Source: an uncultured Candidatus Actinomarina sp.
GTDB taxonomy: Bacteria; Actinomycetota; Acidimicrobiia; Actinomarinales; Actinomarinaceae
Direction of reading: 5' to 3'
DNA: 64,000 nucleotides
NCBI GenBank assembly: GCA_902599555.1
Contig: CACKFQ010000003.1
Span: forward strand, 64,607-128,606
The notes beneath the pieces are model-generated. The model was not told the origin of the DNA. It was given only the letters and a program-made list of their open reading frames with translations, and searched no databases. The translations under genes were made by a program, and so were the position numbers. Positions 1 through 64,000 of the stretch are shown in pieces (the first letter of the stretch is position 1; each line of letters starts with the position of its first letter).

Positions 1-1
1 A

Positions 2-556
2 GAACTCTTGGTAAAGAATTTCAATGGAAATATTTCTAATACGTATCTCTCAACAAATTACCAAGGACTTAAAAGTTATAACTTAACTATGAATATTCCA
101 GCTGAGGATTTTGAGAGTTTTTTAAAGGCAGTAGAGGATATTTCAAAGTTTACAAACATAAATTTAAATGCAAATGATGTAACAAAATATGTTCTTGATA
201 TAGATTCAAGATTGAAATCATTAAATGATGAAAAGGAAGCACTTGAAGAAATTAAAGCGGAAGCTGTATCGACATCAGATAAGCTTCAAGTGCAGTCTCA
301 ACTTCGTTACATAAATCAAGACATTCAAGTTTTGGAAGGACAAAAAGAATATTATGAAAATTCAGTATCGTACTCTTCTTTGACATTAGATATTAGAGAG
401 GGTTCTGGAGTATCGCTGTTTTCATGGAATTATTATGTTCAAAGAGCATTAAATTGGATTGAATCAATTATTGGTTTTATAGTATCTTTTGGAATAATTG
501 CAGTTCCGTTGTTGTTGCTAGTATTAGGATTTAGAAAATTTAGATCTAAAAACTAA
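2..556 (+). CDS. DUF4349-like protein (coiled coil plus C-terminal TM anchor), 5' end cut by window edge
   Basis: The frame is open from nt 2; the TTG at 8 is only the first possible start. A coiled-coil stretch DSRLKSLNDEKEALEEIKAE...QSQLRYINQDIQVLEGQKEYY is followed by the hydrophobic tail IIGFIVSFGIIAVPLLLLVLGF. Family name is from remembered architecture, no search run. Confidence 0.55.
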   Translation, partial: ELLVKNFNGNISNTYLSTNYQGLKSYNLTMNIPAEDFESFLKAVEDISKFTNINLNANDVTKYVLDIDSRLKSLNDEKEALEEIKAEAVSTSDKLQVQSQLRYINQDIQVLEGQKEYYENSVSYSSLTLDIREGSGVSLFSWNYYVQRALNWIESIIGFIVSFGIIAVPLLLLVLGFRKFRSKN

Positions 557-631
557 TGGCGCTTTCTTATATTGGTTTATTTTTAATAATTATCCTGCTT
601 ATATTTTTTGGAAAAAAAATTAAATAAGTAT

Positions 632-1435
632 TTAATTCGGTTGGTATGTTCCAAAAAAGACTTGCCATGCAAGACAAGTCTTAGCAAGCAAGCTTAACCA
701 AATGTAAGCTCTTTCACCGTATAGATAGTCTTTCCATTTACCTACTTGCTTATATTGCAAAATCATATTTATTGAAAAGGTATTAAAGAATAAAAATATA
801 CTGACAAAAATCCAAACAACAAATTGTGGAACTCCTTGGGGATTAGAGTCAGTTGCTATCCCATCACCTATTAGATTAATAAATATAAAAATCCAAGGGG
901 CAACACCAACTAGGCAACCCATTATGTAGCTTGTCCAATCAACTTTTTCTGTGTACTGATTGTGAACTTCCATCATCCATCCAAACCAACACATAGCTGC
1001 GTTCATAAAAAATATTCCAGCTAATGCCCAAATATCATAGATGCCAACTAAAAGTGCAATAAGAACAATCATGACTGATGCACTTATAGAGTATTCAATC
1101 CATCTGATCTTATTTATTCCTTTTGATAAGTCTTCTTTGTACTTTTTATAAAAAGGACCGGAAATTAAATAGTGAGCGACAGCTGACGCAAGTAAGAAAG
1201 TTGCAACTGCTGGACCAAAATTTGTAACTTCTGTCCAAATTTCTAATTCTGGAACAAGAGCAAAGCTTGATGGATCATTAGGAGAGCCAACTCCAACAAG
1301 TTGAGTCAAGGTTATTGGAACAACAAAATCTGAATTAACAACTGTTCCAAGCCAAAATAAAAGCCCTCCCTGAATAAGATGGACTGTTCCCATAATTAAG
1401 TTAAACTTTTTTAATTTTTGAATTTTTGTTTCCAT
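632..1435 (-). CDS. heliorhodopsin (7-TM retinal-binding protein)
   Basis: Full-length by-eye alignment to heliorhodopsin 48C12. Shared motifs: KFN..G.VHLIQ (His19), AVAHYLI (His88), RWIEYSISASVMIVLIA (counter-ion Glu114), GVAPWI, FLFFNTF, and LQYK..GKW.DYLYGERAYIWLSLLAKTCLAWQVFFGT (Schiff-base Lys252). ATG start preceded by AAAGGGGGAG. Confidence 0.9.
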   Translation of the reverse strand: METKIQKLKKFNLIMGTVHLIQGGLLFWLGTVVNSDFVVPITLTQLVGVGSPNDPSSFALVPELEIWTEVTNFGPAVATFLLASAVAHYLISGPFYKKYKEDLSKGINKIRWIEYSISASVMIVLIALLVGIYDIWALAGIFFMNAAMCWFGWMMEVHNQYTEKVDWTSYIMGCLVGVAPWIFIFINLIGDGIATDSNPQGVPQFVVWIFVSIFLFFNTFSINMILQYKQVGKWKDYLYGERAYIWLSLLAKTCLAWQVFFGTYQPN

Positions 1436-1488
1436 GCTCCCCCTTTAAATTAGTAAGCTAAGTTTAGTTTTCTAATTAATATTAAATC

Positions 1489-1683
1489 ATGGATAAACAA
1501 TTAATTTTTTCAGAAATTGAATCACTAATTTTTGATATGGACACATTAATTAAGTCTCTTGCAAATTCTAGGGAATATATAGCAGGGGGAGATTATGCCC
1601 GTGCTACTTCAAAGCTTTCGGAACTTGAAATTGAATTACAATCTCTTGCAGGAAGAGTTTCTTATATTAAATCAAGCCTTTGA
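1489..1683 (+). CDS. hypothetical small helical protein (64 aa), uncertain
   Basis: ATG ORF filling most of the 236-bp gap between the ABC ATPase and the heliorhodopsin, divergent from the latter. No Shine-Dalgarno. The last 12 nt overlap the convergent ATPase gene. Confidence 0.25.
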   Translation: MDKQLIFSEIESLIFDMDTLIKSLANSREYIAGGDYARATSKLSELEIELQSLAGRVSYIKSSL

Positions 1684-2697
1684 GGGGAATGTTGTAACCT
1701 CTGAAATATTTATATTTACCTTATCGCCAGATTCAAATATTGTATTAGGTAAAGAACGTGCTCTAAAAACTTCACCTTTACTATTTTGGAATGATATTAC
1801 CTGATCATGGCCATAGAAGGTACATTCTTTAACCAAGTAACTTCCGTCTGAATCTAAAGTGAGTTCAATACACTCAGGTCTAATTGATACATCTAAAGCA
1901 CCATCATAAGCAGATACAAAAGTTCCTAAAGATGTCTCAACTCTACCGTTAACTGAGTAGCCCTTTAATATATTGGGGTCACCTACAGAGTTCGCTACAG
2001 TTTGGCTAACTGGATTTAAATAAATTTCTTGCGGCGTAGCGCTTTGTATAACTGTTCCATTTTCTAACACACTAACTACATCGCAAACTGACAATGCTTC
2101 CTCTTGATCATGAGTTACAATTATCGCAGTAGTCTCAGTTTTTCTTAAGAGATAAACTACTTCGTCTCTTAATTCCCTGGCCATATGTGCATCTAAGCTT
2201 GTAAATGGCTCATCTAGAAGAATTACTTCCGGACCGGGAGCTATCGCCCTTGCAAGTGCAACTCTTTGTTGTTGACCACCAGATAGTTCTTGAGGATATT
2301 TATTTTTATAATTTTCTAAATTACACATTTCTAAAACTTCTTCTAATCTTCCTTCATTTATTTCATTTTTGGAAAGTCCAAAAGATATATTTTTTTCAAC
2401 ATCTAGATGTGGAAATAATGCATAGTCTTGGAAAACCATACCAACATTTCTATCTTCAGGAGGTACAAAAACTTCATCGCTTGAAATGATTTGATTTCTC
2501 ATTTCTATTAAACCAGAGTCTGGTTTTTCAAATCCAGCAATTAATCTTAATGCAGTAGTCTTTCCTGAGCCTGACATTCCCAACACGCCAACAATTGATC
2601 CATTCCAAACGTCCAAATTAAAATCTGACAAAACAGTCTCTTTTTCGTAAGACTTTGTTACTGATCTTGCTCGTATAATTAAATTTTCAAATGCCAT
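1672..2697 (-). CDS. ABC importer ATP-binding protein, FbpC/PotA-like (ferric iron type)
   Basis: Walker A GMSGSGKTT, signature LSGGQQQRVALARA, Walker B ILLDEPFTSLD, H-loop VTHD. About 100-aa C-terminal regulatory/TOBE-like extension. The start shares nt 2697 with the permease stop. Confidence 0.9.
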   Translation of the reverse strand: MAFENLIIRARSVTKSYEKETVLSDFNLDVWNGSIVGVLGMSGSGKTTALRLIAGFEKPDSGLIEMRNQIISSDEVFVPPEDRNVGMVFQDYALFPHLDVEKNISFGLSKNEINEGRLEEVLEMCNLENYKNKYPQELSGGQQQRVALARAIAPGPEVILLDEPFTSLDAHMARELRDEVVYLLRKTETTAIIVTHDQEEALSVCDVVSVLENGTVIQSATPQEIYLNPVSQTVANSVGDPNILKGYSVNGRVETSLGTFVSAYDGALDVSIRPECIELTLDSDGSYLVKECTFYGHDQVISFQNSKGEVFRARSLPNTIFESGDKVNINISEVTTFPSKA

Positions 2698-4253
2698 TAG
2701 TTTGTTAAATTTCTAGTACTAAGTATATATGTAGGAAGTGCGCTAATTGCTAACAAAATAAATGCAGAAAATGCTGCTTGTGTAAATAAAGCTTCAGAAG
2801 CGTTAGACCATATGTCAACAGCCATAGTGCTAAAGCCGGTTGGACGCAGTAGTAAGGTTTGCGGTAACTCTTTCATTGTTGAAAGAAAAACTAAAGCTGC
2901 ACCAGCTAATAATCCTTTGTAAATAAGTGGAAATGTAATTTTTATAAATGTTTCCATCTTTGAAAAACCAAGGCCAGAACTTGCTTCAATATAGGATAGT
3001 TTCACTTGTTCCATTGACGCTTGTCCTCCTCCAACAGCTTGAGGTAAAAAAACTATTAAGTATGAGATTATAAGTGTTGTAAAAGTTTGATAAATCGCTG
3101 GAACAATTTTAATAGTTATAAACAACATTGAAATTCCTACAGCAATATGAGGAAGCCCATATAAAGTAAGGGTTACTTTTTCGAATAAATCACCAAATTT
3201 TGATCTATATTGAGAAATCATTATAACTATTGGAGTAGCAATAATCATTGCAAATATTGAAGTTACAGTAGCTGCTGTTAGTGATCCAACTACGCCTGAT
3301 AGAACGTTATTAACAGCATTGCCTTGTGACATACCTCGAATTAACCAATAGGAAAGAACACTTATTGGTATAACTAAACTGAATAAAATAACTAAAGCAA
3401 AAAATGCTAAAACTAAAACTTTATTTTTGTGAGACAATTTAGCTTTTACAATTTCTCTTGGTGTTCCAGAAACTTTAGCTGACCTACTTAATTCACTTCC
3501 CCTTTGAGCAAAACTGATTATTAAAGCAATAAATATCAACAAGGTCGAATAGAAAATTACAGGATCACCATTTATATTTATTGTGTAATAAGAGTAAATT
3601 GCCTTTGTTAATGTTCCATATTTCATTAAAGAAACAGCACCAAAATCAGAAATTACATACAATCCAACTAAAAGAGATGAATAAATAATAGGTTTTTTTA
3701 ATCTTGGTAAAACAACACTGCTATACATCTTTATTTTTTTAACTCCAAGTGACCTAGCAGCATCTTCAACTGTTGAATCTAAATTTCTAAGTGCACTACT
3801 GCAAATTAATTGAACATATGGATAAGTAAACAAAGTAAGTACAATCCAGCTTCCAATAAAACCATCAATTCCAGATATTTCATTTATCCCAAAACTTGAA
3901 AAAATATCTACAAATAATCCCCTTGGTGAAAATGCTGAAACATATGTTAAAGCACCTATGTAAGACGGTATTACTAAAGGTAAAATTGTAAGAGTAAACA
4001 ATAACTTAGAAGCAGGAATTTCATATCGAACGATAAGAATAGAAATTAATAAACCTAAAAATAGGCTTGTAAGAATTACTGCAATAAATAAAAATATTGT
4101 ATTCAAAAATAATGTAAGAACATCCCATGATTGCAAAAATTCAGACAAATTTTTTGAAAAATTTGCAAAACGCCAAAACATATAAAAAATAGGCATCAAA
4201 AATAAAATTAAAATAAAAGTATTTGTTACTATCAGAGGTTTTGGTGCCTTCAC
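2697..4253 (-). CDS. ABC importer permease with two fused transmembrane domains (FbpB-like)
   Basis: 518 aa, about 12 TM segments, duplicated binding-protein-dependent permease architecture. GTG start. Located between the SBP and ATPase genes. Confidence 0.85.
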   Translation of the reverse strand: MKAPKPLIVTNTFILILFLMPIFYMFWRFANFSKNLSEFLQSWDVLTLFLNTIFLFIAVILTSLFLGLLISILIVRYEIPASKLLFTLTILPLVIPSYIGALTYVSAFSPRGLFVDIFSSFGINEISGIDGFIGSWIVLTLFTYPYVQLICSSALRNLDSTVEDAARSLGVKKIKMYSSVVLPRLKKPIIYSSLLVGLYVISDFGAVSLMKYGTLTKAIYSYYTININGDPVIFYSTLLIFIALIISFAQRGSELSRSAKVSGTPREIVKAKLSHKNKVLVLAFFALVILFSLVIPISVLSYWLIRGMSQGNAVNNVLSGVVGSLTAATVTSIFAMIIATPIVIMISQYRSKFGDLFEKVTLTLYGLPHIAVGISMLFITIKIVPAIYQTFTTLIISYLIVFLPQAVGGGQASMEQVKLSYIEASSGLGFSKMETFIKITFPLIYKGLLAGAALVFLSTMKELPQTLLLRPTGFSTMAVDIWSNASEALFTQAAFSAFILLAISALPTYILSTRNLTN

Positions 4254-4287
4254 TCTATTAAGGATAAATAAAAATTACAGTTATTAA

Positions 4288-4328
4288 AAGAAAAAAATTC
4301 TGGCCAGAATTACCTGGCCAGAATTTTT
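4288..4328 (-). terminator. intrinsic terminator/attenuator between SBP and permease genes
   Basis: 10-bp perfect stem attctggcca (4297-4306) / tggccagaat (4315-4324) with an 8-nt loop. Flanked by A7 (4291-4297) and T4-5 (4324-4328), so the minus-strand RNA ends in a U7 tract. Confidence 0.7.
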
Positions 4329-4354
4329 GACTCATTTTGATACTAAATGAAGAA

Positions 4355-5455
4355 TCAAAATCCTGCCTGAGCAATCAACTCTACAGCTTTTTCCTGCCAT
4401 AGAGATAACGCTGACCAATTTAGGTTTGAAGGAGAGTTCAAACTATTAATGTCTGGAAGCAAAGCATTAGGCTTAATACCTGTAACAAGAGGGAACTCGT
4501 AAACAGTATTTGTAAATGTTTCTTGAGCCGCTTTTGAATGTAGGAATTCAATAAATGCTAACGCTGCTGGTTTATTTTGGCTTGAAGACAAAATACCAAC
4601 ACCAGCAGGCATAACCATTGCTCCACATCCTTCATCCAAATATACATTCTTAATTGGCTCATTTCCGCTTTCAGCCAACACTCGCAATGTGTAATAGTGA
4701 TTAATCATTCCAATATCTAGCTCACCGGCTGCAGCAGCTGCAACTTGTGGTGAGTTTTTAGGATATTCAGCATATCCAAGTCCATTTATGGTGGTTAGCC
4801 ATTCTAAGACTTTTTCTTCACCGTCCAACTCAACCATACAAGCAACCATTGCTATGAATGAAGAATTGGTTGGAGCAAGTCCTAATCGATTTCTAAACTT
4901 TTCATCTGCAAGACCATAAATATCATTTGGCAACTCCGAATCTTGAACGTCTCTAGTATCAACAACTAGAGCTCTAGATCTACCAGATGTTCCCACCCAG
5001 TAATTATTTTTATCTACAGCCCAACCGGGAACATTATCTAAAATATCAGCCGGTAGTCTCTCAAACAGGCCTTCTTTGGCGACAATTCCAAGACTTACTG
5101 GGTCTTGAGAAAAGAAAACATCAGCAGGACTGATTGCGCCTTCAAGTTTAAGAGTTCCTGCTAACTCCGCACTTTTAGCATATCTTACCTCGACTGTTAC
5201 CCCCGAAGTAGATTCAAATTCAGCAATAATTTCTGATACTAAACTTTCTTTTCTTCCGCTATAGATGACAAGCGTCCCGCTTACTTCTGCTTCTTCCTCG
5301 GTTAGTGCTGCATTAACTGCAGCTTCAATTTCTTCTTGAGAGACTTCTCCAGCTGGACCTTGTTCACCAGCCGGACCACGTTCACCAGCTGTAGTAGTAC
5401 AAGCCGATAAAACTATTGTGAGAGCAACTAAAACTAAAATATATTTCTTATTCAC
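4355..5455 (-). CDS. ferric-iron ABC substrate-binding lipoprotein (FbpA/AfuA/FutA family)
   Basis: Family-1 SBP pattern (LVIYSGRKE..., SPADVFFSQD, INHYYT di-Tyr iron-ligand motif, YEFPLV). The preferred start is GTG at 5455, preceded by GAGG at 5 nt. It gives the lipoprotein signal MNKKYILVLVALTIVLSAC. The track start at 5500 adds 15 non-signal residues. Confidence 0.85.
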   Translation of the reverse strand: MNKKYILVLVALTIVLSACTTTAGERGPAGEQGPAGEVSQEEIEAAVNAALTEEEAEVSGTLVIYSGRKESLVSEIIAEFESTSGVTVEVRYAKSAELAGTLKLEGAISPADVFFSQDPVSLGIVAKEGLFERLPADILDNVPGWAVDKNNYWVGTSGRSRALVVDTRDVQDSELPNDIYGLADEKFRNRLGLAPTNSSFIAMVACMVELDGEEKVLEWLTTINGLGYAEYPKNSPQVAAAAAGELDIGMINHYYTLRVLAESGNEPIKNVYLDEGCGAMVMPAGVGILSSSQNKPAALAFIEFLHSKAAQETFTNTVYEFPLVTGIKPNALLPDINSLNSPSNLNWSALSLWQEKAVELIAQAGF

Positions 5456-5880
5456 ATTTACCTCAAATTTCAAATATACTTTGTTAATACTACTTAACAT
5501 TTTAAGTTAATGCTAATTTATTTAAAAAAAATTAAAAATTTTTAGAATTCAGATTTAAGTTTAAGAAATTTGACTGTGTTGAGAAAATTAGTTTACGCTA
5601 CCTGATTTAGAAAGCCTTTTAAAATTAAACGATCTTAAAACAAACTTTCCCCCATTGCGGACAAACCACATAAAGCCAGCAAGTAAGTAAGCGTAAGGAC
5701 ACATCATATTACTGTTATTATACATTAAATAGTAAAATATTAATAATGCAAAAAGATCCTAAGATTGTAAGAAAATATGAACCAGTAATTTGGTTACTTT
5801 TTTTTGGATTGACCTTCGCGGTTGGTTGCCCAGCATTTTAGAAATATCATTATTTGTTAATTACTGTTAACATGTAACTA

Positions 5881-6567
5881 ATGAATACTAAAAACCCAAA
5901 TATTCTCTCTCAAGATGAAATAGAAAGTTTACCAAATTCTTTTTATTCTCATGCTGAAGCAATATATCATCTTAATGAAGTTGGTATTGAAGTAAAGCAA
6001 ACCCGAGTAGCAGAGTGGCTAGGTGTTAGTAGAGCAAACGTTTCTCAAGTTATAGGAAGAATGCAAAATAATGGTCTTATTGAATTAACAGATGAATTAA
6101 AGCTCTCTAAAAAAGGTGCTTATCTAGCAAAAATAATTTCACGCAGACATCGAATAATTGAGAGATTTCTTTCAGAAGTCCTTGACTTACCTTGGGACAA
6201 AGTTTACAAAGAAACAAAAAAATGGGAAAACATTCTAAGTCCTACTACTGAGGAGGCAATGTTAAAAATTTTGGGTAATCCAACTACTGGTCCTTTTGGT
6301 AACCCAATTCCTTATTCAAACTATAAAAAAGTTCCCATGAAAAATTTATTGGATGTTGATCCAAATGAAGATTATGAAATTTTAAAAATTTCAGAAGAGC
6401 TTAAAAAAGATAACAATGTAATTGATTTTCTACAGAAAAATCAGATGTTGCCTGGAAACAATATTTTTATTTCTGATACAAACAAGTATTCAATTACTGT
6501 CAGTATTACAAAAAATCAATATTTTGGTCTCGATCAGTACATTGCTGAGAGAGTATTTGTCGGTTGA
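5881..6567 (+). CDS. DtxR/IdeR-family transcriptional regulator with C-terminal SH3-like domain
   Basis: wHTH VAEWLGVSRANVSQVIGRMQNNGLIEL, dimerisation helix RRHRIIERFL, NPTTGPFGNPIP (IdeR has NPTTSPFGNPIP). Divergent from the iron importer. Confidence 0.85.
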   Translation: MNTKNPNILSQDEIESLPNSFYSHAEAIYHLNEVGIEVKQTRVAEWLGVSRANVSQVIGRMQNNGLIELTDELKLSKKGAYLAKIISRRHRIIERFLSEVLDLPWDKVYKETKKWENILSPTTEEAMLKILGNPTTGPFGNPIPYSNYKKVPMKNLLDVDPNEDYEILKISEELKKDNNVIDFLQKNQMLPGNNIFISDTNKYSITVSITKNQYFGLDQYIAERVFVG

Positions 6568-6607
6568 TTCAATTTATGATTATACAGAGATTTTTTATAA
6601 TTGACTT

Positions 6608-7090
6608 ATGATTAATTTATTGTCAAATATACCTTATGAACTATTTAGTTATATTGGTGGTGGAATATTTTTGTTTATCATCTTATATAAATTTTTCCCA
6701 AATTTATTTATTAAGATTCATAAACCAGTCTTTTTCACGATAGGTATATTGTCATTATCTTTAGGATACGTTGGAATTGTAATTCCTGGTCTTCCCACAA
6801 CTGTTTTTATACTGATTGCAGCATGGGCTTTCTCAAAATGTTCAGAAAGATTTACATTTTGGATTGAAAACCACAGAATTTTTGGTCCAATCATTTTAAA
6901 TTGGAAAACATATAGAGGTCTTTCAAGAAGGGCTAAGAAGCTAGCCATTTCAATGATTATTCCAACTTTTGCATTTACTATCTACTTTGTTTTTTCACTT
7001 GTTGGAGACTTAATTTTTGGTGCTTTTGGAATCGCTCTTTGCACATGGTTAGCAACTAGACCAGAGCCACCTCTTGAAAACGAAGCTTAA
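6608..7090 (+). CDS. YbaN/DUF454-family inner membrane protein
   Basis: GIVIPGLPTTVFILIAAWAFSKCSERFTFWIENHRIFGP...W matches the remembered DUF454 core; 4 TM segments. Confidence 0.7.
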   Translation: MINLLSNIPYELFSYIGGGIFLFIILYKFFPNLFIKIHKPVFFTIGILSLSLGYVGIVIPGLPTTVFILIAAWAFSKCSERFTFWIENHRIFGPIILNWKTYRGLSRRAKKLAISMIIPTFAFTIYFVFSLVGDLIFGAFGIALCTWLATRPEPPLENEA

Positions 7091-7092
7091 AT

Positions 7093-7695
7093 TTAGTTAG
7101 CTTCGGGGATTTGATAGCCTATCGGTGAAACTTTATCTAATTCAAATACATCTCTTGCTTGAGCTTCGTAATTCAATCCTATAGATATTTGATCTCCTTC
7201 AGTAACCCTATTCCCATTTTCATCTAGCCTTGCATTCATGGTTGCTTTTTTGCCAGATTTACAAATTGTTTTAATTTCAGTCATCTCATCAGCCCAGGCT
7301 AATAAATATACACTTCCTGGAAAAGGTTCTCCACGAAAATCTGTTCTCAATCCATAGCAAAGAACAGGAATTTTAAGCTTATCTACAACCAAAGACAATT
7401 GAAGCACTTGTTTTGGGCTAAGGAACTGTGATTCATCAACAAGTACGCAAGACACTTTTTCCCTTTGATGTTCATGTGCAGTCCAAACATATAGATCATC
7501 ATCAGCAGTAAAAATTTCACATTCCCTGTCCAAACCAATTCTTGAAGCAATTTTTCCCTCTCCAAATCTGTCATCTAGTTTTGGTGTGAATAAAAGAGTT
7601 CTCATATTTCTCTCTTCATAATTATGTGCAGACTGTAAGAGAGTTGTACTTTTTCCAGCATTCATTGCTGCATAATAAAAATATAATTTTGCCAT
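7093..7695 (-). CDS. tdk: thymidine kinase
   Basis: [33 protein letters not shown]..., VLVDESQFL and [24 protein letters not shown] are near-identical in pattern to E. coli Tdk. Confidence 0.93.
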
Positions 7696-7727
7696 TTCTT
7701 ATATATTAGTTATTTAATTTATTGTTG

Positions 7728-8723
7728 CTATCGAACAGCAACTATTCTTCCAACAGTTTTTCTGCTTCCAATCATGTCAAGATACTCGACAATTTCATCA
7801 AATTTAATAGTTTTAAAGACAGGTTCAATTTGTTGATTAGTGTATAAATCAAATATTAACTCCATCCTTGATTGAAGATATTTTTTATCATCATTTTCGA
7901 AACTGATCATGAAAACTCCCATAATTGAAATATTCTTAACAAGTAAATAGCTAAGCGGTTGGGTGGGAATATTTCCACTTGCAAAGCCTACTATCAGTGC
8001 TCGGCCTTCAGAACTGAGCAGACGTATTCCTTGTTCATATGGTTCGCCTCCAACTTGATCATAAAAAATATCCACTGGTCTTTTACCAAATTTTGCTTCC
8101 ACAGTTTCTTTTAAATCTTCCTCTTGATAATTTATTACTAAATCTGGTCGAAATTGTTTAACCAACTCTTTCTTTTTTTCAGAACCTACTGCGGCAATAA
8201 CTCTTGCACCAGATATCTTTGCAAGTTGAATAGCTGATAATCCCACTCCACCTGCTGCTGCATTCACTAATACCAATTCATTGGGTTTTATTTGAGCTCT
8301 TCTGTGTAGTGCAAAGTCTGAAGTAAGGTATGACATTAGAATTGCCGCACCTACTTCAAATGAAATATTTTCAGGAAGTTTATAAGTTAGATTTTCAGAC
8401 ACCACACAAACATCACCAAAACTTCCATGTCTTCCAGATCTAAATACAGTGGTCGCTGCTACAACCCTATCTCCTACTTCAAACTGACTATCTTCATGAC
8501 ACTCCTTTATGTAGCCTGCAACCTCAAAACCAGGTACAAATGGATGTTTTGGGTTAGATTGGTACAGCCCACTTGATAATAAAAGATCAGCATAATTTAA
8601 AGTTGCTGCTTTGGTTTCTATTATTAACTCTTTATCTTTGATTTTTGGGTAATCCATTGTTGTAAATTCAAGATCTGTGAATAAACCCATTTCTTTTTGA
8701 ACTAATGCTTTGTATTCATTCAT
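7728..8723 (-). CDS. NADPH:quinone oxidoreductase / zeta-crystallin-like MDR family
   Basis: PFVPGFEVAGYI, GDRV, and nucleotide fold VLVNAAAGGVGLSAIQLAK; no structural zinc Cys cluster. Confidence 0.8.
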   Translation of the reverse strand: MNEYKALVQKEMGLFTDLEFTTMDYPKIKDKELIIETKAATLNYADLLLSSGLYQSNPKHPFVPGFEVAGYIKECHEDSQFEVGDRVVAATTVFRSGRHGSFGDVCVVSENLTYKLPENISFEVGAAILMSYLTSDFALHRRAQIKPNELVLVNAAAGGVGLSAIQLAKISGARVIAAVGSEKKKELVKQFRPDLVINYQEEDLKETVEAKFGKRPVDIFYDQVGGEPYEQGIRLLSSEGRALIVGFASGNIPTQPLSYLLVKNISIMGVFMISFENDDKKYLQSRMELIFDLYTNQQIEPVFKTIKFDEIVEYLDMIGSRKTVGRIVAVR

Positions 8724-8764
8724 ATCAATATCATAAAAGAATTTATTAATGGTAGTCTTTTTTT

Positions 8765-9145
8765 ATGGAAGTAATTATTAAATACATACACATGATTGGT
8801 TTGTCAGTCTGGCTTGGATCAATGATTCTTTGGGCAGTATTTGCACCTCAGCTTTATAAAATCGATCCTTCGAAAAAAACTACAGATACTTTAAGAGGCT
8901 ATTTTAGTTCAGTCTCTTGGACATCATACTTTTTAGCATTAGTGTCCGGATTGACTCTTTACTTTTTAGAACAAAGCACAACTTCAAATTGGCTACTTGA
9001 AGTATCGCTTCTTGGGTTAGCTGGTGTTGTGATTGCATTACATAGCTATGCTACAAAACTTAGTGCTGCATTAAGAGGTGCTTTTAATGGGGTAATGTTA
9101 ATACTTGCTTTAGTTGTTGTGTACCTAGCAACTATATATATTTAA
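8765..9145 (+). CDS. hypothetical 4-TM membrane protein
   Basis: 126 aa, four hydrophobic segments; no recognisable catalytic motif. Confidence 0.5.
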   Translation: MEVIIKYIHMIGLSVWLGSMILWAVFAPQLYKIDPSKKTTDTLRGYFSSVSWTSYFLALVSGLTLYFLEQSTTSNWLLEVSLLGLAGVVIALHSYATKLSAALRGAFNGVMLILALVVVYLATIYI

Positions 9146-9687
9146 AAAGAATTAATTAAATCTAAGTCTTCTTCAGCAATAATTCCGTATCCTCGAGTAA
9201 GAATATTTTTACTATCTTTTTCAATCAAAAACCAATATATTGTTTCATTAGAGGGTATGTCTAAATTTGTTAAAAACTGGTCTAGGTCGACATAAGCAGT
9301 AATTGTTCTATCTCTGATTCTGTCATCTCTTATTCCAGCTCGCATAATTCCATCTAAATAAACTTCAAATAACTTAGAACTCTTTTGTACAGTTGGTACT
9401 TCAATAATGTTATGTGAATCACCAAATCCATTACTTTCTAGTAAAGATATTGACTCATCTACCAGAGGTTGGTGCCATTGTTGAAACGCTACGATAATAA
9501 TTAGATTTTTATCAACAAAATCATCTGGTACAACTTTATCTCTTTTATTTAAATCTCTTCCATTTATCTCTGGAAACTCTCCATATTCAACAGTCACTTC
9601 ATTCTCCTGTTCTGCTTGACAACTTACAGAAAAAAATAAAATTAATACAAGGAAGCTAGTCTTGAACCGGACCAAGGACTGCCTCAA
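9142..9687 (-). CDS. hypothetical secreted lipoprotein
   Basis: Signal peptide plus lipobox FLVLILFFSVSC. The soluble domain has no recognised motif. Overlaps both neighbours by a few nt. Confidence 0.55.
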   Translation of the reverse strand: MRQSLVRFKTSFLVLILFFSVSCQAEQENEVTVEYGEFPEINGRDLNKRDKVVPDDFVDKNLIIIVAFQQWHQPLVDESISLLESNGFGDSHNIIEVPTVQKSSKLFEVYLDGIMRAGIRDDRIRDRTITAYVDLDQFLTNLDIPSNETIYWFLIEKDSKNILTRGYGIIAEEDLDLINSF

Positions 9688-10093
9688 GATTTTTAATTTG
9701 TTTATCCATTAATTTGTTAAAAATAGGTCCTACAAAGATCCCCAATACAAAAAAAGGAAAATTGTATTTAATATCTACAGAGTAAGTAACTTCAGTACCT
9801 CTTGAATTTGCTGATAAAAAAATAGTGTCAACAATTGTAAATATAGAAGTACTCGCTTGTAATGAGACTCTTAACGGTGGACCCCATTCAATAATTTCAT
9901 AGTTATATTCTCTTGGCTTATTGTTGAAATGTGTTTTTACTTTGAAAACTGAACCTTGTCTTAAAGGTTCTTTTGTAATAAGCTCGCCTTCATCACCTTC
10001 AGCCCATTTTTCTAAATTTCTAAAATCTGACAAAAAACCAAAAGCTGAATCAATATCTGAGCTGACTGTTACTGTTCTTGAAAAATTTGGCAT
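9656..10093 (-). CDS. SRPBCC (START/polyketide-cyclase-like) family protein
   Basis: 145 aa; N-terminus RTVTVSSDIDSAFGFLSDFRNLEKW is typical of SRPBCC ligand-binding proteins. Confidence 0.6.
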   Translation of the reverse strand: MPNFSRTVTVSSDIDSAFGFLSDFRNLEKWAEGDEGELITKEPLRQGSVFKVKTHFNNKPREYNYEIIEWGPPLRVSLQASTSIFTIVDTIFLSANSRGTEVTYSVDIKYNFPFFVLGIFVGPIFNKLMDKQIKNLEAVLGPVQD

Positions 10094-10133
10094 ACGTTTA
10101 TATTAAATAAATTAAATTTTTGTTGGGAATTGT

Positions 10134-10958
10134 TTATCTAAGATTTAAAGATCTATTTCTAAAACCTATAAATCCTATTACCAAAAATAATGCTATTTTT
10201 CCTATCACGAGCAATAAGTCTTCAGCAAATAATCCATCTTGATAAGGGTTTCCATATGCTCCAAAAGATGAGAGATTGTCATCAAACCATTCAAAGAATT
10301 CATTTGTTCCAGCTAGAGAGTTGGTTAAATATTCGAATGCCATTAAACCCCCACCAAAAGCCCAAGCCATTGAAGATTTTCCAGTAAATGCTCCAAGAGC
10401 AAATCCTAGAGCACCAAAAGTAACACCAGCTAGAGCAGCTTGAAGTGTTGCTTTCATAAGTGGTACATAATCAAGCGTTTGACTAAGTTCCATAGTTGCA
10501 ATTGGAATAAACATAATATTTGTCCATGCAAAAGTTACAAATAAACCAAATAGAATAGCAACAATTGATTGTGTTAAATACACAGAAGTTCTGGTCATCG
10601 GTAGAGCAGCAACAAATTCGAAAGTTCCATCTTCTTCTGCTTTCGATCCTAATTTATTTAAAAGAATTATTGTGGCTGTACCAATTAAAAGAGGAACAAA
10701 AGGAACTAAAAAATAAGTTGTTACCATTCCTTCTAATGTAAATACATTATCCCAATCCGAAATTCCCAATAAATTCATCATTGTTTCATTTTCTGACATT
10801 CCTCTGAAAGCTTCTCTTTGTGTGTCAATAAGCAAACTTTCTACACTTGAATTTGCAAAAGCTAGTGGAAGTATTAATAAGTAAACCCCACCAGAAATTG
10901 CCCAATTTAAAATAAATTTTCTTGGTACTGTAATCATGTATTTAAAGTAGTTAAACAT
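10134..10958 (-). CDS. ABC-2 type exporter permease
   Basis: 274 aa, 6 TM segments, stop/start abutting the ATPase gene (ATG at 10958). Confidence 0.7.
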   Translation of the reverse strand: MFNYFKYMITVPRKFILNWAISGGVYLLILPLAFANSSVESLLIDTQREAFRGMSENETMMNLLGISDWDNVFTLEGMVTTYFLVPFVPLLIGTATIILLNKLGSKAEEDGTFEFVAALPMTRTSVYLTQSIVAILFGLFVTFAWTNIMFIPIATMELSQTLDYVPLMKATLQAALAGVTFGALGFALGAFTGKSSMAWAFGGGLMAFEYLTNSLAGTNEFFEWFDDNLSSFGAYGNPYQDGLFAEDLLLVIGKIALFLVIGFIGFRNRSLNLR

Positions 10959-11671
10959 TATTCCTCATTTCTATCATAAAACGTGAAAAAAGCATCTTCT
11001 AAATCTTGACCTTCTTCTTTTGCTTTATTTAAAAATGTCTCATATGTTTCATCATATACTTTTACACCTTCTCTTAAAACAGCCATCGAGTCGGCAACTT
11101 TTTCAACCTCAGAAATAATGTGTGATGATAAAAGTATTGCAGCACCATTATTAGCAAATTCTTTTACTATTTCAAAAAAAGTTCTTTGATGAAATGGGTC
11201 TAGGCCTGAAGTTGGTTCATCTAAAATTAATGCCTTTGGCTTATGCAGTACTGCTAGTATCAAGGCAACTTTTTGTCTATTACCTTTAGATAATTCTTTT
11301 AGGGTTTGGTCAACTTCTAATTCAAACTTTTCTGCTAACTCCATTGCATAGTTAGTTGATTGACCTCTCATGTCTGCACCAAGTTTAAATAGTGAATTAG
11401 AATTTAAATTTTGTGGTAGTTGAGGATCTCCAGGTAAATATCCGATGATTTTTTTTGCCTCAACAGGGTTTTCAATTGTATTAATTCCCTCGACTGAGAG
11501 TGTGCCTTGCGAAGGAATTAAAAACCCCATAAGGCTTCTCATTGTTGTAGATTTTCCAGCCCCATTAGGACCAAGAAGCCCTTTAACCTCGCCATTATTA
11601 ACAGAAATGTTGATGTCTCCAACACCTTTTCCATTTTTGTATCTCATAGTGAGATTTTGAATTTCAATCAC
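10958..11671 (-). CDS. ABC exporter ATP-binding protein
   Basis: Walker A GPNGAGKST, signature LSKGNRQKVALILA, Walker B LILDEPTSGLD; GTG start. Confidence 0.88.
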   Translation of the reverse strand: MIEIQNLTMRYKNGKGVGDINISVNNGEVKGLLGPNGAGKSTTMRSLMGFLIPSQGTLSVEGINTIENPVEAKKIIGYLPGDPQLPQNLNSNSLFKLGADMRGQSTNYAMELAEKFELEVDQTLKELSKGNRQKVALILAVLHKPKALILDEPTSGLDPFHQRTFFEIVKEFANNGAAILLSSHIISEVEKVADSMAVLREGVKVYDETYETFLNKAKEEGQDLEDAFFTFYDRNEE

Positions 11672-11707
11672 AAAATAATCTTAAATCAAAAATTGATAAA
11701 TTAAAAA

Positions 11708-11842
11708 CTACTCTTCAGTATTTTCGTTTTTTTGTTTATTCCTTAACCAGGTCAATAGTAAAGCAGGTACTAGAAACATCAACATTTCATCCCAACCACC
11801 CTGATGATTTAGTGCAGGTGGTGGAATTATTTTGGTGTACAT
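11708..11842 (-). CDS. candidate 44-aa single-TM small protein translationally coupled to nuoN
   Basis: Below the ORF-track length cutoff. The ATG overlaps the nuoN TAA (TAATG), and GAAGG lies 9 nt upstream. Product is MYTKIIPPPALNHQGGWDEMLMFLVPALLLTWLRNKQKNENTEE, one hydrophobic helix plus a basic/acidic tail. Confidence 0.4.
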   Translation of the reverse strand: MYTKIIPPPALNHQGGWDEMLMFLVPALLLTWLRNKQKNENTEE

Positions 11843-13314
11843 TAGAGATAACCTTCGACCATCCAGCGAGTTATGTTAACAAGGGTGTCTGGAAGTAATC
11901 CAAAATATATTGTTAAAGCAGCCAACAAACCTAGCAGTAGTTTGTCTGAGTTTTTAACCTGTATTTTTTCAACTACATTTTCTGTTTTCTCAACTGCTGC
12001 TACCCAAATTGGTCGTAAGTAAAAATAAAATCCCGCAACTGTAGTCAGCATTAAGACTGTTACCAATATATATCTCTCATATGACCAAAGATTGGTAATA
12101 AGGATAAATTTCGAGACGAATCCACTTGTTAATGGTAATCCTGCAAGGCCAAGCATGAATATTGAAAATGTAATTGTTATAAATTTATTTTCCTTAAATA
12201 ACCCTGAGATATTTGAGATTTGAAAGTCCGAACTCAATTGACCGCTTATTATTGAAAAAACTGTAAAGATTCCAATTAATTGGATAATGTAAGTTATTAA
12301 ATAAAACGTTGATGCACTTATTCCATAAACTCCTGAAGATATGCCAGAAAGTATAAAGCCTGATTGAATAACTCCACTATAAGCAATTAGTCTTTTCAAA
12401 TCAGTTTGGTTTGCAGCAAATAAAGCGCCAGCGAGTACTGACAAGATTACAACCGCACCAAAAAATAAATCAAATTGATCAATAATGAATGTTAAAGAGA
12501 CTGCAACAAGTCTTGCAAGGACTATGAATGATGAAACCTTTGCAACAGTTGCCATATATCCTACATATCCAGTAGGAGAACCCTGGTATACGTCTGGTGC
12601 CCATGCTTGAAAAGGTGCAGCTGCAACTTTAAATAGTAATCCAACAATTATCAATATCAATCCAATAAATGTTGTTAGTGGAACATTATCTGGTCCTATG
12701 AAACTAATTGCAATACTAGTTTCATATACACCAATTATTGATAGTGAGACATAAATTAGCGCAATACCATATACAAATATACACGAAGCAAGTGAACCAA
12801 GTAAGAAATATTTCAAAGCTGCTTCATTACTTAATTGATCTCCTCTGTTAAGTCCAGCTAAAGCATATAAACTAATTGAACCAATTTCTAAACCTATGAA
12901 TAACATTATGAAGTTCTCAGCATCAATCATTAATAAAAATCCAGATGCAGACATTAAAATTAGTATTAAAGCTTCAGTAGTTTTGTCTTCTATTAATTCT
13001 GAAGTTTTCCAGAAAGAATTAAAAGTAAAAAGCAAAACCATTCCAACTAGTACGTTTCCGACAAGGGCAAACTCATCAAGAAGAATTTTTTCTGTGAAAT
13101 AAGAAGAGACACCATCAGTTAGAAACAAACCGAACTTTAAAAATATTGTAAATAAAGTTAGCAAGATTCCAACAAACGATACATATTTTTTTACGTACAT
13201 TGGAGTTGAAATAGTAATTGTGCAAAATAATAAAACAATAACTGTCAGCAATAGTGCCAATGTAGGTGCAATGACTACGTAATTTATTCCTAATATCTCA
13301 GAAACTGTTGTCAT
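11842..13314 (-). CDS. nuoN: NADH-quinone oxidoreductase subunit N
   Basis: 490-aa antiporter-like subunit with about 14 TM segments, last of the nuo string, 4-nt overlap with nuoM. Confidence 0.9.
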   Translation of the reverse strand: MTTVSEILGINYVVIAPTLALLLTVIVLLFCTITISTPMYVKKYVSFVGILLTLFTIFLKFGLFLTDGVSSYFTEKILLDEFALVGNVLVGMVLLFTFNSFWKTSELIEDKTTEALILILMSASGFLLMIDAENFIMLFIGLEIGSISLYALAGLNRGDQLSNEAALKYFLLGSLASCIFVYGIALIYVSLSIIGVYETSIAISFIGPDNVPLTTFIGLILIIVGLLFKVAAAPFQAWAPDVYQGSPTGYVGYMATVAKVSSFIVLARLVAVSLTFIIDQFDLFFGAVVILSVLAGALFAANQTDLKRLIAYSGVIQSGFILSGISSGVYGISASTFYLITYIIQLIGIFTVFSIISGQLSSDFQISNISGLFKENKFITITFSIFMLGLAGLPLTSGFVSKFILITNLWSYERYILVTVLMLTTVAGFYFYLRPIWVAAVEKTENVVEKIQVKNSDKLLLGLLAALTIYFGLLPDTLVNITRWMVEGYL

Positions 13315-14798
13315 TTTAGGTCCTTAAACATTGCTATAGTATCACTCAAAAAACTTGCCTCCTGAATTACAAAACTCTCAATATAGTTTGGATAAATTCC
13401 AATAAATAACATTAATAAAACTAGTGGAGCTATTGACGCTGTTTCACGGGAATTGAGATCACTTAAGCTTTCATTTTCTTCATATTTAATAGGTCCAGTA
13501 AACATTCTTTGATATGCCCATAACATATATATTGCAGCTAAAACTACACCAAATGCTGCAAAGGATGTCAGAATTTTGTAGCTGTTAAAGCTTCCCATAA
13601 GAATCATGAACTCTCCGACAAAACCATTTAAACCAGGAAGGCCTATCGAGGCGAATGATGTAAATAGAAATATTGCTGCATACCTTGGCATAGATATCTT
13701 GACTCCGCCAAAATCACTAATTTTTCGAGTATGTCTTCTTTCGTATATAAATCCAACCAGCATAAACAAAGCACCTGCAGTGATACCGTGATTTATCATT
13801 TGTATGATTGCTCCCTCAATACTTAAAAATCCACCAGCTGAAATTCCAAGCATAACAAATCCCATATGACTAACTGAAGAATAAGCAATCAGCTTTTTGA
13901 TATCGATCTGAGCAATGGCAACAATAGCACCATAAATAATTCCAATAACAGACAAGATTGCAATCAGATTTTTGTAAGCTAAAAAACCTTCTGTAAAAAA
14001 TGGTATGGAAACTCTTAGTATTCCATAGGCACCAACTTTTAGAAGAACTCCTGCCAACATTATACTTCCAGCAGTTGGAGCTTCTACGTGTGCATCCGGC
14101 AACCAAGTATGCAGTGGAAATATAGGCACTTTAATTAAAAAGCCAAATGTAAATAATAAAAATAAAGTTTTTGACTGTGACTCAAGCAAACTTAATGAAG
14201 ACAATGTTTCAAAATCTACAGCAAGCCTACCATTAACTCCAAAGCTTAAAACTGCTGTATAAACTGTTCCAATAAAAATAAATACCGAACCAAAAACAGT
14301 GTACAGAATGAACTTTATAGTTGCGTATCTTCTATTCTCACCTCCCCATATTCCCATTAGGAAATACATAGGGATAAGTAAAGCCTCAAAAAATATAAAT
14401 AATGAAATTAAATCACCACTTATAAATACACCATTGATAGCAAAATGTAACATTAACAATGATCCAACAAATCCTTTGCTTTCAGAGTGATCTTTGCCAA
14501 TAGAAAGCAATGAAACAAATACTAATAATGAGCTAAGCAATAATAAAAGTGTTGACATTCCAGAGAGACCGAAATGTAGATTAATTCCGTAAGACTGTAT
14601 CCATTGAAAAGTTGATAAAATTGTAAATTCTGTTTTTGCATATTCACCAAATAGCAAATAAACACATTGAGTTAAGGTTATTAAAGAAAAGGCAATTCCA
14701 ATTGGTCTAAATGTCTCTTTTCTTGAATTCGGAATCAAAAAGATAAGTAATGCACTAAAAAGTGGAACTAACAACAAAGAGAACATAATCGAAATCAT
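13311..14798 (-). CDS. nuoM: NADH-quinone oxidoreductase subunit M
   Basis: 495 aa; WLPDAHVEAPTAGSIMLAGVLLK motif of antiporter-like subunits; position between L and N. Confidence 0.92.
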   Translation of the reverse strand: MISIMFSLLLVPLFSALLIFLIPNSRKETFRPIGIAFSLITLTQCVYLLFGEYAKTEFTILSTFQWIQSYGINLHFGLSGMSTLLLLLSSLLVFVSLLSIGKDHSESKGFVGSLLMLHFAINGVFISGDLISLFIFFEALLIPMYFLMGIWGGENRRYATIKFILYTVFGSVFIFIGTVYTAVLSFGVNGRLAVDFETLSSLSLLESQSKTLFLLFTFGFLIKVPIFPLHTWLPDAHVEAPTAGSIMLAGVLLKVGAYGILRVSIPFFTEGFLAYKNLIAILSVIGIIYGAIVAIAQIDIKKLIAYSSVSHMGFVMLGISAGGFLSIEGAIIQMINHGITAGALFMLVGFIYERRHTRKISDFGGVKISMPRYAAIFLFTSFASIGLPGLNGFVGEFMILMGSFNSYKILTSFAAFGVVLAAIYMLWAYQRMFTGPIKYEENESLSDLNSRETASIAPLVLLMLFIGIYPNYIESFVIQEASFLSDTIAMFKDLK

Positions 14799-16714
14799 CT
14801 TTGCACCAATGGTGTAGCAATAAACAATGCAATTAGAAGTAGTAAAAATAAACCAAAATAAACAACATAATTTCTCACTAAACCAGTTTGAGTTGTAGAT
14901 GTAATTTTTGAACTTTTATTAAATGCAGTTGATACAAAGTTAACAGATCCATCAATCAACATTCCATCAACAACAACTGCTACTTTACGACTAAGGTTCT
15001 TCATGCCGGAGACAAAGAAAAAATTACCGAATTTATTTAAATACAAAACATTTGAGGAAAGATTTTTAACTAGGTTAATAGGACTTTCAAGTTTAAATTT
15101 TTTCAAGTCAATTCTTTTATGAAGCTCCATTCCAAATAAAAGAAAAGCAATAATTAGTCCTGAGAAACCAGCACCAATAGAGAGTACTGCTAACACAACT
15201 AATGTAATGCCCTTTGGTAAATGCGTTACTTCAACATTCTCTAAAGTCACGTGTAAAACTTTTTCTAGACCATGAAAAAATGGTGTATTTATAAAACCAA
15301 TAAATATAGAAAATATACCTAAAAGAAGTAGGGGTCTCGTCATTGCTTTTGGTGCTTCAGCCACATCTGAGTGTTCAAAACCATTATCTTTTTCAAAAAT
15401 TAGCAACCAATGTCTTCCCATATAGAATGCTGTAAGAAAAGCCGCACCTAATGCTAAAGCCCAAAAAACATAATAAATACCTCCATTTACAAAAACGGAA
15501 GCAAGTATTTCATCTTTTGACCAAAAACCTGCAAGAGGAGGAATGCCTGATATTGCAAGAGTTCCTATTCCCATCATTGATGCAGTAATTGGCATCTTTT
15601 TTCTAAGTCCACCCATTTTTCTAATATCCTGTTCGTGGTGCATAGAGTGAATAACAGCACCAGCACCAAGAAACAAAAGTGCTTTAAAAAATGCATGAGT
15701 GACTAAATGAAAAATTGCAGCAACATAAGCCCCTGCTCCAATTGCAATAAACATAAATCCGAGCTGAGAAATTGTTGAATATGCCAATACCTTTTTGATA
15801 TCAAATTGATTTATGGCAGAAAATGCAGCAAGAAGTGCCGTTATAAGTCCAAAAATTATAATCAATAAGCTAGCTATTTTTGAGTGTTGTAATAAGGGAG
15901 ATATCCTAACAAGCATAAACACTCCTGCGGTAACCATTGTGGCTGCGTGAATAAGAGCGCTTGCAGGAGTTGGACCTTCCATGGCATCTGGAAGCCAACT
16001 AAAAAGTGGGAATTGAGCAGATTTACCAAAAGCACCTAGCAATAAAAAGAGGGATATTGCCGTAATAGTAGACTCCGCTATTCCAGAAGTATTTTGTAAA
16101 ATTTTATAAAAATCAAATGTATTAAAAGTATTTAAAATAATCATTAATCCAATTAAAAATCCAAAATCCCCAACTCTATTTATAACAAATGCTTTATTAC
16201 CGGCTTTTGCAGCAGCTGGTTTTTTAGACCAAAAGGAAATTAATAGATATGAACTCAAACCAACTAATTCCCAACCAAAGAACATCACTAAGAAGTTTGA
16301 TGACATGACTAGAAGTAGCATTGAAAAAACAAAAAAGTTAAAATACACAAAATAATTACAATGATTTTCGTCTTCTTCCATATAAGAAGTGGAAAAAAGT
16401 TGAATTACAAAAGATAGTCCAGTTACCAAAATCAGCATAATTCCAGATAGTCCATCAAGAGTAAAACCAATACTTATATCAGGATTAGAAATCCATTGAA
16501 ACAACTCAACGTTTACAGGTTTAAATTTATCAAGCGCTAAGGAGATGAATGAATAAGCGGCAATTGCAAATGACAAGAGCGCACTATTTAAAGTAAAAAA
16601 GTTAGTGATTAATTCATTAAATAATTTTTTGTTTAGAAAAAGGAAGATAGCAGTTAAAAAAGGTAGAAAGATTGGGAGAAGAAAAATTAATTCCAATTTA
16701 ACCTCTTGATACAT
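14795..16714 (-). CDS. nuoL: NADH-quinone oxidoreductase subunit L
   Basis: 639 aa; [22 protein letters not shown]; long C-terminal extension with terminal TM, characteristic of NuoL. Confidence 0.92.
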
Positions 16715-17006
16715 TCAATACATCTACTGATGCAGATGACTGCTTTCTAAATATAGAAACAATAATCGCAAGGCCAACTACTACTTCAGCTGCTGCTACT
16801 ACAAGAACAAAAAATACAAAGACTTGACCATCAACCTGTCCAAAATGTTTTGATGCAGAAATAAAAGTTAGGTTTACTGCGTTGAGCATTAATTCAATAC
16901 ACATAAACATAATGAGAGCATTTTTTCTAATCATCATTCCTAGAAACCCTATTGAAAAGAGAATCGCTGCAAGTGTAAGATACCAATCGGTAGTTACTTC
17001 AAGCAT
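16698..17006 (-). CDS. nuoK: NADH-quinone oxidoreductase subunit K
   Basis: [24 protein letters not shown] prefer the second ATG (17006, [10 protein letters not shown]...), which matches the usual ~100-aa length. The track start is 17030. Confidence 0.9.
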
Positions 17007-17526
17007 TACTATTTCGTTTCTTAGTATCATAAGCTAAAGCTATAGCAGCAGCAGTGGCAACAATAAGAAGTAAAGAAATGATTTCAAATGGAAATATCCA
17101 CTCTGTAAAAAGTGCGCCTGCAATTAATTGTGGTGTACCTTCTGCATCAAACTCAACAGGTGGGAACCAGAGATCCCACTTGAAGTCTGAACTTATTGCA
17201 ACATATGCTAAAAGGGAAATAAGAATTAAAAATACTCCACTCACTAGAAATGTTTGACCTTTAATAGAGTCAGTAGTTTGTTCTTTTTTATCTACCCCAA
17301 TCATCATTATTACAAACAAAAATAGAGTCATAACTGCTCCTGCATAAACTAACATTTGAACCATTGCAACAAAAGTTGCATTTAAAGTTATATAAATTAT
17401 TGCTAAGGAAACCAGTGTCATAACTAAACCCATAGCATTGTGTACAGGGTTTTTGGCAAATATAACAATGAGTGCGCCTATGATAATGAGACTTGCTGGA
17501 GCAAAGAATAAAAGCGCCTCAACCAA
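16999..17526 (-). CDS. nuoJ: NADH-quinone oxidoreductase subunit J
   Basis: 175 aa, 5 TM segments, [10 protein letters not shown]...[15 protein letters not shown]. Confidence 0.88.
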
Positions 17527-17527
17527 C

Positions 17528-18142
17528 TTACTCTTCCTCCAATGTTTGTCCTTCTTCAGGAGGTTTCTTTCCTACTCCAAGTGAACCTGACCAATTTACA
17601 ACATTTTGAAAATTTGGATTTCCATTAGGAGAAGTTGCTCTCATCCATCCATCAGATGTATTCAAATCATCAAAATTAGTAAGCTTAGTTTGTTCCTCAT
17701 GGGTGTTAGGAGTTCCATCATCTTTTACAACTAATACCTCTTTATCAAATATTGCCTCGGACCTATTAGCAACACTCATCTCAAAAAGAGAAGTCATAGT
17801 GATTGCTTCAGTTGGGCAGGCTTCCACACATAATGCACAGTAAATACACCTGAGCATATTGATTTCATAAATAAATCCGTATCTCTCCCCTGGGCTTACA
17901 GGGTTCTCTTCTGGATTATCCTCTCCTCGAACATAAATGCATTGTGCTGGACAAACTCCTGCACACAACTCACAACCTATACACTTTTCCATGCCGTCTT
18001 CATATTTGTTTAAAACATGGCGACCGTGAAATCTTTGGGGCTTTTCTCTAAATTCTTTTGGATACTTGTCGGTAACTGATTTTCTAAATAATTCTTTGAA
18101 AGTTACTTTCAATCCTTTTATTAAACCAAAACTGTCACTCAT
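17528..18142 (-). CDS. nuoI: NADH-quinone oxidoreductase subunit I
   Basis: Two 4Fe-4S motifs, CIGCELCAGVCP and CIYCALCVEACP; about 50-aa C-terminal tail. Confidence 0.93.
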   Translation of the reverse strand: MSDSFGLIKGLKVTFKELFRKSVTDKYPKEFREKPQRFHGRHVLNKYEDGMEKCIGCELCAGVCPAQCIYVRGEDNPEENPVSPGERYGFIYEINMLRCIYCALCVEACPTEAITMTSLFEMSVANRSEAIFDKEVLVVKDDGTPNTHEEQTKLTNFDDLNTSDGWMRATSPNGNPNFQNVVNWSGSLGVGKKPPEEGQTLEEE

Positions 18143-18145
18143 AAC

Positions 18146-19243
18146 TTAACTCCAAGGTAAACCAAACTCTCTTAATCCTAGAACAATAGCGGATAAAATA
18201 AGCCAAACTAGAGATGCCGGTATAAGCCTTTTCCACCCAAGCTCCATCAATTGATCATATCTGAGCCTTGGTAGTGTGGCTCTTATCCAAACAAATATGA
18301 ATAAAAGTGCAAACGTTTTAACTCCTAACCAAATTATTGGCATAATTGCAGATATTATTGGAGGCAAAATGCCCTCAAAAGTAGGGCCAAGCCACCCACC
18401 TAGAAAAAAGGTTGCAGTAATTGCACACATGTTGAACATATTTATATACTCCGCCAAGAAAAACATAGCAAACCTGAATCCAGAGTATTCTGTATGAAAT
18501 CCTCCAACCAATTCTTGTTCTGCTTCGACTAAGTCAAAAGGGGCTCTGTTTACTTCAGCTACAGCAGCTATGAAAAATATTCCAAATGCAATAAATTGAG
18601 GAAAAATATTCCATTTAGGAATAAATGAAACAATTGAGCTAAGAATCGGAATTGTTGTTGATAAGTTTCCAGATTGGCTACTAACTATATCTACAAGAGA
18701 TAGTGAACCAGAATATAATATTACTGGTACTAAAGACAATCCCATAGCTGCCTCGTAGGATATCATTTGTGCGGATGCTCTAACACCGCCGAGAAGTGGG
18801 TATTTAGATCCAGAAGACCACCCAGCTAAAACTACACTATATACAGCAATTGATGACAAAGCTAAGAAATAAAGAACACCTACGTTTAAGTCTGCACCAA
18901 CAAAATCAACAATGTAATCTTTACCACCAATTTCAATGTTTAAGTCCGGACCTAATGGAATGATCATGAAAATTAAAAATGATGGTACCAATGCAATTAT
19001 TGGCGCCAACAGATACATTGCTCTATCAGCTTTTAGAGGCATGATTTGCTCTTTTAATAATAATTTAATTGCATCTGCTACAGTTTGTAAAATCCCAAAA
19101 GGACCAGCTCTATCAGGCCCCACTCTAGACTGCATTCCAGCAACTAATTTTCTTTCAAGCCATATCAACAATATTGTGTTAGTCAACAAAACAGCTAAAA
19201 CAATATTTGATTTAATTAATGCAATTATTAATTCAGTTGACAT
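18146..19243 (-). CDS. nuoH: NADH-quinone oxidoreductase subunit H
   Basis: RVGPDRAGPFGILQ..ADAIKLL, EYSGFRFAMFFLAEY, 8 TM segments. Confidence 0.93.
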   Translation of the reverse strand: MSTELIIALIKSNIVLAVLLTNTILLIWLERKLVAGMQSRVGPDRAGPFGILQTVADAIKLLLKEQIMPLKADRAMYLLAPIIALVPSFLIFMIIPLGPDLNIEIGGKDYIVDFVGADLNVGVLYFLALSSIAVYSVVLAGWSSGSKYPLLGGVRASAQMISYEAAMGLSLVPVILYSGSLSLVDIVSSQSGNLSTTIPILSSIVSFIPKWNIFPQFIAFGIFFIAAVAEVNRAPFDLVEAEQELVGGFHTEYSGFRFAMFFLAEYINMFNMCAITATFFLGGWLGPTFEGILPPIISAIMPIIWLGVKTFALLFIFVWIRATLPRLRYDQLMELGWKRLIPASLVWLILSAIVLGLREFGLPWS

Positions 19244-21545
19244 CTAATGCTTCTTTCACCAGACTAGGTATGATCATAATTTCCCTAGAGAAGTCAAACT
19301 TATTTAACTCCCTTCTATTTGTTGGAATATAAATTAGGTCATTAGGAAAACTTTTATTAACTTCATAACTAACTGCAACTTCAAATTCATCTTGAATTAA
19401 TGTACATTTACCTGAAGTTAAATTATATTTTTCAATTACACCTTCACCTACTTCAATGTATTTTTTTGAACCTAATAGAGAAATGCTATCGGAATGTCTT
19501 TCAGTAGCAGAATCTCCATAAAGTTTTTCTCCAGTAAAAAATTTGACCTCATTTGAATTATTATCCGTAGAAGAAATTTTAGGTTTAGAAACATTTACCA
19601 TTCCATCTAAATTTGATGGTTTATCTAAATTATCAAATACTGGACTTAAAGAAGGGTCAAGATTTTCATAAGCTTTTTTATTAAGGCTTTCTAAGCTATT
19701 TGTCTCAACTGTTAGTCCTGCAAAGTTCATTAAACTGGTTATAAATTCCCAATCACTAACAGTTTGCCCTGGAGATGGGACAAGTTTATCTATGCGAGAA
19801 GTTCTAAATTCAATATTTGTAAAAGTACCTTCTTTTTCACCCAGTGTTGAACTCATTGGTATCAAAAAGTTTGCCAGTTCTGAAGTTTCATGATTGAAAT
19901 TGTCTAATGCTACAACTTTATCAAGGCCTTCAATGATTGATTTTATTTGATTTGAATATACAGAGCGGCCAACAGGGTCTGCGCCAACAATAAATAATAG
20001 GTCTGTATTTTCTTCTGAAATGTCATTAACAAAATCATTTAGTCCTTTTACATTTTCTAAAGTTTGAAAGGCTCCATAAGTATTGCCTTTTGAATAGGCA
20101 TTTAATACTTTTGAATTTGAATTTGAATTTAAAAATTCAAATAATTTTGTGACACTTTTATCAGACTGATGTGGCGTGGATTTACCCAAAATTGCAGTAA
20201 TATTTTTACCTATTACATATTCTTTAATTTCTTTCAATTTAGAAATATCTTTTACTATTTCGAAATTTTCTGAGACTGTTTCTTTACCGTAGAATACATC
20301 TGCGATATCACTTAAGGTTTCATTCGTGTGGCCAAAAACAACTAACTTAACTCCATTTTTTACTGCCTGGCGAATTCTTAAATAAAGAACAGGAATTTTT
20401 TCTTTCAAATCTTCAGCCCATACAACTATTGCGTCAGATGAGTTTAAATCATCGACTTTAGCTAATTCTACATTTTCACCAAAAAATCCTGGGTGCAACA
20501 TGTCATCATTTAAATAAAAACATTTTTCAGATTGAGAAATAATCTCTGAAAATTCTCTAAATGCAACATAGTCTTCGTTTGTTAAATTTGAACCAAGTAA
20601 AAAGTTAACTTTTGTTTGTCTGTCTTTTATAACTTCTGAAAGTTCAGAATATACATCCTGAATCTCGATTTCTACTAATTCATTTTCAATCTTTTTAAGA
20701 GGTGTTTTTAATCTTGAATCAGAATTCAAATACTCAAAATTGTATCGACCTTTATCGCATAACCAACCTTGATTAACAGTATCATTATCGACACCAAGAA
20801 TTCTTAACATCTTATTTTGTGATGAATTTAATTCGGTTGAACAACCCATAGAACAGCCGTTACAAGTTGATCTAGTAGATTTTAGGTCCCAAGGTCTTGC
20901 TTTAAATCTATAAGATGTAGAAGTTAAAGCGCCAACTGGACAAATCTGAACAGTATTACCTGAAAAGTATGACTTAAAAGGTTCATTTGGAAAGGTATTA
21001 ACTTCTGTTTTATTTCCTCTTTGGATAAACTCAATTAATGGATCACCTGAAATTTCATCTGAGAACCGTGTACATCTTGCGCATAAAATACATCTCTCTC
21101 GGTCAAGCAATATTATTTCAGATATATTTATTGGTTTTTCAAAATGTCTTTTTTCCTCAACAAAACGACTCTCACCTGGGCCGTAAGCCATTGTTTGGTC
21201 TTGAAGCGGACACTCTCCAGCTTTATCGCATATAGGACAATCAAGAGGGTGGTTAATCAATAAAAATTCAAGAACTCCCTCTTGAGCTTTTTTTACGACA
21301 TCAGATTCTGTATCAACAACCATTTCATCACTGACTTCAGTTGTACAAGATGGCACCAACATTTTGCCTCTTGGTGTTTCAACTTCAACTAGACACATTC
21401 TGCACATGCCGACGGGATCTAAGCGTTTGTGCCAACAAAATCTTGGAATGTGAATTCCAGAGTCTTCACATGCTTCAATTAATAATTTGTTAGGATCAGA
21501 CTCAATTTCTATACCGTTAACATTTAAATTAACTTTTTCATTCAT
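19233..21545 (-). CDS. nuoG: NADH-quinone oxidoreductase subunit G
   Basis: N-terminal 2Fe-2S/4Fe-4S Cys clusters (CWHKRLDPVGMCRMCLVEV, CPICDKAGECPLQ, CILCARCTRF) plus a molybdopterin-like domain; 770 aa. Confidence 0.93.
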   Translation of the reverse strand: MNEKVNLNVNGIEIESDPNKLLIEACEDSGIHIPRFCWHKRLDPVGMCRMCLVEVETPRGKMLVPSCTTEVSDEMVVDTESDVVKKAQEGVLEFLLINHPLDCPICDKAGECPLQDQTMAYGPGESRFVEEKRHFEKPINISEIILLDRERCILCARCTRFSDEISGDPLIEFIQRGNKTEVNTFPNEPFKSYFSGNTVQICPVGALTSTSYRFKARPWDLKSTRSTCNGCSMGCSTELNSSQNKMLRILGVDNDTVNQGWLCDKGRYNFEYLNSDSRLKTPLKKIENELVEIEIQDVYSELSEVIKDRQTKVNFLLGSNLTNEDYVAFREFSEIISQSEKCFYLNDDMLHPGFFGENVELAKVDDLNSSDAIVVWAEDLKEKIPVLYLRIRQAVKNGVKLVVFGHTNETLSDIADVFYGKETVSENFEIVKDISKLKEIKEYVIGKNITAILGKSTPHQSDKSVTKLFEFLNSNSNSKVLNAYSKGNTYGAFQTLENVKGLNDFVNDISEENTDLLFIVGADPVGRSVYSNQIKSIIEGLDKVVALDNFNHETSELANFLIPMSSTLGEKEGTFTNIEFRTSRIDKLVPSPGQTVSDWEFITSLMNFAGLTVETNSLESLNKKAYENLDPSLSPVFDNLDKPSNLDGMVNVSKPKISSTDNNSNEVKFFTGEKLYGDSATERHSDSISLLGSKKYIEVGEGVIEKYNLTSGKCTLIQDEFEVAVSYEVNKSFPNDLIYIPTNRRELNKFDFSREIMIIPSLVKEALDVN

Positions 21546-22831
21546 AAAAGAACTTTCGTAGGAATTAAACTCTCTACCTCATCTCTAAAATCATTCATTA
21601 GTGAAGTAATTGGAGAAACTGCAGATGGTCCAAGGGGGCAAATTGTGGTCATTTTAGGTGGCCATGACAAGCCTGGAGAGATGTTGTCGCAAACATCGAG
21701 TAGTAAATTCATATCAGAAGTTCTCCCTCTACCACTAGCTATCCTATCTAGTATCATTTCAAGCCACGTTGTTCCTTCACGACATGGAGTGCATTGGCCA
21801 CATGATTCATGTGCAAAAAAACTGACGATGCTTTTTGCCGCACTTACAAGATTCGTATCTTCATCCATCATTACCACAGCACCTGAGCCAAGCATTGAAT
21901 TGTTGTTAGCTACATCATCAATTGTCATTTTTATGTCTAGCTGATCTCCTCTAAACCATGGTGCAGAAGCACCTCCAGGTATATAAGCTTTAACTTTTTT
22001 ATTATTTCTTATACCCCCACCAAGTGTTTCTACAAATTCACCAAAAGAACTGCCCATTTCAATTTCATAGTTTCCTGGGTTATTTACATGTCCAGACAAA
22101 CTAAAAATTCTAGTACCTGTAGAGCCTTCAACTCCCAATTTGTTGTACTCTTCTCCACCATTCTCAATTATCCAAGGTACAGAGGAAATTGTTTCAACGT
22201 TATTTACCAAAGTTGGTTTCATGTATAAACCTTTTACTGCTGGGAAGTAAGGAGGTTTTAATCTTGGTTCTCCTCTTCTGCCTTCGAGTGAATTAAGCAG
22301 TGCAGTTTCTTCACCACATATATATGCACCTGCTCCTAGATGGACAACTATGTCAAGATTGATCTCAGAACCAAAAATATTCTTTCCCAAATATCCTTTT
22401 TGATATGCTTGTTCTACTGCTTGCTGAACTCTTCTAGCAGGCTTCGCATACTCTCCTCTTATGTATATAAAAGCTTCTTTTATGTTTGCTGAAAAACAAG
22501 TAATGATAATTCCCTCAATGAGTTGGTGAGGATCTCTTTCCAATAAAATCCTATCCTTGAATGTACCTGGTTCTGACTCGTCTGCATTGATTACTAAATA
22601 TCGATCTTCATCTTCAGCCAAAAATCCCCACTTAACTCCAGTTGGGAATCCTGCACCACCTCTTCCTCTTATATTTGATGCCTTAATTTCTTCTAATATT
22701 TTTTCAGGAGAGCTTTCTAATATTGTTTTTTTTGCAGTCGAGTACCCATTGTTTTTTTCATAACTATCAATAAGATGGCTACCTTCTGGATTATCTCGCA
22801 TGTGTTTTGTAAGAAGAATGGTTTCTTTCAT
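21542..22831 (-). CDS. nuoF: NADH-quinone oxidoreductase subunit F
   Basis: GRGGAGFPTGVKW (FMN), NADESEPGTFKDR, ESCGQCTPCREG (N3 cluster). Confidence 0.95.
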   Translation of the reverse strand: MKETILLTKHMRDNPEGSHLIDSYEKNNGYSTAKKTILESSPEKILEEIKASNIRGRGGAGFPTGVKWGFLAEDEDRYLVINADESEPGTFKDRILLERDPHQLIEGIIITCFSANIKEAFIYIRGEYAKPARRVQQAVEQAYQKGYLGKNIFGSEINLDIVVHLGAGAYICGEETALLNSLEGRRGEPRLKPPYFPAVKGLYMKPTLVNNVETISSVPWIIENGGEEYNKLGVEGSTGTRIFSLSGHVNNPGNYEIEMGSSFGEFVETLGGGIRNNKKVKAYIPGGASAPWFRGDQLDIKMTIDDVANNNSMLGSGAVVMMDEDTNLVSAAKSIVSFFAHESCGQCTPCREGTTWLEMILDRIASGRGRTSDMNLLLDVCDNISPGLSWPPKMTTICPLGPSAVSPITSLMNDFRDEVESLIPTKVLL

Positions 22832-23442
22832 TTTTTTACCTTAGTTGTCTTTAAAGTTTGAAAGCCTGGAGCCGTGGAGGTAGCACCAGAGTTATCTTGA
22901 ATAGCCCAATCAAAAGATTTTATACCTCCGAAATTTTCTTGCATTTCATCAGCTACAACAACATCTGGTTTTGTTTCTTTTAACCATTTGCACAAATTTA
23001 TTGCATTTTCAGGAGTTACACCCTCAACTGTCTCATAATTGACTTGTACTGCTGGAGCTCCACCGCAAGCACCAATACATTCCACAGCCTCAAAGGTGAA
23101 TAATTCTTCTTCATCAGTTTCATTATTATTTAAGCCTGTAAATTCTTGAACTTTATTTATTACTTCGCTTGAATTATTGATCTCACATGATATTGATTTA
23201 CAAACACTTAATAAGTACTTTCCAGTAGGTTCTTGTTTGTACATTGAGTAGAACGTCGAAACTGATTTCACTTGTACTTCTGTTATACCTACTAATTCAC
23301 TTATCACAGTTATGGAGTCATCAGAAATATAGCCATCCTTACTTTGCGCTAAATGCAAAAGAGGACCTAATGCAGATCTTTTTTGAGGATAGAGCTTAAT
23401 TATTTTTTTTGCCTGTTTTAATAATTTATCATCCCAACTCAT
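22828..23442 (-). CDS. nuoE: NADH-quinone oxidoreductase subunit E
   Basis: 2Fe-2S ligand pattern CKSISC ... CIGACGGAP; thioredoxin-like fold length. Confidence 0.93.
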   Translation of the reverse strand: MSWDDKLLKQAKKIIKLYPQKRSALGPLLHLAQSKDGYISDDSITVISELVGITEVQVKSVSTFYSMYKQEPTGKYLLSVCKSISCEINNSSEVINKVQEFTGLNNNETDEEELFTFEAVECIGACGGAPAVQVNYETVEGVTPENAINLCKWLKETKPDVVVADEMQENFGGIKSFDWAIQDNSGATSTAPGFQTLKTTKVKK

Positions 23443-24815
23443 CTATCTACATCTCCTATCACGGGATCTAAAGAAGCTATTGCAGCAACAGCATCTGCAA
23501 TTGGACTATCAGTCATAATGACAGGTAGTGCTTGAAGATTACAAAAAGAAGGCCCTCTGACATGCATTCTGTAAGGCTTTGCTGAACCATCGGAAACTAT
23601 GTAACAACCTAGCTCTCCTCTGGGTGACTCAACGGCAACATATGCATCGCCCTCTGGAACTTTAAAACCCTCAGTATAAATTTTAAAATGATGAATTAGG
23701 GCTTCCATTGATTCATCTAATCTTTTGCGTGGGGGTGGTGTAATTTTTTTATCTTGTACTTTATAAGGGCCTTTTGGCATATTGTTCATTGCTTGTTCAA
23801 TGATTTTTAGACTTTCAAAAATTTCTAATACTTTTACTCTCCATCTAGCAAACACGTCTCCTTCAGTTAAAGTTGGAACATCAAACTCATAATTTTCAAT
23901 TCCTGAGTAAGGTTGAGACTTTCTTAAATCCCAAGAATACCCAGAAGCTCTTAAACTTGGTCCAGTTACGCCGTAAGCAAAGCACTCCTCTGTTGTGAGG
24001 ATTCCAACATTTTGTAATCTTCCTTTCCAAATTGGATTATCCAGGAGCATGTCGTCATAATCTTGTAGCTTTTCAGGTATTATTTTTAAAATTTCTTCAA
24101 CATCTTTCTGCCAACCATCAGGTAAATCTGCAGCTACTCCACCAGGCCTTATATAGTTATGGTTCATTCTTAGCCCTGTTGTTTTTTCAAAGAAATTTAA
24201 AATTAACTCTCTTTCTCTGAAGCCAAAAATCATCATGGATAAAGCTCCTATATCCATTCCGCCTGTCGCAAGAGCAACTAAATGTGACGAAACCCTATTA
24301 AGTTCTGTCATCAAAATTCTTATTGTTTCTGCTCTTTTAGGCACTTCAATACCAATAAGTTTTTCAGTTGTGAGAGAGAAAACTAACTCGTTAAATAAGG
24401 GGGAAAGATAGTCCATTCTTGTTGTGTTAGTTGGACCTTGAAAATAATTTAATTCTTCACCAGTTTTTTCCATACCTGTATGTAAATATCCAATAATTGG
24501 CTTAACACGCCTTACAACCTCTCCTTCAAGCTCTGCCTGAAGTCTTAAAACACCATGAGTTGAAGGATGCTGAGGTCCCATATTTACTATCATTCTTTCA
24601 TCGTCAGATGTATCCTCATCAATAACAAAATCATCAACTACTTCGGTTCCTGTCTGAATTTTTATTTGCTTTTCATTTTCGTTTTCAAGCATTTTTTGTG
24701 AACCTTCGTCAGTTGAAGATATATTCCAGCCACCTTCTTCTGAATTTGTAGCCCAAAAATCTAATTTATTTTTAAAATTACTGAGCTTACTTTTTTTAAT
24801 TTTATTATTTTTCAC
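23439..24815 (-). CDS. nuoD: NADH-quinone oxidoreductase subunit D
   Basis: NMGPQHPSTHGVLRLQ and C-terminal DPVIGDVDR. GTG start abutting the nuoC stop. N-terminal region about 75 aa before the conserved core. Confidence 0.93.
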   Translation of the reverse strand: MKNNKIKKSKLSNFKNKLDFWATNSEEGGWNISSTDEGSQKMLENENEKQIKIQTGTEVVDDFVIDEDTSDDERMIVNMGPQHPSTHGVLRLQAELEGEVVRRVKPIIGYLHTGMEKTGEELNYFQGPTNTTRMDYLSPLFNELVFSLTTEKLIGIEVPKRAETIRILMTELNRVSSHLVALATGGMDIGALSMMIFGFRERELILNFFEKTTGLRMNHNYIRPGGVAADLPDGWQKDVEEILKIIPEKLQDYDDMLLDNPIWKGRLQNVGILTTEECFAYGVTGPSLRASGYSWDLRKSQPYSGIENYEFDVPTLTEGDVFARWRVKVLEIFESLKIIEQAMNNMPKGPYKVQDKKITPPPRKRLDESMEALIHHFKIYTEGFKVPEGDAYVAVESPRGELGCYIVSDGSAKPYRMHVRGPSFCNLQALPVIMTDSPIADAVAAIASLDPVIGDVDR

Positions 24816-25229
24816 TTAATCAACCTTTGGCGCATTTTTAAACTGGACTGGTATTCTTCCAGATCCATAATTTTTTCTTAATGGGTGTCCTTCCCAATCA
24901 TCAGGCATTAAGATTCTTGTTAGATCTGGATGGTCTTCAAAAACGATACCGAACATGTCATAGGCTTCTCTTTCATAAAAATTTGCACTAGGGTATATGT
25001 CAGTTATTGAAGGTATTGTTAAATCTTCATCATTAACGAATACTTTTACAGTCTTACGTGAATTTTTTGAAGTTGATAAAAATTGAACAACTATTTCAAA
25101 TCTAGGTTCTTTTTTTCTAAACCAATCAACTACTGTTAGGTCTACCATCATTTCAAATCCATCTTTTTTTATGGATTCGATTAGTTCTTTATATTCTTCT
25201 GTTGAGGTACTAATAATTTCAGGGTTCAT
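24816..25229 (-). CDS. nuoC: NADH-quinone oxidoreductase subunit C (short form)
   Basis: [38 protein letters not shown] core; only 137 aa. Confidence 0.88.
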
Positions 25230-25687
25230 CTATTTATCTCTCCATCCATTATTTTGTCGTGTAAAGTTAAAATTCCGTGCATAAGAGACTGTGGTCCTGG
25301 TGGACATCCGGGAACATAAATATCAACTGGAACTATGTGGTCTACACCCTGAACTAAAGCATAGTTGTTAAACATTCCGCCAGTTGAAGAGCAAGCGCCC
25401 ATAGCGATTACCCATTTAGGATCAGCCATTTGATCATAAACTTGTCTTAACACTGGTGCCATTTTTTGAGATACTCTTCCAGCTACAATCATCAAGTCTG
25501 CTTGTCGGGGTGATGCTCTAAAAACTTCCATTCCATATCTTGCTAAATCATACTTAGCACTTCCAGCAGCCATCATTTCTATTGCACAGCATGCAAGTCC
25601 AAATGTGACTGGCCACATTGACTGAGTCCTTGACCATCTGACAGCTTTATCAATAGTTGTTGTGAAGATATTGTCAGGAGTGTACAT
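25226..25687 (-). CDS. nuoB: NADH-quinone oxidoreductase subunit B
   Basis: N2-cluster Cys pattern [23 protein letters not shown]; 153 aa. Confidence 0.93.
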
Positions 25688-26088
25688 TATGCTACCTCCT
25701 GCAATTCTTCTTTAAAGTATCTCTCTCTACGTGGAATGTTCCAATCTAGTACTCCTTTTTTCCAAACATAGTAAAGAGTCTCTAAAACAAAAAATGTAAA
25801 TATTGATATGGCAGCTATGCCGAACCATCCTAAGTCATTAAACCTTGTAGCCCATGCAAATAAAAATATTATTTCAATGTCAAAAACAATATAAAGCATT
25901 GCAACCATGTAAAACTTGACTGGAAACCTTTGAGATGGCTCAACTTCTGGAAAAATCCCACATTCATAGGGTGCAAGTTTTTCAGGCGTTGCTTTTTTTG
26001 GCGATAATATATATGAAGCACCAAGTGAAGCCAAAGCAAAACCAACTGCAACAACTAGCATAACCAGTATCGGAAGCCAATCTAACAT
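25687..26088 (-). CDS. nuoA: NADH-quinone oxidoreductase subunit A
   Basis: 133 aa, 3 TM segments, PYECG motif, first gene of the string; GGAGGG lies 5 nt before the ATG. Confidence 0.9.
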
Positions 26089-26101
26089 GTTCCCTCCATA
26101 T

Positions 26102-26119
26102 TTGTGAAATTTTTCACAA
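26102..26119 (-). promoter_or_regulatory. Rex operator (ROP) upstream of nuoA
   Basis: Perfect inverted repeat TTGTGAA-ATTT-TTCACAA, identical to the actinobacterial Rex consensus TTGTGAA-N4-TTCACAA. It starts 14 bp (and ends 31 bp) upstream of the nuoA ATG, just upstream of the SD. Confidence 0.8.
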
Positions 26120-26167
26120 GCTATACTCTTATTGTACTACCAATAATATGTTAAATTATTTCGCTAA

Positions 26168-27433
26168 TTAGTTTTTTGAACTAAGTACTAAAAGTTTTGT
26201 TGGAATTATAAATTTGTAAGCTATTTTGAAGACTTCTTTTAACGTTAGGTAGGCTTCATCAAATAATAATTCCACAACAAAGTCAATTGTTTCCTGATCA
26301 TTTGAGGCAACTCTTAACAATCTTTTGGTCATAAATGGACTCTGTAAAATTAGTCTTGCTAAGGCACAACTTATATAGTGTTTTCTGAATCTTTTACTGA
26401 ACTCTTTTTCATATAAGTCAATTCCATCACTTAATTTTGATGAATGAATTATTTCATGTGTATTTTTAGCTAATAAATAACCTGCTTCCATGCCGTAGAA
26501 TATACCCTCTCCACTCATCGGATTTATCATAGAGCTTGCATCTCCAATTAATGCAATATTTAGATCTTTATTTCGCTTTGGTCTTGATGAAGCAAAAGGA
26601 AGTAAATATGATTTTTGTTTTCTAATATTTTCAACAACTACTCCTCTGCTTTCAAGCTCAGATACAAAATTATCAAGCAGTACATTAATATCTAATTTGT
26701 CTTTTTTAAAAATGCTTACTGGAACGCCTATTCCTATATTTAACAAATTACCCTTGCTTGGAAATGCCCAAGCATATCCTTTGTCTGCTGATACATTTAT
26801 TTCGAACATTAGCGTCCTCTCATTGAATACCTCTAGGTAATTAGGACTATCAATGTAAGCTCTTATGGCAATTGCTTTATGCCAATCAGAATTCGATTTA
26901 TAACTTAATTTTTTTCTGATTCTTGAATTTGCTCCATCGGCCCCTACAAGAATCTTTGTTAAAAATTCTAGGTTTTCATTTTCATTCTTAATTTGTACAT
27001 TTAAACTTTTGTCCAAATTAGAAGTGAAGTCTACAAAACTATATCCTTCATAAACATCAACTCCACATTCCTTAGCTAAGTCCAATATTCTATTATCTAG
27101 GTCTACCCGAGGAATAACATATACGATGGAATCTTCCTTATTTTTTACTTCAGGAATATAATTTTGAATACCAATGTTTTCCGGCCCGTAAAGAGTTGTT
27201 GAAACAACTTGTGGCTCACCATCTAAAATATGTTCATTGTTAAATCTTTTTAATGCACTTATTACTCCGGGACCAATCGCATCACCACATGATTTATCTC
27301 TTGGAAATATTGCTTTATCAACTAATCCAACTGTTAAGTTGGGATTTAAGTTTTTATAAGAAATAGCAGCATTTGCACCAGCTGGGCCGGCACCAATTAT
27401 TAAAACGTCATAATTTTTAGGGCTTTTTTCCAT
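26168..27433 (-). CDS. geranylgeranyl-reductase-family FAD-dependent oxidoreductase (possible menaquinone/polyprenyl reductase)
   Basis: N-terminal YDVLIIGAGPAGANAA dinucleotide fold and GDASSMINPMSGEGI (GD...P..GEGI) motif of the GGR family. Directly upstream of nuoA on the same strand. Confidence 0.75.
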   Translation of the reverse strand: MEKSPKNYDVLIIGAGPAGANAAISYKNLNPNLTVGLVDKAIFPRDKSCGDAIGPGVISALKRFNNEHILDGEPQVVSTTLYGPENIGIQNYIPEVKNKEDSIVYVIPRVDLDNRILDLAKECGVDVYEGYSFVDFTSNLDKSLNVQIKNENENLEFLTKILVGADGANSRIRKKLSYKSNSDWHKAIAIRAYIDSPNYLEVFNERTLMFEINVSADKGYAWAFPSKGNLLNIGIGVPVSIFKKDKLDINVLLDNFVSELESRGVVVENIRKQKSYLLPFASSRPKRNKDLNIALIGDASSMINPMSGEGIFYGMEAGYLLAKNTHEIIHSSKLSDGIDLYEKEFSKRFRKHYISCALARLILQSPFMTKRLLRVASNDQETIDFVVELLFDEAYLTLKEVFKIAYKFIIPTKLLVLSSKN

Positions 27434-27540
27434 ATTTTACTAACTTACATTGTATTTCCATTAATACGAAACTAAATAAAGCTAATAAATAACTCTAAAT
27501 AATTACATATAATTTCAGTATCTAATTAGATTGTGCATTA

Positions 27541-28185
27541 GTGAAAGAAAATAAAAAAATACCACCAGCTACGGTAAAGAGATTGCCACTGTATTTACAG
27601 TGCCTAGATCAAGTTAGTGATGATGATATTGGTATTTCCTCAAGTAAGTTAGCTGAACTAGCAAAAGTAAATGATGCTCAAGTAAGAAGAGATTTGTCAT
27701 ATCTTGGTACCCTAGGCACTAGAGGTGTTGGTTATGATATCTCTACTCTTAGAAATCAACTTCAGCTTGAACTTGGACTTGTTGAAGGCTGGAGTGCCGT
27801 AATTGTAGGTATTGGTAATTTGGGGTCAGCTTTGGCACATTATGGCGGATTTAGAGAAAAAGGTTTTGGAATTGTTGGACTGTTTGATGATGATCCCAAG
27901 AAAATTAATAGTCAAGTTGCAGGTTTAGTTATCAAACCTTTAAGTGATTTAGAAAAGTACTGTGAAAAATTCAATGTAGCAATTGGAATAATTGCGACTC
28001 CTGGCGAATATGCTCAAGGTGTTGCAGATCAATTAATTGGATGTGGGGTAAGATCAATTCTTAACTTTGCACCCGTTCTTCTCAAAAATGTACCAGATGT
28101 ACAAATAAGATCTGTCGACCTCTCCCAAGAATTACAAATTTTGAGCTACTACTTAGATAGACCAGTCCTAAAGGCAGTTGACTAG
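27541..28185 (+). CDS. rex: redox-sensing transcriptional repressor Rex
   Basis: ATVKRLPLYLQCL, SSKLAELAKVNDAQVRRDLSYLGTLGTRGVGYD (wHTH), Rossmann VIVGIGNLGSALAHY; GTG start. Confidence 0.92.
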   Translation: MKENKKIPPATVKRLPLYLQCLDQVSDDDIGISSSKLAELAKVNDAQVRRDLSYLGTLGTRGVGYDISTLRNQLQLELGLVEGWSAVIVGIGNLGSALAHYGGFREKGFGIVGLFDDDPKKINSQVAGLVIKPLSDLEKYCEKFNVAIGIIATPGEYAQGVADQLIGCGVRSILNFAPVLLKNVPDVQIRSVDLSQELQILSYYLDRPVLKAVD

Positions 28186-28186
28186 A

Positions 28187-29467
28187 CTATTTTTGATACA
28201 CATATCCTAATACTGCTCTAATTACCAAACTAACATTTAAACTTAACCAAAGTGTTGAAATAGTATTCTCAGTTCTCAGAAGATAACTGCAAATTAAAAA
28301 TCCTGAAATTGAAGAAATTATAGATAACAGTGAGAATTCTTTTGACTTATCAAGTCCTAACAAAATTCCATCCCAAAGAAATGCGAAACAACCAATAAAC
28401 AAACTTGTAGCTACCATCAATTTTAAATTTGTATTTAGCAATGAATCAAAACTACTAGCAGCAAATAACTGTACAAAATCTTCAAGAAATATGACTGTTG
28501 CTACGGTAAGAAAGATCGAAATTAAAGTTGTTACAGAAATAAGTTCTTTTTGTAATATAGATTTCTGATATTTTTCCTTTTTTGAAATTAATTCAGAAAT
28601 TAAAGTTTGTGAGGCTATTGCTACTGCATCGACAAAAATATATCCAACAGACCAAAGTTGTAAAAGAATATGCTGTAGAGCAATTTCTTCCATTGACATT
28701 AATGAAGACCTATTTCTTAAGTAGGCCATGAAAAGAGTCAAAAATAGTGATCGAATCAGTATATAAACACCAACACTGAAAAATTTCTTTCTCATGCTAA
28801 CTTTGTCAACATTTTCACTTGTCGAGGAAAGGAGGTTTTGGTGCTTTTTTAATACGACAGTTGAATAAATTGACGCACAAAAGAAAGCAAGTGAGCTTGC
28901 AAAGCCAATTCCAGCTGCACCAAAACCTAGGAATAAGCCAAAAAACAAGCTAAAAACTATATTGAAAGCTGACACTATAAAAGCACTATAAAAAGTAATC
29001 TTGGCTACTTTAAGGCCCCTTAAAACAGCTGTTGAGTGCATATTTACTAAGTAAAATGGTAATCCAACACACCTAAAAATCAGATAGTCAGATGACAAAA
29101 CTTTGATCTTGTTGGTTGGCTCAAATGTAGAAATAAAATAGTCACTACTTAAATAAAGAATTAAGAATGAAATTAAACCTAATAATATAGATATATTTCT
29201 TCCAAACTTTATGAAATAATTTAATTTATTTACTTCATTTTTAGTATTTAATGATGATACAAGTGGTGTTGTTCCGTACGCTAAAAATATAAAAACCCAG
29301 ATGAAAACAAAGTAAATTGTTTCACCAATTCCAATTGCAGAGAGAGTATCTAGATTTATAATACTTGCTATTTTTGAATCAATTAACCCTACTATTGGTT
29401 CCAATGCAAGCCATAGAAATATTGGATAAGAATTAATCCATATTTCTTTTCTAACAGAATTAATCAT
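28187..29467 (-). CDS. MATE-family efflux transporter (DinF-like)
   Basis: 426 aa, 12 TM segments; N-terminal pattern P..L.L.LEPIVGLIDSKIAS...LSAIGIGETIYF typical of MATE. Confidence 0.7.
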   Translation of the reverse strand: MINSVRKEIWINSYPIFLWLALEPIVGLIDSKIASIINLDTLSAIGIGETIYFVFIWVFIFLAYGTTPLVSSLNTKNEVNKLNYFIKFGRNISILLGLISFLILYLSSDYFISTFEPTNKIKVLSSDYLIFRCVGLPFYLVNMHSTAVLRGLKVAKITFYSAFIVSAFNIVFSLFFGLFLGFGAAGIGFASSLAFFCASIYSTVVLKKHQNLLSSTSENVDKVSMRKKFFSVGVYILIRSLFLTLFMAYLRNRSSLMSMEEIALQHILLQLWSVGYIFVDAVAIASQTLISELISKKEKYQKSILQKELISVTTLISIFLTVATVIFLEDFVQLFAASSFDSLLNTNLKLMVATSLFIGCFAFLWDGILLGLDKSKEFSLLSIISSISGFLICSYLLRTENTISTLWLSLNVSLVIRAVLGYVYQK

Positions 29468-29759
29468 TTAATTTTCTTGCTTTAGTTAGGCCCCATAACA
29501 TAATTTGTTCATGTGCATCAGGTCCTAAATTTTGTGGTGTAATAATTTTCTTCAGATCATATTTATTTTTTACAAACTCGTTTAAAAATTGAGTTGGAGT
29601 TTGTGTTTGGTTGATATACGGAAGAGAAAATTCAGAAAATAATTCATTCTCTAATATTTGAAAATCAGATTCTTCTATTTTGACTTTTTCATTTTTTAGG
29701 TAAAACTTTAAACCATTAGTTAAAATCTTTACGAAAGAATTTATATCAATACTACTCAT
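29460..29759 (-). CDS. hypothetical protein (99 aa)
   Basis: ORF overlapping both neighbours (4 nt and 8 nt), so probably co-translated in the CvpA-CAP/MATE operon; no motif recognised. Confidence 0.45.
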   Translation of the reverse strand: MSSIDINSFVKILTNGLKFYLKNEKVKIEESDFQILENELFSEFSLPYINQTQTPTQFLNEFVKNKYDLKKIITPQNLGPDAHEQIMLWGLTKARKLND

Positions 29760-30766
29760 GAAAAAACCTGAACAATTATTAGTCCAATCGGTCCTGATAC
29801 TACTCCAATACCTACCCTGCGAAATTCATTATCTAAAATAGTATTTCTATGTGAGTCTGATTGCATTAAGCTTTGATGCCCTGACCTTACAGTTGATGCA
29901 ATTGCTAAGTTTTCTCCTACTGTTGTAAAAGGAAAGCCAACTTTTGAGAGTCTTTCATTTACACTTTCACCATTATTTGGATTCTGATGACACCAAAAAC
30001 CACCGACATACATTTCATATGCATAAGCTTGAGCAACATTGGATAATATTTGATTTAACTCAAGTCCATCAACATTTTCATTTTGTCTCTCTAGAGAAAG
30101 TAAGTTATAAATCTCTATAGAAAAATCTTGTCGCGACTGAAGATTGGATTCATTATATCTTGGAATTTCTAGACAACCATCATCATCAACGACTACAGAT
30201 GATTTTCCGGTTAAATAATTGATCCTATTTACAACTTTTAATAAATCTGTACCGATAATCACTTCTAAAGTTTGTTGAGGTGATCCTTCTGGGCTTACAT
30301 AGAAATTGACAAGATTTGATTCTTTTACCGAATTTTCAAAGAAGGTTGGGAGATTTACAATGTTTAGTGCAGTAAAAATTAAAGTCAGAATTAAATTACT
30401 TACTAAAAGTGATATGGCTGCTCCCAAAGCTTTGCTTCCTAAATCTGAAATCTTTATACGATTATTTAACAAATTTTGTAGAAAGGATGCAATAGTTAAT
30501 ATTGCTACAAAAATTATTATGCCCCCGAATACTTCTGACAACTGTAGATTTGAATTTAACCAACTACTAATGTATGCACCAATCTCATCTGAATATCGAA
30601 AACTTAGGGAAACAGCAATTAAAAGTGAAAATAGATAAAATATTTGAAAAACTGCCCCTTTTTTCCATCCCAAATAGAGGAAATAAAGCATGAAAATATA
30701 CATAAATACGTCCAAATACTGTTGATTAGATAAATCAATTAGTAAATTTTCGATTATTTCACTCAT
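29756..30766 (-). CDS. CvpA-like membrane domain fused to an extracytoplasmic CAP/SCP (YkwD-like) domain
   Basis: N-terminal 4 TM segments with YLGWKKGAVFQIFYLFSLLIAV (CvpA-type). C-terminal GENLAIAS...GHQSLMQSDSHRNTILDNEFRRVGIGVV matches the bacterial CAP/SCP signature (GENia...W..S.gHr.NiL...f..vGvG). Confidence 0.65.
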   Translation of the reverse strand: MSEIIENLLIDLSNQQYLDVFMYIFMLYFLYLGWKKGAVFQIFYLFSLLIAVSLSFRYSDEIGAYISSWLNSNLQLSEVFGGIIIFVAILTIASFLQNLLNNRIKISDLGSKALGAAISLLVSNLILTLIFTALNIVNLPTFFENSVKESNLVNFYVSPEGSPQQTLEVIIGTDLLKVVNRINYLTGKSSVVVDDDGCLEIPRYNESNLQSRQDFSIEIYNLLSLERQNENVDGLELNQILSNVAQAYAYEMYVGGFWCHQNPNNGESVNERLSKVGFPFTTVGENLAIASTVRSGHQSLMQSDSHRNTILDNEFRRVGIGVVSGPIGLIIVQVFS

Positions 30767-30892
30767 TATTATTCATTTTATTTGTAAATTATTTAATTCT
30801 GCTATTGAATAGTACTAAATATCCGCTATTGTTTAATAATTCCTACAAATTAGTAGGATTTTTTAATTTCAGTGACTGAAAGGAAATTATAT

Positions 30893-32191
30893 ATGAAGAA
30901 TCGCAAAGCTTTGGCTTTGATTGCGGTTTTAGCACTTGTTGCTGCGGCTTGTGGCGGTAGTGATGGTGGAAGTGATGATGCAGTAGTGGAAGTTGAAACA
31001 ACTGAAGCACCTGCAACAACTGAAGCCCCTACAACTACAGCTGCTCCTGCGCCTGCTGGTGATCCATTAATTTTGGCATCTTTAATGCCATTATCTGGTG
31101 ACCTTGCATCGTTAGGACCTGGTATTGCACTAGGTGCAGCTCTTGCTGTTGAGCAAATCAATGCTGCTGGCGGTATAAACGGACAACCAGTTCAACTTAT
31201 TGAAGGTGATAGTGGTTGTGATGGAGCTGTAGCTCTTACAAGTTTAAATGATGTAATTGCCCAAGGTGCTCAAGGTGTTATGGGAGCTGCATGTAGCGGT
31301 ACCTCACTAGCTATTCTTGACACAGCAATTGCAGCAGAAGTTGTAATGGTGTCTCCATCAAATACAAGTCCTCAATTTACAAAAATTGATAAAAAAGGAT
31401 TTTATGCAAGAACTGCTCCATCAGATCTTCTTCAAGGTGATGTATTAGCATCTCTTTTAGTAGAAGATGGAGTTCAAACAGTTTCTATAATTTCTAGAGC
31501 AGACTCTTACGGTAGAGGTCTTGCTGAAGCTACTGCAGCAGCTTTTGAAGCAGCTGGTGGAACAGTAAAGACTATCGTATACCACGCAACTGATGCTACA
31601 GAATTTACTTCTGAAGTAACAGCTGTTGGTAAAGGTGCTCCAGATGCTATTGTTGGAATTTTATTCCCAGAAACTGGTTGTGGTGTTCTTCAACCTGCAT
31701 TCGAACAAGGTCTTCTTGACACACCTTGGTACATGACTGACGGTGTTAAAGATGCTGGTCTTGCATCATTGTGTGGTCTTGGAACTGCACTTGATGGATT
31801 CAAGGGTACAGCACCAGGTTCAGCTGCAGGTGAAGCAAAAGATGCATTTGAAGCAGCTTATGCAGGAGTTTCTGCAGATGGCTCACCAACATTCATCTTT
31901 GCTCCACAAGCTTATGATGCTGTTATGTTAATGGCAATATCAGCTGCTGCTAATGGTGTAACTGGCCCAGAAATTGCTTCTGGTTTAGTTGCTGCATCAT
32001 CTGGTGGTGAAAAATGTATCGGAGTTGCATGTATAGCACTTGCAGCAGACGGTGTTGATGTTGACTATGTTGGCGCATCTGGTGAAATCGAATTAAATGC
32101 AGTTGGTGATCCTACTGCTGCTACATACGATATTTGGACAACAGAGGGTGATACTAACCCAGTTCTTAAATCTGTAGACTTCGGTTCATAA
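30893..32191 (+). CDS. branched-chain amino-acid type ABC substrate-binding lipoprotein (PBP1/LivJ family)
   Basis: Start at the ATG at 30893 (AAAGGA upstream) gives the signal MKNRKALALIAVLALVAAAC. This is followed by a T/E/A/P-rich linker and a periplasmic-binding-protein type 1 fold (GAACSGTS, VSPSNTSP, GYYARTAPSD-like pattern). Confidence 0.8.
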   Translation: MKNRKALALIAVLALVAAACGGSDGGSDDAVVEVETTEAPATTEAPTTTAAPAPAGDPLILASLMPLSGDLASLGPGIALGAALAVEQINAAGGINGQPVQLIEGDSGCDGAVALTSLNDVIAQGAQGVMGAACSGTSLAILDTAIAAEVVMVSPSNTSPQFTKIDKKGFYARTAPSDLLQGDVLASLLVEDGVQTVSIISRADSYGRGLAEATAAAFEAAGGTVKTIVYHATDATEFTSEVTAVGKGAPDAIVGILFPETGCGVLQPAFEQGLLDTPWYMTDGVKDAGLASLCGLGTALDGFKGTAPGSAAGEAKDAFEAAYAGVSADGSPTFIFAPQAYDAVMLMAISAAANGVTGPEIASGLVAASSGGEKCIGVACIALAADGVDVDYVGASGEIELNAVGDPTAATYDIWTTEGDTNPVLKSVDFGS

Positions 32192-32206
32192 TCTTTAATT
32201 AGATTT

Positions 32207-32239
32207 AAAAAAAGGCCTGAGAAATCAGGCCTTTTTTTT
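32207..32239. terminator. bidirectional intrinsic terminator between convergent livJ-like and livF
   Basis: A7 (32207-13), stem ggcctga (32214-20), loop gaaa, stem tcaggcc (32225-31), T8 (32232-39). Reads as stem plus U-tract on both strands; the livF stop codon lies in the tract. Confidence 0.85.
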
Positions 32240-32951
32240 ATAACTTTCCTAGATATAAATCAATTACTCGAGGGTCATTAAGTAGTTCTTCACCTTTTCC
32301 TTGATAAGCATTCCTACCCTGGTCAAGAACGTAGCCCCTATCGCTGAACGCAAGTGCTCTTTTAGCATTTTGTTCAACTAATAATATTGAGACACCTGAG
32401 TCATTTATTTCTTTGATAGAATCAAATACTTCATTTATAGCTACTGGTGATAAACCTGCTGATGGTTCATCAAGCAATAAGAGGCTAGGTGAAGTGATTA
32501 AAGCCCTAGCTAAAGCAAGAATTTGACGCTGTCCACCAGATAAGTTTCCAGCTTTATCCTTTTTTCTCTCAGATAACATTGGGAAATTCGTATAAATATT
32601 CTTTATTGATTCTTTTTTATTATTTACACTCCATGCACCAATTTCTAGATTTTCTTCAATAGTTAAAGAAGGAAATACATTTGCTACTTGAGGAACATAG
32701 CCTATTCCCTCCGTGACAATTTTGTGTGTTGAAAGATTAGTTTTTTCAATTCCATTTATATAAAATCTACCTGCAGATACTTTAATTAAACCCATAATTG
32801 CTTTTAACAAAGTTGATTTACCAGCTCCATTTGGTCCAATGATTGAAACAATTTCACCCTCATGAACAACTAAGTCAACACCTTGCAGAATATTTAAACC
32901 CTTTACATAACCTGCTGCAATTCCGTTACATTCTAAAATTGTTTTATTCAT
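32238..32951 (-). CDS. livF: branched-chain amino-acid ABC transporter ATP-binding protein LivF
   Basis: GPNGAGKST, LSGGQRQILALARA, LLLDEPSAGL. The ATG at 32951 (8-nt overlap with the livG stop) is preferred over the TTG at 32975 used by the track. Confidence 0.88.
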   Translation of the reverse strand: MNKTILECNGIAAGYVKGLNILQGVDLVVHEGEIVSIIGPNGAGKSTLLKAIMGLIKVSAGRFYINGIEKTNLSTHKIVTEGIGYVPQVANVFPSLTIEENLEIGAWSVNNKKESIKNIYTNFPMLSERKKDKAGNLSGGQRQILALARALITSPSLLLLDEPSAGLSPVAINEVFDSIKEINDSGVSILLVEQNAKRALAFSDRGYVLDQGRNAYQGKGEELLNDPRVIDLYLGKL

Positions 32952-33714
32952 CAGCTTTTCCAAGATAGGCTTCAATTACATTACTATCTGTTCTAATTTC
33001 ATTAGGTATGCCATCAGCAATAAGTGAACCTTCAGCTAGTACAACAATTCTCTCAGAAATCTTCATCACGGCTTCAATATTATGTTCGACCATGAGTATT
33101 GTGATTCCGCTATCAGATAATTTTGTAATGAGAGATAAAATATCTTCGGCTAACTTTGGATTTACCCCTGCCAATGGCTCATCTAAAAGCAAAATTTCTG
33201 GTTCATTGATTATTGATCTTGCCAGTTCTAACAGTTTTTTTTGACCACCTGATAATTCTCTTGCATAAGAATTTGCCATATGTCCAATATTCAAATCATT
33301 CATTATTTCATTAGCTTTTTCTCTAAGATTGCTTTCATATAATTTCTGAGAATTTAATTTAATAAATGATCTTAAAAAAGAGTCATTTTTTATATTTGAA
33401 CCAGAAAATAATAGATTTTCCATAACTGTCATTCTGTCAAAAACTTTTGTAAGCTGAAAAGTTCTAACCATGCCCATTCTCGCAATTTTATATGGTTGTG
33501 CATTTGAAATATCTTTGTCCTTTAAAAATATACTCCCACTATCTGCATCTTGAAATCCGGAGATTAAATCGAAAAAGGTAGTCTTACCAGCACCATTTGG
33601 ACCAATTATCGATGTAAGCTCACCTTCTTTAAAAGATAATTCTTGGACGTCAACTGCTTTTAAGCCACCGAACGATTTTTTTAAATTATTTACAGAAATA
33701 AGATTATTTGACAT
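32944..33714 (-). CDS. livG: branched-chain amino-acid ABC transporter ATP-binding protein LivG
   Basis: GPNGAGKTT, LSGGQKKLLELARS, LLLDEPLAGV and the LivG-specific insert after Walker A. Confidence 0.88.
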   Translation of the reverse strand: MSNNLISVNNLKKSFGGLKAVDVQELSFKEGELTSIIGPNGAGKTTFFDLISGFQDADSGSIFLKDKDISNAQPYKIARMGMVRTFQLTKVFDRMTVMENLLFSGSNIKNDSFLRSFIKLNSQKLYESNLREKANEIMNDLNIGHMANSYARELSGGQKKLLELARSIINEPEILLLDEPLAGVNPKLAEDILSLITKLSDSGITILMVEHNIEAVMKISERIVVLAEGSLIADGIPNEIRTDSNVIEAYLGKADE

Positions 33715-34768
33715 CTAAAAGTAGCTCTTCTTTCTTTCCTAATAACCCGCTTGGTCTAAATATCATAAGAAACATAATTAAAACTCCGACTAAAAGAAAC
33801 CTTACACCTGCTAATTGTTGCCCATTTGCATTTTCGAATAATAGATAGGCCAATCTGTCAGTCTCTGAAATAATTACCCAGAATATAATTGATCCAAATA
33901 TTGGTCCTGTAATTGTACCTACTCCACCCAAAATCATTATTGCCCATACATAAAAAGTTAATAACGGAATAAAGACTGTTGTTTCAAGAGAACCATAATT
34001 AAATGCGAGTAGAACACCTGATAAACCAGCAATTCCTGCGCCAAGCATAAAGCTTTGAAGTTTTAGCCAAACTGCATTTTTGCCCATTGCTCTAACAGCA
34101 TCCTCGTCTTCTCTTACGGCTCTTAATGCACGCCCCCATGGTGAGTTGGTTAAACGCTTAAGTAACAATACAGTAAAAAATATGGAGACCCACGCAGCTA
34201 AACATACCCAAGCTTGTGAAGGTGAAAATCCTAAATTTCCTGAAAAATTATCAATGAATAAGGGTCTGTATTTTTGAAAATTTTCCGTGTAGTTTATTAT
34301 GCCGTATACACCTCCTGTAATTGACTCTAAGTCTCTAACGAGTAGTCTAAAAATTTCTGCTGCAGCGATTGTTACAATTGCTAAGTAATCACCCCGTAAT
34401 CTTATAGCTGGAAGGCCAAGTAATAATCCAAATAAAGCAGCAGCTATAATTCCTATAATTAATGCTGCAAAAAATGGTAAACCTGTGGTTGTAACTTCAC
34501 CTTCTCTACCAGCTGCGTGAGGCATTAATAGTAAGGTAACATAAGCACCGACTCCCATAAAAGAAGCATGGCCAAAATTTAATAGTCCAGTCCATCCAAA
34601 ATGAACATTTAATCCGATAGCACTAAGTCCGTAAATACCCGCGAATGTTAATAAATTTAAAAGAATTCTTAAAGCACCATCTGGGTTAAGGAAAAATACT
34701 AGATAAATTGAAAACGCAGTTACAAGTAAAGCAAACATAAATCTAAATGAAATTTTGGTAGATGTCAC
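33704..34768 (-). CDS. livM: branched-chain amino-acid ABC transporter permease LivM
   Basis: 354 aa, about 10 TM segments, GLLNFGHASFMGVGAY motif. Confidence 0.85.
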   Translation of the reverse strand: MTSTKISFRFMFALLVTAFSIYLVFFLNPDGALRILLNLLTFAGIYGLSAIGLNVHFGWTGLLNFGHASFMGVGAYVTLLLMPHAAGREGEVTTTGLPFFAALIIGIIAAALFGLLLGLPAIRLRGDYLAIVTIAAAEIFRLLVRDLESITGGVYGIINYTENFQKYRPLFIDNFSGNLGFSPSQAWVCLAAWVSIFFTVLLLKRLTNSPWGRALRAVREDEDAVRAMGKNAVWLKLQSFMLGAGIAGLSGVLLAFNYGSLETTVFIPLLTFYVWAIMILGGVGTITGPIFGSIIFWVIISETDRLAYLLFENANGQQLAGVRFLLVGVLIMFLMIFRPSGLLGKKEELLLDVK

Positions 34769-35682
34769 GAAATTCTTTCCTTCTTACCAAATATTCCTTG
34801 AGGCCTAAATAGCAGGATTAAAATCATTACTGCGAGTGCCACTGCATTTTTAGCTTCAGTATGACCTTCCATAAACGGTAATCCAACCGATACTTGAACC
34901 ATTATTCCAATCATTAGTCCTCCTACCATTGCACCAAAAGAAGTTCCTATACCTCCAAGGACAGTTCCAGCAAAAATGAGGAGTAGTATTAAAAATCCCA
35001 TATTCCACCTGACATCATTGATAGTCGCCTGGAATATTCCAGCTAACCCAGCCAACATGCTCGAAGAAACCCACGTAATTAAAATAATATTATCTGAATT
35101 GATTCCAGAAACACTTGAAAGTTCTTCTGAGTCTCTCACAGCTCTCATCGCTTTTCCTAAACGAGTGTAAGTTAAAAGGAGTCCAACAATAATCATTACA
35201 ATTATTCCAGCAATCAAAACATTAAAGTTCCTTGGAGTCATGTCAAAAAACAAGTAAGTTTGTCTTCTTTGTAACTCAAGTGGGAAATTCTGCACTTTAC
35301 CGGTAGCGAAAAGTAAGTATAAATGTCTAACCAATATTGAAAGACCGATAGTTACAACTAATACAGCGATATTCCCAACATCATTTTTTCTTAAAGGTCG
35401 GAATAAAAAGACCTCTAATAAACCACCAAATAAACCACACACTACTATTGCTAAAAAGCATGAAATTGCAAAATTTAGACCTAAAGGTGAAAATTTCTCT
35501 AAAAATAATACTCTGTAATCAAGTGGGCTTGAGAAAAATAAGGTAGCAATTGCACCTAGAGCAATAATTTCTCCATGAGCGAAATTAACGATTCTTGTGA
35601 CACCATATAACAAAGATAGTGCAACAGAAGCTACAGAAATTATTATCCCCAATAGAAGACCATTACCAAGTTGATCTAACAA
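34765..35682 (-). CDS. livH: branched-chain amino-acid ABC transporter permease LivH
   Basis: 305 aa, VNFAHGEIIALGA motif, 4-nt overlap with livM. Confidence 0.85.
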   Translation of the reverse strand: MLDQLGNGLLLGIIISVASVALSLLYGVTRIVNFAHGEIIALGAIATLFFSSPLDYRVLFLEKFSPLGLNFAISCFLAIVVCGLFGGLLEVFLFRPLRKNDVGNIAVLVVTIGLSILVRHLYLLFATGKVQNFPLELQRRQTYLFFDMTPRNFNVLIAGIIVMIIVGLLLTYTRLGKAMRAVRDSEELSSVSGINSDNIILITWVSSSMLAGLAGIFQATINDVRWNMGFLILLLIFAGTVLGGIGTSFGAMVGGLMIGIMVQVSVGLPFMEGHTEAKNAVALAVMILILLFRPQGIFGKKERIS

Positions 35683-36540
35683 TTATGAACCTTTTTCTTC
35701 ATCATAAAACTTAACATCAGAACCATCCTCTACGATTATTTTTAATTTGTATACTTCATCAGCTTGGTTTAAATATCCTATTGTAGCACCTATCCATGAC
35801 GTTGGGGTTTCTACTTTTCCTACAACTACAACCGCCAAATCTTCAGATACACTTACTTCAAAATTTCCATTTATCTTCAATTCTTCAACTTCTAATCCTT
35901 CACCAAGAAAGATGCTTCCAGTACCTGCGATTCTTGAATCGTTTAATTTAATATTGTCTAAATTTATTTTGGAATTGAAAGATATTAAATTTAGTTGCCA
36001 CATGTTTTTATTTCCAATATTGACATTCCATCCTGCAACTTTTAAAAGAGTTGATGTTTGCATTTCTCGAAACAAAACAGCTTTAGGTTCTCCAACTAAA
36101 GTTTCAACTGCTTCTGGGTAACCTATATTTCCTGGTTTATCTATAACGTCGGCCGTATAACCTGTTTCATTAAAAGTATTTAAATTTATACTTCCACTTG
36201 TATCAATAACAAGTAAATATTCTGAATCTTTGTTGAGTTCCCTATTTTCTAAATATGAAGGGAAACTATAAGTTGTTAGAAATTTTGCATCAAAAATCTG
36301 AGCGATTGGAAACAATAATAAAACTATTGAAAGATATATAGATAGATAAAAATAAATCCTATTGGTAATTCTTTTGATGTTTAAATATAAATAAATAACT
36401 GCAGGAATAATAGTAAAAGGGAAAAAGTCAATATAGTCATAGATAATAGAAGGTCTCAGATAACCAAAAAAATACAGGGCAATTTGAACAGCTAATATTG
36501 AAAATATAAAAATTTTAAAAGAATTTATATACTTAATCAC
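35683..36540 (-). CDS. hypothetical membrane protein (3 N-terminal TM segments plus beta-rich extracytoplasmic domain)
   Basis: 285 aa. GTG start 4 nt downstream of the tRNA-Thr 3' end. The stop directly abuts the livH start, so it is the first gene of the liv permease/ATPase string. Confidence 0.5.
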   Translation of the reverse strand: MIKYINSFKIFIFSILAVQIALYFFGYLRPSIIYDYIDFFPFTIIPAVIYLYLNIKRITNRIYFYLSIYLSIVLLLFPIAQIFDAKFLTTYSFPSYLENRELNKDSEYLLVIDTSGSINLNTFNETGYTADVIDKPGNIGYPEAVETLVGEPKAVLFREMQTSTLLKVAGWNVNIGNKNMWQLNLISFNSKINLDNIKLNDSRIAGTGSIFLGEGLEVEELKINGNFEVSVSEDLAVVVVGKVETPTSWIGATIGYLNQADEVYKLKIIVEDGSDVKFYDEEKGS

Positions 36541-36544
36541 GCAG

Positions 36545-36617
36545 AGCCGGAGAGGGGAGTCGAACCCCTGACCTGCCGATTACAAGTCGGCTGCTCTGGC
36601 CACTGAGCTACTCCGGC
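36545..36617 (-). tRNA. tRNA-Thr (anticodon UGU)
   Basis: 73-nt cloverleaf read by hand. Acceptor GCCGGAG/CTCCGGC, D arm GCTC-AGTGGCCA-GAGC, anticodon arm GCCGA-CTTGTAA-TCGGC, variable AGGTC, T arm AGGGG-TTCGACT-CCCCT, discriminator T. No encoded CCA. Confidence 0.92.
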
Positions 36618-36650
36618 AAACAGTAAAATAATAGCAAAATGAGTATTGAA

Positions 36651-37385
36651 TCAGCTACTTTTTTTAAAAAAATGGTTCATTGCAATCGCTGCAGCAACAG
36701 AGGCATTAAGAGATTCGACAGTATTGTTCATATTTATTTTTACAATTAAATCTAATTTGTTTTGTATCTCCTTACTTAATCCATTTTCTTCCGAACCAAT
36801 AAATAAGGCAACTTTTTGATTATTCAAGTCAACATTCAATAAATCCTCTTTGGTATTCATATCCAAGCCAACAGTCCAATACTCAAGTGTCTTCAGTTTC
36901 TTGATTAGAGAAAAGATAGAATTATAAAAAACAATATTTACATTTTCAAGACCACCTGAAGAAATTGCAAAAGTTCTCTCTGAAATATTTACTGACCTTT
37001 TTTTTGGAATGCAAACTATATTAAAGTCAAATGCTGATGAAGTTCTTGTTATAGCACCTAAATTATTTGTATCTTGAATATGATCTAGTACAACAATGTT
37101 GCTAGGTGTTAGCTGATCAAAAGTTTTTTCATCATAGGTCTTTTTGGGAGTACAAAGCGCAACAACCGAATGCCTATTGTTATAAGTCCAACTATCTTTT
37201 TTACTAATTTTTTCAACTATTAATCCTTTATTTTTAGCTTTCTCAATTAATAGCACTAAACGATGTGATGTAGTTTTATCAGATTCTAAGAAGATAACTT
37301 TTTCTGCTCGATCAGAATCAATAGCACTGTTTACTGAATTAATTCCTTCAACTATTTTCCCAATACCAGGCACTATCATCACCAT
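36651..37385 (-). CDS. rlmB: SpoU/TrmH-family 23S rRNA 2'-O-methyltransferase (RlmB-like)
   Basis: LDHIQDTNNLGAITRTS, FIGSEENGLS, LNASVAAAIAM (SPOUT motifs 1-3); synteny downstream of cysS as in other Actinobacteria. Confidence 0.85.
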   Translation of the reverse strand: MVMIVPGIGKIVEGINSVNSAIDSDRAEKVIFLESDKTTSHRLVLLIEKAKNKGLIVEKISKKDSWTYNNRHSVVALCTPKKTYDEKTFDQLTPSNIVVLDHIQDTNNLGAITRTSSAFDFNIVCIPKKRSVNISERTFAISSGGLENVNIVFYNSIFSLIKKLKTLEYWTVGLDMNTKEDLLNVDLNNQKVALFIGSEENGLSKEIQNKLDLIVKINMNNTVESLNASVAAAIAMNHFFKKSS

Positions 37386-38745
37386 CCTTAATTAACAAGC
37401 CTATTTCCTTTAATTTATCTCTCATAAGATCGGCCTGATCAAAATTCTTATCACTTCTGTGTTTTTCTCTTTTTGTAAGAAATTCTTCCATTGCTTGATC
37501 TAAATTGTCATAATTTATTTGAAATGTATTGAAAAATTTGGAAAGTTCATCGTGATTTATTTTTATATTATCTTTGATATCAAAGTTAAAACCTAATATT
37601 TCAAATATAAATTTGATAGTTTCTTTTAAATTTTTCTCTTCATCTTCACTGAAATTGTTGAGATTGTTTATTTTTTCAAAAACTTCTCCTAAAAACTTTG
37701 GTGTATTTAAATCATCATTCATAGAATTTTTGAATGTTTCAATAATTGATAAATCTGAAGCATTAGCCTCAACACTGCTTGTAAAATCCTGTATTCTTTT
37801 AAAAGTTGTTTTTGACTCTTCTAATAAGCCTTCGGAAAACTCTTGTGGCTTTCGATAGTGTGATCTTAAAAAGAAAAACCTGATAACGTTTCCACCAAAC
37901 TTATCTATATATTCATTTAATAGTTTTATATTGCCTTCAGATTTAGACATTTTCTGTCCTGAAAGGTTAATCATGCCATTATGTAACCAGTATTTCACAA
38001 ATTCTTGATTTTCAAATGCAGCAGAAGATTGTGCAAGTTCATTTTCGTTATGAGGAAAAATTAAATCATTACCACCGCAATGAATATCAATACCTGAATC
38101 GAAAATTTTATCTATCATCGCAGAGCATTCAATGTGCCACCCAGGTCTCCCATTCCCCCAAGGTGAATCCCATGATGGTTCATTTTCTTTTGAAATCTTC
38201 CATAGTGCAAAATCTTCAGTATTTTTTTTATCAGACTCTAGGTCAACTCTAATACCAGAAATTACTTCATCTTTCTTTCTACCTGATAGTTTCAAATAAT
38301 CTTCATACTTAGCGACTTCAAAATAAACACCTGATTGTGTTGCATATGCATATCCATTTGCAATTAGAACCTCAATTAAATTTATTATATGATCTATCGT
38401 TTCAGTAGCCTTAGGTTCATAATCTGGTGGTAAACAATTCAGGCTTGTATAGGCATCTTGAAATTCTTTTGTAACTCGTTCAGCTAATTCCTTAGTAGTG
38501 ATTCCTTCTTCTACTGCCCTTTCAATTATTTTGTCTTCAATATCGGTTATATTTCTAACAAAATTAACTTCATATTCTAAATAAACCAAATATCTAATTA
38601 AAAAATCAAAAACTACAGCAGACCGTCCATGTCCAATGTGTGGTGAAGATTGTACTGTTGGGCCACAAAGGTAAATTTTTACAATATCTGAATTTGGTTT
38701 AAACTCTTCAGCAGTATTGGAGTATGTATTATGTAGCTTAAGCAT
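37348..38745 (-). CDS. cysS: cysteine--tRNA ligase
   Basis: Class I motifs HIGHGRS and KMSKSEGN; GWHIECS zinc/cysteine-binding motif. Confidence 0.95.
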   Translation of the reverse strand: MLKLHNTYSNTAEEFKPNSDIVKIYLCGPTVQSSPHIGHGRSAVVFDFLIRYLVYLEYEVNFVRNITDIEDKIIERAVEEGITTKELAERVTKEFQDAYTSLNCLPPDYEPKATETIDHIINLIEVLIANGYAYATQSGVYFEVAKYEDYLKLSGRKKDEVISGIRVDLESDKKNTEDFALWKISKENEPSWDSPWGNGRPGWHIECSAMIDKIFDSGIDIHCGGNDLIFPHNENELAQSSAAFENQEFVKYWLHNGMINLSGQKMSKSEGNIKLLNEYIDKFGGNVIRFFFLRSHYRKPQEFSEGLLEESKTTFKRIQDFTSSVEANASDLSIIETFKNSMNDDLNTPKFLGEVFEKINNLNNFSEDEEKNLKETIKFIFEILGFNFDIKDNIKINHDELSKFFNTFQINYDNLDQAMEEFLTKREKHRSDKNFDQADLMRDKLKEIGLLIKDGDDSAWYWENS

Positions 38746-39208
38746 CTCTCACCGAAACTAATGCAATACAAGCTGATGCTTGACCATCTCCAATCACACC
38801 CAGGTTATCAAAAGACTTACCCTTTACATTTATTAATTGTTCATCAATCCTTAGTAAATCAGCAAGATTTGAGATAATAGCCTCAGATATTTTTGAAATG
38901 TTTATAACTTGTGAAAGAACGGTTATGTCAATATTGTTTATAACTACTTTTTCATACTCAATAATTTCTAAAACTTTATTTAACATTTCCACGCTCGATA
39001 TATTTTTCGGTGTACTTTCATCAGATGGAAAATAAAAACCTAAATCCTTTTTTGCTTTAGATCCAAGCAATGCATCGCTGAGTGAGTGTAGAATTATATC
39101 TCCATCCGAATGAGCTTCAAAACCAGGTCCTGCGACCGATATCCCTCCGAGGACTAATTTTTCATCATTAGAATGTTTGTGTATATCAAAACCATTACCT
39201 ACAAGCAT
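38738..39208 (-). CDS. ispF: 2-C-methyl-D-erythritol 2,4-cyclodiphosphate synthase
   Basis: GNGFDIH (Asp/His zinc ligands), HSDGDIILHSLSDALLG, 156 aa. Confidence 0.92.
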   Translation of the reverse strand: MLVGNGFDIHKHSNDEKLVLGGISVAGPGFEAHSDGDIILHSLSDALLGSKAKKDLGFYFPSDESTPKNISSVEMLNKVLEIIEYEKVVINNIDITVLSQVINISKISEAIISNLADLLRIDEQLINVKGKSFDNLGVIGDGQASACIALVSVRDA

Positions 39209-39234
39209 TATGCCTCTTTTGATTTATATATAAA

Positions 39235-39792
39235 TTATAAACCGTCGTCAGGATCTTCTTCCGGAAGATATTGGTTAATTTTTTCTACAGCTGCTTCTTC
39301 ATCAATACTTAATGCACATGCTATTTCACTTGCTAGAGTTGTTCTTGCTTTTGCGAGCATTCTCTTAAGTGCAGGCGATATGCCCTTGTTAATTTGAGCG
39401 TGTGTAAGGTCTCTAACAACTTCAGCAACCTGTATAACATCTCCAGAAGTCATTTTTTCTGTCAAAACTTTGTACCATCTACTCCAATTAGTTCCTGCCT
39501 CTTCGGGTTTTTCTTTAAATATAGGAAACACTTTTCTTGAGACTGCATTTTTTGAGATAACAGGTCTTATAACTTCATCGACATTTTCTACTGGCACCAT
39601 TACTAGTAATCCATCTGTAAGGACTTCAATCTCAAAGTACTGTCTTCGTTTTGATTTTACTTCACCATTTTCATCAAAAATTTCAACATTCTTGTTAACT
39701 TTTCTAACAACTTTTGCAGCGCCATGGTGGGGATGAACTACAAATTGGTTTGGTTTATATTTATCAGCAGTTTTTTTTGTTTTTGTTGCCAT
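39235..39792 (-). CDS. carD: CarD-family RNA-polymerase-binding transcription regulator
   Basis: FVVHPHHGAAKVV (CarD/TRCF-RID motif) and a helical C-terminal domain. The ATG at 39792 is preferred; the track start at 39804 is a TTG. Confidence 0.88.
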   Translation of the reverse strand: MATKTKKTADKYKPNQFVVHPHHGAAKVVRKVNKNVEIFDENGEVKSKRRQYFEIEVLTDGLLVMVPVENVDEVIRPVISKNAVSRKVFPIFKEKPEEAGTNWSRWYKVLTEKMTSGDVIQVAEVVRDLTHAQINKGISPALKRMLAKARTTLASEIACALSIDEEAAVEKINQYLPEEDPDDGL

Positions 39793-39824
39793 AGATGTCA
39801 ACAATACTATATATTCAGAACTAT

Positions 39825-40883
39825 TTAATGTCCATTTATATATGAAAAACCTATGTTTTTAAGCAATGTATCGAAATAATCTCTTAATTGTTGTGCCCTA
39901 CTTCTTCCAATACCCTCAACTTCAAACAATTTTTCTGGTGAAGCAGTGAGTAGTTTTGGTAATGTTTTAAATTTTTGAATAATTTGATCATGTAGATTTT
40001 CAGGTAATCCTGGTAATCTTGCGAGAACTCTATATCCTTTTGATACTGAAATGTCATCAAGAGGTAGCTTGGACAACACGCTGCCAAGATAATCTACTGC
40101 ATTCAATTCATCATATGACAATTTACTTATCTCATTAATAGCTTTAGTGGTAGTTCTAAATTTTCTTACTGGAAGATGGTCTTTCAAAACAAGATTTAAT
40201 GTATTTAGAACACCTGATTCTAAAGAATCTATTTGAATCATGATCAATCCTGCATCCTCACCAAGCTTAAGTGCTTCAGCTTTGACTTGGTTAGCAAGCC
40301 GAGTAAGAAGTTCTCCTCTTTGAATGACTTCTAAAACTTCTTGATTTGTTAATGTGTTTTCAATCTCAAGCTCTCCTAAATTTGTTACAGCGTCGTCAAA
40401 CCTTCTTCTCATCCTGTCAACTGATTGCAAAGATTCATTAACTCTTCCTAGTATTGCTGATGACTCCTCCAACTCTATGGTCTGAAGGTTTTCAAATACT
40501 TTAATTAAAGATGTTTCTTCAGATACAGCTATAACTGTCAAACCAGTAGAAGCTGAAGTTCGTTCTGCAGTTCTGTGCCTTGTTCCGGTTTGTGTGGTAG
40601 AAATTGAGTCACTTGGATTTAAATGAACATTCGCTTTTAAAATTTTTGTAACACTCTCATTTACAACAATAGCGCCATCCATTTTTGATAATTCCGAAAG
40701 CATCTCAGGTGAAAATTCACAATCATTTAAAGTTAGTCCGCCTGAAGAAATTTTTTCTAGTTTTGTTGTTGAGCCTATAACAATTAGTGCTCCAGCTTTT
40801 TTGTCAGCAATCAAATCTACACCAACCCTTAAAGGTTCGCCTGGCAATAACTGACTTGTGCTATTACTATTGCTTAAGTTCAT
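39825..40883 (-). CDS. disA: DNA integrity scanning protein DisA (diadenylate cyclase)
   Basis: DAC-domain motifs GALIVIG, DGAIVV, GTRHRTAERTS; C-terminal HhH (EVEGIGRSRAQQL). Confidence 0.93.
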   Translation of the reverse strand: MNLSNSNSTSQLLPGEPLRVGVDLIADKKAGALIVIGSTTKLEKISSGGLTLNDCEFSPEMLSELSKMDGAIVVNESVTKILKANVHLNPSDSISTTQTGTRHRTAERTSASTGLTVIAVSEETSLIKVFENLQTIELEESSAILGRVNESLQSVDRMRRRFDDAVTNLGELEIENTLTNQEVLEVIQRGELLTRLANQVKAEALKLGEDAGLIMIQIDSLESGVLNTLNLVLKDHLPVRKFRTTTKAINEISKLSYDELNAVDYLGSVLSKLPLDDISVSKGYRVLARLPGLPENLHDQIIQKFKTLPKLLTASPEKLFEVEGIGRSRAQQLRDYFDTLLKNIGFSYINGH

Positions 40884-40962
40884 AATCCTCTCTATTATTT
40901 GAACAATATTGTTATTTGAATGTTACTGTATTATTTAATTATAAGTAATTAGTTTATAGTTT

Positions 40963-41790
40963 ATGAAAAAATTTGAATGTAAGAGTGGTGCTGCTAATTG
41001 TCCTGCTGCTGATGATCCTTCTATGGAGTTCTGTACAAGCTGTGGTGAGTGGCTTGGTTTAAGTCTTCAAGACATAGAAAATTCAGATGCTAAAACAGAA
41101 CCTGAAGTTACTCGAAGAGTTAGACCTCCTGAAGAGTTGTTGTCACAACCACTCTCGAATTATGGGGCAACTTCTTTACCAACAAGAAATGAAGTTCCTG
41201 GTATAAGAGCTGTTTTTTTTCTAGCTATAATCATCCCATTAATTGCTGCGGCTAGTTACTACTACAACCAAAATATCGCAGAGGAAGTTATTGAAGAAAT
41301 TCAAGTTATAGAACAGTCAACAACAACAAGTACTTCAACTACAGTACAGAGCTTACTTCAGCTTCAATATCCATTTAGCTGTTCATCTTCAAGTAGTCTT
41401 GGGGAAGGATGGTCTTGCGAAAAAATATATGATGATGAACCTTCTTCGTGGCAAGATAACGGCTTAGAATGTGCAGATGCAACGTTAGAGTTTACTTTCT
41501 CTAAAGATATTTATTTTCAATTTTTGACTTATGAAAACATAGAAGATTCAAAGTCTTTTAAAAGAAACTTTAAACCAAGAGATATATTAATAACATCAGA
41601 AGAAGAGGGGTTCTCAATAGAATATGAGCTTGAAAATCAAAACACGAGCTCACAATGGATCGATTTAAATACATCATCATCTGTAATTACAATACAAATT
41701 TTAAGTGCATATCCTGGGGAAGAGGTTAATGGTGCAGAACCATTTCTCGAATGTTCTATTCAGGAAATTACTTTTTATGGACGGGGATAA
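40963..41790 (+). CDS. zinc-ribbon / single-TM / extracytoplasmic beta-domain protein, function unknown
   Basis: N-terminal C..(n)..CTSCGEW zinc-ribbon-like Cys pairs, TM AVFFLAIIIPLIAAASYYY, a Thr/Ser linker, and a Cys-containing ~150-aa C-terminal domain ending ECSIQEITFYG (discoidin-like feel, unverified). Confidence 0.55.
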   Translation: MKKFECKSGAANCPAADDPSMEFCTSCGEWLGLSLQDIENSDAKTEPEVTRRVRPPEELLSQPLSNYGATSLPTRNEVPGIRAVFFLAIIIPLIAAASYYYNQNIAEEVIEEIQVIEQSTTTSTSTTVQSLLQLQYPFSCSSSSSLGEGWSCEKIYDDEPSSWQDNGLECADATLEFTFSKDIYFQFLTYENIEDSKSFKRNFKPRDILITSEEEGFSIEYELENQNTSSQWIDLNTSSSVITIQILSAYPGEEVNGAEPFLECSIQEITFYGRG

Positions 41791-41791
41791 G

Positions 41792-42946
41792 ATGAATATC
41801 AATTCTCTCAAGTCTCAATTTTCAAAATATAAAAAAGACTTGTTAGATCTTAATAAATACATGTATGAAAATCCTGAATTAGGATATCAAGAGATTAAGT
41901 CTGTAAATAAAATTACTAAACTTATCAAAAAGCATACAGCAGATGCAAAATTTAAAAAGTTTACTGATATTCCTACTGCTTTTACTGCTTCAATCAATAA
42001 TAAGCCCAGAAGAGAAAATATTGCTATATGTATAGAATATGATGCATTACCGAATGTTGGACATGCTTGTGGACATAACCTAATATCATCCATTGGATTA
42101 GGTGCATTTTTTATCCTTTCAAATTATATAAACGATATAGATTACGAAATAAAGTTAGTAGGCTGTCCTGCTGAAGAAATCATTCCATTGACCTATGAAA
42201 ATGGTGGTGGTGGTGGAAAAATAAAACTTTTAGACCAAGGTACCTTTGATAACACTGCATATTCTGTAATGATCCATCCGGCTACAAGAAATGAGGTAGA
42301 TCCTTTAATGATTGCAGTAAAACAAATTGATATAGAATATTTTGGTAAAGCTGCGCATGCGTCTGGTTCAGCATATGTTGGAAAAAATGCATTGGATGCT
42401 CAAATCCTTGCATACAACAACATCAGTGCTTTAAGACAGCAGCTACAATCTGTAGAAAAAGTTCATGGAATAATTACTCATGGTGGTGAGTCACCCAATA
42501 TTATTCCAGATTACACAAGATCAAGTTGGATGATTCGTGCTCAAAAAACAAAAGACTTAAATAGATTAGAAAAGAAAATTATAAATTGTTTCAAAGGAGC
42601 TGCAGAGTCTACAGGTTGCAAGTTAAACATTGTTGAAGGTAATGGGACTTATGAAAATTTAGTCACAGACAAAAAATTAAAGTCAATATTTATGGAAAAT
42701 TCAAAAAAACTTTCTTTAGATATGAAAACCAATGAAAGTTATGATCAAAGTAAAAACGGATCTACAGATTTTGGAAATATTTCAAAACAAGTTCCTTCAT
42801 TACACGCATTTCTTCAAATTGTTGATGATGATGGAAAGATTGTAAACCATCAACCTGAATTTGCTCATGCAACAGTTACTAAAAGAGCTACTGATATGAT
42901 TGAAACTGGTAGTGTTCTTTTAGCTTCTACTATTTTAGATTTGTAA
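41792..42946 (+). CDS. M20-family metallohydrolase/amidohydrolase (AbgB/PM20D2-like)
   Basis: GHACGHNLIS metal-ligand motif, AEE, HPATRNE, HGGESPNIIPD. The ATG at 41792 (GGGGA SD, 1 nt after the upstream stop) is preferred over the track start at 41705. Confidence 0.8.
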   Translation: MNINSLKSQFSKYKKDLLDLNKYMYENPELGYQEIKSVNKITKLIKKHTADAKFKKFTDIPTAFTASINNKPRRENIAICIEYDALPNVGHACGHNLISSIGLGAFFILSNYINDIDYEIKLVGCPAEEIIPLTYENGGGGGKIKLLDQGTFDNTAYSVMIHPATRNEVDPLMIAVKQIDIEYFGKAAHASGSAYVGKNALDAQILAYNNISALRQQLQSVEKVHGIITHGGESPNIIPDYTRSSWMIRAQKTKDLNRLEKKIINCFKGAAESTGCKLNIVEGNGTYENLVTDKKLKSIFMENSKKLSLDMKTNESYDQSKNGSTDFGNISKQVPSLHAFLQIVDDDGKIVNHQPEFAHATVTKRATDMIETGSVLLASTILDL

Positions 42947-43923
42947 ATCTTGCATCAATAGCATTCCTTACAAGTTGACTGTGTAAATTTCCATCTAACT
43001 CTAAATAATTTTCAGCTTTTTTAAATTCCTCGGAAATCTTTGTTTTTGCCATTAATCTATTATCTGAATTTAGCGTTACCTTAAACCCAGATTTCAATAG
43101 CTTTATGGCTGGGTGGTTTTCAATAGTTACTGAACTTGCACCTGATTTTACATTTGAAGAAATACATATTTCTAATGGAATCTGCTTATCCAAAACATAT
43201 TGGGCTATTTTGGAATTTGGAATAAAAGTGTCATTTTTGTATTGACAACCATCAATAATTTGCCAACCATGCCCTATTCTTTGTGCTTGACAATTAAAAA
43301 CGGCGTCTTCTATATAGGACAAGTCAGCTGCTTCTCCTGCGTGTATAGTTAAACCTACTTCAGATTCTGAAATTAAATTACAAGCTTCTTTGTGAAGTGA
43401 GGGAGGAAAATTATACTCTGGACCTGCAAGGTCAAATCCAATAACTTTGTTATTAAAATTTTTTATAGCCAATTCTGCAACTTCAGACGAGTTTTTATGT
43501 TGTCTCATTGCACATAAGATTGTATAAAATTCTCCACCAAAGTCTTTTTGCCCATCTTTAATACCTGTTGAAACTGCATCAACTACCTCCTGAGAAGATA
43601 GTTTTTCTTGTAAGTGTTGTAAAGGAGCATATCTCAACTCACCATACACAACCCCATCTTCTACTAAGTCCTCAACTGCTTCATATGCAACCCTTCGAAT
43701 TGAATCCGCATCTTGCATAACAGAAATTGTCATCTCAAATTTTTTGAATACTTGTTTTTTATCAGTTGAGATATTTTCAAAAAACCAATTTTCTAATTCT
43801 TGTTCGTCTGAAGAAGGAACAGTCAAGTTTTTAGTTTTAGCAATATCTATAATGGTTTTTGCTCTTAGCCCTCCATCAAGATGTTCGTGTAAAGCTGAAA
43901 ATTCTTTTATGAGAAATCTCCAT
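42930..43923 (-). CDS. add: adenosine deaminase, N-terminus disrupted by a 1-nt frame offset in an A4 run (sequencing error, pseudogene or non-canonical start)
   Basis: Core motifs TIHAGEAAD, RIGHG, TLNSDNRLM. The conserved LHEHLDGGLR (HxH metal site) continues in frame upstream of the track start (TTG 43826) up to 43922, but with no ATG/GTG/TTG. The only ATG (43923) is in the +1 frame. Removing one A of AAAA (43905-43908) restores MEISHKEFSALHEHLDGG... Confidence 0.8.
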
Positions 43924-45226
43924 TATCTATTTTCTTATCAAATCCTGTTTTAGTAAATAATTTATTAAGTGCTTCTAAGCCTTCTTCAAAAACTTTTTGT
44001 TCATCGATTAGTTGAAATTTTGAATCCTTTAATATACATTGTCCGTCTATAAATACATCCTTTATTTCATTAGATGATGCGCACATTACAATATTATTTA
44101 CTACATCATGAAGCGGTTGCATTCTAGGAGAATTAGCTGAAATTGTTATAAAATCTGCTTTTTGATTTTTTGATAAATTTCCTGAAAAGTTACCACCAGA
44201 GATCCTTTTTATGTTTTCCTCAGAAGCTTTTCTAAATATTTCTTTTGGTTTAATGAAATCTTTTTTGGCTACGGAATTATTTAAGACTAATGCAGTCCTC
44301 ATTTCGTCTAACATGTCATAATCATCGTTACCCCCAGAACAATCTGTGCCTATTCCCCAGTCAACATTCAATTCTGACAAAAAATTAGTATTCATCGGCT
44401 TTCCAGCTATTCCGTGAGTTGTTGGGCAAAATATTGGAAATGCTTTTGACTCTGCAAGTAACTCCAAATCTCCATCCTCTACAACATTGCAATGAGCAGC
44501 TATTACTTTTTCATTCAATATTCCGAGGTTAAATGCGTGTTTAATTGGGGAAGTATCATAGTTAGATTTAATATAGTCCATCTCTTTTTGAGTTTGAGCT
44601 AGGTGTATATGTGTTAATAAATTATTTTCTAACGCATAATTGCTTAATTCTTTAAGTTCTTTTGGGCTTACTGTTGAAGTTTCATGTGGTGCAACAATTG
44701 GATGAACTGTACTATGATTTTTCCAATTATTATTAAAGGACTTTGCTAGTTTAATTTGTTCTTTACCAGTCCATGGACCATACTCAGTCATAATTGTGTG
44801 CCCAATAAACCCTCTTATTCCAATATATTCACACGCTTTTGCAACTGAATCAGCAAAAAAATAATGATCATTAATTGACGTTGTGCCAGATGATATAGCA
44901 TCCATCATGCCTAATAAAGAAAGCTTGTAAACTAAATCTTCATCTAGAGCTGGTTCAATCCCCCACATCACATCATACAGTGCGCTTGCGTTTCCATAAC
45001 CAAGTCCTTTTACAGAATTTAAAGCAACATGTGAGTGTGCATTTGTAAAACCTGGTGAGATTATTACATCTCCTAATTCGTTAATTTTACTTAAGTCTTT
45101 AGTTATTGTTTCTATCGGTACTATATTCTCTATGTATTTTCCATTAACAATTAAAACAGAATTTTTATGAACAGTTTTGTAATCTTCAACTATGTATCGA
45201 GCTGAGAAATATTCTTTACTTATCAA
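43907..45226 (-). CDS. amidohydrolase-superfamily nucleobase/nucleoside deaminase (MtaD/guanine-deaminase/SsnA-like)
   Basis: ISPGFTNAHSHVAL (HxH), HLAQTQKE (HxxE), GTDCSGGNDDYDMLDEM (Asp ligand region). Confidence 0.8.
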   Translation of the reverse strand: MISKEYFSARYIVEDYKTVHKNSVLIVNGKYIENIVPIETITKDLSKINELGDVIISPGFTNAHSHVALNSVKGLGYGNASALYDVMWGIEPALDEDLVYKLSLLGMMDAISSGTTSINDHYFFADSVAKACEYIGIRGFIGHTIMTEYGPWTGKEQIKLAKSFNNNWKNHSTVHPIVAPHETSTVSPKELKELSNYALENNLLTHIHLAQTQKEMDYIKSNYDTSPIKHAFNLGILNEKVIAAHCNVVEDGDLELLAESKAFPIFCPTTHGIAGKPMNTNFLSELNVDWGIGTDCSGGNDDYDMLDEMRTALVLNNSVAKKDFIKPKEIFRKASEENIKRISGGNFSGNLSKNQKADFITISANSPRMQPLHDVVNNIVMCASSNEIKDVFIDGQCILKDSKFQLIDEQKVFEEGLEALNKLFTKTGFDKKIDNGDFS

Positions 45227-46153
45227 TTATTGTTCAGGAATAGGGACAGGTCTTACCCTTATTCTTTGTCTTATGCCAATAAGTATTAACACAACAACTG
45301 TTAGAGCATAAGGGACCATTAAGATTAGTCTTGAGTCTAATTCATATACACCTTGAAGTCTTATACCGATTGCGTCTCCTAAACCAAAAAATAAACTAGC
45401 ACCAAATGTACCAATTGGAGTGTTGTTACCAAATGAAGAAGCAACAAGTCCTATATAGCCTTTTCCAGCTGACATTCCCTCTGTAAAAAGAGTCATGTTT
45501 TCTAGTGAAAGAAAAGTACCACCTATACCTGCTAAAACTCCTGAAAAAATAACAGTTAACCATTTCATTCTTAAAGTATTAATTCCAGCATCTTCTGCAG
45601 CCTCAGGATTTTCACCAGTAGCTCTAATAGCTGTTCCCAATCTTGTCTTGTAATAAACCAAATATAAAACAATAGCTAGAAAAAAAACAAGGTAAATTGA
45701 AGGTGTATATCCTGAAAGAATTTTTTCAAAACGAGTATCTACAAGAAATTCGAAATTTATTGGATCAATGCCTTGAATGGAAGGGTCAGAAAAAAAACCT
45801 CTACGTTTAAATAATGTTTCTAATAAATATCTTGTACCAGCAATAGAAAAAATGTTGATCGCTAAACCTACTAAAACTTCATCTGCACCTAAATTGAAAC
45901 TCAAAACACCAAATAAAATTGCAGTAAGCACTCCAGCAGATACTCCCCAAATAAAACCAGTTAGGGCACTTCCTGAATAGTAGCTTGCTGCGATTCCAAC
46001 AAATGCTGCGTTGAGCATTTTACCCTCTAAACCAATATTCAAAACACCAGAAGCAGAGCACATTGCTGCACCAAACCCAATTAAGGCAATTGGAGTTGCA
46101 CTACGAATTAAGCTCCTAAAAAGAGAGATATCAAATATTTCAAGCCATTCCAT
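45227..46153 (-). CDS. nucleoside (BMP-type) ABC transporter permease
   Basis: 308 aa, about 9 TM segments, follows a paralogous permease and a double ATPase, as in RnsD/NupQ-type systems. Confidence 0.8.
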   Translation of the reverse strand: MEWLEIFDISLFRSLIRSATPIALIGFGAAMCSASGVLNIGLEGKMLNAAFVGIAASYYSGSALTGFIWGVSAGVLTAILFGVLSFNLGADEVLVGLAINIFSIAGTRYLLETLFKRRGFFSDPSIQGIDPINFEFLVDTRFEKILSGYTPSIYLVFFLAIVLYLVYYKTRLGTAIRATGENPEAAEDAGINTLRMKWLTVIFSGVLAGIGGTFLSLENMTLFTEGMSAGKGYIGLVASSFGNNTPIGTFGASLFFGLGDAIGIRLQGVYELDSRLILMVPYALTVVVLILIGIRQRIRVRPVPIPEQ

Positions 46154-47236
46154 TTATTTAATCTTTCTAGTAAAAAAAGCGTCTAGTTTTCTAACGAATT
46201 TAAATCTTTCCAGTGAAGATACAAGCTTTTGTGCGCTAACAAAAAATATTAAAATTGAGAGGAGAATTACAACTATTTCTCGAGAAACTTCAGTTTTATA
46301 ATCAACAAATAAACCTCCGTTTCTTAGAGCACTCCAAAATAAAGAAGCAATTAAACCGCCGATTGGTTCTAATTTACCTACAATTGCAATAAGAATTCCA
46401 TCAAACCCTTGGTTAAAAAGAAGTTCTTGGTAAAAATATCTAGCATTTCCAAGAATTTCGATACCACCAGCAAGTCCCCCTAGTCCTCCAGAAATTAACA
46501 TTCCTGTTATTGCGGATCTATCTGAAGGTATTCCAAGGTATGAACTATATCTAGATGGATAAAACCCGACAAGACCATCGCCGCCAGATCTTAATTCGTA
46601 ACCAAATGTTGTTTTTTTAAGAATAAAATATGTTAAAAAAGCAATAATTACCGCAATGAAAAAACCAGAGTTAAATTGTGAGTTTGGAAAATATTGTTTT
46701 AATTCAGCAGTTTCTAATATTCTTGGAGTCGCAGGTGCTATAGGGTCTGCTCTAAATGGTCCATTTGCCATATAGGAAACAAACAATACAGCAACGAAAT
46801 TAAGAATAATTGTTGAAATTATCTCACTTACACCCGCATAAACTTTTAATAAAGCTGGTAGCAACATCCACAAACTTCCAGTAATAACAGCAATGGCTAT
46901 ACATAAAGATACATGGGGAATATGGCCCAAGGATGTAAATTTATATCCTGCCCATGCAGCATATAAACCCCCGATATACATTGATCCATTTATTCCAATA
47001 TTAAACATACCAACTCTGAAAGAAACCACAGTAGCAATTGACGTTAGAATATATGGAGTCGCAATATTTAAAGTATTCAAAATATTTCTCTGTCCAACAA
47101 CAGCGCCTTCAAAAAATAATTTTCCAATTTCTCTAGGAACAAAACCAGTAACAGTTAATAAAACCCAAGCAATACCAATAGTTATTATTGTTCCTGCAAA
47201 AAGAATGAGTACATCTTTAAATGAAAATTTTTCCAT
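46154..47236 (-). CDS. nucleoside (BMP-type) ABC transporter permease
   Basis: 360 aa, about 10 TM segments, RnsC/NupP-like position. Confidence 0.8.
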   Translation of the reverse strand: MEKFSFKDVLILFAGTIITIGIAWVLLTVTGFVPREIGKLFFEGAVVGQRNILNTLNIATPYILTSIATVVSFRVGMFNIGINGSMYIGGLYAAWAGYKFTSLGHIPHVSLCIAIAVITGSLWMLLPALLKVYAGVSEIISTIILNFVAVLFVSYMANGPFRADPIAPATPRILETAELKQYFPNSQFNSGFFIAVIIAFLTYFILKKTTFGYELRSGGDGLVGFYPSRYSSYLGIPSDRSAITGMLISGGLGGLAGGIEILGNARYFYQELLFNQGFDGILIAIVGKLEPIGGLIASLFWSALRNGGLFVDYKTEVSREIVVILLSILIFFVSAQKLVSSLERFKFVRKLDAFFTRKIK

Positions 47237-47238
47237 TA

Positions 47239-48765
47239 TTAATCCTTTATTCCAGCCATATATAAACCCATTTGTTGCTGATCTACATCTTTAGGGTTTA
47301 CCCATTCAACTATTTCACCCTCATAAATAACTGCTACTCTATCTGCGACTGACATAACCTCATCTAATTCTGCGGAAACTAATAAAACTGCTTTTCCAGA
47401 ATCCCTAATCTCAACAAGTTGTTTATGAATTGCTTCTATATTTCCTATATCAACTCCTCGAGTTGGTTGAGATGCTATTGTCAAAAGTGGATCTTCTGAG
47501 AGTTCCCTAGCAATAACAACTTTTTGTTGGTTCCCGCCAGATAAAGATCCTGTTCTTACAAAAACTCCAGGTGTTCTAATATCAAATTTTTCCCTTAAAT
47601 TATTACTATGGTCAACTACGTTTTTCATACTAATAATTCCACCCTTAGAAAGAGGGCTTCTGAAATATGAGGTTCCGACTAAATTTTCCCAAATATCTAA
47701 TTTCAAGTTGAGTCCAGTATTAGCCCTGTCCTCTGGAACATGTGCCAAGCCAGCTCTTCGTCTTTTTCGTGGAGAAATAGATTCTATGTTTTTACCATCA
47801 AAAATAACCTCACCTTTACTTGTTGGTCTTAAGCCTGACAAGGCTTCAACTAGTTCTGTTTGACCATTTCCATCAACACCTGCAATTCCAACAATTTCAC
47901 CTTTATGAACATCTAAAGATAAGTTTTTGACAGCAAGCAATCCTCTTGAATCATGTACCCATAAATTTTTTACTTCTAAGACTTTTTCAGTAGGTTTTGC
48001 TTCTTCTTTTTCAACTTGCATAAATACTTCACGTCCTACCATTAATTTTGCTAATTCTTCAGGAGAAGTGTCTTTTGTATTGGAGACTCCTTGAACTTTT
48101 CCGTCTCTCATGACTGTTACTCTGTCAGAAATTTCCATAACTTCTCTTAACTTATGGGTAATAAAAATTACTGTTTTACCTTCATCAACAAGACTTCTGA
48201 TGACTTCAAATAATTCATCGGTCTCTTGGGGTGTAAGCACTGCGGTTGGTTCATCTAAAATTAAAATGTTTGCGTTTCTATATAAAGTTTTTAGAATTTC
48301 AGTTCTTTGTTGAATACCTACAGAAGCGTCTATCATTCTAAGTTTTGGATCAACATCTAATCCATACTTTTTTGCAATATTTGAAACTTCAGAATTTAAT
48401 TCATCCCAATCAATAAAACCTCTTGAATTTCTTGGCTCTTGGCCTAATCCAATGTTTTCTGCAGCAGTAAAAGATGGCACTAAATGAAACTCTTGATGAA
48501 CCATGCCTATGCCAAGCTCTATCGCTTTATCTACTTTGTTTATCTCAACCGGTTTATCATTTATAAATATTTCGCCTGAATCGGGTTGTTCAATTCCATA
48601 TAAAATTTTTACGAGAGTTGATTTTCCAGCTCCATTTTCTCCAACTAGAGCGTGTATCTCACCTTTTAAGACCTTGAAATCTACAGAATCATTAGCAGTA
48701 ACTCCCGGATAGGATTTTGTTATATTTTTTACTTCTACTGCTGTTTCTATATTGTTTTGAGTCAT
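47239..48765 (-). CDS. nucleoside/sugar ABC transporter ATP-binding protein with duplicated ATPase domains
   Basis: 508 aa. First NBD: GENGAGKST, ILILDEPTAVL. Second NBD: degenerate Walker A GVDGNGQTE, LSGGNQQKVVIAR. Confidence 0.88.
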   Translation of the reverse strand: MTQNNIETAVEVKNITKSYPGVTANDSVDFKVLKGEIHALVGENGAGKSTLVKILYGIEQPDSGEIFINDKPVEINKVDKAIELGIGMVHQEFHLVPSFTAAENIGLGQEPRNSRGFIDWDELNSEVSNIAKKYGLDVDPKLRMIDASVGIQQRTEILKTLYRNANILILDEPTAVLTPQETDELFEVIRSLVDEGKTVIFITHKLREVMEISDRVTVMRDGKVQGVSNTKDTSPEELAKLMVGREVFMQVEKEEAKPTEKVLEVKNLWVHDSRGLLAVKNLSLDVHKGEIVGIAGVDGNGQTELVEALSGLRPTSKGEVIFDGKNIESISPRKRRRAGLAHVPEDRANTGLNLKLDIWENLVGTSYFRSPLSKGGIISMKNVVDHSNNLREKFDIRTPGVFVRTGSLSGGNQQKVVIARELSEDPLLTIASQPTRGVDIGNIEAIHKQLVEIRDSGKAVLLVSAELDEVMSVADRVAVIYEGEIVEWVNPKDVDQQQMGLYMAGIKD

Positions 48766-48780
48766 GATATATGTCTTATA

Positions 48781-48812
48781 TTTTCTAGCCCGAAAGAAAT
48801 CGGGCTAGAAAA
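48781..48812 (-). other. intercistronic stem-loop after the BMP SBP gene
   Basis: 13-bp stem ttttctagcccga (48781-93) / tcgggctagaaaa (48800-12), loop aagaaa. No free U-tract on the minus-strand RNA, so it is more likely a stabiliser/attenuator than a full terminator. Confidence 0.55.
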
Positions 48813-48826
48813 TAAATTTTTATATA

Positions 48827-49951
48827 TTAGCCACCAGCTGTAACGTCGGTAACTACAATTTCACCAGATACAATCTTAGCTCTAACTTCTGCAACTTCTT
48901 CAACAAGCGCATCAATCTCAGCTGCCATGTCTGGATTTTGTTCTTTGAAGAGATTTGTTCCATCAACAAGCCATGTTGATCCAACAAAATTTTCTGCTAA
49001 TCCATAGCTATCAATTGAGCTAAATACTTGTCCATTAGCTGCAATTGTGTCTTGGATAACTTTATAAACTGATTTATCAACACCCTTCATCATTGATGTA
49101 ATCATTGTTCCTGGTTGAATATAGTCTTGATTTGAATCAACACCTACTGCATAATTACCAGTTTCTGCTGCTGCTTCGTATGCTCCATCACCTGTAGCAC
49201 CACCAGCGGCGAAAATTACGTCAGCACCTTGTTCAAAGCAACTGAGCCCAATTTCTTTACCTTTTGCAGGGTCTCCCCAGCTTCCAGCATAACCTGCGCA
49301 GAATTCAACATTAGGATTTGCGTATCTAGCACCTTCTTCCCAACCAGTTTGGAATTTTCTAATGATTGGAACGTCCATTCCTCCCATGAAAGCTACCTTT
49401 CCAGTTTTAGAAAGTTTTGCAGCAATATAACCTACCTCAAAAGAACCTTCATGTTCTTTGAATATAATATTTGCCACATTAGGCAATAGATTTCCGTCAT
49501 CATCAGTAACAACCATATCTACAATTGCAAACTGAATATCTGGGTTAGCAAGAGCCGCTTCTTTAATTCTCTCTGCTTCAGAAAAGCTAATTCCAATAAT
49601 TAATTCTTTTCCGTCAGCAATGAGATTTTGATAAGCTGCTGCTCTTTCAGATTCTTCGGCTTCAATAAAGTCGCCGTCAATTCCTAATTCAGCAAGTGCT
49701 TGATCGAAGCCTCTTTTCGCTGAGTCCATAAATGAACGGTCACCTAAAGCTCCAAGTACTATACCTACTTTTAACGCTTCTGCTTCTGGCTCTTCTGCAG
49801 GTGCTGCAGTAGTAGCTGGAGAATCAAGAGTCTCTTGTTCTGCTGCTGGTTCTGCAACCTCTTCAGTAGTTGTTTCTGAGCTGCCACCACAGGCAGACAA
49901 AATCAACATTAATGACAGAAGTACAAAAACGGATTTCTTTTTAGTAATCAT
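48827..49951 (-). CDS. BMP-family (Med/PnrA-like) nucleoside-binding ABC lipoprotein
   Basis: Signal plus lipobox LMLILSAC, acidic T/E/P linker, then KVGIVLGALGDRSFMDSA..., GVDSNQD typical of the Bmp/PnrA family. Confidence 0.85.
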   Translation of the reverse strand: MITKKKSVFVLLSLMLILSACGGSSETTTEEVAEPAAEQETLDSPATTAAPAEEPEAEALKVGIVLGALGDRSFMDSAKRGFDQALAELGIDGDFIEAEESERAAAYQNLIADGKELIIGISFSEAERIKEAALANPDIQFAIVDMVVTDDDGNLLPNVANIIFKEHEGSFEVGYIAAKLSKTGKVAFMGGMDVPIIRKFQTGWEEGARYANPNVEFCAGYAGSWGDPAKGKEIGLSCFEQGADVIFAAGGATGDGAYEAAAETGNYAVGVDSNQDYIQPGTMITSMMKGVDKSVYKVIQDTIAANGQVFSSIDSYGLAENFVGSTWLVDGTNLFKEQNPDMAAEIDALVEEVAEVRAKIVSGEIVVTDVTAGG

Positions 49952-50042
49952 TAATTTACTCCTTCATTATTTAAATAATGATTTAATAATTCTATCTGAA
50001 ATTGTTAAAAGTGTCTTATTGATTGAAGGTAAATATTTACTT

Positions 50043-50975
50043 TTATGGGAGAAGTTTTGAGGTATTTGTTATTATATTAAACAACTTTTCATCATCTACT
50101 TTGTTCATCCAGTGGACGTTTTTATTTCTTCCAGAAATATGATTAATATCAACCACTGTTTGGCCTAGTGTTAATTCTGAATCAACCTCAACTTCGACAT
50201 TGGTAACTTCTCCAGTAGTTAAAGAGCTATCGACTAAATAAGCGGTTACAAATGCATCATGTACGGGAGTTCCGTCTGGAAACTTTTGTTTAACTATTTC
50301 TAAATCAGCTAAGGACCCCATTAATCCAACAAGATATTCTCCAGTAGTAGTACCTGTTTCATGAATTGTATTCAGTCTTTCACTTGTAGAAATTGCTTGA
50401 TGTGTAACATCTAATCCCATCATTACCAATTTTGCACTTGAACTTAATACAACTTTTGCTGCTTCCGGATCAACCAAAATATTAAACTCTGCCACAGGTG
50501 TATGATTTCCAAAACCTGCTCCTCCTCCCATAAAAATAATTTGATCTATGTTTTCAGCTAACTCAGGGTTAGCGCTTAAAACTTTTCCAATGTTTGTCAT
50601 TGGGCCAAGAACACAAATGGTAATTTTCTCATCACTATTTTTTAGTAATTCAGTTATGTAATCTACTGCTCCTATAGATTCTTCGCTTTTTGTAGGTTCA
50701 GGAAACCCAACTCCATTTAATCCATCTGTTCCGTGAACCCATTCTGCTGTGAGTAAATCTCTATTTAAGGGCTCCGATTCTCCTTTGTAAACTGGGATAC
50801 TGTTTCTATTGGCATGTTCGAGAATTCTAAGAGCATTTCGTGTTCCAACATCTACACCAACATTTCCTCCAACTGTAGTTATTGCGAGTAATTCCTCATC
50901 CGTAAAGTGTGCTAAAGCAATGAGAATTGCTACGGCGTCATCAGTACCTGGGTCGGTATCGATAATGAATTTCAT
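50043..50975 (-). CDS. nucleoside hydrolase (IUNH family)
   Basis: N-terminal fingerprint MKFIIDTDPGTDDAVAILIAL (DxDxxxDD), 310 aa. Confidence 0.9.
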   Translation of the reverse strand: MKFIIDTDPGTDDAVAILIALAHFTDEELLAITTVGGNVGVDVGTRNALRILEHANRNSIPVYKGESEPLNRDLLTAEWVHGTDGLNGVGFPEPTKSEESIGAVDYITELLKNSDEKITICVLGPMTNIGKVLSANPELAENIDQIIFMGGGAGFGNHTPVAEFNILVDPEAAKVVLSSSAKLVMMGLDVTHQAISTSERLNTIHETGTTTGEYLVGLMGSLADLEIVKQKFPDGTPVHDAFVTAYLVDSSLTTGEVTNVEVEVDSELTLGQTVVDINHISGRNKNVHWMNKVDDEKLFNIITNTSKLLP

Positions 50976-50993
50976 TTAATTAGTGTAGTATTT

Positions 50994-53474
50994 TTATGAT
51001 TCAGATTCTACAAAATCTACAGGTGGTTCATCTGGAGCTTCTACTGACTCAAACTCTAAAGTGTTTTCTTCTGAATTTAGAGAAATAATAATTGTTGAAC
51101 CAGCTTTATATTTGCCTTGAAGAAGTTCTTCTGAAAGAGGGTCCTCAAGCAACCTTTGTATAGACCTTCTTAGAGGTCTAGCTCCAAATTCTCTGTCATA
51201 TCCTTCTGTAGCCAAAAATTCTTTAGCTTCATCAGAGAGTACAATTTCAATATCAGAATTTTTAAGTTGGGTGTGAACTCGATCAAGCATTAAATCAACT
51301 ATTTCTTTAACTTCATCAATTGTAAGTTCATGAAATACAATTGTTTCATCAATTCTATTTAAAAACTCCGGTCTAAAGTATCTTTTAAGCTCTTCACCGA
51401 CTTTTGATTTCATCTTTTCGTAATTATCAATTTCACTCAAACTACTAAATCCAACATTTTTGGCAATATCTTTGGTTCCTAAATTTGAAGTCATGATAAT
51501 TATTGTGTTCTTAAAATCAACTGTTCTACCTTGTGCATCTGTAAGTCGTCCATCTTCTAGAATTTGGAGAAGTGTATTAAATACGTCAGGATGAGCTTTT
51601 TCCACTTCGTCAAGAAGAACAATACTGAAAGGTTTTCTTCTTACAGCTTCAGTGAGTTGGCCTCCTTCATCATAACCAACATAACCCGGAGGTGAGCCAA
51701 TTAATCTACTTACTGTGTGCTTTTCCATATATTCAGACATGTCTATCTGAATTAATGAATCTTCATCGCCAAAAAGAAACTCTGCTAAAGCTTTTGCAGT
51801 CTCAGTTTTACCAACACCAGATGGTCCTAAAAATATAAATGAACCAGATGGTCTTTTTGGATCTTTTAATCCAGACCTTGTTCTTCTAATAGCTTTTGAA
51901 ACTGCCGCAATTGCTTCATTTTGACCAATAATTCTCTTATGTAGCTCGATTTCCATTTCTAACAATCTAGCTGTCTCTTCTTGGGTTAATCTATGAACTG
52001 GTATGCCTGTCCATTGAGCTAAAACTTCTGCAATTTCTTCTTCATCAATTACCATTTCAATTTCTGAAGCAGATGCTGAGTCTATAGTGTTTACTTCATC
52101 AAGTAATAGTTTTTCCTGATCTCTTATTTGAGCTGCTTTCTCAAACAATTGAGATTGAACAGCATCAATTTTTTGCTCTCTTAAATTCTTAAGTTTGTCA
52201 GCTATTTCTTGTTTATCTTGATCAAGAGGTTTCTTGTAAACTCTCATGCGACTACCTGCTTCATCAATCAAGTCAATAGCTTTGTCAGGTAAGAATCTAT
52301 CAGATATGTATCTGTCTGCCATATTGACAGCAGAAGCGATAGCTTGATCTGTAAACCTGACTCCGTGGTGGACCTCATATCTATCTTTCAATCCATCTAA
52401 GATTTCTATAGCATCTGAGAGTTTTGGCTCATCAACTTGTACGGACTGGAATCTTCTTTCAAGTGCAGCATCCTTTTCAAAATGCTTTCTAAATTCTTCT
52501 AGTGTTGTGGCACCTATTGTCTGAAGTTCGCCCCTTGCTAACATTGGCTTTAAAATTGACGCAGCATCAATCGCTCCTTCAGCAGCTCCGGCACCTACAA
52601 GTGTGTGTATTTCATCTATAAATAAAACAATGTCACCTCTTGTTTTTATTTCCTTTAAGACTTTCTTTAGACGTTCTTCGAAGTCACCCCTGTATCTTGA
52701 TCCTGCTACTAAAGCAGATAAGTCAAGTGTATAAATTTGTTTACCTTCAAGAGTTGCTGGAACGTCACCTGAAACGATTTTTTGAGCTAAACCTTCAACA
52801 ATCGCAGTTTTACCAACTCCTGGCTCGCCAATTAATACTGGATTGTTCTTTGTTCTTCTAGATAGTATTTGCATAACTCTTTCAATCTCTGTTGTTCTGC
52901 CAATAACAGGGTCCAGCTTTCCTTCTTTTGCCATTCTTGTAAGATTTCGTCCAAATTGATCTAAGATAGCTGAACCTGTTCCTGAACCAGGTCTTTCCCT
53001 ACCTCCTGTAGATGCAGCTTGTTGCTTTTTGCTTTCACCTGCAGATGAAATTAATTTGATCACTGTTTGTCTAACTTGAGATAGTTCAGCACCTAATTTT
53101 TTTAAAACTTGAGCAGCAACCCCTTCTCCTTCACGAATCAATCCGAGAAGTATATGTTCTGTTCCTATGTAATTATGTCCTAGTTGTAAGGCCTCTCGTA
53201 GTGAAAGTTCTAAAACTTTTTTTGCTCTAGGAGTAAAAGGAATATGCCCGCTCGGTGATTGTTGGCCTTCTCCAATAATTTCAACAACTTCTGACCTAAC
53301 GCTGTCAATATTGATATTTAATTCTTCCAAAGCTTTTGCAGCATGGCCTTCGCCTTCTTGAATTAAACCAAGAAGTATATGTTCTGTGCCAATGTAATTA
53401 TGATTGAGTCTTCTAGCTTCTTCCTGCGCTAAAACTACGACCCTTCTGGCTCTATCAGTAAATCTTTCAAACAT
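50994..53474 (-). CDS. clpC: ATP-dependent Clp protease ATP-binding subunit ClpC
   Basis: [37 protein letters not shown] (duplicated Clp-N repeat), two AAA+ modules ([18 protein letters not shown]), UVR-like middle domain. Confidence 0.95.
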
Positions 53475-53553
53475 ATAGTTATATTACCAAGGGTCTGTTT
53501 ATACACTTAAATGAAAATTACAACTATTTATACATTTACTTTATTCTTTAGTT

Positions 53554-54537
53554 ATGGAAAGCAATGAAATCAAAAAAATTATTCCTTTCGATGATATTTG
53601 GGATAACTTAAATGTACTAGAAGAAAGACTATTAGAAATTTCTAGCTCTTCAAATGATTACCTTACATCAATTTCTCAATATCTTATAAACGCCGGAGGA
53701 AAAAGATTTCGACCAATCGTTACCTCGCTTGCTGGAAAGTTTGGAAATGAAATTGAAAATATTGGCAAAATTATAGACGCTGGTGTTTGTGTAGAACTAA
53801 TTCACATTGGGAGTTTATATCATGACGATGTAATGGATAATGCTACAACAAGAAGGGGTGTTGAAAGTTCAAACTCAAAATGGAACTCTACCCTTTCAAT
53901 ACTTGCAGGAGATTATTTACTTGCGAGATCTTCTGAGCTTGCAGCTGAAAGTTTAGGATTAGAATCTGTCAAACTGTTGGCATCAACTTATGCAGAATTA
54001 GTTGAAGGTCAAACTAAAGAGTTAAATTTAGCTTTTGACCTTGATCAAAATATTGATGATTACTTAACAGTTATTGAAGGAAAAACTGCAAGCCTTATTA
54101 GAACAAGTGCAAGACTTGGTTCTCTTGCTAGTTCAGCAGATCGTGAGATTATTGATGCCTTGAGCAATTGGGGTTGGAACTGTGGAATAATTTTTCAAAT
54201 ATCTGATGATATATTAGATTTAACTTCTGACTCGCAAACGTTGGGAAAGCCTGCAGGTAATGATATTTTAGAAGGAACTTACACATTACCGGTCTTAATT
54301 GCATTGAATAAAGACAAAGGTAAGTACCAGGAACTCTTGACTGAAATAAAAGAAGAGAAAATTGATGTTAAAAATGTGCTTGATGAATTTACTACAAAGG
54401 AAATAATTGACGACTCAAAAGAAATAATCAACGGCTACTTAAATGAGAGTGTAGAGGCGATATTTACTCTCAAAAATCATGAACTATTTCCAGTTCTAGA
54501 AAACATTAACAATTATCTTATTAATCGAACAAATTAA
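53554..54537 (+). CDS. trans-polyprenyl diphosphate synthase (chain length not determinable)
   Basis: First Asp-rich motif LIHIGSLYHDDVMDNATTRRG and second motif FQISDDILD. Confidence 0.85.
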   Translation: MESNEIKKIIPFDDIWDNLNVLEERLLEISSSSNDYLTSISQYLINAGGKRFRPIVTSLAGKFGNEIENIGKIIDAGVCVELIHIGSLYHDDVMDNATTRRGVESSNSKWNSTLSILAGDYLLARSSELAAESLGLESVKLLASTYAELVEGQTKELNLAFDLDQNIDDYLTVIEGKTASLIRTSARLGSLASSADREIIDALSNWGWNCGIIFQISDDILDLTSDSQTLGKPAGNDILEGTYTLPVLIALNKDKGKYQELLTEIKEEKIDVKNVLDEFTTKEIIDDSKEIINGYLNESVEAIFTLKNHELFPVLENINNYLINRTN

Positions 54538-56015
54538 TTTTCAGGTTTTAAATGTGGAAAGGCAATAACTTCTCTAATTGATTCATTGTTTGTAAGCATC
54601 ATTACAAATCTATCTACACCAAAACCAAGACCACCAGTTGGAGGAAGCCCATACTCCAAAGCTTCAATGTAATCATTGTCTTCCACATGTGCCTCTTCAT
54701 CTCCCTCAGCTTTTTTTTGGGCTTGATCTTTTAATCTTGCCTCTTGATCAATTGGATCTATGAGTTCGGAAAAACCATTGGCTAATTCACTACCAAAAGC
54801 AAATAGTTCAAACCTTTCAGTCACTCCGTTCTTTTCTTTACTTTCCCTAGCAAATGGTGAGGCTTCTTTGGGGTAGTCTGTTACAAATGTAGGATTTACA
54901 ATATTGTCTTCAATGTATTTTTCAAACAAATCGTAAACTAACATTCCTGTAGTTTTAGATTCATTCTCAATCTTATGTTTTGTTAAAAACTCTTCTTTGA
55001 TTTGTTTTAAATCTGAATTATGTTTGATTTCAACATCAAAATGTTCACTTACCAAATCAAACATACTTATTCGTTTCCAAGGAAAACTAAAATCTGCTTC
55101 TTTTTCAGTAAATTCTATCTTTAAATCGTGATTTAATTGACTTAATATGTACTCGCACATCTTTTCAACCATATCCATTACACCATTTACATCTGTGTAG
55201 GCTTCGTAACTTTCCATCATCGTAAACTCAGGTGAGTGCGTTTGGTCAATGCCTTCATTTCTAAAAACTTTTCCAACTTCAAAAACTTTTTCATAACCAC
55301 CAATAATTAATCTTTTTAAATATAGCTCAGGAGCAATTCGAAGAAACATGTCAATACTCATTGCGTTATGGTGTGTCACAAAAGGTTTGGCAATGGCGCC
55401 TCCTGCTTTTGGCTGGAGTGTAGGGGTCTCAACTTCAATAAAACCATTACTAACCATAAACTCTCTTATTAATTTGAGAACTTTAAATCTCGTATCTATG
55501 GTTTTCTTTGCATCATCATTTACGATTAAATCAAGATACCTTTGTCTAAATCTAGTTTCTTTATCTTTCAATCCATGCCACTTTTCAGGAAGTGTTCTTA
55601 AAGATTTGCTCAAAACTATTAAATTGGAAATTTTTAACGAAAGCTCTCCCTTTTTTGTTTTCATTATGCTTCCAGAAGTACCTACTATGTCTCCTACATC
55701 CATTAATTCAATGTGTTCTTCTAATTTCTCATCTAAATCATCTTTAGAAGCAAGTAATTGTATTTTGCCAGTTGAGTCTTTTACATCTATAAATGTTAAT
55801 TTTCCAAAAGACCTAATACTAAGTACTCGACCTCTCACAGCAACGCTAATATCTGTTTGTTCTCCATTGTCTAGACTTTGATGGTTGGCATGAATGTCGC
55901 TTATAAAACTTGTATTTTTAAAGTATGTTGGAAAAGACTCTGTTCGTTTCAATTTTTCAACCTTCTTACGTCTAAGGTCATATATTTCTTTTTCAGATTT
56001 TGATAATTCGCTCAC
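54534..56015 (-). CDS. lysS: lysine--tRNA ligase (class II)
   Basis: OB-fold N-domain, class II motifs FRNEGIDQTHSPEFTMME and GLGFGVDRFVM. Confidence 0.95.
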   Translation of the reverse strand: MSELSKSEKEIYDLRRKKVEKLKRTESFPTYFKNTSFISDIHANHQSLDNGEQTDISVAVRGRVLSIRSFGKLTFIDVKDSTGKIQLLASKDDLDEKLEEHIELMDVGDIVGTSGSIMKTKKGELSLKISNLIVLSKSLRTLPEKWHGLKDKETRFRQRYLDLIVNDDAKKTIDTRFKVLKLIREFMVSNGFIEVETPTLQPKAGGAIAKPFVTHHNAMSIDMFLRIAPELYLKRLIIGGYEKVFEVGKVFRNEGIDQTHSPEFTMMESYEAYTDVNGVMDMVEKMCEYILSQLNHDLKIEFTEKEADFSFPWKRISMFDLVSEHFDVEIKHNSDLKQIKEEFLTKHKIENESKTTGMLVYDLFEKYIEDNIVNPTFVTDYPKEASPFARESKEKNGVTERFELFAFGSELANGFSELIDPIDQEARLKDQAQKKAEGDEEAHVEDNDYIEALEYGLPPTGGLGFGVDRFVMMLTNNESIREVIAFPHLKPEN

Positions 56016-56024
56016 ATTTATATC

Positions 56025-56792
56025 CTAATTATTTAAGTTAAATATTTCTTCTAACCCAACTAATGTTAGATTCTCTTCATACTGTGCATTTAAATTAAGT
56101 GCAGGCTGAATAATTGGACTTAAACCTCCAGTTAGAATAATTTTTGGTTTTGTTCCCAATTCTTGCAAAAGTCTCTCGATCATAGAATCTATCATAGATG
56201 CGTGCCCAAAGATTAACCCGCTCTGAATAGCTTCATAAGTATTTTTACCTACAACTTTTTTTGGAAGGTCTAACTCAACAGATTTCAAAGAAGCGGTCTT
56301 CGATGTTAAAGCGTCAAGGCTAATCTTTATGCCCGGTGCAATAGCTCCGCCTAGATACTCTTTTTTATTGTTTACAACATCAAAAGTAGTTGCTGTCCCT
56401 AAATCAACAATTACAACGTCTGACTCGGCAATTTTATAACCAGCAACTGAATTTGCTATCCTGTCAGGTCCTAATTCTTTTGGATTATCAATATTTACTT
56501 TTAAACCTGTTTTAATACCAGGCCCCACAACGATAGGTGGGAAATCTAAATATTTCTCAATTGCTTGAACCATATTATTAGTTACTTGAGGAACAACTGA
56601 GCAGACTATAGAACCTGCTAATCCATTTCTTTTGTCATCTATTAGGTTAAAAGTGGAGTTAAAAAGTGCCAACAATTCATCTGGAGTATTTGCATCTCTA
56701 GTGGTAAACCTATAAGAATCCCAGCCATCCTTGTTTCCTATTCCAACTGTTGTTTCAGTATTTCCAATATCAATTGCTATTATTTTTTTCAT
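56025..56792 (-). CDS. coaX: type III pantothenate kinase
   Basis: IAIDIGNTETTVG, DLGTATTFD, GGLS motifs of the ASKHA-fold CoaX. Confidence 0.9.
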   Translation of the reverse strand: MKKIIAIDIGNTETTVGIGNKDGWDSYRFTTRDANTPDELLALFNSTFNLIDDKRNGLAGSIVCSVVPQVTNNMVQAIEKYLDFPPIVVGPGIKTGLKVNIDNPKELGPDRIANSVAGYKIAESDVVIVDLGTATTFDVVNNKKEYLGGAIAPGIKISLDALTSKTASLKSVELDLPKKVVGKNTYEAIQSGLIFGHASMIDSMIERLLQELGTKPKIILTGGLSPIIQPALNLNAQYEENLTLVGLEEIFNLNN

Positions 56793-57607
56793 ATTTCTAT
56801 ATCAATGTTGTCTATCAGCCTTACATTTTCAACATAAGCTGCAGTTAATAACTTTAATTTCTTTGAGTATTTATTTGGATAATTAAAATTTTCTTCATCC
56901 ACTATTTCAAGATAGTCCAAATCTATTTTATTTTGGTTAAATGAATTAATCCCTAGTTCAACAGATTCTTTAAAACTTTTACCTAAATTTATTTCTTTAG
57001 CCACTTTTTGTAAAGATTTAAAAATATTTGCTGCAATTAATTTAGCATCTTGTGATAAATGCTTATTTCGGCTACTCAAAGCAAGGCCATTTATATCTCG
57101 AAATATTTCGCCTTCTATTATTTCAATATCTAAATCAAGCCGATTAACCATGTCCTTAATTAAAAATAATTGTTGCGCATCTTTTTTCCCAAACACAGCA
57201 TGGCTAGGCTTTATTAAATCAAACAGTCTATTTACAACAGTTAAAACTCCCTCGAAATGGCCAGGCCTTGAAGCTCCCTCAAGAATAGAACCCACTTTAC
57301 CAGGAGCAATAGAAGGGACTCCTTCACTAGGATAAATGTAGCTTTCCTGAGGGAGAAAAATAAAATCAACACCTCTACTTTTCAAAAAATGAATATCTTG
57401 TTCATGCTCGATAGGATAATTTTTGAAATCGTCATCATTATTGAATTGTTTTCTATTTAGAAATATGGACACCAAAGTTTTTAAATTTGTTTCTTTTCCA
57501 ATATCTACAAGTGACAGGTGGCCTTCATGTATTGCTCCCATTGTGGGAATAAAACATATGTTTTCAGACAGGATGTCATCGTTTATTGTATTTATCACTT
57601 TTGTCAT
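56789..57607 (-). CDS. panC: pantoate--beta-alanine ligase
   Basis: IPTMGAIHEGHLSL (HIGH-like), FGKKDAQQL, SSRN. Confidence 0.93.
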   Translation of the reverse strand: MTKVINTINDDILSENICFIPTMGAIHEGHLSLVDIGKETNLKTLVSIFLNRKQFNNDDDFKNYPIEHEQDIHFLKSRGVDFIFLPQESYIYPSEGVPSIAPGKVGSILEGASRPGHFEGVLTVVNRLFDLIKPSHAVFGKKDAQQLFLIKDMVNRLDLDIEIIEGEIFRDINGLALSSRNKHLSQDAKLIAANIFKSLQKVAKEINLGKSFKESVELGINSFNQNKIDLDYLEIVDEENFNYPNKYSKKLKLLTAAYVENVRLIDNIDIEI

Positions 57608-57634
57608 TATCGTGCCCTAAAATGGTGCCCGTAC

Positions 57635-58108
57635 TTAAGTTTTAATTTTACCAATATTAGTTATTTTTTGATCAAAAATTTTAAAACTAGATTTATCTAT
57701 AGGCTTATTTAAAACCTCATATAAAGGCTCGACAACAAAAAGTCTATTTTGCCAATCATAATGAGGGATAATCAAATCTTCTTCCTCAATTTCTTCACCT
57801 TTAAAAAATATAATATCTATATCTATCAACCTTGGTCCGTATCTAAAATTTTTCTTTCTACCCATTTGAGTTTCTATTTCCTTAACTTTTATCAGTAAAT
57901 TTCTAGCTGTTCCTTGGTATTCAATTTCAATAACAATGTTTAAAAAATCATCTTGTTCTTTATAAAGTAGTGGTTCTGTTTTGTAGACTGATGACATTTT
58001 AATAATCTTGGCGAAATTAGAAATTAGCCCTACTGCATCAATTAAATTACTTTCTTTATTACCAATATTTGAGCCCAAAGAGAGGAATATACTATTTGAA
58101 TTCTTCAC
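57635..58108 (-). CDS. folK: 2-amino-4-hydroxy-6-hydroxymethyldihydropteridine diphosphokinase
   Basis: FLSLGSNIGN..., RYGPRLIDIDIIFF, PHYDW..R.FV..PL. Confidence 0.9.
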   Translation of the reverse strand: MKNSNSIFLSLGSNIGNKESNLIDAVGLISNFAKIIKMSSVYKTEPLLYKEQDDFLNIVIEIEYQGTARNLLIKVKEIETQMGRKKNFRYGPRLIDIDIIFFKGEEIEEEDLIIPHYDWQNRLFVVEPLYEVLNKPIDKSSFKIFDQKITNIGKIKT

Positions 58109-58460
58109 GATAAGAAACCGAAATGCCCTCTGTTCTATCTTTTAAAATTGTGTCTGGTTTATGAACTGTGACCTTGATTTCTTGTAACATAGATTTATTT
58201 TTTGCGTATTTAAATACAATTTGTTCAGAAATTTGTTTTGCTAAAGTTTCAATTAAATCATAGGTTTCTGTTTTTACAAATTTTATAACTAAATTAACAA
58301 TTTCCTCATAATTAAGTGTTTTGTTAATATCGTCTACAGAAAAATCAGAAATATTAATATGAATATCTACCAAAAATTCTTGATCGTTTTGTTTTTCGTG
58401 ATCATAAATTCCATGTTTTCCAGAGCACTTGATTTTAGAAATATTTATGTCGAATGACAT
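58092..58460 (-). CDS. folB: dihydroneopterin aldolase
   Basis: 122 aa; GKHGIYDHEKQNDQEFLVDI, YEEIVNLV..., position between folP and folK. Confidence 0.85.
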   Translation of the reverse strand: MSFDINISKIKCSGKHGIYDHEKQNDQEFLVDIHINISDFSVDDINKTLNYEEIVNLVIKFVKTETYDLIETLAKQISEQIVFKYAKNKSMLQEIKVTVHKPDTILKDRTEGISVSYREEFK

Positions 58461-58463
58461 TGT

Positions 58464-58934
58464 TTATGTAGTGGGAATAAGAGCTATAGCTTTTGGTGAA
58501 AGTGGTTTTTCTAATATTTTTTCAAGTATGGTTCTTGCCAAAATAGGATCGTCCAAAAGTTTAGAGTAAATTAAATAACCAGCAAGAATTCCCGGAACTT
58601 GTTCATCTAATAATTCTCGATGTATTAGAAGCTTTCGATCCTTGTCTGATAATGCTTCTTTGATTGCATCAAAAATAACATTTAGAGACTCTTTTGGAAT
58701 GTCATCACTTAACGGATAGTGATAAGTTCTAAAACCTACTTCTTGATAGTTTTTAAGATTAAAGTCTGAATCAAGTAGAGAGAAAATAGCATTAATGCCC
58801 TGTCCCTTTAGCCACTGAATTTCTTCTTCCCTCCTTATTTTACGAGGAGTAAGGCCACCGCCACCAATGCATTCGGAAACAGCTAGTTTACCTTCAATAA
58901 TCCAATGAAAATCATTGGGTTTTAAACCAGCCAT
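58464..58934 (-). CDS. atypical dual-specificity/PTP-like protein lacking the catalytic Cys-X5-Arg loop (pseudophosphatase)
   Basis: Colinear with small archaeal/bacterial DSPs: W...G.L..S...IGGGGL....EEIQWLKGQGINAIFSL, YHYPLSDDIP (general-acid region), LLIH-RELLDEQV-PGILAGYLI. The expected HC..G..R(S/T)G is replaced by HRELLDEQVPG. Confidence 0.6.
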   Translation of the reverse strand: MAGLKPNDFHWIIEGKLAVSECIGGGGLTPRKIRREEEIQWLKGQGINAIFSLLDSDFNLKNYQEVGFRTYHYPLSDDIPKESLNVIFDAIKEALSDKDRKLLIHRELLDEQVPGILAGYLIYSKLLDDPILARTILEKILEKPLSPKAIALIPTT

Positions 58935-58973
58935 TGTAACCTCCGTAAATTACATACTAGCTTAAATGTAAAA

Positions 58974-59717
58974 CTAAGAAGCTATGTGTAGCCTGACCAA
59001 AGAAACGCCAGAGTTTATACAATGGTCATAAAGTTCTTCATCTGTCATCTCTAAATTTTGAGCAAATTTTTTCTTCGAATAACCAACAACTAATGGAAAT
59101 CCAAAGGAAAAATATTCTAGATTTTCAAATAATTTTTGAGAGTCCTCCATTGATTTACCAAAGCCTAATCCTGGATCAATAGAAATTCTGTTTTTATCAA
59201 CTCCATGAGAAATTAAATTTTCTATTTTTTCTTCTAAATGATCTCTTACTTCTTTTACTACATCTTTGTAATTCATCTTTTCTTGAATATCAGATGAATT
59301 TGGGTGCCTATGTACAAGAATAATCTTTGGAGCTTTTTCAATAATTAATTGAATCATTTTAAAATCATTGAAACCACTTACGTCGTTAACAATTTCAAAA
59401 TTATTTTCTAAAGCATGTCTGGCAATCTCATAATTCATCGTATCTACAGATAATTTAAACTTTCCAAAATAATTAGAAATAAAAAAATTAAGTCTTTTTA
59501 ATTCTTGTTCATAACTAACTTCTTTAAAGCCGGGTTTAGTTGAAACTCCACCAACATCAAGAACTTTTATTTTCTTTTCTTCTGCTGTTTTTAATAGAGA
59601 ACCCAATCTCTGTTTGTTTTCAAAAACACCGTCACCAGTAAATGAATCCGTTGTTGAATTAATAATTCCAATTACTTTTTGGTTAACTGAATTTAAAAGA
59701 TTATTCCAATCCGTCAA
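58974..59717 (-). CDS. folP: dihydropteroate synthase
   Basis: GIINSTTDSF, DVGGVSTKPG, SVDT, VNDVSG, DPGLGFGK; TTG start. Confidence 0.9.
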   Translation of the reverse strand: MTDWNNLLNSVNQKVIGIINSTTDSFTGDGVFENKQRLGSLLKTAEEKKIKVLDVGGVSTKPGFKEVSYEQELKRLNFFISNYFGKFKLSVDTMNYEIARHALENNFEIVNDVSGFNDFKMIQLIIEKAPKIILVHRHPNSSDIQEKMNYKDVVKEVRDHLEEKIENLISHGVDKNRISIDPGLGFGKSMEDSQKLFENLEYFSFGFPLVVGYSKKKFAQNLEMTDEELYDHCINSGVSLVRLHIAS

Positions 59718-59719
59718 TT

Positions 59720-60280
59720 TTAAGAAAAGTTTAAAAGTGCTTCGTTTCTTAAAGAAAAGTCTAATTCATACACACCCGTTGAGTATGTAGTTATGACCTC
59801 CTCTGATGAATTTTGTGAATTCAATAAATCAGAGCAAAGATGTTTTGCAGACATTTTAACAAACACTCCATCGGCATCTAAAGTTTTGTGTATGAACGAG
59901 GCAATTTTTTCAGTTAACTTTTCCTGTAATGTTAAGTCGTTTGAAAAATGTCCTACAAGGTCACTAAATTTTGAAATTCCCAATATCTTTTTCTTTGGGA
60001 AAACAGCAATACTTGCTGAGCCGTGAAAAGGCATCATATGATGTTCACATAAGCTAATGTATGAAATTCCATTTATATAAATGGGTTGATTGTGTGTAAC
60101 TTCTTTTAGTGATTCAAAAATAAGTGTTTCATCACTTTTATTAGATAATTTTTTTTGAACTTGGTCTAAAAACTTAATTGATAAATTTTTTATTTCTTCA
60201 TCACTCTTATCAGTTATTTCTTTCAGTAAGAGAAATAAAGATTCCTGTGCCTGGATTAAGTTAGTTTGAACTTCGGTCAT
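59720..60280 (-). CDS. folE: GTP cyclohydrolase I
   Basis: SLCEHHMMPFHGSASIAVFP zinc/active-site motif; ATGA overlap with the ftsH stop. Confidence 0.92.
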   Translation of the reverse strand: MTEVQTNLIQAQESLFLLLKEITDKSDEEIKNLSIKFLDQVQKKLSNKSDETLIFESLKEVTHNQPIYINGISYISLCEHHMMPFHGSASIAVFPKKKILGISKFSDLVGHFSNDLTLQEKLTEKIASFIHKTLDADGVFVKMSAKHLCSDLLNSQNSSEEVITTYSTGVYELDFSLRNEALLNFS

Positions 60281-62145
60281 CAGGCAAGCCTTAAGCTTTT
60301 ACCAGTACCCTGAATTTTTACTTTTTTAATTGCTTTAAATACTTCGGCTACTTCATCTTTATTAATAGTCTCTTTCTCCATTAATAAATTAACCATTGCA
60401 TCCATTTGTTTTTTAAACTTCTTTAATATTTTTCCAGCAATTATGTGAGCGTCATTCAATAAATTTCTTACCTCGTCATCTATAGATGAAGCGACTTCGT
60501 CAGAATAGTCTTGTTGTCTTCCATAGTCTCGACCAAGGAATACTTCATTTGAACCTTTGCCATAAAGCATTGGTCCAAGCTTTTCACTCATACCAAATTC
60601 CATCACCATTCTTCTAGCAATATCTGTTGCTTTTTCAATATCGTTTGATGCTCCTGTAGTTGGGTCTGCAAATATTAACTCCTCTGCAACTCTGCCTCCC
60701 ATAAGCATTGCGAGTCTGTCTTTTAATTCAGCCTTAGATGAAAGATACTTTTCACTATCGGGCAATGCCTGAGTATAACCAAGCGCTCTTCCCCTAGGGA
60801 TAATGGTAACTTTGTGAATTGGGTCTGCATTTGGAAGTGCCCAGCCTACTAAAGCATGGCCAGTTTCATGATAGGCAATAATTAACTTTTCCTCTTCTGT
60901 CATTACTTGACTTTTCTTTTCAGGACCAGCCATAACTCTATCGATTGAGTTTTCAATGTCTGCGATACCTATAGTTTTTTTATTTTTTCTTGCAGCTAGT
61001 AATGCTGCTTCGTTTAATAAATTGGCAAGATCAGCACCGGTAAATCCTGGTGTTTGTTTAGCCAAAGTTTCAAAGTTAACATTTTTTGCTAATGGTTTAT
61101 CTTTAGAATGAACTTTTAGAATCTGAGTTCTTCCTGCTAAATCAGGCCTACCAACGATTACCTGTCGATCAAATCTTCCCGGTCTTAATAGAGCAGGATC
61201 GAGAACATCTGGCCTGTTTGTTGCTGCCATAAGTATTACACCTTGGTTAGCTTCAAAACCATCCATTTCAACAAGTAATTGATTTAGAGTTTGTTCTCTC
61301 TCGTCGTGTCCACCACCAAGACCAGCACCCCTCATTCTTCCAACTGCATCAATTTCATCAATAAATATGATTGCTGGAGATGATTCTTTGGCTTTTTTAA
61401 ATAAATCTCTTACCCTGCTGGCTCCAACCCCTACAAACATCTCAACAAAGTCAGATCCTGAAATGCTAAAAAATGGAACACCAGCTTCCCCAGCAACTGC
61501 TTTTGCAAGAAGGGTTTTGCCTGTTCCTGGAGGGCCAACAAGTAAAACTCCTTTAGGAATTTTTGCACCAAGTTTGTTAAATTTTTCTGGAGATTTCAAA
61601 AACTCTTTTATCTCTTCTAGCTCTTCTTTAGCTTCTTCAACACCTGCTACATCCTGAAACGTAACTTTTGGTGCTTCTTCGTCGAGCTCTTTTGCTTTTG
61701 ATTTACCAAATTGCATGATCTGATTTCCATTTGATCTAACTTGAGAAAACATATAGAACATAAATGCTGCAAGAAATAGCCAAGGTAAAAATGCAAAAAC
61801 ATAATCTTGAAACCCTGCAGGCTCTGTGTCAGTATTTAAGACTATATCTTGATCAACTAAAAGTTGAAATACTTCTCCCTCAAAACCCTCTGGATATTCT
61901 GTTTGATATACGATTTCATCATTTGCTATTTTAAATTCGACCATATTTGATTGTTCTTTTATTGTGGCTTCTATTACAGAGCCAGAGATAATTTCATTTT
62001 TAAACGCAGTAAAAGATTTGCTTTCAGGTGCGTTAACCGAAGAGTTGTACTGCTGGACGCCAAGAAAGATAAGTAGTCCTAAAGCAAAGTACATAAAAAA
62101 TGACTTATTGTTATTTTTTTTATTCATTTCTTTTTTCTTATCCAT
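60280..62145 (-). CDS. ftsH: ATP-dependent zinc metalloprotease FtsH
   Basis: Two N-terminal TM segments, AAA module [21 protein letters not shown], zinc site HETGHAL. Confidence 0.96.
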
Positions 62146-62189
62146 CTTATTTAATTTAATACTCTTGGGTTTAAAAGCAATACTGACAT

Positions 62190-62726
62190 TTAAGAGAGAA
62201 GGGCCAAATAAGGCAATTCTCTATATTTTCCGTTGTAGTCTAGACCATAACCAACTACAAATTCAGGGCCAATTTCGAATCCACTGTAATCGATTTCAAT
62301 TGGGTCTTTTGAAACTCCTTTTTTAACAAACATGCTAAAAATTTCAATACTTTTTGGATTTCTAGATTCAAGTAATTTTTTTAAGCTTGAGAGGGTTAAT
62401 CCTGTGTCATAGATGTCTTCGACTATCAAAATATTTTTATTTGAAATGTCATACTCCAAATCTTTAATAATTTTAATTTGACCAGATGATTCAGATCCGT
62501 AATAAGATTTAATACTCATAAAGTCAAAGGTAACATCAATCTGAAGTTGCTTAGCAAGGTCACTTACAACTATAAAAGCTCCTTTCAGAATGCCAATAAC
62601 TACAAGTTCTTCGTCTTTATACTTACTATTTATTATTTCTGCAATTTCCGAAATTTTATTTTTTATTTCTTCTTGCGATATTAAAGTTTTAGAAATTTTC
62701 AATACTAACCTTTTCTGTAGAAGCAC
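62190..62726 (-). CDS. hpt: hypoxanthine phosphoribosyltransferase
   Basis: PRPP loop [15 protein letters not shown] and VVGYGLDY. The track start at 62726 is GTG. A TTG at 62702 with AAAGG upstream is an equally good start. Confidence 0.9.
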
Positions 62727-63954
62727 TTAGTATAAATTTATCTTTTTGAGTTTCCAACCAGTTTCCCTCACTAGATTTTCTTATTCCTGGTATCCATAGA
62801 ATAGTATCTTTCAGCTTAAGAACTGGCCAGACCTCTCTAAGTGACTTATTTACCCCATATGAACGAAATATTTCAGCAGGTTTTTGGTTATGACTACCTG
62901 TTTTAAATAGATCTCCATCAGAAATTTCACTAAAATAAATTTCATTTTCTAGGTATTTTGGTAATGATATAGACCAATTATTTAAAGTGTCGATAGAATC
63001 GTATTTTTCGAAATTAAAATAACCTTTTGGTTCTAGCAAAACTCCACTACCTGTCCATTTTTGTTTATTTACAAAAATAAGAAGCCCACTTTGAGTTGAA
63101 ACTTCCCAATTTTCAAAAAAACTTTTCCTGATATTTTTTTCAATGACAGAAAATATTTTTTTGATATCGGAATTCTGTAATCCGCTTTGTCCAATATATT
63201 GAGATATTGTTGACAGCAAATAATAAGAGGCTGAGTTGTCCTTATTAATCAGTGAAATTGGAACTTCTACATATCCTTTTGCACTTTTTATATACGAAAT
63301 TAGGTTTTTATCATTTTTTGTTAGTTCATCTATTTCATAAATTAAACCTTGTATTTTGTTATTTAGATCTCCTTTAAAATTCTTTTCAATACTCGGAATA
63401 ATTTCATTCCTTAACCAATTCCGTAAAATTGAGTTGTCTTTGTTTGTAGAGTCCTCTAAAAAATTTATTTTTTTATCCTGAGCATATTTAATGATTGAAG
63501 ACTTTTTAATATCAATTAGTGGTCTTAATATACTTTTTGTCTCTTGCTTTATAGAAAGCAGGCCTTTGAGTCTTGTCCCTCTGAACAGATTTATCATAAA
63601 AGTTTCTACTCTATCATCATTATGATGTCCCAGTAGAAGAATTTCATCTTGTTGTATGTTGTTAAACAATGCTTTGTACCTTGCATCTCTCATTTTTGTT
63701 TCTGACGAATCAGAATCTAATTGAGTATCTACATTCAAATGATCAATACCTAAATCTTTAGCAAAATTCTCAGCTGATTTTTGAAGTTTTTCTGAATCTT
63801 TTTGATTGTGATTAACAAAAACACTCCTGACATTTGATGTATAAGAATGCACTATATGCAGCAGAACTGAGCTATCAACACCCCCGCTTAATGCAACAAC
63901 ATAGTTTTGAGTTGGGTTAAGTAAATTAGTAATTTTATTTTCAATTTCAGTCAT
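62689..63954 (-). CDS. tilS: tRNA(Ile)-lysidine synthetase
   Basis: PP-loop VVALSGGVDSSVLLH, HHNDDRVETF; upstream of hpt as in other Actinobacteria. Confidence 0.9.
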   Translation of the reverse strand: MTEIENKITNLLNPTQNYVVALSGGVDSSVLLHIVHSYTSNVRSVFVNHNQKDSEKLQKSAENFAKDLGIDHLNVDTQLDSDSSETKMRDARYKALFNNIQQDEILLLGHHNDDRVETFMINLFRGTRLKGLLSIKQETKSILRPLIDIKKSSIIKYAQDKKINFLEDSTNKDNSILRNWLRNEIIPSIEKNFKGDLNNKIQGLIYEIDELTKNDKNLISYIKSAKGYVEVPISLINKDNSASYYLLSTISQYIGQSGLQNSDIKKIFSVIEKNIRKSFFENWEVSTQSGLLIFVNKQKWTGSGVLLEPKGYFNFEKYDSIDTLNNWSISLPKYLENEIYFSEISDGDLFKTGSHNQKPAEIFRSYGVNKSLREVWPVLKLKDTILWIPGIRKSSEGNWLETQKDKFILSASTEKVSIENF

Positions 63955-64000
63955 TACAAGAAGACTAATTTATTTTTCTATAACTTTGTATCTTTTTCTT

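Follow-up and report, generated by a model that had tools for sequence, protein, structure and literature searches.

The heliorhodopsin gene of Candidatus Actinomarina: neighbor of a ferric-iron importer cluster across a conserved opposite-strand gene

Gene content of the locus

The DNA analyzed here—a stretch of 64,000 nucleotides referred to as the window—has a G+C content of about 33% throughout, and its first 9.4 kb are 98 to 100% identical to single-cell genomes of Candidatus Actinomarina. The heliorhodopsin gene (632–1435, minus strand) starts with ATG, encodes 267 amino acids, and is assigned by Pfam, NCBIfam, and structure alignments. On one side, it is convergent with the 3′ part of a DUF4349 gene (1–556, plus strand; Pfam PF14257, E = 4e-29), which is truncated by the window edge and is seen in full, with 264 amino acids, in the near-identical locus L001. 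On the other side follow a small ORF on the opposite strand—orf64—and, on the heliorhodopsin strand, the genes of an ATPase, a permease, and a substrate-binding protein (SBP), with a repressor gene beyond them. Farther into the window lies a 14-subunit nuo cluster (11842–26088), of which the NuoN-, NuoG-, and NuoF-type genes are assigned by Pfam and the others by ORF size and order.

The Pfam scan covered the ORFs of at least 110 amino acids from 26 kb to the window end, the heliorhodopsin neighbors, the region from 8.7 to 13.3 kb, and two nuo genes; the remaining ORFs of the nuo block (13.3–26.1 kb) were assigned from size and order alone. Among the scanned ORFs, none is crtB, crtI, crtY, or blh, in agreement with the preliminary description, which had seen no retinal or carotenoid genes in the window. 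The sole isoprenoid-related genes among them are a polyprenyl synthetase (53554–54537) and one GGR-type reductase. Rfam identifies a single tRNA and nothing else over the window.

Earlier publications already contain the gene, its residues, its neighbors, and the idea of an operon. Kovalev et al. 2020 place the Actinomarina heliorhodopsin between two nuo clusters, and Lopez-Perez et al. 2020 (Fig. 5) report the locus with the heliorhodopsin always between two nuo clusters, with key residues matching those of 48C12, and with Actinomarinales devoid of retinal synthesis genes. In Bulzu et al. 2021, the locus appears as cluster C11, a transcriptional unit afuA-afuB-afuC-HeR-nuo(11)-... is proposed, and the heliorhodopsin is considered a possible light switch. 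As described in the locus passages of these papers, the published Actinomarinales locus shows no difference in kind from the window: it has an Fe3+ ABC transporter and an iron-dependent repressor upstream, nuo genes on both sides, and likewise no retinal synthesis genes. These passages enumerate genes of the same strand; the 64-amino-acid gene on the opposite strand does not appear in them. The single-cell genome AG-333-G23 of Kovalev et al. 2020 corresponds to locus L050 of the present comparison (83% identity). A literature search turned up neither experiments nor transcript work on the Actinomarina heliorhodopsin, and a search for diel or metatranscriptome data on it returned nothing relevant.

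The heliorhodopsin

Both family models match the ORF far above their cut-offs: Pfam PF18761 with 295.7 bits (E = 3e-88; cut-off 26.7), aligning residues 8 to 263 with profile positions 1 to 241 of 242, and the NCBIfam HeR equivalog NF038020 with 310.8 bits (cut-off 100). The best match among solved structures is TaHeR (6is6; E = 6e-67), aligned end-to-end. The founding member 48C12 (6su3; E = 1e-56) aligns end-to-end as well, which bears out the whole-length alignment claimed earlier. As judged by these family models and structure alignments, the ORF is a genuine full-length heliorhodopsin of Candidatus Actinomarina, and the identification made in the preliminary description stands. The motifs quoted there—VHLIQ, AVAHYLI, RWIEYSISASVMIVLIA, APWI, FLFFNTF, and GERAYIWLSLLAKTCLAWQVFFGT—are all found in the ORF.

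In the structure alignment, the residues H19, H88, E114, S248, and K252 correspond to H23, H80, E107, S237, and K241 of 48C12. K252 is the retinal Schiff-base Lys of helix 7, aligned with K241 of 48C12 and K238 of TaHeR, and E114 is the single Glu counter-ion of helix 3, aligned with E107 of 48C12. Hence, His19, His88, Glu114, and Lys252 occupy the positions that had been assigned to them, with the Lys and the Glu aligned with the retinal pocket of 48C12. All five residues are invariant in 45 of 45 distinct Actinomarina orthologues.

The topology check that had been proposed alongside the family search gives a consistent picture—the Lys in helix 7 and an N-in charge pattern. Of the Lys and Arg residues in the loops, 14 lie on the N-terminal side (in the N-terminus and the loops 95–110, 155–165, and 227–243) and 0 on the opposite side. 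With all positive loop charges on the N-terminal side, this indicates an inverted topology, namely seven predicted transmembrane helices with a cytoplasmic N-terminus. A single-sequence AlphaFold2 model of the protein reached a pLDDT of 46 and was discarded as too poor.

TaHeR, from a Thermoplasmatales archaeon, is the closest solved relative, with residues 3 to 266 of the Actinomarina protein aligned to TaHeR 13 to 258. Both proteins have the His, Glu, Ser, and Lys at the retinal pocket in common. In the Actinomarina protein, the first outer loop is longer and 8 residues (GDGIATDS) are inserted in the loop before helix 6, and the host is bacterial whereas that of TaHeR is archaeal. 48C12 is more distant than TaHeR, although the hosts of 48C12 and of the Actinomarina protein are both actinobacteria.

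The iron importer and its repressor

The ABC system upstream of the heliorhodopsin features three genes on the heliorhodopsin strand. The FbpC/AfuC-like ATPase (1672–2697, minus strand) carries an ABC_tran domain (Pfam, E = 2e-32) and a weak TOBE_2 match (17.5 bits, below the cut-off of 21), and its best NCBIfam matches are PhnT2, PotA, and ferric models, all below equivalog cut-off. The FbpB/AfuB-like permease (2697–4253, minus strand) is a fused double permease of 518 amino acids with two BPD_transp_1 stretches. The SBP (4355–5500, minus strand; likely start GTG at 5455) is an FbpA-type ferric-iron binding lipoprotein. It matches solved ferric-binding proteins with E = 1e-62 to 1e-20 over residues 77 to 380 with the HYY motif aligned, among them PDB 7w3w (E = 1e-62), Thermus FbpA 3wae (E = 3e-48), and Neisseria FbpA 1d9y (E = 3e-45). 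None of the three ABC components reaches an NCBIfam equivalog cut-off. Divergent from the importer genes lies a DtxR/IdeR-type iron-dependent repressor (5881–6567, plus strand) with the domains Fe_dep_repr_C (E = 9e-21) and Fe_dep_repress, matched by the NCBIfam DtxR model below its cut-off. The ferric-iron assignment of the preliminary description holds because of the SBP matches to FbpA-type structures together with the DtxR-type repressor, and reading the system as a ferric-iron FbpABC-type importer appears sound at the family level. The strand of the importer genes and the distance of 236 bp from the ATPase stop to the heliorhodopsin start are likewise as described earlier.

Upstream of the SBP gene, an iron-box-like 19-mer, TTAGTTTACGCTACCTGAT (5588–5606), agrees with TTAGGTTAGSCTAACCTAA in 13 of 19 positions. 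Other clades feature better copies (14 to 15 of 19) at a constant distance to the SBP start, and the score never exceeded 13 in 300 random windows used as background. A search for the DtxR/IdeR consensus with up to 3 mismatches found no match anywhere in the window. In 28 relatives, a ferrochelatase gene is situated between the repressor and SBP genes, which is absent in the variant of the window.

Between the SBP and permease genes, the terminator scan detected a 16-bp hairpin with a U-tract (4293–4328, minus strand). Most Actinomarina loci have retained this hairpin, with compensatory changes in the stem, and it probably serves as an intrinsic terminator or attenuator within the importer string.

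The 236-bp gap and orf64

Importer and heliorhodopsin genes had been described as separated by a gap of 236 bp. The distance is correct; the gap is not empty. It harbors, on the opposite strand, a conserved ORF of 64 amino acids—orf64 (1489–1683, plus strand)—whose 3′-terminal 12 nt lie within the ATPase gene. The ORF is intact with 64 amino acids in 52 of 52 relatives with flank, at identities of 39 to 98%, and its frame contains 0 stops in 52 distinct sequences, compared with 120 to 473 in the other five frames. Differences at codon positions 1/2/3 amount to 0.34/0.19/0.47, and the median dN/dS is about 0.4. As judged by this pattern, orf64 is a genuine conserved gene evolving as coding sequence.

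Database homologues of orf64 number 70, each of about 64 amino acids and each annotated as hypothetical. An exhaustive profile search yielded 16 representative clusters, consisting of the same small family and a few long proteins; the latter (146–946 amino acids) match in short internal stretches that are probably chance helical matches and were set aside. Pfam and NCBIfam contain no match, and an orf64 HMM run against all ORFs of 26 distant heliorhodopsin loci found none either. Within the reach of these searches, the family is confined to the Actinomarina lineage. AlphaFold2, run with an alignment, predicts a two-helix hairpin (pLDDT 96), and from this predicted fold the product looks soluble. 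A fold search returned generic helical hairpins only, all with E > 0.7.

Since orf64 fills the 236-bp gap, about 53 bp remain as the real spacer ahead of the heliorhodopsin. This AT-rich stretch (1436–1488) is common to the divergent heliorhodopsin and orf64 starts, is the sole non-coding DNA upstream of the heliorhodopsin, and measures 53 to 60 bp across the order. The median intergenic spacer of these genomes is 3 bp according to the published description, so that a truly empty gap of 236 bp would be odd. The spacer carries a Shine-Dalgarno sequence, AAAGGGGGAG (1437–1446, minus strand), read from the sequence ahead of the heliorhodopsin ATG, and the aligned relatives retain a purine-rich GG(A/G)G block there. 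It also contains an imperfect palindrome of 14 + 14 nt (1448–1477); being conserved only in the closest relatives, this palindrome is not taken as an operator.

Transcription of the heliorhodopsin gene

The importer and heliorhodopsin genes lie on the same strand, 236 bp apart, with the conserved opposite-strand gene between them. In the region 1436–1671, the terminator scan found no hairpin followed by a T-run, and the predicted RNA fold is no better than that of shuffled sequence (z = −0.42), which confirms the earlier observation of no stem-loop plus U-tract there. Signals of this type do occur in the lineage, as the hairpin after the SBP gene shows. Promoter-like matches are no more common than in shuffled sequence and are uninformative in such AT-rich DNA. 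No iron-box-like site was found upstream of the heliorhodopsin, where the best scores equal background. Because the gap has no terminator and the spacer allows no confident promoter call, read-through from the importer genes is possible, and with it co-transcription. Such a read-through transcript would, given the orientation of orf64, be antisense to the whole of this gene. With opposite-strand genes on both sides, the heliorhodopsin resembles a single-gene unit by orientation, and, from this gene arrangement, it most likely forms its own transcription unit.

The preliminary description had raised the possibility that the heliorhodopsin is the last gene of a ferric-iron importer operon; in its full form, this reading has the gene transcribed by read-through and its product binding FbpB/FbpC in light and thereby tuning import. 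Consistent with it are the shared strand and the gene order kept in every flanked Actinomarina locus, the gap without terminator or stable structure, and the heliorhodopsin gene devoid of an iron box or a recognizable promoter of its own. A transcriptional unit of this kind is part of the C11 description by Bulzu et al. 2021, and a precedent exists in OcHeR–OmrDE, an ABC transporter activated by a heliorhodopsin in light. The reading is unlikely, however: the transcript would be antisense to all of orf64, the conserved hairpin with its U-tract already breaks the string after the SBP gene, the pairing is not known outside one order, recombination has split heliorhodopsin and ABC block apart in close relatives, and the OmrDE transporter of the precedent is an exporter of type I, with fused domains, and not an SBP-dependent importer.

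Conservation and inheritance of the locus

The loci of relatives were taken from a genome scan with one genome per species; an exact-sequence look-up of the heliorhodopsin protein in public assemblies gave no match. The scan comprises 54 Actinomarina-type loci with 82 to 99% protein identity to the heliorhodopsin of the window and 26 distant heliorhodopsins with 44 to 51% identity. The order SBP–permease–ATPase–heliorhodopsin is common to all Actinomarina loci whose upstream flank is long enough—including those in which the importer proteins are down to 48 to 65% identity and the repressor is missing—and importer adjacency is found at 0 of the 26 distant loci. Hence, the adjacency expected in relatives is borne out within the Actinomarina loci and fails among the distant ones.

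Such a same-strand order across the whole order could reflect selection for the pairing. However, nearly all genes are syntenic in Actinomarinales, so that a kept gene order is weak evidence of a functional link, and conserved synteny in this streamlined, extremely syntenic lineage is the best reading of the iron-importer adjacency.

Two close relatives show where the locus has been broken. In L004, nucleotide identity to the window is 97 to 98% in the heliorhodopsin and spacer and 95 to 98% in the outer flanks, compared with 73 to 82% in the block that extends from DUF454 over the repressor and ABC genes up to and including orf64; within this block, orf64, the ABC genes, and the repressor have 73 to 79%. 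In L023, the outer flank and all genes up to and including the ATPase gene are 97 to 100% identical to the window, compared with 74 to 84% in orf64, spacer, and heliorhodopsin. The breakpoints of L004 and L023 map to the two ends of orf64, and, as judged by these identity profiles, recombination in close relatives affects the heliorhodopsin independently of the ABC block.

Across Actinomarinales, the importer proteins diverge out of step with the heliorhodopsin: heliorhodopsin identities of 91 to 92% go together with SBP identities of 48 to 50% in L025 and L052, and identities of 82 to 83% with 75 to 77% in L050 and L051. Invariant positions of the heliorhodopsin amount to 117 of 151 in the membrane core, 31 of 56 in the cytoplasmic loops, and 34 of 60 in the outer loops. 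The extra conservation of cytoplasmic loops that was looked for as a mark of a partner interface was not found. With cytoplasmic loops no more conserved than outer ones, there is no positive sign of such an interface, and neither divergence nor loop conservation points to a co-adapted heliorhodopsin–importer interface. The contribution of this analysis is, in this respect, negative: the supposed operon is interrupted by an opposite-strand gene, and heliorhodopsin and importer have independent inheritance, so that co-transcription is not to be assumed for the idea of a light–iron link.

The same recombination events bear on a further reading, in which the hairpin protein of orf64 would be a soluble transducer of the heliorhodopsin, by analogy with the Anabaena sensory rhodopsin transducer. 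The two genes form a divergent pair with a common spacer of 53 to 60 bp throughout the order, orf64, spacer, and heliorhodopsin differ from the window as one block in L023, and the confidently predicted fold looks soluble. Set against these points are the L004 breakpoint between orf64 and heliorhodopsin, the much faster evolution of orf64 (39–98% identity) compared with the heliorhodopsin (82–99%), the restriction of the family to the lineage with no homologue beside the 26 distant heliorhodopsins, and the lack of an informative structural match. Of the readings weighed here, this one is the least probable.

Downstream genes and complex I

Between the heliorhodopsin and nuoA, the opposite strand carries DUF4349 and/or a 362-amino-acid phosphodiesterase-family gene, amounting to 1 to 2 opposite-strand genes in every locus examined. 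In L001, the 11-subunit nuo cluster begins about 2 kb beyond the heliorhodopsin. The 362-amino-acid gene was considered as the published ferrochelatase; it belongs to the phosphodiesterase family instead, and the ferrochelatase of other genomes sits between the repressor and SBP genes.

In the locus descriptions of Kovalev et al. 2020, Lopez-Perez et al. 2020, and Bulzu et al. 2021, a link of the heliorhodopsin to complex I is suggested, according to which it would act as a light switch of respiration via the downstream 11-subunit complex I, which lacks NuoEFG. The position of the heliorhodopsin, always between two nuo clusters in the published loci, agrees with this reading, as do the 14-subunit cluster of the window and the 11-subunit cluster downstream in L001. 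Nonetheless, the opposite-strand genes before nuoA separate the two in every locus examined, and synteny is the only evidence, as with the importer. A role as a switch of complex I is very improbable, if slightly less so than the transducer role of orf64.

Proposed function and candidate partners

In the surface ocean, Actinomarina ranks with the most abundant photoheterotrophs, and its heliorhodopsin is universally conserved. A proven link of the heliorhodopsin to iron uptake or respiration would matter ecologically.

The preferred reading, with a probability of roughly 60%, is a stand-alone, retinal-scavenging light sensor with its own transcription unit that contacts a partner in light. The protein is the canonical heliorhodopsin of Actinomarina, encoded by a core gene at a fixed site between the FbpABC cluster and the 11-subunit nuo operon. 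Marks of a unit of its own are the Shine-Dalgarno sequence of the gene, the start 53 bp from the divergent orf64, and the convergent genes behind it. By analogy with characterized family members, the protein is expected to bind all-trans retinal, not to pump ions, and to enter a long-lived photo-intermediate after light, upon which its cytoplasmic face would alter the activity of a partner protein. The retinal would have to be scavenged from outside since the lineage is without retinal synthesis.

As to the partner of this stand-alone sensor, no neighbor is a likelier named candidate than the iron importer FbpBC, even though the likelihood that it is the partner is low; behind it rank the 11-subunit nuo complex and the 64-amino-acid hairpin protein. 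It is at least as probable that the partner gene lies at some other place in the genome. Direct contact of the light-activated heliorhodopsin with FbpB/FbpC, raising or lowering ferric-iron uptake, is correspondingly doubtful. If true, it would couple metal acquisition to daylight—with photoreduction making more iron available and a greater risk of oxidative damage—and would make the heliorhodopsin the first rhodopsin with demonstrated control over a nutrient importer. The light modulation of iron uptake proposed in the preliminary description is, thus, a legitimate but unsupported hypothesis: the adjacency on which it builds stands within Actinomarinales, and nothing was found beyond adjacency, given orf64, the convergent genes, the breakpoints, and the heliorhodopsin gene without an iron box.

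The nearest parallel among characterized systems is OcHeR of Ornithinimicrobium cerasi, which, activated by light, raises the activity of the OmrDE transporter by direct binding (Cho et al. 2024). The preliminary description had placed this ABC transporter in a Firmicute, which is incorrect: Ornithinimicrobium cerasi is an actinobacterium—a high-GC member of Micrococcales—and the partner is an exporter. Like the Actinomarina gene, that of OcHeR follows ABC transporter genes of its own strand. OmrDE is a heterodimeric multidrug exporter of type I with fused domains, in contrast to the SBP-dependent ferric importer of Actinomarina. In addition, an opposite-strand gene intervenes in Actinomarina, unlike in OcHeR–OmrDE.

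In two further systems, AbHeR–glutamine synthetase and heliorhodopsin–photolyase, the published accounts describe a heliorhodopsin that contacts the product of a neighboring gene and thereby regulates it. The Actinomarina heliorhodopsin has neither glutamine synthetase nor photolyase as a neighbor; the photolyase of Actinomarinales adjoins the type-1 rhodopsin instead, as stated in the locus description of Lopez-Perez et al. 2020.

The heliorhodopsin–importer locus

The locus is a mosaic: Comparison of window positions 1–9000 with L004 and L023, two further Actinomarina-type heliorhodopsin loci, reveals blocks of 73–84% identity inside flanks of 95–100%. The breakpoints coincide with the ends of orf64 (1489–1683, + strand), a conserved ORF of 64 aa with a predicted helical hairpin. 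This ORF is divergent in orientation from the heliorhodopsin gene (632–1435, − strand), overlaps the 3' end of the ATPase gene (1672–2697, − strand) by 12 nt, and is found in Actinomarina as the sole lineage. No Shine–Dalgarno sequence precedes orf64, so that its translation may proceed from a leaderless mRNA.

The gene of the substrate-binding protein (SBP; 4355–5500, − strand) of the FbpABC-type importer and the divergent DtxR/IdeR-type repressor gene (5881–6567, + strand) are separated by a spacer of 380 bp (5501–5880)—exceptionally long by the standards of this genome. In 28 relatives, its place is taken by a gene for a 338-aa ferrochelatase, located in L004 at positions 2845–3861 within the SBP–repressor interval; none was found across the 64-kb window. 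The spacer holds a putative ORF of 31 aa, MQKDPKIVRKYEPVIWLLFFGLTFAVGCPAF, read by eye (5746–5841, + strand) and featuring a single hydrophobic stretch, and, upstream of the SBP gene, an iron-box-like 19-mer (5588–5606). Clearer iron-box-like copies, such as TTAGGTGATCCTAAATTAA, occur in other clades 127–145 nt ahead of the SBP start. Five loci of the scan (L020, L022, L024, L025, and L052) have no repressor gene, and their SBP identity is just 48–64%.

At the N-terminus of the SBP, a short repeat of collagen-like type, GERGPAGEQGPAGE, comes after the lipobox LSAC; L004 carries this repeat as well. Between the SBP and permease genes, a perfect 16-bp hairpin with a U-tract (4293–4328) is kept across species, and changes in its stem are compensatory. 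It is probably an attenuator that gives surplus SBP mRNA.

Heliorhodopsin affinities and genomic surroundings

The nearest solved relative of the heliorhodopsin is archaeal. Outside Actinomarina, the nearest heliorhodopsins are those of archaea, Patescibacteria, and Firmicutes (47–51%), with other actinobacterial ones at 44–47%. These affinities are consistent with the published tree, which places C11—the Actinomarinales cluster of Bulzu et al. 2021—with clusters C8–C10.

A six-frame translation of the window lacks the type-1 rhodopsin motif RYxDW. Of the ORFs scanned, just two are isoprenoid-related: one encodes a polyprenyl synthetase (53554–54537, + strand), the other a geranylgeranyl-reductase-type flavoprotein (26168–27433, − strand). 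A nuo cluster of 14 genes spans 11842–26088 (− strand): Pfam confirms the genes of NuoN, NuoG, and NuoF type, and ORF sizes suggest the assignment of the rest. This cluster agrees with the layout described by Kovalev 2020 and Lopez-Perez 2020, with two nuo clusters enclosing heliorhodopsin.
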